DNA of 32,845 bases. It comes from Treponemataceae bacterium (GTDB lineage Bacteria; Spirochaetota; Spirochaetia; Treponematales; Rectinemataceae). Shown here one piece after another: positions 1 to 32,845 of this stretch. Positions within the stretch are counted from its first letter, which is position 1. Every line of letters begins with the position of its first letter. A model generated the notes under the pieces. That model searched no databases. It was given only the letters and a program-made list of their open reading frames with translations, and had not been told where the DNA came from. The translations under genes were made by a program, and so were the position numbers. Location: positions 1 through 32,845 of the forward strand of contig CAXXGJ010000011.1 of assembly GCA_963677895.2 (NCBI GenBank), given 5' to 3'.

Positions 1-711
1 GGACGCCTCCTTTCCGCCGAGACCGACCCTCGTTTTGTCGCTTCCCTCTACGTGCTGAGGGACACGGTCTACAACGGCGCCCAGCCCGGCGAGGTCGAAA
101 AGACAGCCCTAAACCTCATCGAAGAGACGAAAATCCAGCCCCTCGGAGAAATCGACCGCTTCCTCATCCTCGCGCGGATCGAATACCTTCTGGCCCGTTC
201 CTGGAACGAAGCCGGCGATAAAAAGAAGGCGATGCTCCATTTCGAAGCCGCCATGGACAACGCCCTCCTCTCTTTGGAATCGGGCGAACATCCCGCCGGC
301 GTCATGGCGCTCACCAAGCCACTTTCGGAACTCTGCCTTCTCAAGAACATGGGTTTTCTGATCGCGAACGGCCCCAAAATCTCCAGGAACGCGAAAAAAA
401 TCCTCGACATGGAAGCGGGACATCCGGGAGCCCTCATCATCCTCGCGAACGCCAAGGCATACCCGCCGGCCATCTTCGGCGGAAATCCCAAGGAAGCCAT
501 AGAAGAGATCGAGGCCCTCCTCAAGGCCCGCGAGGAAGGTTTCGAGAAGGACGACCTCTTCGACATAAGGACCTGCGTCGCCACGGCCCTCCTCAAGCTC
601 GGCCGCGAGGACGAGGCGCGATTCTGGTTCGAGGCGGCCTTCGAGCTCTATCCGGGCAACAAATACGCCCTCGCCGAACTCGCGAAGATAAAGACAAAGG
701 CGAAGCCATGA
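1..711 (+). CDS. TPR-like helical repeat protein (5'-partial; frame is open from base 1)
   Basis: Frame of ORF 52..711 has no stop back to position 1. Helical TPR-like segments (ATALLKLGREDEARFWFEAAFELYPGN; LARSWNEAGDKKKAMLHFEAA). Stop overlaps the next ATG (ATGA at 708-711). Confidence 0.65.
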   Translation, partial: GRLLSAETDPRFVASLYVLRDTVYNGAQPGEVEKTALNLIEETKIQPLGEIDRFLILARIEYLLARSWNEAGDKKKAMLHFEAAMDNALLSLESGEHPAGVMALTKPLSELCLLKNMGFLIANGPKISRNAKKILDMEAGHPGALIILANAKAYPPAIFGGNPKEAIEEIEALLKAREEGFEKDDLFDIRTCVATALLKLGREDEARFWFEAAFELYPGNKYALAELAKIKTKAKP

Positions 712-1847
712 GCCTCGAGACCGTCGTCACCGCCTACGCCATGGCCACCGCGGTCGCGGGCGTCTACATCTTCGTCGTCACCGCCCTGAACACGGCCTGG
801 ATGATGCACGCGAGCATCGGCAACCCCAAAAAGACAGGCCCCCTCGTCAGCCTCCTCGTCCCGGCGCGCAACGAGGAAACCCACCTCGCGGCCTGCCTCG
901 ACTCCCTCGTCGCCCAGAACTATGAAAACCTGGAAATCATCGTCTACGACGACGACTCCACGGACGGGACGAGAAAAATCCTCGATCAATACGTGAAGCG
1001 ATACCCCGGCCTCGTCCGCGCCATCGGCGGGAAGCTCGAGCCGGGCTGGTACGGAAAACCCCACGCCCTCCAGCGCCTGTCGGAAGCGGCCTCAGGATCC
1101 TGGCTCTACTTCACCGACGCCGACACCATCCACGAGCCCGACTCGGTGGGCTTCGCCCTCGGCAGCGCCGAACTCCACAAGGCAGACCTCGTCTCGGGCT
1201 ACGTGCGCAACAAAATCGGCAGCTTCGGCGAGGGACAGGTGGTCCCCGCCATCTACCTCCTCACCATGGTGGCCATGCCCCTCTGGCTCGTCCACCTCAC
1301 GAAGTCCTCCCTCATCTCGCACGCCATAGGGCAGGCCATGCTCTTCAGGGCTTCCTTCTACGAAAAAGTCGGCGGCTACGACGCGGTGAAGCACAAGGTG
1401 TCGGAAGACGTCCACATGGCGAGGCTCGTGAAAAAACATGGCGGCAAGGTCCTCTTCACCGACCTCAAGGAACATATCGCCTGCAGGATGTACAGCGATT
1501 ACCGAAGCGCCATAGACGGCCTCTCGAAGAACGTCTACGACTACTTCAACAAGAACATCTTCGTCCTCGTGGCCGTGACCATCCTCGTGCCCCTCGTCTT
1601 CTTCATCCCCATTCTCGGCTCGATCTGGCTCCCCGCCTTCCTGATCCAGGCCCAGCCCTGGTTCCGCCTCGGCTGCCTCTTCCTCCTGTCGGCCTGGGGC
1701 CTTTTGACCATGGAACGCCTCCTGCCCTGGTACGTCCCCCTCATCTACCCCCTCATCCTCGTCAACGTCCTCTCCACCGCCTGGAGAGCCTGCAGGCTCT
1801 TCGCCACGGGCAAAGCCGTCGAATGGAAAGGAAGGATGGTGAAATAG
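708..1847 (+). CDS. Membrane-bound glycosyltransferase family 2 (CrtQ/CruC/HpnB-like)
   Basis: N-terminal TM helix; VSLLVPARNEE, YDDDSTDGT, GWYGKPHAL, DAD (DxD) and SED motifs; C-terminal TM helices ending in WKGR, typical of lipid/carotenoid GT2 enzymes. Confidence 0.85.
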   Translation: MSLETVVTAYAMATAVAGVYIFVVTALNTAWMMHASIGNPKKTGPLVSLLVPARNEETHLAACLDSLVAQNYENLEIIVYDDDSTDGTRKILDQYVKRYPGLVRAIGGKLEPGWYGKPHALQRLSEAASGSWLYFTDADTIHEPDSVGFALGSAELHKADLVSGYVRNKIGSFGEGQVVPAIYLLTMVAMPLWLVHLTKSSLISHAIGQAMLFRASFYEKVGGYDAVKHKVSEDVHMARLVKKHGGKVLFTDLKEHIACRMYSDYRSAIDGLSKNVYDYFNKNIFVLVAVTILVPLVFFIPILGSIWLPAFLIQAQPWFRLGCLFLLSAWGLLTMERLLPWYVPLIYPLILVNVLSTAWRACRLFATGKAVEWKGRMVK

Positions 1848-1876
1848 GCATGGCGTACAAAAGAGGAAAGGCCCTG

Positions 1877-2595
1877 ATGATAAAAAAGCCGCCATTCCTG
1901 GCGGCTTCCTATCTGCTCTGCTGGCTTGTCGCGCTCGTCGGTTGGCCCATCGTCCAAGCCTGGTACGGCCATACCGTGACAGGCAGGCAAAACCTGAAAA
2001 AGACGGGCCGGCGCCCCCTCATCTTCGTCAGCAACCACTCCCTGCCCCTGGACAGCCTCATCCACGGCCTTTCCATCCTGCCGGGCTTCACCTATTTCAC
2101 CATCATCGAGGAAACCGTCATGACGCCCATCCTCGGCACCCTCGTCCGCCTCCTGGGAGGCATCCCCATGCCTACCGATTCGGCGCGGCTCAAGGACATC
2201 GACGAAGCCATGGACAGCGCGCTCGCGATCCGCGGACGCGTCTATTTCTACGCCGAAGGGGAATGCTTCCTCCTCAACCAGGAGATCAAACCCTTCAAGG
2301 CTGGCGCCTTCTACTACGCCATCAGGAACAAGGCTCTCATCGTCCCCGTCGTCACCGTGCTCAAGCGCCCGAAGCGGCGCGTCCGCCCCGCCGTCCATAT
2401 CCTTCCCGCCCTGGAAGCGCCCGCCCCCACCGGCCACGCCGCCACCGACCTCCACAACGCCATCGTCCTCTCGAAGCGCGTCCGCGCCGACATGATCACC
2501 ATCCCCAGGCCCTCATCGACGCGGAGGGCGGCGACAAAAGCCTCTACCGCGGCCCCATGCCCCGCATACGCGGCGTCAACGACCGCGAACGATAG
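1877..2595 (+). CDS. Lysophospholipid/PlsC-family acyltransferase (apparent 1-base frameshift at ~2503-2507)
   Basis: NHSLPLD (HxxxxD), FYAEG (FPEG-like) and PFKAGAF motifs. ATG 1877 follows AGAGGAAAGG; alternative start at 1850. After RVRADMITI the plausible C-terminus (QALIDAEGGDKSLYRGPMPRIRGVNDRER*) lies in the frame of ORF 1942..2595. Confidence 0.8.
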
Positions 2596-2602
2596 GAACT
2601 GG

Positions 2603-2640
2603 CGGACAGGATAACAAGACGAGCAGGATTTACGGGAAGA
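2603..2640 (+). repeat. 38-bp direct repeat, copy 1, built of ~9-bp ACAGGAT-type units
   Basis: cggacaggataacaagacgagcaggatttacgggaaga; 33/38 identical to 3873-3910. Confidence 0.85.
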
Positions 2641-2661
2641 GGATTTAGGTAAGGAGATGAA

Positions 2662-2719
2662 AATTCGGCTAGCTCGGTAGCCGAATTAGGTTGAATTCGG
2701 CTAGTCAGTAATGTATCAT
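2662..2719 (+). promoter_or_regulatory. Sigma70-type promoter with three AATTCGGCTA boxes (putative operator)
   Basis: AATTCGGCTA at 2662-2671, its reverse complement TAGCCGAATT at 2678-2687, and a third copy at 2694-2703. -35 TTGAAT at 2691-2696, 17-bp spacer, -10 TATCAT at 2714-2719. Confidence 0.7.
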
Positions 2720-2725
2720 AAGACT

Positions 2726-3865
2726 ATGAACATCACGAGAACCCTGGAAAAAGCGGTGCGGGAGTGGCTGGACTCGCCGGTACGGATACTCATCCTCTAC
2801 GGACCACGCCAGGCCGGGAAGACGACCCTTATACGGACCGCCTTGTCGGGATACGCAGGGAAGGTCGTCAGCCTCAACGCGGACGAATATCCCGTCAGGG
2901 ACGCGTTATCCCAGGGCGATCTCGCGAAGCTGGCAGCCTTGGTTCAAGGGCGGGATCTATTGTTCATCGACGAGGCGCAGCGGGTTCCCGACATCGGCCT
3001 CAACCTGAAAATCCTGCACGATGGCATACCGAATCTGCGCATCATCGCGACGAGCAGCTCGTCCTTCGAACTCGCGCAGAAAACAGGCGAACCGCTCACC
3101 GGCAGGACTCGGAGCATGACCCTACTGCCCTTGGGTGTGGCGGAATGGGCTTCGACGCTCACTCCCTTCGAGCTTTCCAGAAAACGCGAAGAGTTTATGA
3201 TCTTCGGCATGTATCCGGGATTGATCGGATTTTCCGACTCAGCGGAAAAAGCCGATGTCCTGGCCGAACTGGCGAACAACTATCTCTATAAGGACATCCT
3301 GTCGCTGGGAGGCATTCGGAACGAACGAAAAATACGCGATCTCGTACGCCTTCTCGCGTTCCAGACAGGGAGCGAAGTTTCATTCACGGAACTGGGCACG
3401 ACGCTCGGGATGAGCAAGGATACCGTCATCCGATATGTCGACCTTCTCGAAAAGGCATTCATCTTATTCCGGTCTCAGGGATTTTCGGCGAACCTGCGCA
3501 ACGAAATCACCAAGAAGGATAAGATCTTTTTCTACGATACCGGCCTGAGGAACGCGGTAATCGACAACTTTAAGCCACTCGCTCAGCGTGACGATTCCGG
3601 AAGGCTATGGGAAAACTTCCTCGTGGCGGAACGTCGTAAGCTCCACCTTCATACACGGACTCGCGTGGATTCGCGCTTTTGGCGAACCCACGCGGGATCG
3701 GAGATCGATCTCATCGAAGAGAGCGGCGGCAACATCACCGCCTGGGAGATAAAATCGGGGCATAAAAGCGCTAGAGTGCCACCGACATGGGCAGCCGCGT
3801 ATCCAGAGGCGCCGTTTCACGTGATCAACGAAGACAACTGGATACCCTTCCTGGGCGTTCAATGA
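2726..3865 (+). CDS. AAA_14 ATPase with DUF4143 / C-terminal PD-(D/E)xK-like domain
   Basis: Walker A GPRQAGKT, Walker B LFIDEAQ, TGEPLTGR, FGMYP, KIFFYDTGLRN, GRLWENF, EIDLI...EIKS. Start moved from 2711 to 2726 because a start at 2711 would put the predicted -10 box (2714-2719) inside the CDS. Confidence 0.9.
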   Translation: MNITRTLEKAVREWLDSPVRILILYGPRQAGKTTLIRTALSGYAGKVVSLNADEYPVRDALSQGDLAKLAALVQGRDLLFIDEAQRVPDIGLNLKILHDGIPNLRIIATSSSSFELAQKTGEPLTGRTRSMTLLPLGVAEWASTLTPFELSRKREEFMIFGMYPGLIGFSDSAEKADVLAELANNYLYKDILSLGGIRNERKIRDLVRLLAFQTGSEVSFTELGTTLGMSKDTVIRYVDLLEKAFILFRSQGFSANLRNEITKKDKIFFYDTGLRNAVIDNFKPLAQRDDSGRLWENFLVAERRKLHLHTRTRVDSRFWRTHAGSEIDLIEESGGNITAWEIKSGHKSARVPPTWAAAYPEAPFHVINEDNWIPFLGVQ

Positions 3866-3872
3866 GCCGAAC

Positions 3873-3910
3873 CGGACAGGATAACAGGATAAGCAGGATC
3901 TACAGGAAGA
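3873..3910 (+). repeat. 38-bp direct repeat, copy 2
   Basis: cggacaggataacaggataagcaggatctacaggaaga; its last 11 bases overlap the stop codon and last codons of the convergent wzi-like gene. Confidence 0.85.
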
Positions 3911-5721
3911 ACTTGCAGCTCAGCTCCAGCACGTTCTTCCATTCGGCCTCGGGTACGGCGGCCCCGCCCCCCGTGCCGTCCTCCCACCAGGTATAGGAAA
4001 GCCCGTAGCCGGCCCCGAACTCGAGGGGAACCTTAGCCCCTAGAATCTCAGGCGCTTTTGCGGGTCTCCAGTAGACCTTGAACTTAGCTATGTGGTTGTA
4101 GTCGTAGATGCCGTCGTGGAGGAAGTCCTTGTCACGTAATCGGAAACCCCGCCGGAGCCATAGTCCAGATATTCGTCGACGTCCCCATAGATTTGGTGAT
4201 CCGTCGTGAGGTAATTGGGATTATCCCCATGGCGAATGAAGCTGTACTGGAAATCGGCGCGCCAATCCGCGGCGAGTCGGGTGTCGAGCTTGAGCAGCAG
4301 TTCGTCGGAATTAGGTTTCAGGTGATAGCCCAGGTTTTCGCCGTCGTTGGTATAGTTCGTGTTGACCCGCAGCCGCGTATCGCTGTTCCATGTGGGCGGG
4401 TGGGTATAGACGAAAGGCTCGATCTTTGTGTACTGGGCGGTGAGCGACGCGAAGGGAAGCCAAGGAAGGTCGAGCTTTAACCCGCCCTGATAGGCGAACA
4501 TGTTGCGCGCCTTGCTGAACCATTCATCGAAACCGGAAAGCTCCATCTCGTCGATGTAGAGGGAAGCGTAGACTTTGCCTATCCGTTTCAGGAAAACCTG
4601 AATGTCCCCGCCCAGGCTCATGTTGTCCACGTCAGACTGCGTTACCTGATACTCGACCGCGAACATCATCGGCGAAAGGTAGCCCAGCTCGAGACGCTTG
4701 GCGCCTATCATCGAGCCCGAGGCCGAAAGACTGAGCCACTCGAAGGGAAAGAGCTCCAGCCGCTGGATGGCGAACATCTTCTGCTCGGTGACCGCCGTGG
4801 GATTGCCATCGGAATCGGTAGCCGTCGAACGGTCGGCTTCACGCCTTTCTCCCAGTTGCCCAAGAGAACCGACCATGTGGGAGATCGCGAATATTTCCGA
4901 TGGCCTGAACTGTACTTCCAGCCCCATGAAAGGACGAGCGGTGCCCGAAAGCGCGAGAGAGCCTGAGCCCACGCCCCAGTCGCGGCGGAAGCGGGAGAGG
5001 CGGAACCTGAAAGCCCCCGAATCCGTCGCCCCGGCGATGTCGCTGCGGAGGTCGAAGCTCCAGGTCGGGATAGGCTTCCGCCCCGTCTGTCGCTGGGGGA
5101 GGTGGACACTTTATTGTGGTAGGTGTCCCACTCCTTGGTGAAGGAATAGGGCATATAGAGATCGCGGTTCACCTTATCATAGGTTATGCCGATGGTACCC
5201 CAAAGCGAGAGCCAAGGCTCGGGATAGAGCTTCACGTAGGGCTGGATGAGAGAGTTGAGGTGCCAGAGATCGGCTACGTCGCCGGACCATGCGCCGCTCG
5301 TCCCGCCCGTGGCGAGGTCAGCGATGCCGGCGGCATCGAAGCGTTCGGTGGCCTCGATATGGCCTCCCACTGCCGCCTTGGCGTTGGGCGCCTTCCAGAG
5401 AGCCTGCCCGATATCACCCCGCGCCCCATCCTCGAATTCGGCGGCGATGCCCCGAATTTCGGCCCGCTCGACGGGGGAGAAAACGTCCATATTCGCCTGG
5501 ATCGTCGCGAGGAACTCGGCCACCTGAGCCCGCGTGTAGGGCTTCACCGACGAAAGCCGCGTCAGCACGCCGCGCAGCTCGGCGGTCTCGATGACGCCAT
5601 ACACAGGATGCCCCAGCTCGACGGCGAGATGGGACTGGGCACCGGCCCTCGGCGCCGCCATGAATCCGAGCGCGAAGACCAGCATGGCGCCAATAATCCA
5701 TCGAAGCATATTTTTTGCCAT
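3900..5721 (-). CDS. wzi: Capsule-assembly Wzi-like outer-membrane beta-barrel protein (frameshifts at ~5065-5100 and ~4130-4137)
   Basis: Signal peptide MAKNMLRWIIGAMLVFALGFMAAPRAGA/Q. N-terminal HPVY..IETAELRG..SSVKPYTR motif; RRDWGVGSGSLALSGTARPF and NLGYHLKPNSDE motifs. Joining ORFs 4708..5721, 4088..4972 and a third frame gives a C-terminus ...EWKNVLELSCKFFL* (TAG at 3900-3902). Confidence 0.7.
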
Positions 5722-5751
5722 TGTTTTTCCTTTTCAAGAAATCTCGGATGA

Positions 5752-5779
5752 AGTATAGCACCAATAAAAAAGCTTGCCA
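5752..5779 (-). promoter_or_regulatory. Putative extended -10 promoter for the wzi-like gene
   Basis: Minus strand reads TGGCAA-16 bp-TATACT with TGn immediately before TATACT. It sits just downstream of the terminator and ~30 bp upstream of the ATG. Confidence 0.5.
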
Positions 5780-5786
5780 GTAAGGC

Positions 5787-5826
5787 AAAAAAAAGGCCAC
5801 CCGCGAACGCGTCGCGGGTGGCCTTT
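5787..5826 (-). terminator. Rho-independent terminator ending the long minus-strand operon
   Basis: Perfect 15-bp stem aaaggccacccgcga / tcgcgggtggccttt (5792-5826) with a 5-nt loop, ending in a T8 run on the minus strand. It lies 24 bp after the regulator stop. Confidence 0.88.
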
Positions 5827-5849
5827 CCAATAAGCGAATCCATTGTTAT

Positions 5850-6482
5850 CTACATCGACACGGCGTCCTTGCCGAAAAGGGCATCGGTACAGCCGAAAAG
5901 AATATCGGCCAGATGAACCCGTGAGGCGCCAGCGCCGAAGCCATGATCTGCCTCGGCATCATCGGGCCTTTGCTCGCCGCAGTCTTTTTCAAGACCGCTG
6001 AAGGTTTTGGCGGCCACGAACATGGCGCCGGGAAGGGCGAGCAGGGCTTCACGCCTGGCTTCCACGGGATTTTTCACGAAAGTAAGGCCGTGCCGCTCGC
6101 AGGAATAGTCGAAAAGAAAATCGAGCTCGGCGGGACCTTCGAGCACCAGGATGTCGAAGCCTTCTTTCGAAAGCCGGAGGACGAAGGCATCGATCTTGTC
6201 GCGATAGAGGGAGGCGCTCCGCACCGCCCTCGTGAAGTAGGAGAGCGAACGGCGCAGGACCTCCTCCATTCCGTCTGAGGTGAGGATATAGCGCAGGCTG
6301 CGCCCCGAAAGGTGCATCAGCTTGACCCAGCCCCGCTCGATGAAACGCTTGAGGAGGGCGTTCGTCATCCCCAGGGACAGACCGGAGGCTCCGGCCAGAT
6401 CGCGCTGCGAAGTGGTAGCGGAATCGTCCTGTTTTGAGTAGATGGTTTCAAGGAGTTGAAGCTCTGTATCGTTGGGGGTCAT
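5850..6482 (-). CDS. Winged-helix (EPS-associated MarR-like) transcriptional regulator
   Basis: SQRDLAGASGLSLGMTNALLKRFIERGWVK...RYILTSDG matches the EPS-locus MarR/HTH pattern. ATGA-coupled to the upstream wecA-like gene. Confidence 0.85.
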   Translation of the reverse strand: MTPNDTELQLLETIYSKQDDSATTSQRDLAGASGLSLGMTNALLKRFIERGWVKLMHLSGRSLRYILTSDGMEEVLRRSLSYFTRAVRSASLYRDKIDAFVLRLSKEGFDILVLEGPAELDFLFDYSCERHGLTFVKNPVEARREALLALPGAMFVAAKTFSGLEKDCGEQRPDDAEADHGFGAGASRVHLADILFGCTDALFGKDAVSM

Positions 6483-7543
6483 GTTCCCTTAGGATGGAGA
6501 GAGATGGCGAAGCGAAATAAAAGGCCTAGGATCATCAAGGATATTATTTCAACGGGGAAAGAAAGATATGCGGGAAGCTTACTTGCGACAATAAATACTA
6601 TTGCCAGGCAAGCTGCCGCCGCATAGAGGATACCGAGTATATTGATCAGTCTGTAACCGCTATCGAAAAAGCGATGATGAATATGAAGCCTGTCGGGAGT
6701 GGCGATGCTCACATGGGTCGCCACCCTTCGAACGATGGCGTATAACGTATCGATCGTAGGAATGGCTAAGAGGACGAAGGCCGGAAGCAGACCTATCGTT
6801 TTCACGGCTGTGCTGCCCGATTGACCTATGAAAGGAATTACAGAAAGCGAAAAACCAAGGAAGAGACTCCCCGAATCGCCCATGAACATTTTGGCCCTGG
6901 GCGCCGGAAAGTTGACGATAAGGAATCCCGCGATCGCTCCCGCGAGCATGATGCAGAGAAAACTCGCGGCCGCGTCGCCAGCAAGATAATAGAATGCCGC
7001 GTAGGCGATCGACGCGATAAAGGATAGCCCGCCGGCGAGACCATCCAATCCATCGATGAGATTGATCGCGTTGGTTACTCCGACGATCCAGACGATGCTG
7101 ATGATAGCGGAGAACCACCCAAGGCTGCCTGAAAGCGCGTCGGGAGCGTAGCCGAAGCCCTGGAAGCGATACCCTCCGCCCGCCACGACGACGAGCGCGG
7201 CGCTAATCTGAAATATAAGCTTGGTTCTCGCCTTCACGCCTTTTACGTCATCGACGAGCCCGATAGCGTGGACAAGCGCCGCGCCAATTATAAAGGGCGT
7301 GAGGCTCGCGACTCGCCCGGAAAACTGACGGTAAAGTTCAGCCTCGGCGATCAAGGGATAGGCTATCGCCGCGACGAAGAAGGCCCAGAACATGCCCACG
7401 CCGCCAAGGCGCGGGATTTGGCCGGTGTGGATCTTCCGCTTCCCTAGGCTGTCATAAAGTTCGTTTCTTATGGCAAATTCCAGTATAAGGGGCATCGCGC
7501 TCGCTGAGAGAGCCGTCGAAAGGATTATAGTAGTCCACTGCAC
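6479..7543 (-). CDS. wecA: Undecaprenyl-phosphate GlcNAc-1-phosphate transferase (WecA/TagO, MraY family)
   Basis: RKIH..IPRLGG, GLVDD, NAINLIDGLDGL, FMGDSGS, DRLHIHH motifs; about 10-11 TM helices. Confidence 0.9.
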   Translation of the reverse strand: MQWTTIILSTALSASAMPLILEFAIRNELYDSLGKRKIHTGQIPRLGGVGMFWAFFVAAIAYPLIAEAELYRQFSGRVASLTPFIIGAALVHAIGLVDDVKGVKARTKLIFQISAALVVVAGGGYRFQGFGYAPDALSGSLGWFSAIISIVWIVGVTNAINLIDGLDGLAGGLSFIASIAYAAFYYLAGDAAASFLCIMLAGAIAGFLIVNFPAPRAKMFMGDSGSLFLGFSLSVIPFIGQSGSTAVKTIGLLPAFVLLAIPTIDTLYAIVRRVATHVSIATPDRLHIHHRFFDSGYRLINILGILYAAAACLAIVFIVASKLPAYLSFPVEIISLMILGLLFRFAISLHPKGT

Positions 7544-7563
7544 AGCTTTCCCTTCTTTTTAGC

Positions 7564-8109
7564 TCAGCCAACCTGAGCGTCGGGAAGGAGGCAATGAAAA
7601 AAGGAATTGGGAATTTGAAAGCTTTTTGTGGCGCCGCGGCGAGAGAACAAGGTTAGCGTTACAATATCGCCTTCGGCCAGGCGAGCGGCGTATTTTTCCA
7701 GATCGTCGAGGCCAAGAAGGAAGGTCACCGTAGCCTCGGAGTTTCCGTCTTCCAGATTCCTGATTTTCGTCATGCCAATCATGCTGAGGCTGCAATTGGA
7801 GGGAAAGAGCCATTTCAGTTCGCCAGAAAGCATAAAGTCACCATCGCTGACGATGGTCACCATCAATGCCTTGAGATTGAAGGATTCGGACAGGCTGGCG
7901 TTGAGCATAACCTTGGAAATATCGCTCTTCGATACCGTAAAATCATCCCTGACGGAGAGAAGAGGGGGATCTCGGTCGAGTTTTTCGAAAAATATGGTAT
8001 GGAGGGTTGTGTCTACCAGAACTTCAGCAACGGCGGCTCTCTGGGCGAAACAATGGAATCCAAGGCAAAAAAATACGGCTAAAATGCAGAATACGACATT
8101 TTTTCTCAT
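7564..8109 (-). CDS. Hypothetical secreted protein
   Basis: ORF 7564..8166. Internal ATG at 8109 gives a signal-peptide-like N-terminus (MRKNVVFCILAVFFCLGFHCFA/Q). No family recognised; lower GC than neighbours. Confidence 0.55.
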   Translation of the reverse strand: MRKNVVFCILAVFFCLGFHCFAQRAAVAEVLVDTTLHTIFFEKLDRDPPLLSVRDDFTVSKSDISKVMLNASLSESFNLKALMVTIVSDGDFMLSGELKWLFPSNCSLSMIGMTKIRNLEDGNSEATVTFLLGLDDLEKYAARLAEGDIVTLTLFSRRGATKSFQIPNSFFHCLLPDAQVG

Positions 8110-8245
8110 GCGTTTGTTAGAATAAAGATCTTCAAACTTTTTGATATGTCGCACATTGTTTAACATTTTTTATATATGAAAAATCTTATCCTTTTCCTCC
8201 TGCTGAAACCACTTTACATCCTTTTTCAATGAACCGTCAAGCAAA

Positions 8246-9481
8246 TTATTCCTTTTTCAATTGTTGACGTTGCTTCCTTTCTCCAGAGAACTTTGCCCTT
8301 ACTTCGGGATCGGAAACAAGCTTACCGAAGGCATCGAGCACAAAGGCGAGAAGAACCGAGAGGAATCCGCCGGCCATCGTGCCGACCACACAGATCATGG
8401 ACCGCGAGGGTTCACTTTTCTTTTCGGGTGGGATAGCCCTGTCGATCACCTCGACGAAAACTTTTTCGGTGGCATCCTGCAACTTCATGCTCTCAAGACT
8501 GGAAAGAAGGGTGCCATAGACTTTCGTGGCAAGCTCCAGCTCGGCCGTGAGATTCGCGTACTCCATGAGGGCGCCTGGTGTTTCGCTCATCGAGGGCCCC
8601 ACTCCGCCGCCGGTCTTTTCGAAATCGGCCATCTGCTTCTTGACCGCATCGAGCTGAGTCTTGGCGGAGACAACCTTGGGATTGTCCGACGATAGTGCGC
8701 TCTCGAGACGAGATATCTCAATTTCCAAGGTAATCTTTTGCTGTATCAACGCTTGATAGAGCTGCAACCCCCCAGCGCTCTGAACCTGAGGTTGGACGAA
8801 CTTGTTTTTCTTTTGGTAAGCAGTCAGCTTGTTCTGGGCCGCGCGGACTTTCTGCTCCTGCTCGGTAGCCTGTTGTTCGAGAAGTATTATGTTTTTCCCG
8901 CTCGAAGACAGCACCCTGTCCGCAAGATCCTTTTGGATCATATCCAAGGCGCCATTCGCGATAGTGCTGGAGAGCGTGGCGCTCTTGGTCTTGACGACGA
9001 TCTTCATCACGCTAGTTTTCGTGTCAGTAGATACCGACAGGACATCTTTCCGTAAAGCCTCAACCGCGGCTCCCATCGGCGTGCCTTTTTTGATTTTTTC
9101 CGGATGCTCGATGAGGACAGGAATAAGGTTGAGCTCAGCTACAAGATTTTCCGCGAAACTGCGGCTCTTGAGAATAGCCTCGATCTTTATGGCAGGATCG
9201 CTGGAACTCCCACCGGGCAGGCTCACCCCCGCCATCGCGGCGAGGCCCGCATATTGAGAGAGCAGGGATGAAGAAGACCCGGATATCGGCAACACCGTGG
9301 CGGAGGCGGTGAACATATTGGGCTGCATGAGGGCGTAGACCACCGACAGAACAGCCGCTGCCGCCGTGACCGTCACTATGAGCATCTTGCGCCGCCACAA
9401 GGTGGCGGCGAGATCCACGAGACTTATCTCGTCGTCGCTCCCAGAAGCCGGCGTTTTATTTTCCATTTCGTTGTCGGACAT
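8246..9481 (-). CDS. wzz: Polysaccharide co-polymerase / chain-length determinant (Wzz/GumC-type, no kinase domain)
   Basis: DDEISLVDLAATLWRRK plus N-terminal TM, periplasmic coiled-coil, VIDRAIPPEKKSEPSR Pro-rich motif plus C-terminal TM. GGAG RBS upstream. Confidence 0.9.
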   Translation of the reverse strand: MSDNEMENKTPASGSDDEISLVDLAATLWRRKMLIVTVTAAAAVLSVVYALMQPNMFTASATVLPISGSSSSLLSQYAGLAAMAGVSLPGGSSSDPAIKIEAILKSRSFAENLVAELNLIPVLIEHPEKIKKGTPMGAAVEALRKDVLSVSTDTKTSVMKIVVKTKSATLSSTIANGALDMIQKDLADRVLSSSGKNIILLEQQATEQEQKVRAAQNKLTAYQKKNKFVQPQVQSAGGLQLYQALIQQKITLEIEISRLESALSSDNPKVVSAKTQLDAVKKQMADFEKTGGGVGPSMSETPGALMEYANLTAELELATKVYGTLLSSLESMKLQDATEKVFVEVIDRAIPPEKKSEPSRSMICVVGTMAGGFLSVLLAFVLDAFGKLVSDPEVRAKFSGERKQRQQLKKE

Positions 9482-9494
9482 AAAAGCTCCTCGC

Positions 9495-12400
9495 TCAGAG
9501 ACCCAGGAGGGAAACGGTGCTCATGACGGTGTACATGATCTTATATCCCGAGTCGATAATATCCTTGAAGAAGCCCCATCCTACGTTGATCTTGGAGGAC
9601 TTCGCCACGACGACGACCGTATCGCCCGGGTAGAGCTCAAATTTGAGAATACTCGGCCTAAAGAAGAGGAAGCCCTTGCCCTCTATACTGTCAAGTTTGC
9701 CCGACGCCCGCATTATATAGGTTTTCTGGAGATCGGCGTTGTTCGAAAGCCAACCGGATTCGGCGATGGCCTGGCGAACCGTCAGCCCATCCCTGAAAGC
9801 CACGACATTCTGGTCAGATACTTCGCCCGACACAAGGACATAGGTGGGAGTAGTCGGTACAAAGATGAGATCGTCGCGCTCCAGGACGACGTTGGAGGAC
9901 GAGCGAGCAAGCTCTTCGACCGTGGGGGGAATATCGATGGAAATCCGGCCAAAGCCGTCTTTGTACATTTGCTTGAGGCTGCCCAATCTGGCCCGCTGTA
10001 CGGCGAGATCTATCTGAAGATTGGCTATGACGGCGGCGGCCGAGCTGAGGGCTGTGTCGGTCGAATTGGGTAAGGCGTTCCCCGCACCCGTGACGGCTTC
10101 CAGCTGGGATATGATTCTATCCACTTGCTTTTTCTGGTTTTCGGCCGCCGTTCTGCGGATGAGAATGATGCCCTTGGGGTAAGCCCGGGAGTCATAACCA
10201 CCAGCGGCCTGGAGAGCGTCGGCAAGCTTCATACCGTCCATGAATTCGATGGACTGAGGCGCCTGGACCGCTCCGCGTACCGTTACTATCGGCAGGTTCT
10301 CCTCCGGAAGGAGCTGTTTGAAGGAAATAGCATCCCCGGGCTGAAGCACTAGCTGTATGGCGGACTGGCGCTTGAGATATTCCTCAAGATAGATATTCAG
10401 GGTTTCTCCGTTCGTTCTGGTGACAACAGCTTTGAGGGAATCAAGATCTATCTTCAGCTTCACCGAGCGGAGAACTTGGGAAAACTCCATATTGTCATAG
10501 TAGGGGATGACCTTAGGTTCCTGAACCTCACCGGAAGCTGTCACAGGAAGCTTATTGTATTTGGGATAGAAGATGACGTTGTCACGGGGTTGGAGTTCAA
10601 CATCGGTCCTGCCCTGGACAATATTGGACGGGGAGAAGCTTAGGATGGTCTCGGAATCCATGCTGCGACGCCGGACTTCGGCGTAAGATGTATCGGTTTC
10701 GATGAGAAGATCGTCCTCTGCTAGGATGTGAGAGAGCTGCAAACCTTCGTACCAAGCATAACGGCCGGGATATCGCGTGGTACCTTTTATGAGTACTGTG
10801 TCTGGATTGCGGGAAAAATCGTAGGTCTGGGTTTTTTCATCGGCCGGAATGAGCCTTATAATATCACGAGGGAATATTCTTTCATCCTGCAAACCCACAA
10901 GGACGGCGTAAGGACTGAAGGTTTTGTATTCTATCCTTCCTCCCATTATCCAGCGTTCGATTTCCGCGAAATAAAGGTAGGTAGTGCTGATAACCTGTTC
11001 CGGCGTGATGATCTCCGAAAGAAGCTTAGGTGTATCGGTAGAATAGAGACCTGTGCGTCGGGCAGAGCCTACCACGGCGTATGCATTACCAAAGTGATCG
11101 AAGTCGGGTTTTTCGGGAAGATAGCCGACTTTAACGAAGCGAATCGAATCCTGAGCTCTGAGATCCATATCCATTTTACCGGCAAGCACTTCGCGCGGCG
11201 AGAAGCTCTTGAATTCCCAGCCTCCATCGGGTTTTCTCCGAGTAAGCTCCGCATAATCGAGATTGGTTTCCTGGAGTATCTGCTCCGAGGTGACCACGGA
11301 GGAGAGTTTAAGCGTAGGAGTACGGGCGTAGGGACCGATATAGCGAATAACTCCGGAAACATTGACGATTTCAAGGAAGAATCCGACATCGGGGGATATA
11401 TCGGATGAACTCGGCGCGGAAAGCGCCGCCGCAGCGGGTAAAGCCGCAGACGATGCCGCAGGTGGTCCAGCCTCGACCGATGTCGACGATATCTGCCCAT
11501 TTGGAGTTCCATTATTTACGGGACCCAAGGTCTGGCTTTGAATGGGTGGAGAGAGGGTCGAATAGTATTGGATCATATCCTTGGGCTGCAGTTCAATATC
11601 AAAGATTCCGGAACCAACTTCCCTGGGTGCGAAGGTGACGGTCTGTTTTTTGCCGCCCTTGAGAGGCCTAACGATTTCGGCATAGACCTGATTCATGACG
11701 AGAAGGGGTTTTACCATGGTCCTGAATGGCCGAAAGCTTCATGCTTTTCTTCCAGGCGAAGATGCCAGAGAACTGGGTAGGTCCCGTAACCAGGACGGCT
11801 TCGGGGTAACGATCGAAGTCGGGTGTTTCGGGCCTATAATTAACCTTTACAAGCTTTATCTGATCGCGAGGACCTACTTCGAAGTCCCATGCACCGCTCA
11901 GCACCTCTGCAGGTCTGAAGGTTAAGTACTCGTTTTTCCCATCGGCCTTGAGCCTCGTTATCTCGGCGTAGTTGAGGTTTGTATCCAGCAGTATCTGGTC
12001 TTTTGTAATGAGCGTCGAAAGTTTCATGCCTGGCCGCAGCGCAAATACCTCAGGCCTTGTCACCTGGCCAGTAAGCTGAACTACATCGGCAAATTTCTCG
12101 ACATTCGCGGCGGCAAGCGTCCCGCCGAACGTGGTCTTCTTTACGAGTCGGATGGAATCCTTGGCTCGAAGCGCTAGGTCGAATTTTTTCTCGAGCACAT
12201 CCTTAGGCGCAAAGGTCACATATTCATAGCTTCCGTCATTCTTGAGCCTCGTCAGTTCGGCGTAATCGAGGTTGGTCTCCTCGAGCATCTGGTCGGCGCT
12301 GATCACCGAGGAAAGCTTAAGAGTAGGGGTACGAGCCCAGGGGCCTGAGTAGCGAACCGTACCGGAGACCGTCACCACTTCGAGGAAACGACCCAAATCG

Positions 12401-15400
12401 GCGGGAGATTCGGCGGAAGGCAAGCCAACAGGGGGCGCAACGGCAATAACCGCCGCCGTCGTTTCCCCTGTCACAACGGGGGCGGGTCCAGATAATTGGA
12501 CAGGAGCGGCAGGACTTGTCAGGACCTACAGGAGTCGCCTCAGTAGAGGCGGCCTCAGTAGAGACGGTCTCAGTAGAGGCGGCCTCGACGCCCTGTTTAA
12601 GGGGAGCCGCAGGAACCGTTGTATAGAAGCGGACGGAATCCCTCGCCTTAAGGGAGAGATCAAAGATTCCAGCCACCACTTCCTTCGGGGAGAAGGTGAG
12701 GTATTCGAACTTGTCGCCACCAAGAGGGCGAACGATTTCGGCATAAACTTGGTTGATCACGAGCGAGGGTTTGGCTTTCGCGAGCAGAGAGGAAAGCTTC
12801 ATGTCCTCACGCCAGGCGTAGAGGCCGCCGAACTGGACAGGGCCTATAACTTGCACTGCGGAGGAGAACCGATCGAAGTCCGGCATTGCGGGAGCGTAGC
12901 CAACTTTGAGAAGCTTCACCACATCGCGGGCGCCCAGGTCGAAATCCCAGGATCCGTCCAGTACTTCAGAAGGCCTGAAGGTCAGGTACTCGTTCTTTCC
13001 ATCGGTCTTGAGGCGCGTTATCTCGGCGTAGTTGAGGTTCGTATCCAGAAGCGCCTGATCCTTCGTCAGGATTTTCGAAAGCTTCATGCCGGGGAGAAGG
13101 GCATACAGCTCGGGACGAGCGGCCTGACCGGTGAGCTGCACAACGTCAGCGAACTTCTCAATATCCACGGCACCAAGAGTTCCACCGAATATAGTTTTCT
13201 TGACAAGCCGGATCGAATCCTTAGCCTGAAGGGGAAGATCATACTTCCCTTCAAGGACTTCGCGTGGGGCGAAAGTTTGGTATTCGGAAGAACCATCGGC
13301 CTTGAGCCGGGTGAGTTCGGCGTAATCGAGGTTGGTCTCTTCGAGCATCTGGTCGGCGGTGATCACCGAGGAGAGCTTCAGGGATGGAGTCCTGGCATAA
13401 GGGCCGGTATAGCGAATAGTGCCAGATATCGTCACCACTTCAAGGAAACGTCCAAGATCGGAAGGAGAAGCTTCGCTGCTTACCTCAAACATCGAAGCTG
13501 ATGCTGTTGAACCAGGAACAGAAGCAGTTGGCGCAGTTGTTTCAGTCGGCAATTCGGCGGCCAGTTTAGTGGTTGCCGCAGGCGCCGTCGTATAGAGCTT
13601 CACCACGTCGCGAGCCTGAAGCTCAAGATCGAAGGAGGTATCAGCTACTTCGCGCGGCGCAAAGGTCAGGTATTCGTATCGTCCACCACCCTTGGGTCTC
13701 ACTACTTCAGCATAATATTTATTGGTCTCCTGAGCGGGCTGAGCCAGCGAAAGAAGAGCCGAGAGCTTCATGCCGCTTTTCCAGGCGTAGAGGCCACTAA
13801 ATTGGACAGGACCTGTTACCTGCACTGCGGAGGAGAAACGATCGAAGTCGGGCTTTGCGGGAGCGTAACCCACTTTGAGGAGCTTCACCAGGTCGCGGGC
13901 GCCCAGGGCGATATCCCAGGAACCGTCCAAAACTTCGGAAGGCCTGAAGGTCACATACTCGTTCTTTCCATCGGCCTTGAGACGCGTTATCTCCGCGTAG
14001 TTGAGGTTTGTGTCCAGCAGCACCTGATCCTTCGTCAGGATCGTCGAAAGTTTCATGCCAGGTCGAAGCGCAAACAGCTCAGGCCTTGCCACCTGGCCGG
14101 TGAGCTGCACCAGGTCGGCGAACTTCTCAATATTGGCGGCGGCCAGCGTGCCGCCAAACGCGGTCTTCTTCACGAGACGGATCGAGTCCTTCGCTTGTAG
14201 CGCGAGGTCAAATTTCTTCTCTAGCACCTCTTTGGGGGCGAAGGTTTTGTATTCGGAAGTACCATCCGCCTTGAGCCTTGTTATTTCGGCATAATCGAGG
14301 TTCGTCTCTTCGAGCATCTGATCTACGGTGATCACCGAGGAGAGCTTCAAGGTAGGCGTACGAGCCCAGGGACCTGTATAGCGAACCGCCCCAGAGACCG
14401 TCACCACTTCGAGGAACATGCCCAGGTCGGCGGGAGATTCGGCGGAAAGCGCGGAAGGCATAACCGCGAGAGTCGCAGCGGGGGCTGATCCAGGTGATTG
14501 GACAGGAGAAGCCTCAGCGGGAGCAGCGGGTGTGGATTGAGCTGGAGAGGACAGGATAACAGGACCTTCAGGACCGATAGGAGAATCCGCGCCCAGATTG
14601 GCCGTCGCCGTGGGAACCGTCGTATAGAAGCGGACCGAATCCCTCGCCTTAAGGGAGAGATCGAAGATGCTAGCAACCACTTCCTTCGGGGAGAAGGTGA
14701 GGTATTCGAACTTATCGCCACCCAGAGGGCGGACAATTTCGGCATAGACTTGGTTGATCACGAGCGAAGGTTTGGCTTTCACGAGCAGCGAAGAAAGCTT
14801 CATCCCATCGCGCCAGGCGTAGAGGCCGCCGAACTGGACAGGACCCGTCACCTGCACGGCGGCGGGAAATCGATCGAAGTCGGGTTTTGCGGGAGCGTAG
14901 CCCACTTTGAGGAGCTTCACCACGTCGCGGGCGCCCAGGTCGAAATCCCAGGATCCGTCTAAAAGCTCTGAAGGCCTGAAGGTCACGTACTCGTTCTTCC
15001 CGTCGACCTTGAGACGTGTTATCTCGGCGTAGTTGAGGTTTGTGTCCAGAAGCGCCTGATCCTTTGTCAGGACCATCGAAAGCTTCATGCCGGGACGTAG
15101 CGCAAAAACCTCAGGCCTTGCCGCCTGACCGGTGAGCTGCACCAGGTCGGCGAACTTCTCAATATTCGCGGGGACAAGAGCTCCACCAAACACAGTTTTC
15201 TTAACGAGACGGATCGAGTCCTTGGCTTGAAGCGCGAGGTCAAATTTCTTCTCTAGCACATCTTTGGGGGCGAAGGTCAGGTATTCATAACTTCCATCAA
15301 CCTTGAGCCGCGTGAGTTCCGCGTACTCGAGGTTCGTATCTTCGAGCATCTGATCGGCGGTGATCATCGAAGAGAGCTTCAGGGTGGGTGTGCGAGCCCA

Positions 15401-17824
15401 GGGGCCTGCGGAGCGGACCGCGCCAGAGACAGTCACCACTTCGAGGAAGCGGCCTAAATCGGTGGGAGTTTCTGAGGAAGCCGGACTATCACCTGCGACT
15501 GGTGCTGCTACGGGCGCGGTCGCTTCGACAGTGGTGGTCGCTGGTGCTGCGGGTGCCGCGGGCGCTTCAACGCCCAGTTTGGCCGCCGTCCTGGGTACCG
15601 TCGTATAGAAGCGGATAGAATCCCTTGCCTTCAGGGAAAGATCAAAGATTCCAGCCTCCACTTCCTTCGGGGAGAAGGTGAGATATTCGAACTTGTCTCC
15701 ACCAAGCGGGCGGACAATCTCGGCATAGACTTGGTTGATGACAAGCGAGGGCTTTGCCTTCGCGAGCAGCGAGGAAAGCTTCATATTCTCGCGCCAGGCG
15801 TAGAGCCCGCCGAACTGTACGGGACCAGTCACCTGTACCGCGGCCGAGAATCGATCGAAATCGGGTTTCGCGGGAGCGTAGCCCACTTTGAGGAGCTTTA
15901 CCATGTCGCGGGCGCCTAGGTCAAAGTCCCAGGAACCATCGAGAACTTCGGATGGTCTGAAGGTCACGTACTCGTTCTTTCCATCGGCCTTGAGGCGCGT
16001 TATCTCGGCGTAGTTGAGGTTCGTGTCCAGAAGCGTCTGATCCTTCGTCAGGATCTTTGAGAGCTTCAGCCCCGAACCCAATGCGTACACTTCCGGCCGT
16101 AAAACCTGGCCCGTAAGCTGCAGGGCATCTGAGAATTTGTCAAAATCATGGGCTGCCACATCGGCGCCGTGTTTCACGAAGCGCACTCTGTCGAGCCTAG
16201 AAAGTGTAAAATCCTTCGCCCCGGAGAGGATTTCTCGCGGCGAGAAAGTGAAGTATTCCTCGGCCCCGGAGGCGGATTTTCGGATTATCTCGCCATAGAA
16301 GGGGTTGGCGTCGAGCGTGAGTGCGTTATTGGAGAGGAGGCCTGAGAGCGTCGAGGCTTCCTTATAGAGATAGAACCCCGGGTATTTTACCGGTCCCGAT
16401 ACCACGAGGGTATCCGCGAAGCGGTCGAAATCGGGGTCGAGCCCCACATCGTCGTAGCGGTACAGCACTACCCTATCGAATTCGGCAATGGGAATATCGG
16501 CACCTGAAAGAACATCGCGGGGGGAGAAGGCGAAGGATTTGTCCCTGCCGGAAAGATCCATGCGATAAACGCGACCATAGAAGAGATTCGTTTCGGCGAC
16601 AACTTGGGCTTTGGACAAGAGTTCCTTTACCGTTTTAAAAGAAGAAATCTCATAACGGCCAGCGTATTTTACAGGACCGCTCACCTGCGCCTGGCCCACG
16701 AGAAGCTCGGTAACCTTGCCGAAGTAGACGAAGTCGCCGTCGGAGGCGAGCTTTGAGGAGAAGGAAGCGTTGGATAGATCGCCTGAGACAAGGCTTTTGC
16801 CCGATTCGGCGAAGCGAAGCAGCGTCACGCCGCCAGAACGAGCCGAGGGCAAGGCGCCGCCCGCGAGCCCGAGCGCGGTCGCGATGCTGGTGTCGCCTTT
16901 CAGTTCATAAATGCCCGGCCGCTTGAGTTCGCCCGCCAAGGCCGCTACTGGACCGATGCCCGGTACGAAGAGGGAATCGCCCTCTCGAATGCGCAAATCT
17001 ATGGGAAGGCCCTTCATCAGACTGTCGTAGAAATCGATTTCCAGTTTTTCGGCCGCGCCCTTTGCTTGCCTCGTAAGCACGACTTTGCGCAGCGAGCCCG
17101 TCTTCTTGATCCCGCCCGCCCTGGAAAGGACGGTGAGAATCGTATCGGCCCCGGAAGCGAGCACCGTGCCGGGATTCCCCGCATAGCCCGAAACGAAGAC
17201 CGGAAACTGTCGCAAGGTGGCGAGGGTGAGGCTCATCTCGAGCTTCTTGTAACGCCGATCGAGCATGCTCTTGATGACGGTCCGTACGGTGGCAAGATCC
17301 TGGCCCCAGACCGCGATCTGTCCTGCGGGAGGAAGAAAGATATTCCCGTTGCGGTCAACCGAGAGCGTATAGGAAGCGGAGATTTCTTTGATATCGACAG
17401 GATCTCCCCAAAGGTAGAGAACGAGGCTGTCGCCAGGCCCCAGCACATAATCGTCGCCGATGGAAGCAAGCGAGGGCGCGGTGGGCTTTTCAAAGAGCGA
17501 ATAGCCGAACTGGGAAAGTTCCTGAGCGGGAGTACCAAGTCCCGTGGCCATGCCCGCGAACATGGATTCAAGAGGAGAGAGGATAGCGTTAATCGGGGCA
17601 ACAGTGGGAGCAGCCGCAGCCGGCGCCCCCGGAGAAGCGAGAGCGTTCACAGTGGGCAGTGCGGGCGCTATGGTCGGAGCAGTTCCACCCGAGGCGCCCT
17701 GCACGGCCAGCGCCTGCGCTATCGCCGCCTGGTCCATGGCTTGAGCGCCGGCTGAAAAGGATAAGCCCACCGTAAAAGCGAGCAAGAAGGTCAGGGCAAT
17801 TGCTTTTCTTCTATTGATCGGCAC
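9495..17824 (-). CDS. wza: Giant SLBB-repeat polysaccharide export protein (Wza/KpsD/OtnA-like), ~2775 aa after removing two 1-base insertions (~12526, ~11721)
   Basis: Poly_export motif DDYVLGPGDSLVLYLWG...VDRNGNIFLP, ~24 SLBB-type starts (V.V.G.V..PG and variants), and a C-terminal amphipathic helix (WGFFKDIIDSGYKIMYTVMSTVSLLGL). ORFs 12317..17872, 11668..12474 and 9495..11717 continue one another across frame changes. GTG 17824 follows GGAG and starts a signal peptide. Confidence 0.85.
11363..16150 (-). repeat. Intragenic tandem array of ~1-kb modules (3 SLBB domains + Ala/Pro/Ser/Thr linker)
   Basis: Anchor tcaccacttc(g/a)aggaa (FLEVVT) at 15433, 14401, 13432 and 12372, with a diverged copy at 11363. 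Spacings are 1032, 969, 1060 and 1009 bp. Confidence 0.92.
12537..12586 (+). repeat. 3.3 x 15-bp tandem repeat inside a linker (encodes ASTET-VSTEA-ASTEA)
   Basis: gcctcagtagaggcg gcctcagtagagacg gtctcagtagaggcg gcctc. Confidence 0.85.
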
Positions 17825-17947
17825 TTTCAAACTCCGGATTCGTTGTGTTGCTTGTTCAGTATAATACATCATTTTTATTTATTTCCTATAGTGGCAAACA
17901 TATTCGATGGTTTGGAGAAACGGCAAACCATGAATTTTTCAGATGGT

Positions 17948-18925
17948 CTAGAGACGTATATGACCGTGCAGCCTGTTAAACAGGTGGGAACAGGTGCAGG
18001 TTTCATAAAAGGACTCCAGATAATCCTGCCAACCATGGGAAGGGAAAGAGAGGTTCGCGAGGATTTTGGAACAGGCGAGGTGACAGCAGGATGGCCGGGG
18101 CGCCCTGTCGGGGAAGGCTTCGGCGGGGACGTGGCAAAGGGCCACTGAGCGTTCGATGAAGTTATACTTCAAGGCAAGGCGAGCGTTTTCGGCCGCGAAA
18201 CCAGCCCAAGATACTTTGCCATCATCGACGTAATGGTAGATGCCGCCTGAAAGCGGCAAGAAATGCGTATTTTCGCCGGGGAAAAGGCTAATGGAACCTT
18301 TTTCGCAGAGGGTCATGCCGAGGAGGGCGTCGGAAAGGTTCCGGACCCAGGTGGGCGAAGCGACTTCGTCGTTGACGATGGCAAGATCGGTACCTGTCAG
18401 GGAAGCGCGGATAAGCCCAAGAAGGAGGTTAGCGAAGGGGCCGAACTCCTCGTCGCCATAGAGCCAGCCTGTGCGCAGGACGAGGGATGAGGAATTGGCA
18501 GCCAAGAGGGCACGCTCACCTTCAAGCTGGCACCGGCCAAGAACGTTGACCGGACGGCAGCTTCTCGATTCGGCGTAGCCGCGAGAGACAAGGTTGCCTG
18601 AAAAAACATAGTGCGTGCCCACTGAAATAAAGCGGACTTTGAGCCGCAAAGCCATAGCTGCCAGAAGGGGCGGAAGGACGGCGCTTTGGTAGCGGGGATT
18701 ATCAGGTTCGCGCTCGCAGCGATCGGGGTCGAAGTCGGCCCCACAATAAATGAGATGGGTGAGGCGCGGGGCCGCTTTGAGCCTTGCCTCCAGGTCATCT
18801 AGCGCATGGGCACTGGGAGCGGCAAGCTCGAGCCCCGTACCGATAACTTCGACACGCAGCTTGCCGAAGACCAATGAGGCGGCCTGGCCGAGCATCTTAT
18901 GTATTCCTACTATACAGACTGCCAT
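17948..18925 (-). CDS. rmlD: dTDP-4-dehydrorhamnose reductase (RmlD)-like SDR with degenerate catalytic motifs
   Basis: RmlD-like layout (CEREP, YVFSG, PVNV.G, VLRTGWLY, VNDEVASPT, GIYH, APRP). GxxGxxG reads GIHKMLG, STDY reads GTHY, YGxSK reads LGRCQ. Confidence 0.7.
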   Translation of the reverse strand: MAVCIVGIHKMLGQAASLVFGKLRVEVIGTGLELAAPSAHALDDLEARLKAAPRLTHLIYCGADFDPDRCEREPDNPRYQSAVLPPLLAAMALRLKVRFISVGTHYVFSGNLVSRGYAESRSCRPVNVLGRCQLEGERALLAANSSSLVLRTGWLYGDEEFGPFANLLLGLIRASLTGTDLAIVNDEVASPTWVRNLSDALLGMTLCEKGSISLFPGENTHFLPLSGGIYHYVDDGKVSWAGFAAENARLALKYNFIERSVALCHVPAEAFPDRAPRPSCCHLACSKILANLSFPSHGWQDYLESFYETCTCSHLFNRLHGHIRL

Positions 18926-18943
18926 GATAATTATTAATGCCTG

Positions 18944-19609
18944 CTAAAGGTGCAGGGCATCTGGCGGTATTGGCAGATCCTTGAACCACTTTTTCCATAA
19001 CGTTGTTCGTGGGCTCACCAGCGACCAGGCGGTAAGGAAGATGAGTTTGAAGTAATTCCCCAGCGTGCGGTTTTTTGTCCACCAGACTTCGAGATCGCCC
19101 TTGTAGGGAGCGATGACCGTATCATGAAAGTGGTCACGGTCGCTGGGAACTTCATCGAGGATGGATTCCTCATCGCGGAATATCACAGAGCCAATGCCAG
19201 TAAGGCCAGGCGGTACGGCGTCGATAGCCGCACGAACCGGAACCGAATACAGTTCATAGTGGCGCCTCGCCTGAGGGCGGGGACCGACAAAGCTCATTTG
19301 ACCTAAAAAGATGTTGACGAGCTGAGGAAGTTCGTTGATCTTCGTCTTTCGAAGGAAATTGCCCATGGGCAGAATACGCGGATCATTTTTCTGCGTGAGA
19401 ACGCCCCCAGGCAGGTTGGGACTGTTTTTAAGCATGGTGGCGAACTTATAAACATTGAAATCGCGGCCGCCTGAGCCGACGCGGGGCTGTAGGTAGAAGA
19501 TATAGTGCTCGCCTGTGAGCTTAAGGCCGATCATGATGGGCAGCATGAAGGGGAAGAGAACAAGCATTGCGAGTCCTGAACAGACTATGTCGAACATTCT
19601 AATGAGCAA
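18944..19609 (-). CDS. Small polyisoprenyl-phosphate hexose-1-phosphate transferase (Bac_transf; PglC/WbaP C-terminal type), copy A
   Basis: RMFDI, KFATM, DPRILPMGNFLRKTKINELPQLVNIFLGQMSFVGPRP, PGLTG; TTG start. Confidence 0.9.
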   Translation of the reverse strand: MLIRMFDIVCSGLAMLVLFPFMLPIMIGLKLTGEHYIFYLQPRVGSGGRDFNVYKFATMLKNSPNLPGGVLTQKNDPRILPMGNFLRKTKINELPQLVNIFLGQMSFVGPRPQARRHYELYSVPVRAAIDAVPPGLTGIGSVIFRDEESILDEVPSDRDHFHDTVIAPYKGDLEVWWTKNRTLGNYFKLIFLTAWSLVSPRTTLWKKWFKDLPIPPDALHL

Positions 19610-19611
19610 GA

Positions 19612-20802
19612 TTACATCCTTCCATCGAGAAACTTGCCTGTTTCTTTGTGGGCGAATTCAGGGATGGTAGCGTTGAAGAGGTCGATAAGCGCGCCCCGGG
19701 TCCAGGAGCCCCGGGCGCGCATGGCGCGGATTTCGGATTCGAAACGTTCGAGGGCGGGCACGTCATAGGCAGGATCATTTTTAATGACGCCGATGGATTC
19801 GAAGCGGTCTAGGTCGAGGCTTTCCTTATCGGTAAAGAACTCCTCGAAGTCCTTTTCGCCCGTCGTGTCGCTCGCGAAGAAGAAAACGGGCCACTTGCCC
19901 TGCGCTTTCAATTCGCCCACGCGAGAACGGGCTTCGTCCTCGCTCGAACACTCCACTGGCTCATAGCCCCGATGTTTCAGATATCTTTCCGCGATCTCGG
20001 AGAAGGTTATGAGATTCGCCTCCGCGTCGAGCTTGGGGAAGAAGAGGTCGCGGTTTTCGCCCAGGAGGGCGGACATCAGGCAGAGTTCGCCCGATTCCTT
20101 GGGCGTGACAAAGTAGCGTCTGACATCGTTGGGAGCGGAAATGGGTTGTTCTTTCTCAAGGCGTCTATTGAAACCATAGAGAAGGCTTCCATCGGAGAAG
20201 GCCACGTTGGCGAAACGGGCAGTGGAAACGGGCAGCTCGAGGCTCCGGCGCATAAGAAAGTATTCCATGATGCGTTTGCTGGCGCCCATCATGTTCACGG
20301 GATTGGCCGCTTTGTCGGTCGACACGCAGAAATATTTCCTCGCGCCCGCCGCCGTGGCCTGTCTCATGGTCTTGTCAGTGTTGAACACATTGACGTCGAC
20401 CATGCGCATCAAGGTATAAGGATCCTTCTCGCTGCGCACATGCTTCAGCGCGGAAAGATTGAGCACATAATCGTAGCCGAGGCCATTCGCTATGAAGGCA
20501 TCGAAAATTTCGCTGCCCGCATCGATCGCGAAGGTAGCGAACTCGCCGGAAGAATAGCCGATGGACGAGCGCAGGTCGCGCACCAGCTCGACCATGTTGT
20601 TCTCGCTGATATCCACCACATGGAGCAGCTTCGGATCGCGCCTGAAAATCTCGCGCGTGACCGCCTGGCCGATGGAGCCAGCACCACCGATGACGAGAAA
20701 GCGAGAGGCCTTGACGAGGCGCGACAGCTCGACCTCGCGGGAAGCCAGATCGGCAGCGAAGAGCTCTTCCTTTCTACCGATGATATCAAGAATGGAATCC
20801 AT
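19612..20802 (-). CDS. UDP-N-acetylglucosamine 4,6-dehydratase (CapD/PglF-type SDR, Polysacc_synt_2)
   Basis: GGAGSIG, SALKHVRSE, STDKAANPVNMMGASK, RFANVAFSDGS. Confidence 0.88.
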   Translation of the reverse strand: MDSILDIIGRKEELFAADLASREVELSRLVKASRFLVIGGAGSIGQAVTREIFRRDPKLLHVVDISENNMVELVRDLRSSIGYSSGEFATFAIDAGSEIFDAFIANGLGYDYVLNLSALKHVRSEKDPYTLMRMVDVNVFNTDKTMRQATAAGARKYFCVSTDKAANPVNMMGASKRIMEYFLMRRSLELPVSTARFANVAFSDGSLLYGFNRRLEKEQPISAPNDVRRYFVTPKESGELCLMSALLGENRDLFFPKLDAEANLITFSEIAERYLKHRGYEPVECSSEDEARSRVGELKAQGKWPVFFFASDTTGEKDFEEFFTDKESLDLDRFESIGVIKNDPAYDVPALERFESEIRAMRARGSWTRGALIDLFNATIPEFAHKETGKFLDGRM

Positions 20803-20840
20803 GGCACACCTTATCGTAGTATTTTTTGAAAAGGAAAATT

Positions 20841-20874
20841 GGACAAGATCACAAGACTACAGGATGACAGGAAC
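20841..20874 (+). repeat. Intergenic 4 x 8-bp ACA(A/G)GA tandem motif
   Basis: gg acaagatc acaagact acaggatg acaggaac; same core as the repeats at 2603 and 3873. Confidence 0.6.
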
Positions 20875-20893
20875 GAAAAGTCAAAAATCGGGG

Positions 20894-21565
20894 TCAGACC
20901 CCCAAATGTAACTCTTCAGGCGGCTCGGGCAAATCTTTGAACCATTTTTTCCACAAGGATGTGCGAGGACTGAATAGCGCCCACGCGGTGAGAAATATGA
21001 TCTTAAAATAGTTCCCAACCGTACAATGCTTGGACCACCAAAGCTCAAGCTCGCCCTTGAAAGGAGCAATTACTTTATCATGAACATATTTCCTATCCCC
21101 GCCAATTCTATCGAGAACACCTTCCTCATCCCGAAAAATCAACGAAGCGATCCCAGTCAAGCCAGGAGTCATCGTCAATATCGCTTCCCTTGTCTTCTCA
21201 GGATAAAGCGCTAAATGCTGTGCAACAATAGGCCGCGGCCCCACGACGCTCATCTGACCAATAAAAATATTGAGAAGTTGCGGCAACTCATTGATCTTCG
21301 TCTTACGAAGAAAATGACCCATAGGTAATACCCTAGGATCTTTCGACTGTGTGATGAAGCCGCCAGGCAAATTCGGGCTATTTTTTAGCATTGAAGCAAA
21401 TTTTAATACATTAAATTTCACTCCACATTTCCCTACACGAGGCTGCAGGTAGAAAATGTAATGTTCTCCCGTAAGCTTCAACCCGATAATAATCGGAATC
21501 ATAAAAGGAAAGAGAACAATCATCGCAATGCAGGAGAAGACAATATCAAAGAAGCGTATCAACAT
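20894..21565 (-). CDS. Small sugar-phosphate transferase (Bac_transf), copy B
   Basis: Same motifs as 18944..19609. By my ungapped count, 158/221 residues are identical. More AT-rich codons. Confidence 0.9.
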   Translation of the reverse strand: MLIRFFDIVFSCIAMIVLFPFMIPIIIGLKLTGEHYIFYLQPRVGKCGVKFNVLKFASMLKNSPNLPGGFITQSKDPRVLPMGHFLRKTKINELPQLLNIFIGQMSVVGPRPIVAQHLALYPEKTREAILTMTPGLTGIASLIFRDEEGVLDRIGGDRKYVHDKVIAPFKGELELWWSKHCTVGNYFKIIFLTAWALFSPRTSLWKKWFKDLPEPPEELHLGV

Positions 21566-21809
21566 ATTTGCATCCTAAAATCAAGAAATACTTAACTTAC
21601 TAATTTCCAATAAAAATGTAATCATGGAATTTGGTAATTCTTTTTAGATAAAAAAAAAAGAGTGCAATTTCTCGTTGACGAATCGACATAATATGGTTAC
21701 ATATGCATAATCATAGAGACCACAAAGGCTAAATATGCTGAGCCCATCGAGCAGGACCACTACAGAAAACTGAATAAGGTGGAATATCCTACAAGAAGGA
21801 GTGTCCACC

Positions 21810-22112
21810 ATGAGGAAGAAGTTCGACGAACAGTTCAAGGCAATGGTCGCCCTCGAGGCGGTAAAAGAGGAGCTCACGCTCCAGGAGTTGGCTGAAAAGT
21901 ATCAAGTCCATCCGAATCAGATCAGCGTCTGGAAGAAGAAGCTCCTGGAACAGTCTTCGGCGCTCTTTGAACGAAAGAACAAGAAGGACGAGGAATACAA
22001 CCAGCTCAAGAAGGAGAAGGAAGAACTCTTCCGTCAGCTGGGGCAAATGCAATACGAGAACGAGTGGCTAAAAAAAAAGTACAAACAGCTGTACGGCAAA
22101 GATCCCGGCTGA
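21810..22112 (+). CDS. IS3 transposase OrfA (HTH_Tnp_1)
   Basis: RKKFDEQFKAMVALEA..TLQELAEKYQVHPNQISVWKK...ENEWLKKK; AAGGAG RBS before ATG 21810. Confidence 0.88.
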   Translation: MRKKFDEQFKAMVALEAVKEELTLQELAEKYQVHPNQISVWKKKLLEQSSALFERKNKKDEEYNQLKKEKEELFRQLGQMQYENEWLKKKYKQLYGKDPG

Positions 22113-22532
22113 TCGATCCAAAGGAGCCCGTCTTGTCAGTACGACGACAGTGTGAGCTGCTCAAGGTCCAAAGAAGCTGCGTCTATTACCGCTCAAAGCC
22201 AGCTCAGAACGCGAATCATGAGCGCCATAAGGCGCTTATTCTTGCGATAAACGGCAAGTTGCCCTTCTATGGCTATCGAAAGATCACACTGGAACTGCAG
22301 GCGAAGAAAAGTGAGCTCAGCCAAAAGCAGGTTCGCAGGCTCATGCACTCGATGCATCTTAAAGCGTTGCACGCCAAGAGAATAACCAGCATTAAGCATC
22401 CTGAGAATCCAATTTATCCCTACCTACTGAAGAATATCGTTGTACGATATCCCAATCAGGTATGGATCTCGGATCTGACCTACATTAAGCTTCCGGGGCT
22501 CGGTTATGTGTACCTCGTCGCTATAATGGATC
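22064..22532 (+). pseudogene. IS3 transposase OrfB, truncated
   Basis: In the -1 frame to orfA: LSVRRQCELL..RSCVYY, PFYGYRKI, YPYLLK..PNQVWISDLTYI..VYLVAIMD. It then runs straight into the IS66 terminal repeat. Confidence 0.85.
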
Positions 22533-22566
22533 GTAAGCGTCCAATTCTCCCCATCTTGACCAGTAT

Positions 22567-24148
22567 CTAGTAAGCCGAAGGATCAAGCCGGTATGGAAGC
22601 AGCGAAAGCTTCTCTTCAAGCGTCGTTGCTTTCGGAAGCATTTCAAACAAGTAGCAAAGATATTTATAGGGCTCGTGGCCACTGGCTTTTGCCGTTTCAA
22701 TGAGGCTGTAAAGACCAGCGCTCGTGTGCGCCCCCCGCAGGAGTGTTTGAAAAGAGCCAATTCTTTCGGCCCAGCACAAAGGGCCGAATCGCATTTTCGA
22801 CCGCATTGTTGTCAGGCGTCAAAAGCGCATGCTCAAGATAGCGCACAACCAGGTGCCATTGCCCTAAGGCATAGGAAACCGCTTTCCCAAGACCACTCGA
22901 GGGCGTCACGCTCTGGCTTCGAATGGTAAGCCATTCATGCATTGCCGCAAGCTGTGGTTCTTGAAGCCGTTTTCGTTCAGCAATAAATGAACCTTCATCG
23001 TGTTCTTTGTTTTCATACCGTTGCCGTAGGAGCGTCTCGGTATGGTAGAGAGCAGAAATCATCGAAAGGAACTCGGCAGCGTCCCCTGTGCCGCCAGAAA
23101 CCTTGTCCGCGTCGAAGAACTTCCTTCGGATATGTGCCATGCAGCCCACATGGGTAATCCCTGGAGCTTCTCCTACCTGCGAATAGCCTGAATAGCCATC
23201 GGTTTGAAGATAGCCTGAGTAGCCTTTTAAGAACTCAAGTGCAACGCTTCCCGATCGTGTCGGGTGGTAGTGGAAGAAGAGAAGCTTCTTTCCTTCCCTG
23301 AATCCGCAAGTAACCCACATATACGACTTTGCCGTGGCGCTTCGATTCTTTTCGTGCAGGACCTGTACCGGCGTTTCATCCATCCCGATCACGGGCGACG
23401 TCTTTAGATCGTCGCGAATCGCCTGCACCAGATCACCCACCGCGCGCCCGGTATTCATGGCAAGCGAACACAAGGTTGAACGCCCAGTACTCACGCCCCA
23501 GCGCGAAAGAATCCCTTCCATGCGGTAGAAGGGCTGCGCGTCAACAAACTTGCTCGTAAGGAAGAAGGCGATCGTTCCATTCGAGAATCTGGAGCCAGGG
23601 ACGATCTTCGCGTTCCCCGGCGCTTGAATAATCGGCGCTATTTCGGTGCCCTGGCACTCTTTACAGGGGCAAGGCCCATACTTCTTCATGACGTGGACGT
23701 CGATCACTGCCTTGGCGGGAATGAGCCTGAGTTCTTCCTTGCGCTCTTCGCCGATTTCCGGACGCAAGGCCCCACAGGAAGGACAGGCTCGCTCTTCATC
23801 GCTCAAGACATGGACGATTTCATTACGCTCGAGATTGTCCGGAAAGGGCTTCCTTCCCGCCTTCTTGCGTTCATGCTGGCCGACCGTTATCGTGACAGGC
23901 TTTCGGTCGGGAACATCGAAGAAGGTTTCGGCTTCGTTGAAAAGGAGATCCTGCTTGGGATTCTCTTTCTGGTGCTTTTCGCTCTTGGGGCCAAAGATCA
24001 GTCGCTGCAGCGCAGCGTATTTTTCCTCTTCAATGGTGAGCTTATTTTGCAGTGCCTGTACTTCCTTGGCATGTTCGGTCGCCATTTCTTTGACCAGCTT
24101 TTTGAGGCTAGTCACGTCGTCAGGAAGGTTTTCAAGCAAGCTCACCAT
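22567..24148 (-). CDS. tnpC: IS66 transposase TnpC (1-base frameshift in G6 run at 22731-22736)
   Basis: FGPKSEK, CPSCG zinc finger, MDETPV, YLQTDGYSGY, GCMAHIRRKF, DNNAVENAIRP..GRKNWLF. The C-terminus (GAHTSAGLYSLIETAK...LLP) is in the frame of ORF 22567..22806. Confidence 0.92.
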
Positions 24149-24194
24149 GCAGGACAGTATAGCATGAAATGCCCTGTTTGCAGCCTATATTCGC

Positions 24195-24539
24195 TTATGC
24201 CACCGCAGAATATTCAAGCTTTCGATGCTCCCGGAATATATCAATTCCTCGCACGAGGAGCTTGAATTTGTCATGCTCGATTTCAAGAACGCCTTTCTGT
24301 TTTCCCGTCCAAGGAAAGGTTTCTTCTTCGAGCCGTTTGATCCACAGGCAGAAGCCGCTCTTGTCCCAGTAAAGGATTTTCATGACTTTTCTTGTTTTGC
24401 CTAGAAATACAAAATACGATCCTGAGAATACTTCTTCTGGTTGTTTAGTTTGCGCTAATGCCGAAAGGCCATTAATCTGTTTTCGCATGTCAGTGATTCC
24501 GGCCACGAGATAAATGGTTCGATCTTTTCTTAAGTACAT
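24195..24539 (-). CDS. tnpB: IS66 accessory protein TnpB (Orf2)
   Basis: TDMRKQINGL...VF....KILYWDKSGFCLWIKRLE..F.W. Confidence 0.93.
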   Translation of the reverse strand: MYLRKDRTIYLVAGITDMRKQINGLSALAQTKQPEEVFSGSYFVFLGKTRKVMKILYWDKSGFCLWIKRLEEETFPWTGKQKGVLEIEHDKFKLLVRGIDIFREHRKLEYSAVA

Positions 24540-24646
24540 TGATGATCCCTCCCTTTGCAGGAAGGATAATCGAATTTCCTATGCTGTCAGCTTGGGGAGA
24601 ATTGGACGCTTACCATATCTATATAAAACCGATATTTTATTAAATT

Positions 24647-25447
24647 TTATTTTTTAAAGCATTTTGATAATGGAACAAGTTTTGCTCCATCCTCAATTAA
24701 ATAATTATATAATTCGATCAGTTGCATTTTTAATTCTGGATTCTTTATTAAGGACCAATAGTGTGTGTAAATTACAAACGGATGTCCTTTAATTTTACAC
24801 ATCTTGTATTCATATTTTAGACGATCTATTCGATCAATACCATATGCATTTAGCTCTAAGTGTTTCCCATAATTTAATATTCCACCATATGGAATATTAT
24901 ATATTAATCTATAACTCCATCTCAATAAATAATTAATAAAATAGCGAATTGTGATCATACGGTCATTGTGTTGGATAATTCCAGAATAATTCATATCTAA
25001 TTTTTCTAAAGTATTTATTGCTTTTTTATTAATCATATTATTTGGAGCAATAAAAATAGATACTTTTGTATTAAAAAGTTTTTCAAGTAATATTTTCCCA
25101 GATTGAATTTCTTTGTAAATATTTCTTTTATCTTTCCATATCATTTCAGCTTGCCATTTTCCAAAATATTTTTTATATTCATGAGAATATCCGTGCATCA
25201 GTATCTCTACTCTTTTTGCTTCTTTTTTTTCTTTTAGCCATTTAATTAGTTCAATATTACCTTCTATTGAATAATATCCATAAGGAATTCCTTCTCCATA
25301 TGGAAATATTGAATCCTTGTGTACAGGAACCGTAAAAGGTACAATTGATATAGAAATACAACCATCTTTTAAAAAATCATATGCCATTTCAAATTCTTGA
25401 GGTTTTGTAAAATATGAAGTATCGTCATCTCTAATTGCAAATATCAT
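24647..25447 (-). CDS. Polysaccharide deacetylase-like protein (DUF2334-type)
   Basis: FAIRDDD, EILMHGYSH, FIAPNN, YTHYW NodB-like motifs. Confidence 0.75.
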   Translation of the reverse strand: MIFAIRDDDTSYFTKPQEFEMAYDFLKDGCISISIVPFTVPVHKDSIFPYGEGIPYGYYSIEGNIELIKWLKEKKEAKRVEILMHGYSHEYKKYFGKWQAEMIWKDKRNIYKEIQSGKILLEKLFNTKVSIFIAPNNMINKKAINTLEKLDMNYSGIIQHNDRMITIRYFINYLLRWSYRLIYNIPYGGILNYGKHLELNAYGIDRIDRLKYEYKMCKIKGHPFVIYTHYWSLIKNPELKMQLIELYNYLIEDGAKLVPLSKCFKK

Positions 25448-27776
25448 TATTTTTAATCCTTTTCATATAATATTTTTTTATTTTTAACGATAAACGTAAA
25501 AATAGATTCATCACTGCATATTTTTTTAATATCGTATGTATTAAATTATGCGAATCTTTAATTTCTTTTCTAATAGATTTTAATGCTATATGTCTCACTT
25601 CAGGGGTTAAAATTCTAGGATTATTTTGACACAAAAAATCTTTATTACAAGGCTTTATCAATAAGTCAGATGCAATTCTATTTAATAATATTTTTCCTTT
25701 ATCTGTTAGGCATAAAATCATAGAAACACCTTTTCCATCATCGATTCCTGGGTAATATTTATTTAAGTTCCATCCATCTCCAAGAATAATATCTGATTTT
25801 ATTTGATCACCCTTATAATTACAATTCAGGCAACGTTCTCGCTCTAATAATCCATCTGTATAACACTTTAAAAGATAACCATTTGTTTTTCTATATGAAA
25901 TATGCTCTTTCTTATTGAAATATAAAAATTTCAATCCATAGTTTTCCCATCCGGATGCTTTATCACGCATATTACAGTATAATATTTTTCCATTTATTTC
26001 CTCTTCCTCTTTAACATATAATTTCCATAATTTTCTAGAAATTGTTCCATGGCATATAACCGCTACATAATATATATTTTCATTGTTTCCAAACACATTT
26101 TTCATTGCAGCAATTTGGCAAGGTACTCCAGAGAACAAAACTATCTTATTACTATTCAATTTTTCTTTTATTAATTGATAAGAAATATTCATAGAACTAT
26201 GTATATATTTCGATCCTATCATTTTGATTACGTTTTCATTTTTACTTGATACAATATGTTTAGTATTACATTTTTTATCAAAAATGCATCCACTTATCAC
26301 TCCACCACATTTTAATATTTCCTTGGCTAATAATATAAATATTCCTCCTGAAGAACTGCTCATTCGACTTTCAATGTTTTTATTGTATGCAATATACGAT
26401 TCACATAACGCTGAAACCGGGCCAGGTTTTTTTTTCGTTAATCTTTGTACATACTTTTACACATTTTCCACAATTTATACAAATATTTGTATTAACTATT
26501 GGAACAAAACATCCATCATCATTTGCTGATGCTGTAATTGCCTGAACAGGACATACTGCTAAACAAGCTTCACAAGAATAACATTCGTTCTCAAAATCAA
26601 ATTGTATATAACTTTGCTTAAATTTTTGTACTTCTTTTTCTTTATTAATATCATTTAGCATAGATTTTAAATAATCAATGGAAATATTTTTTAATTTAGA
26701 TAGTTTCAAATTTACCATTTTAAAATCTATAGTCAATTTATTTTTTTCAGGAATTATATTTGAATTTACAATAATTCTATCTTTTAGTCCAAATATCGAA
26801 AGTAATTCTATTAATCGAGAATTTTCTGATTGCTTACTGTTTTCAGAAAATTTATAAAAAGAAAAAAAGAAACGTTAAAATTTATAGAAAATGCAGTCCC
26901 ATGAAAAGAGTCTGTACATAAAAAGCTAGCGTTTTTAATTAATGAAATAAACTCATCCGGACCACATATATACTGTTTACAAATAGAATCATTAAAATCC
27001 ATATATGCAGTAGGAATACTAATAATTTCCCATCCTGTTTTTATACTTAGCTTTTTTACAAATTCCCGATGCTGTTTATTTTCTCCTAAAAAATACTGCA
27101 TTATATAAGGTTTTGACTCGAAATTTGCTGAAGAAAATTTCATCCAATCTGATGAAGAAAGTAATAATGTAGGATCAAGAACCGTTTCAACATTTCTACC
27201 TGTTAGTTTTTTTAACAACTCAGATCCATGCTTTTCTCGACAAGAAAGATATTCAATATTTTGTGTTAATCTCTTAAGTCGCTCAGATTGTTTCAAATTT
27301 AATTTTGAAACAGCAATACTCGGTGCATAACTCCCACGTAATTTATTCTTTGAAACAAAATTTAAATAAAATGCATCAGGATTATTACTAGCATATGGGT
27401 TCCATGTTTGATCACTTCCCACTATATAACCATCATATAGTGGTGGATTTTTTTTTATTTCTTCCATGCTATGATAAGTATTATGACTTACTTGAAGATG
27501 CTTTTTATAAAAATCTTCAAATGCATTATTTTTTTGAACAATATTTTTTCTGTTTTTATATAACGTATAATATTTTTTATATTCTAATAAATATATAGGA
27601 AATCTTTTTATTCTAATTTTCAATAATTCATAAATTGTTTTTTTTAATTGTGGAACAAAGTCAATAAACTCTGTTTCAAATCCATTTTTTCTTATAGCTT
27701 CCTGCAATGCAAGAGCTTGCAACATAGAACCATAGTTGCTATTATGATGAAAAGTGATAATACCTACTTTAGACAT
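25431..27776 (-). CDS. Apparent fusion: polysaccharide pyruvyltransferase + 2x[4Fe-4S] ferredoxin + F420-hydrogenase beta (FrhB)-like domain, ~781 aa; frameshifts at ~26865 and ~26430
   Basis: NYGSMLQA, VGSDQTWN, SCRE, LDPTLLL, TDSFHG. After +1 T in the T-run the frame reads NSRLIELLSIFGLKDR...IDF..VNLKL...YLKSML directly into CYSCEACLAVCP...CINCGKCVKVC. After -1 A in the A9 run it reads ...RMSSSSGGIF, GSKY, GVPCQI, ICHG, RERCLNC, SDIILGD. Confidence 0.75.
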
Positions 27777-28062
27777 TATCTTATCCAACCTTTCAATGAT
27801 TTATGATTTACTATTTATAGTGTTTATTATCTTACTATCACATATTATAATTTAAAAATATTATGATACTTTTATTATTAACGTTCAACGTTTTTATCTT
27901 ATTAAAAAATATTTAATTTTTTTATTTGCTTGCTTTAGATAGTAAATATACTATTATACTACAGCTTTAAATATTTTTTAATTTTTATGAACAATAATCA
28001 ATTTATACTCCAAATAATCATCCATAAATATTTAATTATTTTAATATTACTACATACTTCTT

Positions 28063-29484
28063 TTATGCTTTTTTTATTTTAATTATTCTTCTTAGCATTA
28101 TACCTAATTTTTTCAAGTAACTTTTATACATTATGGATATTATAAATATTATTACACACTGTATTATTATTGTATCAATTTTAAATCCCTCTAATGATAT
28201 TTTAAACTGTATTAAAAGCAAAATATATGAAATAATATTTTTTATTAAATACAATTTAAATTTTACATACTTTTTTATATCTATTAGTCTAATAACCCAA
28301 ATTATTATCGATGATATCATTGTGCATATTGCCGCACCCATTATTCCATATGACGGAACAAATATAATATTTAATATAATATTGCTTATAGCACCTATAA
28401 TTGTTGCTTTTGATATATTTTTTGTAGCTTTTTTTGCTATCAACAGGCTCCCAATAAAACCAGAAAGACTGCTGAATACAACTGCGATAAGAATTGGCGG
28501 AACATATTTCCATGCAATAAAAAAATCTCTTCCATATAATATCTTAGCTAATGGAATATTCAAAAAAATGATAATTGAACAACAAAATACAAGGAAAAAA
28601 TTATAAAAATCATACATATTACTTATAAAGCTTGTTTTATCATTTGAATCAAATTCTTTTATAGCAGATAGTTGCCAAGCTTGAGAAAACGCATCACTAC
28701 ATGTTGTAAGAATATTTGGAATTTTATATGCAACCGTATAAATACCATTGTATGAGGCACCAATGAACCATAGAATAATATAGCGTGCTGAAAGATCATT
28801 AATCCACCAGCCAATTCTATTTAATATCAACGGAGAACTAAATTTTTCCATTTCATAGCAAAGATTCCTTTTAAATGATTTTATTTTAATAAATCTCCAA
28901 ATTTTAATGCGAAAACATATCCAAAAATTGGCAATAATAGTACCAAGAAAATTTGCTAATAGATATCCATCTATTCCTAGTTTCAAAATTGGAAGAAATA
29001 TTATATTAAAGGTACAGCTCGCTGCAGTTGTAATAATACTAGCTTCTACTAATACCTGCAATTTATCAATACCACGTACGAAATTAATTAAAATGCTATA
29101 TAATCCATTTGCAAAGACTAAGAAAAAAAAATATAATAAATATTTCGCTGGAATATTTGGATTATGAAATAAGCTTATTAAAAATATGCAAACTAAACAG
29201 ATAATCATTCCACGAAGGAATACCCAAAGCGCGCTCATAAGTACTTCGGCAGACTGATATTCAATATCGATACTAAATCGCATAACAGCATCTTGAATTA
29301 CAAGTAACAATATAGGCATGGCTAATCCAGCAGTAGATGTTATTATATCTGCTGTTCCATAATCTTTAGTTGAAAGATACCTAGTAAATAGGGGTACCAT
29401 TAAAAAAGCGAGTATTTTTGGGCCAAAGCTACTAATTGAAAATAATAATATGTTTTTAGATAGATAATTATACCTTTGCTTCAC
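28063..29484 (-). CDS. wzx: Polysaccharide flippase Wzx
   Basis: Polytopic membrane protein; FLMVPLFTRYLSTKDYG, GIYTVAYKIP, YGIMGAAI motifs. Confidence 0.88.
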   Translation of the reverse strand: MKQRYNYLSKNILLFSISSFGPKILAFLMVPLFTRYLSTKDYGTADIITSTAGLAMPILLLVIQDAVMRFSIDIEYQSAEVLMSALWVFLRGMIICLVCIFLISLFHNPNIPAKYLLYFFFLVFANGLYSILINFVRGIDKLQVLVEASIITTAASCTFNIIFLPILKLGIDGYLLANFLGTIIANFWICFRIKIWRFIKIKSFKRNLCYEMEKFSSPLILNRIGWWINDLSARYIILWFIGASYNGIYTVAYKIPNILTTCSDAFSQAWQLSAIKEFDSNDKTSFISNMYDFYNFFLVFCCSIIIFLNIPLAKILYGRDFFIAWKYVPPILIAVVFSSLSGFIGSLLIAKKATKNISKATIIGAISNIILNIIFVPSYGIMGAAICTMISSIIIWVIRLIDIKKYVKFKLYLIKNIISYILLLIQFKISLEGFKIDTIIIQCVIIFIISIMYKSYLKKLGIMLRRIIKIKKA

Positions 29485-29507
29485 TATGTATTCCCTTTTA
29501 ATATTTA

Positions 29508-30223
29508 GGGGTCATATTAGGTAAATCTCTAAATTGAACCAAATTTTCTGAGAATTTGGAGCTTGTTCTTAGATTTCCCGTAGTTGAATCGAAACTCACA
29601 CTCTTTCATAAACAAGGAATTTTTTTCAATTCTATTATATTTTTTAAAGGATCTATTCGCTTGATTTAAAAAGTTATCAATTCCATTGAAATAATTCTTT
29701 TCATCGACAATTACATCTTAATGATTAATTCGATAATGATGAAATTTGCCAGTGTTTAATTTATTATAAATATGATATGCATCTGAGTATACAACGCTAT
29801 CAAGCTTGATTTTTTGGACTATTCGTTCTTTAAGGTAATTTTCGTGGTATTCTTCAAAACCACGATGTAAACCTTACTTTGGCGTTTTATCTTGCCAAAA
29901 TCGATTACTTTTCCAATAATACTACAACTTAGTTTATTATAGCGAACTATACCTAAATAGTTCTCCAAATTTTTTACTTTATCGTAGAATACATCTACTG
30001 CTTGCTTGGTTAAAAATGAGGCAATAATTTAGCTAATTTTACGATTTAAATAAGCTGTATAATTTGATTAGAATTTTAAATTTTTTGCAGCTAAACGAGC
30101 AGTTACTTCTAATACAATTTATTTAATTAAATGAACTTATGTGCATTTTTTACAAGTTTTAACTATTAGTCATCTTTGTATCTTAACACATGACTTTTCT
30201 TAATATAGGTACAATACTGACAT
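29508..30223 (-). pseudogene. Degraded IS1595-family (IS1016-group) element
   Basis: Hand translation of the minus strand: LEVTARLAA..., GKVIDFGKIKRQSKVYIVV, KIKLDSVVYSD, FHHYRINH*, NGIDNFLNQA, LFMKECEFRFNYG...LQILRKFGSI* (stop at 29529). There are several internal stops. GGGGTCATATTAGGTAA at 29508 resembles an IS1016-type terminus; the other end is approximate. Confidence 0.8.
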
Positions 30224-30225
30224 TT

Positions 30226-31407
30226 TTATAATTTTATCCGCATATAATTATTTGAATGATCCAAACTTAAAATAAAAACAAACTGCATGATAAATATTGC
30301 ATTAAAGAAAACACTTTGACCGAAAATTGATAAAAAACATATAAAAACAAATATTTTATTTTCTGAAACAGCATTTTTCCATACATAATAATATAGCATA
30401 ATATAAAAGAAAGTACCAATAATACCATAAAGCAACAATGATTGTGATAATGAATTAACATAACCAAACGCTTTTGATGTTTCAGTAATGTTAAACATCG
30501 CTAACGAAACATTATCAGATAATAAATATTCCGCCACCGAAGCAAATGGAATACCAAATAATTTCCACATCATTTTACAATTAATAAATAATAAGAATCC
30601 AAAAAATAATCGTACAAAACTACTGGAATCACTACGAATATTCATAATTTTTTGCAGAGCACTTTTAAATAAATCGACACTAAAAAATAAACTAATTATT
30701 ATAATTAATATAATAATTATAGCTACTCGATTTTTTTTAGAGTAATTTTCTTTTCTTATTACATAATACAACCATAAAACACCACAAATAATTATACCAG
30801 TTGATGATGTAGTTAGTAAAATTTCAAGGGTTATTATAGAAGAAAAAAATATTTTCCTCCTTTTTAAACTCATAAACAACAAAGGTATTAACCATATTGC
30901 GCAAACTGCTGGCTCACAAAAGAAAGAATGCGGCCTAAGATAGGATGTTTCCTCTGCAACATCTGTTGGAAGCGGAAATATTTTTATTATTTGTACTGGC
31001 TCATGCCTAAAGTATACAAAATATGATTGATAAAGTAATCCTAACATAATAGCAAATCCAACATAAGACCATACTTTATAAAGATGATTTTCATCTACCT
31101 TTCTTGCTGAAATAAAAATAAATAATATAAAAACAATCCTCTGTAACCATAAATTAATATTTATATCGACAAAAAAGATCTTTATAATGTCATGCAATAG
31201 AAATAATGATATGGTCAGTAATAGTGGTTTATAAATCTTCAATTCTTGTGTTTTAAAAAGTTCTACGATAGTGATAATAACAATACAAACAAATCCTAAT
31301 GTAACTTGACCAAAAATGTAATATTGGTTTATGATCAGATATATTGGAATAAATAATTCAAACAAATTAGAATGTTCAAATTTAAATTTTATAATACTCT
31401 TTTTCAT
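30226..31407 (-). CDS. wzy: Polysaccharide polymerase Wzy (O-antigen ligase-like membrane protein)
   Basis: About 10 TM helices; RPHSFFCEPA, LTTSSTG, SSFVR, LFGI, LLLYGIIG motifs; located between a GT and wzx. Confidence 0.75.
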   Translation of the reverse strand: MKKSIIKFKFEHSNLFELFIPIYLIINQYYIFGQVTLGFVCIVIITIVELFKTQELKIYKPLLLTISLFLLHDIIKIFFVDININLWLQRIVFILFIFISARKVDENHLYKVWSYVGFAIMLGLLYQSYFVYFRHEPVQIIKIFPLPTDVAEETSYLRPHSFFCEPAVCAIWLIPLLFMSLKRRKIFFSSIITLEILLTTSSTGIIICGVLWLYYVIRKENYSKKNRVAIIIILIIIISLFFSVDLFKSALQKIMNIRSDSSSFVRLFFGFLLFINCKMMWKLFGIPFASVAEYLLSDNVSLAMFNITETSKAFGYVNSLSQSLLLYGIIGTFFYIMLYYYVWKNAVSENKIFVFICFLSIFGQSVFFNAIFIMQFVFILSLDHSNNYMRIKL

Positions 31408-31411
31408 AAAA

Positions 31412-32659
31412 TTACTTTTTGTTTTTTATGATACTATCATAAGTAATTTGATATCTTTGAACCATATCTTTTACCGAGAATTTTTTTGCATAATTATAAA
31501 TTTCTAAATGATTCCAGGTCATATTCAACGCTCTAGTAATACCATCTGCTAGTGATTCATCAGATCTATCCTCAACAAGAAGAACAGCACATGGATCATA
31601 AAGATCTTCTACCGCATCCAAATCACCAAACATCACGGTTGGAACACCATAATGAAAAGCTTCTATAGACGACAGTCCAAAACCCTCCGTAATGCTTGCG
31701 ATGACATTTAGCGAAGCTGATTGATAATAATCCACTAATTCATCATGACCAATAAAGCCACACACTATAAAATGATCGCAGAAAATACTCTCATTAATCT
31801 GTTGTTGCAGCTGTCCTTTATCACAGTTCTGTCCAATAAAAAATATATAAGTCTTATTTTGTAAATCAAGCGGTAGATAATTAAAAGCTCTAACCACTTG
31901 AATTTGATTTTTATTTTTATAAATACTTCCAATAACCAATACTATTTGATTACCTTTTGGAACATTATACAATGCATGGATTTCTTTCTTTTTTCCCGAT
32001 CTGTAAGGTAAAATATCGATTCCATTGGGTATAACAATAAAACAATTATTATCACAGAGACCATATCTTTTAATCATACTTTTCTTTGTTCCACTACTTA
32101 CAGTGGTTACCGTAATATAGTTATTTTCAGCAAAATGAAGAAAATCTTCCTCAATTTGCTTTTCATGAGGTAATAAATTAATGGAATCGCTTAACCCAAT
32201 ACTACCATGTAGTGTAACAAGATAGGGCTGATGTAATTCTTCACATACTTCAATAAAAGGTTTAGTAGCATAGCTGATGCCATGAATATGCACAATATCA
32301 GGTTTACAAGAAAAAATACACTTTCGAAAAGATCCTCTATTAAGATAATATGCGAAATATTTCATACGCTTTCTTATTTTCTGACGGAATTTAAAAAATA
32401 TACAAATACCATCATAATAATCTTTATAGCTTGCATCTAATAGCAGATTAAACCAAAGATGTTTCCATATAAAAATATTATTCGAGTCATTATTAATACA
32501 ATAGCCACCGGTAAGTGTTTTAGTAAATACAATTACTTCATTATAAGTGCTAATATATTCTGCAGTTTTGCGAACCATCATACCGAATCCAGTTCGATTT
32601 TTTTGAAACTCTGGTAAAGCTTCATCAAATAGATCAGGCGTAGCAATAAGTACTTTCAT
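31412..32659 (-). CDS. Glycosyltransferase family 4 (GT-B)
   Basis: PDIVHIH, VTLHG, IPNGID, KNKNQ, EGFGLSSIEA (EX7E). ATG 32659 is TGATG-coupled to the upstream gene. Confidence 0.92.
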   Translation of the reverse strand: MKVLIATPDLFDEALPEFQKNRTGFGMMVRKTAEYISTYNEVIVFTKTLTGGYCINNDSNNIFIWKHLWFNLLLDASYKDYYDGICIFFKFRQKIRKRMKYFAYYLNRGSFRKCIFSCKPDIVHIHGISYATKPFIEVCEELHQPYLVTLHGSIGLSDSINLLPHEKQIEEDFLHFAENNYITVTTVSSGTKKSMIKRYGLCDNNCFIVIPNGIDILPYRSGKKKEIHALYNVPKGNQIVLVIGSIYKNKNQIQVVRAFNYLPLDLQNKTYIFFIGQNCDKGQLQQQINESIFCDHFIVCGFIGHDELVDYYQSASLNVIASITEGFGLSSIEAFHYGVPTVMFGDLDAVEDLYDPCAVLLVEDRSDESLADGITRALNMTWNHLEIYNYAKKFSVKDMVQRYQITYDSIIKNKK

Positions 32660-32845
32660 CAAAAATATGATCCCCTCTTCTTTAAATCATCATAATGTGA
32701 CTGGTTCCGCTGCTTAAAAACTTTAGCAGGATGTCCTCCAGCAATACTGCATGGTGGAATATCAGAAACGACGACACTACCTGCCTGGATGATAGATCCT
32801 TCCCCGATATGTACACCAGATAAGATCATCACATGTTCCCCAAGC
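32659..32845 (-). CDS. Hexapeptide-repeat O-acetyltransferase, 3' end only
   Basis: Hand translation: [61 protein letters not shown]; not in the ORF track. Confidence 0.85.

Follow-up and report, generated by a model that had tools for sequence, protein, structure and literature searches.

Does the length of an OPX protein match the periplasm that it has to cross? The question is open, and the answer of a broad survey has been negative: OPX length and periplasm width showed no correlation over 92 pairs, with periplasm widths of 210-442 Å in all but one strain (Saidi et al., PMC9603273). It is raised again by the window, the whole stretch of 32,845 nucleotides from a Treponemataceae bacterium analysed here, in which the original prediction joined three open reading frames into a single giant Wza/KpsD-type exporter. 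Are these ORFs one gene? If so, to which class does the product belong, and what would a spirochaete do with an exporter of this length?

The three ORFs, all on the minus strand (12317..17872, 11668..12474 and 9495..11717), are each in a different frame. The gene and its two breaks are as follows.

9495..17824, minus strand: giant Class-2B OPX gene, 2,775 aa, a single gene with two 1-base consensus insertions
12520..12526, minus strand: break 1, one extra base within linker 4 (Logan contig comparison)
11720..11721, minus strand: break 2, one extra base within domain C5 (C6 allele and Logan contigs)

The start is a GTG at 17824, with GGAG 7 nt upstream. Reading through from this GTG with an X at both breaks gives 2,777 positions, and discounting the two extra bases (8,330-2 = 8,328 nt) gives 2,775 aa. 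Contig C6 of the same assembly carries an intact syntenic allele, the alignment of which places one extra base at 11720 in the window. Logan contigs of run X1, which may be the source sample, have one base fewer at 11721 and at 12520, and in a Logan contig of run X2, from another study, the base at 11721 is absent; support at each site is a single contig with a depth of 2.5-3.4. The neighbouring wzi has the same type of error at 4838-5094, as judged from Logan contigs. There is also an intact orthologue in genome G001, and there are 33 intact homologues. Against the G001 orthologue, 26 of 26 domains and parts are under purifying selection (dN/dS 0.01-0.11), and dN/dS is low on either side of both breaks.

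It is confirmed that the three ORFs belong to a single gene, which two one-base consensus insertions break up. The three ORFs of the window and the single, shallow contigs without the extra bases might also be read as an assembly artefact, a pseudogene or three genes in a row; given the intact allele, orthologue and homologues, the short contigs without either break and the low dN/dS on both sides of each, this is hardly credible. The repeats are at most 79% identical at the DNA level, with dS of 0.39-3 between copies, and therefore the array is not an assembly over-expansion.

The protein encoded by the joined gene is organised as listed here.

17744..17824, minus strand: Sec/SPI-type signal peptide, no lipobox Cys (A-X-A site read by eye from the sequence)
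17525..17743, minus strand: N-terminal Ala/Pro-rich low-complexity segment (sequence)
17210..17473, minus strand: Poly_export domain, PF02563 (Pfam E 1.8e-12; Wza fold match)
16130..17206, minus strand: four unique beta-grasp domains, s1-s4 (HMM and model)
11538..16129, minus strand: repeat array of B-C, then four A-B-C beta-grasp triplets, 14 domains (HMM and model)
15458-15574, 14426-14593, 13457-13561 and 12397-12592, minus strand: Pro/Ala/Ser/Thr linkers 1-4 in the array (sequence)
11388..11537, minus strand: linker 5, disordered (pLDDT under 50)
10305..11387, minus strand: beta-grasp domains A6, t1, t2 and t3 (HMM and model)
9594..10304, minus strand: GfcC-like module, two beta-grasp domains with an inserted helical hairpin (structure match to 3P42)
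9498..9593, minus strand: C-terminal amphipathic helix, putative outer-membrane pore helix (model; position by analogy to Wza_C/KpsD)

Typed and generic HMMs agree on 24 beta-grasp domains in addition to Poly_export (47.7 bits, cut-off 28), although Pfam by itself labels only a few of the 24. Disordered linkers recur after every third beta-grasp domain; a search for candidates for their O-glycosylation gave only sub-threshold Wzy_C matches. The whole protein has no Cys. The putative C-terminal helix has a hydrophobic moment of about 0.5 and occupies residues 714-737 of the AlphaFold model, at low pLDDT; the pTM of the models is 0.51-0.52. These results bear out the original prediction of about 24 SLBB domains in triplet modules, a single Poly_export domain, a signal peptide without a lipobox Cys and a Wza-like C-terminal amphipathic helix, and they add one refinement: by the structural model, the last two beta-grasp domains and the helical hairpin are a GfcC module. 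This module matches 3P42 with a TM by target of 0.58-0.61, and the last 270 residues with a Z of 10.5 (201 aligned, rmsd 4.6). By profile search the match is weak (E 0.21). PF06251 (GfcC) and PF18412 (C-terminal helix) have no Pfam match in the OPX, and phmmer of the C-terminal ORF against the PDB found none, although a profile search did.

The other parts of the locus are listed next.

8246..9481, minus strand: Wzz-like polysaccharide co-polymerase, 411 aa, Wzz and GNVR, no kinase domain (Pfam)
6479..7543, minus strand: WecA/GT4 initiating transferase (Pfam)
5850..6482, minus strand: MarR_EPS-like regulator (below cut-off)
4088..5721, minus strand: Wzi-like outer-membrane protein, with 604 aa in the C6 allele but here interrupted by 1-base errors (Pfam weak, E 0.004)
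17948..21565, minus strand: RmlD-like protein, two sugar transferases (PF02397) and Polysacc_synt_2 dehydratase (Pfam)
24647..32662, minus strand: low-GC (27%) polysaccharide cassette with Wzx flippase, pyruvyl transferase and GT1/GT4 (Pfam)
30226-31407, minus strand: probable Wzy (no Pfam match; from hydrophobicity and place)

No ABC transporter family (kpsM/kpsT) was found among the 24 window ORFs scanned, with Wzx found instead, and no Wzc kinase scored above cut-off. The ordinary 411-aa Wzz that was proposed as the partner is borne out.

The giant OPX is a non-lipidated Class-2B (KpsD-like) OPX. It belongs to the OPX family by its Poly_export domain, SLBB beta-grasp domains and polysaccharide locus with a co-polymerase, and to Class 2B by the GfcC module, the C-terminal amphipathic helix and the Sec/SPI signal read by eye; the lack of Cys and the presence of GfcC separate it from Class 1 (Wza). 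The KpsD type shares the order Poly_export, SLBB(n), GfcC, amphipathic helix, as well as the Sec/SPI signal without a lipid anchor. However, the partner here is Wzz in a Wzx/Wzy locus, unlike the KpsE/KpsMT of the E. coli group 2 KpsD type, and the disordered linkers, 24 beta-grasp domains and 2,775 aa differ from that type. A long SPI-type OPX adjoining a kinase-less Wzz is also present in Vibrio (WbfF/OtnA with Wzz/OtnB), at about 900 aa. E. coli Wza (PDB 2J58) shares Poly_export, the beta-grasp fold and the C-terminal helix, but is a lipoprotein of under 400 aa with no GfcC and with the kinase Wzc as partner; its total length in the Wza-Wzc complex is 140 Å (PMC12881504). GfcC (PDB 3P42) is a stand-alone periplasmic protein with the barrel GfcD, and its fold is here fused into the OPX. 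Class-2B OPX have a median of 824 aa and 1-6 SLBB by Pfam (Saidi et al. 2022, PMC9603273). Long multi-SLBB OPX are tabulated for Limnochordia, other Bacillota, Thermotogae and Armatimonadota, with up to 1,672 aa among the entries compared (Saidi et al. 2022, PMC9603273); the NR supplement rows behind this comparison are Class-1, and the supplement may list longer Class-2 entries. The original prediction of an undescribed system was thus overstated. The long OPX of these taxa, none of which is characterised in the papers searched, have tandem beta-grasp arrays in common with ours, but form separate tree branches and have no periodic linkers. In metagenomes they reach 2,040-2,313 aa, with 22-28 domains.

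How widespread is such a protein? Among Rectinema-like spirochaetes, it is common to find homologues of 2,200-3,600 aa. In the length survey, 24 of 33 both-ended homologues have at least 2,000 aa and nine have 1,076-1,827 aa, among them a 1,477-aa form labelled Rectinema sp.; a search for homologues of 3,694-5,000 aa found none, which is weak evidence. The lineage ranges from 11 to 29 domains, most homologues having 21, and the two alleles of this assembly have 24 and 21. These C11 and C6 alleles are mosaic: dS exceeds 1 over the 5' part and is 0.3-0.7 over the 3' part. Of the giants examined, only this lineage has periodic long linkers, although in several homologues C is joined to A without one, and G019-type homologues combine blocks of two, three and four domains. 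The Wzz homologues have about 398-441 aa irrespective of OPX length. A second OPX lineage, about 25% identical and on its own branch of the OPX tree, has 488-549 aa in seven copies that are complete or nearly so and come from flagellate or outside genomes (two further such copies have 901 and about 770 aa) and 1,517-2,124 aa, with 13-22 domains, in a flagellin-less clade. This expansion, from about 5 to 22 domains, is linker-free; triplet periodicity is present in both expanded lineages. Short OPX frames occur in the flagellin-less genomes G001 (807 and 264 aa, additional to its orthologue), G074 (513, 766), G088 (337, 900), G018 (308) and G029 (301).

Flagellin is present in 0 of 40 genomes from 13 genera of this clade, compared with 28 of 29 from the eight other genera of the family, and neither flagellin nor FlhA was found in this genome, which speaks against periplasmic flagella as the cause of a wide periplasm. 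The ten flagellin-less rows of a 16-row tree of the OmpA part of a barrel-Ig-OmpA tether form one clade (support 100/99). Two further envelope proteins are long in the clade. TamB, encoded next to bamA, has 2,900-2,911 aa and four internal repeats in genus g1, and 2,603 aa in G019, a span of about 2,870 in G073 and 1,977 aa in G071. It does not exceed 1,541 aa in the 25 flagellate genomes of the family with a match, or 1,576 aa in 23 of the 24 genomes from other families; usual TamB is about 1,470 aa, compared with 2,911 in the clade. Borrelia TamB ends at residue 1,465 (PMC13382580). Two flagellin-less genomes have a TamB of standard length (G076, 1,416 aa; G016, 1,493 aa); repeat collapse or contamination could explain these and the short G001 OPX frames. 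A tether frame of at least 2,200 aa is present in 23 of the 39 flagellin-less genomes with a match, and none of at least 1,900 aa in 29 flagellate genomes. Six of eight complete flagellin-less loci counted have 16 Ig repeats (the others 20 and 48), spread over at least five genera, while five of six comparison loci have 8 and one has 12. Adhesins aside, TamB, OPX and the tether are among the three longest of the ORFs checked in this genome. Recent duplications of 98-99.8% identity are present in these three proteins of G019, G071 and G073; the G019 counts rest on 99%-identical repeats and are not mutually proportional. The literature searched, with subscription papers outside its coverage, holds nothing on a giant spirochaete OPX, a doubled TamB or the tether, and the TamB doubling, the 16-Ig tether and the second OPX expansion in a flagellin-less clade are new here.

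Several other envelope proteins of this genome are ordinary, namely TolC-like proteins (428-444 aa), MFP (379 and 458 aa), BamA (five POTRA), an LptA-like protein and Wzz, as is the G019 secretin. The ordinary TolC, MFP, BamA and Wzz count against a relation to periplasm width, as does the module number that varies from 11 to 29. TonB length does not help to decide: two clade genomes have 311-332 aa and two others 237 aa, but a flagellate genome has 313 aa.

What is the extra length for? We consider it fairly probable that the giant OPX is a lengthened conduit for export across a periplasm roughly 50-70 nm wide. The Sec-exported, non-lipidated protein would carry a Wzx/Wzy-made capsule over the periplasm. 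At the inner membrane, as in Wza and KpsD, Poly_export would dock on the Wzz oligomer; about eight chains would contribute their C-terminal helices to the outer-membrane pore, and the beta-grasp domains would stack from one to the other. The extra triplets may lengthen this conduit to reach an outer membrane that, in the flagella-less Rectinema-like clade, would lie at a much greater distance. The ring rise of Wza is about 2.5-3 nm, and 25 periplasmic domains would thus span 60-75 nm if straight. The disordered linkers may be hinges or slack separating rigid triplets, and therefore the module number need match the gap only roughly and can drift by recombination. The very wide periplasm of the original prediction has gained indirect support from the doubled TamB, the doubled tether and the second OPX expansion, its width being inferred from gene lengths; no image of the envelope was found. 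All length data come from one clade, and therefore their co-occurrence is not statistically independent. The view that the OPX is not linked to periplasm width was dropped after the TamB and tether results.

Could the periplasm be normal? The conserved N- and C-terminal domains would then form a channel of usual length, from which the linker-flanked triplets would loop out into arms or an external cage, to bind polysaccharide or peptidoglycan or to keep polymer in store until its export. The long linkers after every third domain, the 11-domain forms and the ordinary efflux and BAM parts are consistent with this, but several homologues lack a long linker between C and A, and the doubled TamB, the doubled tether and the linker-free second expansion are left unexplained; we regard it as unlikely. 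Less likely again is that repeat expansion is tolerated at unchanged envelope width, unequal recombination inflating secreted proteins whose length is unselected. Although the recent near-identical duplications, the mosaic alleles and the variable module number would fit, strong purifying selection acts on every module, lengths fall into clusters (21 domains for most homologues, 22 for the second lineage and 16 Ig repeats for the tether) and, adhesins aside, TamB, OPX and the tether are in the top three by length of the ORFs checked. Several repeats of a chain might also build each ring, giving a normal-length channel from fewer than eight chains, as the triplet periodicity of both expanded lineages might suggest. 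This is very improbable: each chain carries a single Poly_export domain and a single C-terminal helix, whereas eight are required for the Wza pore and in the KpsD model (PMC9603273, PMC11041684), and the mixed domain blocks of G019-type homologues do not favour it.

Returning to the extended conduit, a fuller scenario, which we hold to be somewhat short of probable, is that after the loss of flagella the periplasm of the clade came to be about twice the usual width, set by the barrel-Ig(16)-OmpA tether. TamB, the lipid bridge, and two unrelated capsule channels would have been rescaled by internal duplication, the OPX would be a hinged, bellows-like polysaccharide tunnel of 60-75 nm, and repeat counts would predict periplasm width. 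The clade, with three kinds of envelope-spanning protein lengthened together and flagellin lost, offers a test case for the match between OPX length and periplasm, and a Rectinema species is available in culture (PMC6052044). If the scenario is true, the OPX tunnel would be among the longest trans-periplasmic conduits proposed. It would also show the rescaling of trans-envelope machines, provide a candidate periplasm ruler in spirochaetes and reveal a new plan of the envelope in bacteria that are common in anaerobic digesters and aquifers.

The G000 assembly is 3.5 Mb, with 92.8% completeness and 5.5% contamination, and the window is its complete contig C11. Three minus-strand ORFs, each in its own frame, span 9495-17872. 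With a GTG start at 17824 and X placed at the breaks, they read as a single continuous repeat protein, 2,775 aa long once two extra bases are left out of the count. Are these three genes, or the one giant polysaccharide exporter (OPX) gene of the original prediction? On another contig of the assembly, C6, the syntenic OPX gene is uninterrupted, its open frame running for 2,505 codons. C6 positions 33126-56109 align with window 1-22532 (flanks 88-95.5% identical, 89.6% over 3900-12421), and relative to this allele the window has one surplus base at 11720. In Logan contigs from sequencing run X1, possibly the source sample of the assembly, 46 of 59 records reach at least 99% identity to the window, and single shallow contigs have one base fewer at 11721 and at 12520. 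A single shallow contig from X2, a separate study, also has one base fewer at 11721. Extra bases in wzi are likewise absent from X1 and X2 contigs. Because of these contigs, the intact allele and the homologues, both breaks are best read, on sequence grounds, as errors of the consensus in a contig from a minor strain. The single giant gene is thus upheld; it is real and belongs to a known class.

Both false insertions sit at GGWCC sites (12520-12526 and 11717-11722; GGTCC, GGACC), and this position may indicate methylation-related long-read errors; the wzi errors lack the motif. There are two versions of the capsule locus in G000, which differ in cassettes and OPX module numbers. C11 probably derives from a sister species or minor strain that ended up in the bin of the main one. 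The related genome G001 has three capsule loci of this kind.

The domain order from typed HMMs is signal, Poly_export, s1 s2 s3 s4, B C, four copies of linker A B C, linker A t1 t2 t3, the GfcC module g1 g2, and helix. The roughly 24 beta-grasp repeats first proposed were counted as exactly 24, both by typed HMMs and by a generic repeat profile. Modelled with AlphaFold2, residues 108-1077 and the final 740 residues have a common beta-grasp pattern in each repeat (pLDDT mostly 80-95, below 50 in the linkers). The top structural match is Wza, and the last 270 residues match GfcC. The linkers are 35-66 aa long and 59-72% Pro, Ala, Ser and Thr; the whole protein lacks Cys, and its last helix is amphipathic. 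Repeat-to-repeat DNA identity is at most 79%, and dN/dS against the G001 orthologue is 0.01-0.11 for all 26 parts. Between the C11 and C6 alleles dS exceeds 1 across most of the 5' part and is 0.3-0.7 in the 3' part. The alleles are, to judge from these values, mosaic, so module-number variation likely arises by recombination within the array.

The locus is of the Wzx/Wzy type and also encodes Wzz, WecA, a Wzi-like protein and sugar-pathway enzymes; the search for a Wzc kinase gave none above its cut-off. Between wzz and wecA, at 7564-8166, is a conserved, secreted-looking hypothetical protein with unnamed atlas neighbours (0.92) and zero matches in Pfam and NCBIfam. The acyltransferase at 1823-2614 has an 11-base insertion at 2495 relative to the C6 allele, which shifts its C-terminus, and lies outside the Logan-contig check. 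A polysaccharide cassette at 24647-32845 has 27% GC amid a 56% GC background and is bounded by:

22697-24616: IS66, frameshifted at 22736 relative to the copy on contig C9
21734-22532: second IS-like repeat

Class-2B OPX are described as Poly_export-SLBB-GfcC-helix proteins, mostly Sec/SPI, with a median of 824 aa; among the rows examined there, OPX with at least 10 SLBB reach 1,672 aa and spirochaete OPX are 258-596 aa (PMC9603273). The Saidi NR table may hold longer Class-2 OPX. A search restricted to 970-3,089 aa found 42 close relatives, several with Rectinema or Spirochaetales labels. Among those with both ends, 24 of 33 are at least 2,000 aa (median 2,414), and most carry 21 domains; the G019 homologue has 29 domains in 3,578 aa. 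A repeat profile, built partly from the giant OPX family and so skewed in ranking toward it, was run on 1.84 billion representatives. Six of the best 150 matches are at least 2,000 aa: three belong to the giant lineage and one to a second lineage from spirochaetes, while Limnochordia and other Firmicutes supply one each. A cluster of Bacillota OPX (P0124, P0043, P0127; 1,826-2,563 aa) has 21-28 beta-grasp domains without linkers. The giant OPX is at the extreme of class length, and its linker-hinged triplet design was unseen in the other giants examined. Beyond these two respects the suggestion of an undescribed system goes too far: the protein is a member of the known Class-2B OPX.

The OPX lineage native to treponemes shares about 25% identity with the giant OPX and sits on a separate tree branch. 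Most of the flagellate or outside genomes examined carry copies of 488-549 aa, and two carry copies of 901 and about 770 aa; in the flagellin-less, Rectinema-like clade the lineage occupies the same locus, with lengths of 1,517-2,124 aa. The expanded copies have 13-22 domains in triplets, and long linkers are absent. This lineage expanded independently of the giant OPX. Its copies, with two further long envelope proteins of G000, are:

L013:5174-11521 and L014:2902-9276, also L088 and L087: second OPX lineage
C38:346970-355705 (L031:6971-15706), minus strand: TamB, 2,911 aa, directly upstream of bamA
C17:5950-12675 (L033:2951-9676), minus strand: tether, 2,241 aa, with PorV/FadL-like N-terminus, 16 FlgD-type Ig repeats and C-terminal OmpA domain

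TamB is an inner-membrane-anchored bridge across the periplasm, of 1,465 aa in Borrelia (PMC13382580). The G000 protein is the longest ORF of its genome, twice the usual spirochaete length, and has four old internal repeats (35-49% identity). Among the 25 flagellate genomes of the family with a match, TamB does not exceed 1,541 aa, and in all but one of 24 genomes from other families it stays within 1,576 aa. Six of the 34 flagellin-less genomes with a match have open frames above 1,900 aa, and the G073 span is about 2,870. Repeats in G019, G071 and G073 are 98-99.8% identical and would be expected to break or collapse short-read assemblies; of 20 further clade loci examined, 12 reach a contig end and 3 have N gaps.

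The tether likely links the outer membrane to peptidoglycan; its PorV/FadL-like N-terminal assignment (atlas 0.97-0.98) is a lead. Complete clade loci have 16 Ig repeats in six cases and 20 and 48 (G019) in two; five of six comparison loci have 8. Open frames of at least 2,200 aa occur in 23/39 clade genomes, and of at least 1,900 aa in 0/29 flagellate ones. A literature search, with subscription papers outside its coverage, found no paper on the tether. A secreted 2,604-aa protein with PKD/Ig-like repeats (C12:110851-118665, L032) is possibly a surface adhesin or S-layer-like.

Could these proteins span a very wide periplasm? Wza is an octamer of 140 Å (PMC12881504), and the C-terminus is surface-exposed in a KpsD octamer model (PMC11041684). 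By analogy with both, Poly_export would contact Wzz and the C-terminal helices would pass through the outer membrane, with the beta-grasp domains placed between. A beta-grasp ring rises 2.5-3 nm and an Ig domain is 3.5-4.5 nm long. The 25 domains would then give an estimated 60-75 nm, and 16 Ig domains 56-72 nm versus 28-36 nm for eight; the doubled TamB would agree in direction. Because Wzz is not lengthened, the OPX would have to take up the whole increase, consistent with its fourfold growth, and because the linkers would supply slack, 21 and 24 domains could coexist.

We consider an extended export conduit in a wide periplasm of this clade moderately probable. The doubled TamB, the 16-repeat tether and the second OPX expansion speak for the width first proposed, but TolC, MFP, BamA, LptA-like and secretin parts are ordinary, and Saidi et al. 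found OPX length and periplasm width to be uncorrelated (PMC9603273). Nine homologues are shorter (1,076-1,827 aa) and G001 also has OPX frames of 807 and 264 aa, which count against width too; a chain folded back into a cage instead of a long conduit is unlikely. The TamB proteins of the clade members G076 and G016 are apparently complete at standard length, flagellate G014 has a 12-repeat tether with a standard TamB, the G019 arrays are near-identical and disproportionate, and all co-lengthening evidence comes from a single clade. These also count against the wide-periplasm conduit, and beside them stands drift in length without selection, which we regard as quite improbable.

Periplasmic flagella, once offered as a reason for the width, fall away: flagellin is found in 0/40 clade genomes versus 28/29 others of the family, a clean split, and the flagellin-less rows are monophyletic in the tree of the tether's OmpA part (support 100/99). 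G000 is tentatively placed, from homologue labels, near Rectinema cohabitans, a rod-shaped spirochaete (PMC6052044). The main significance is a clade-wide lengthening of envelope-spanning proteins accompanying flagellin loss.
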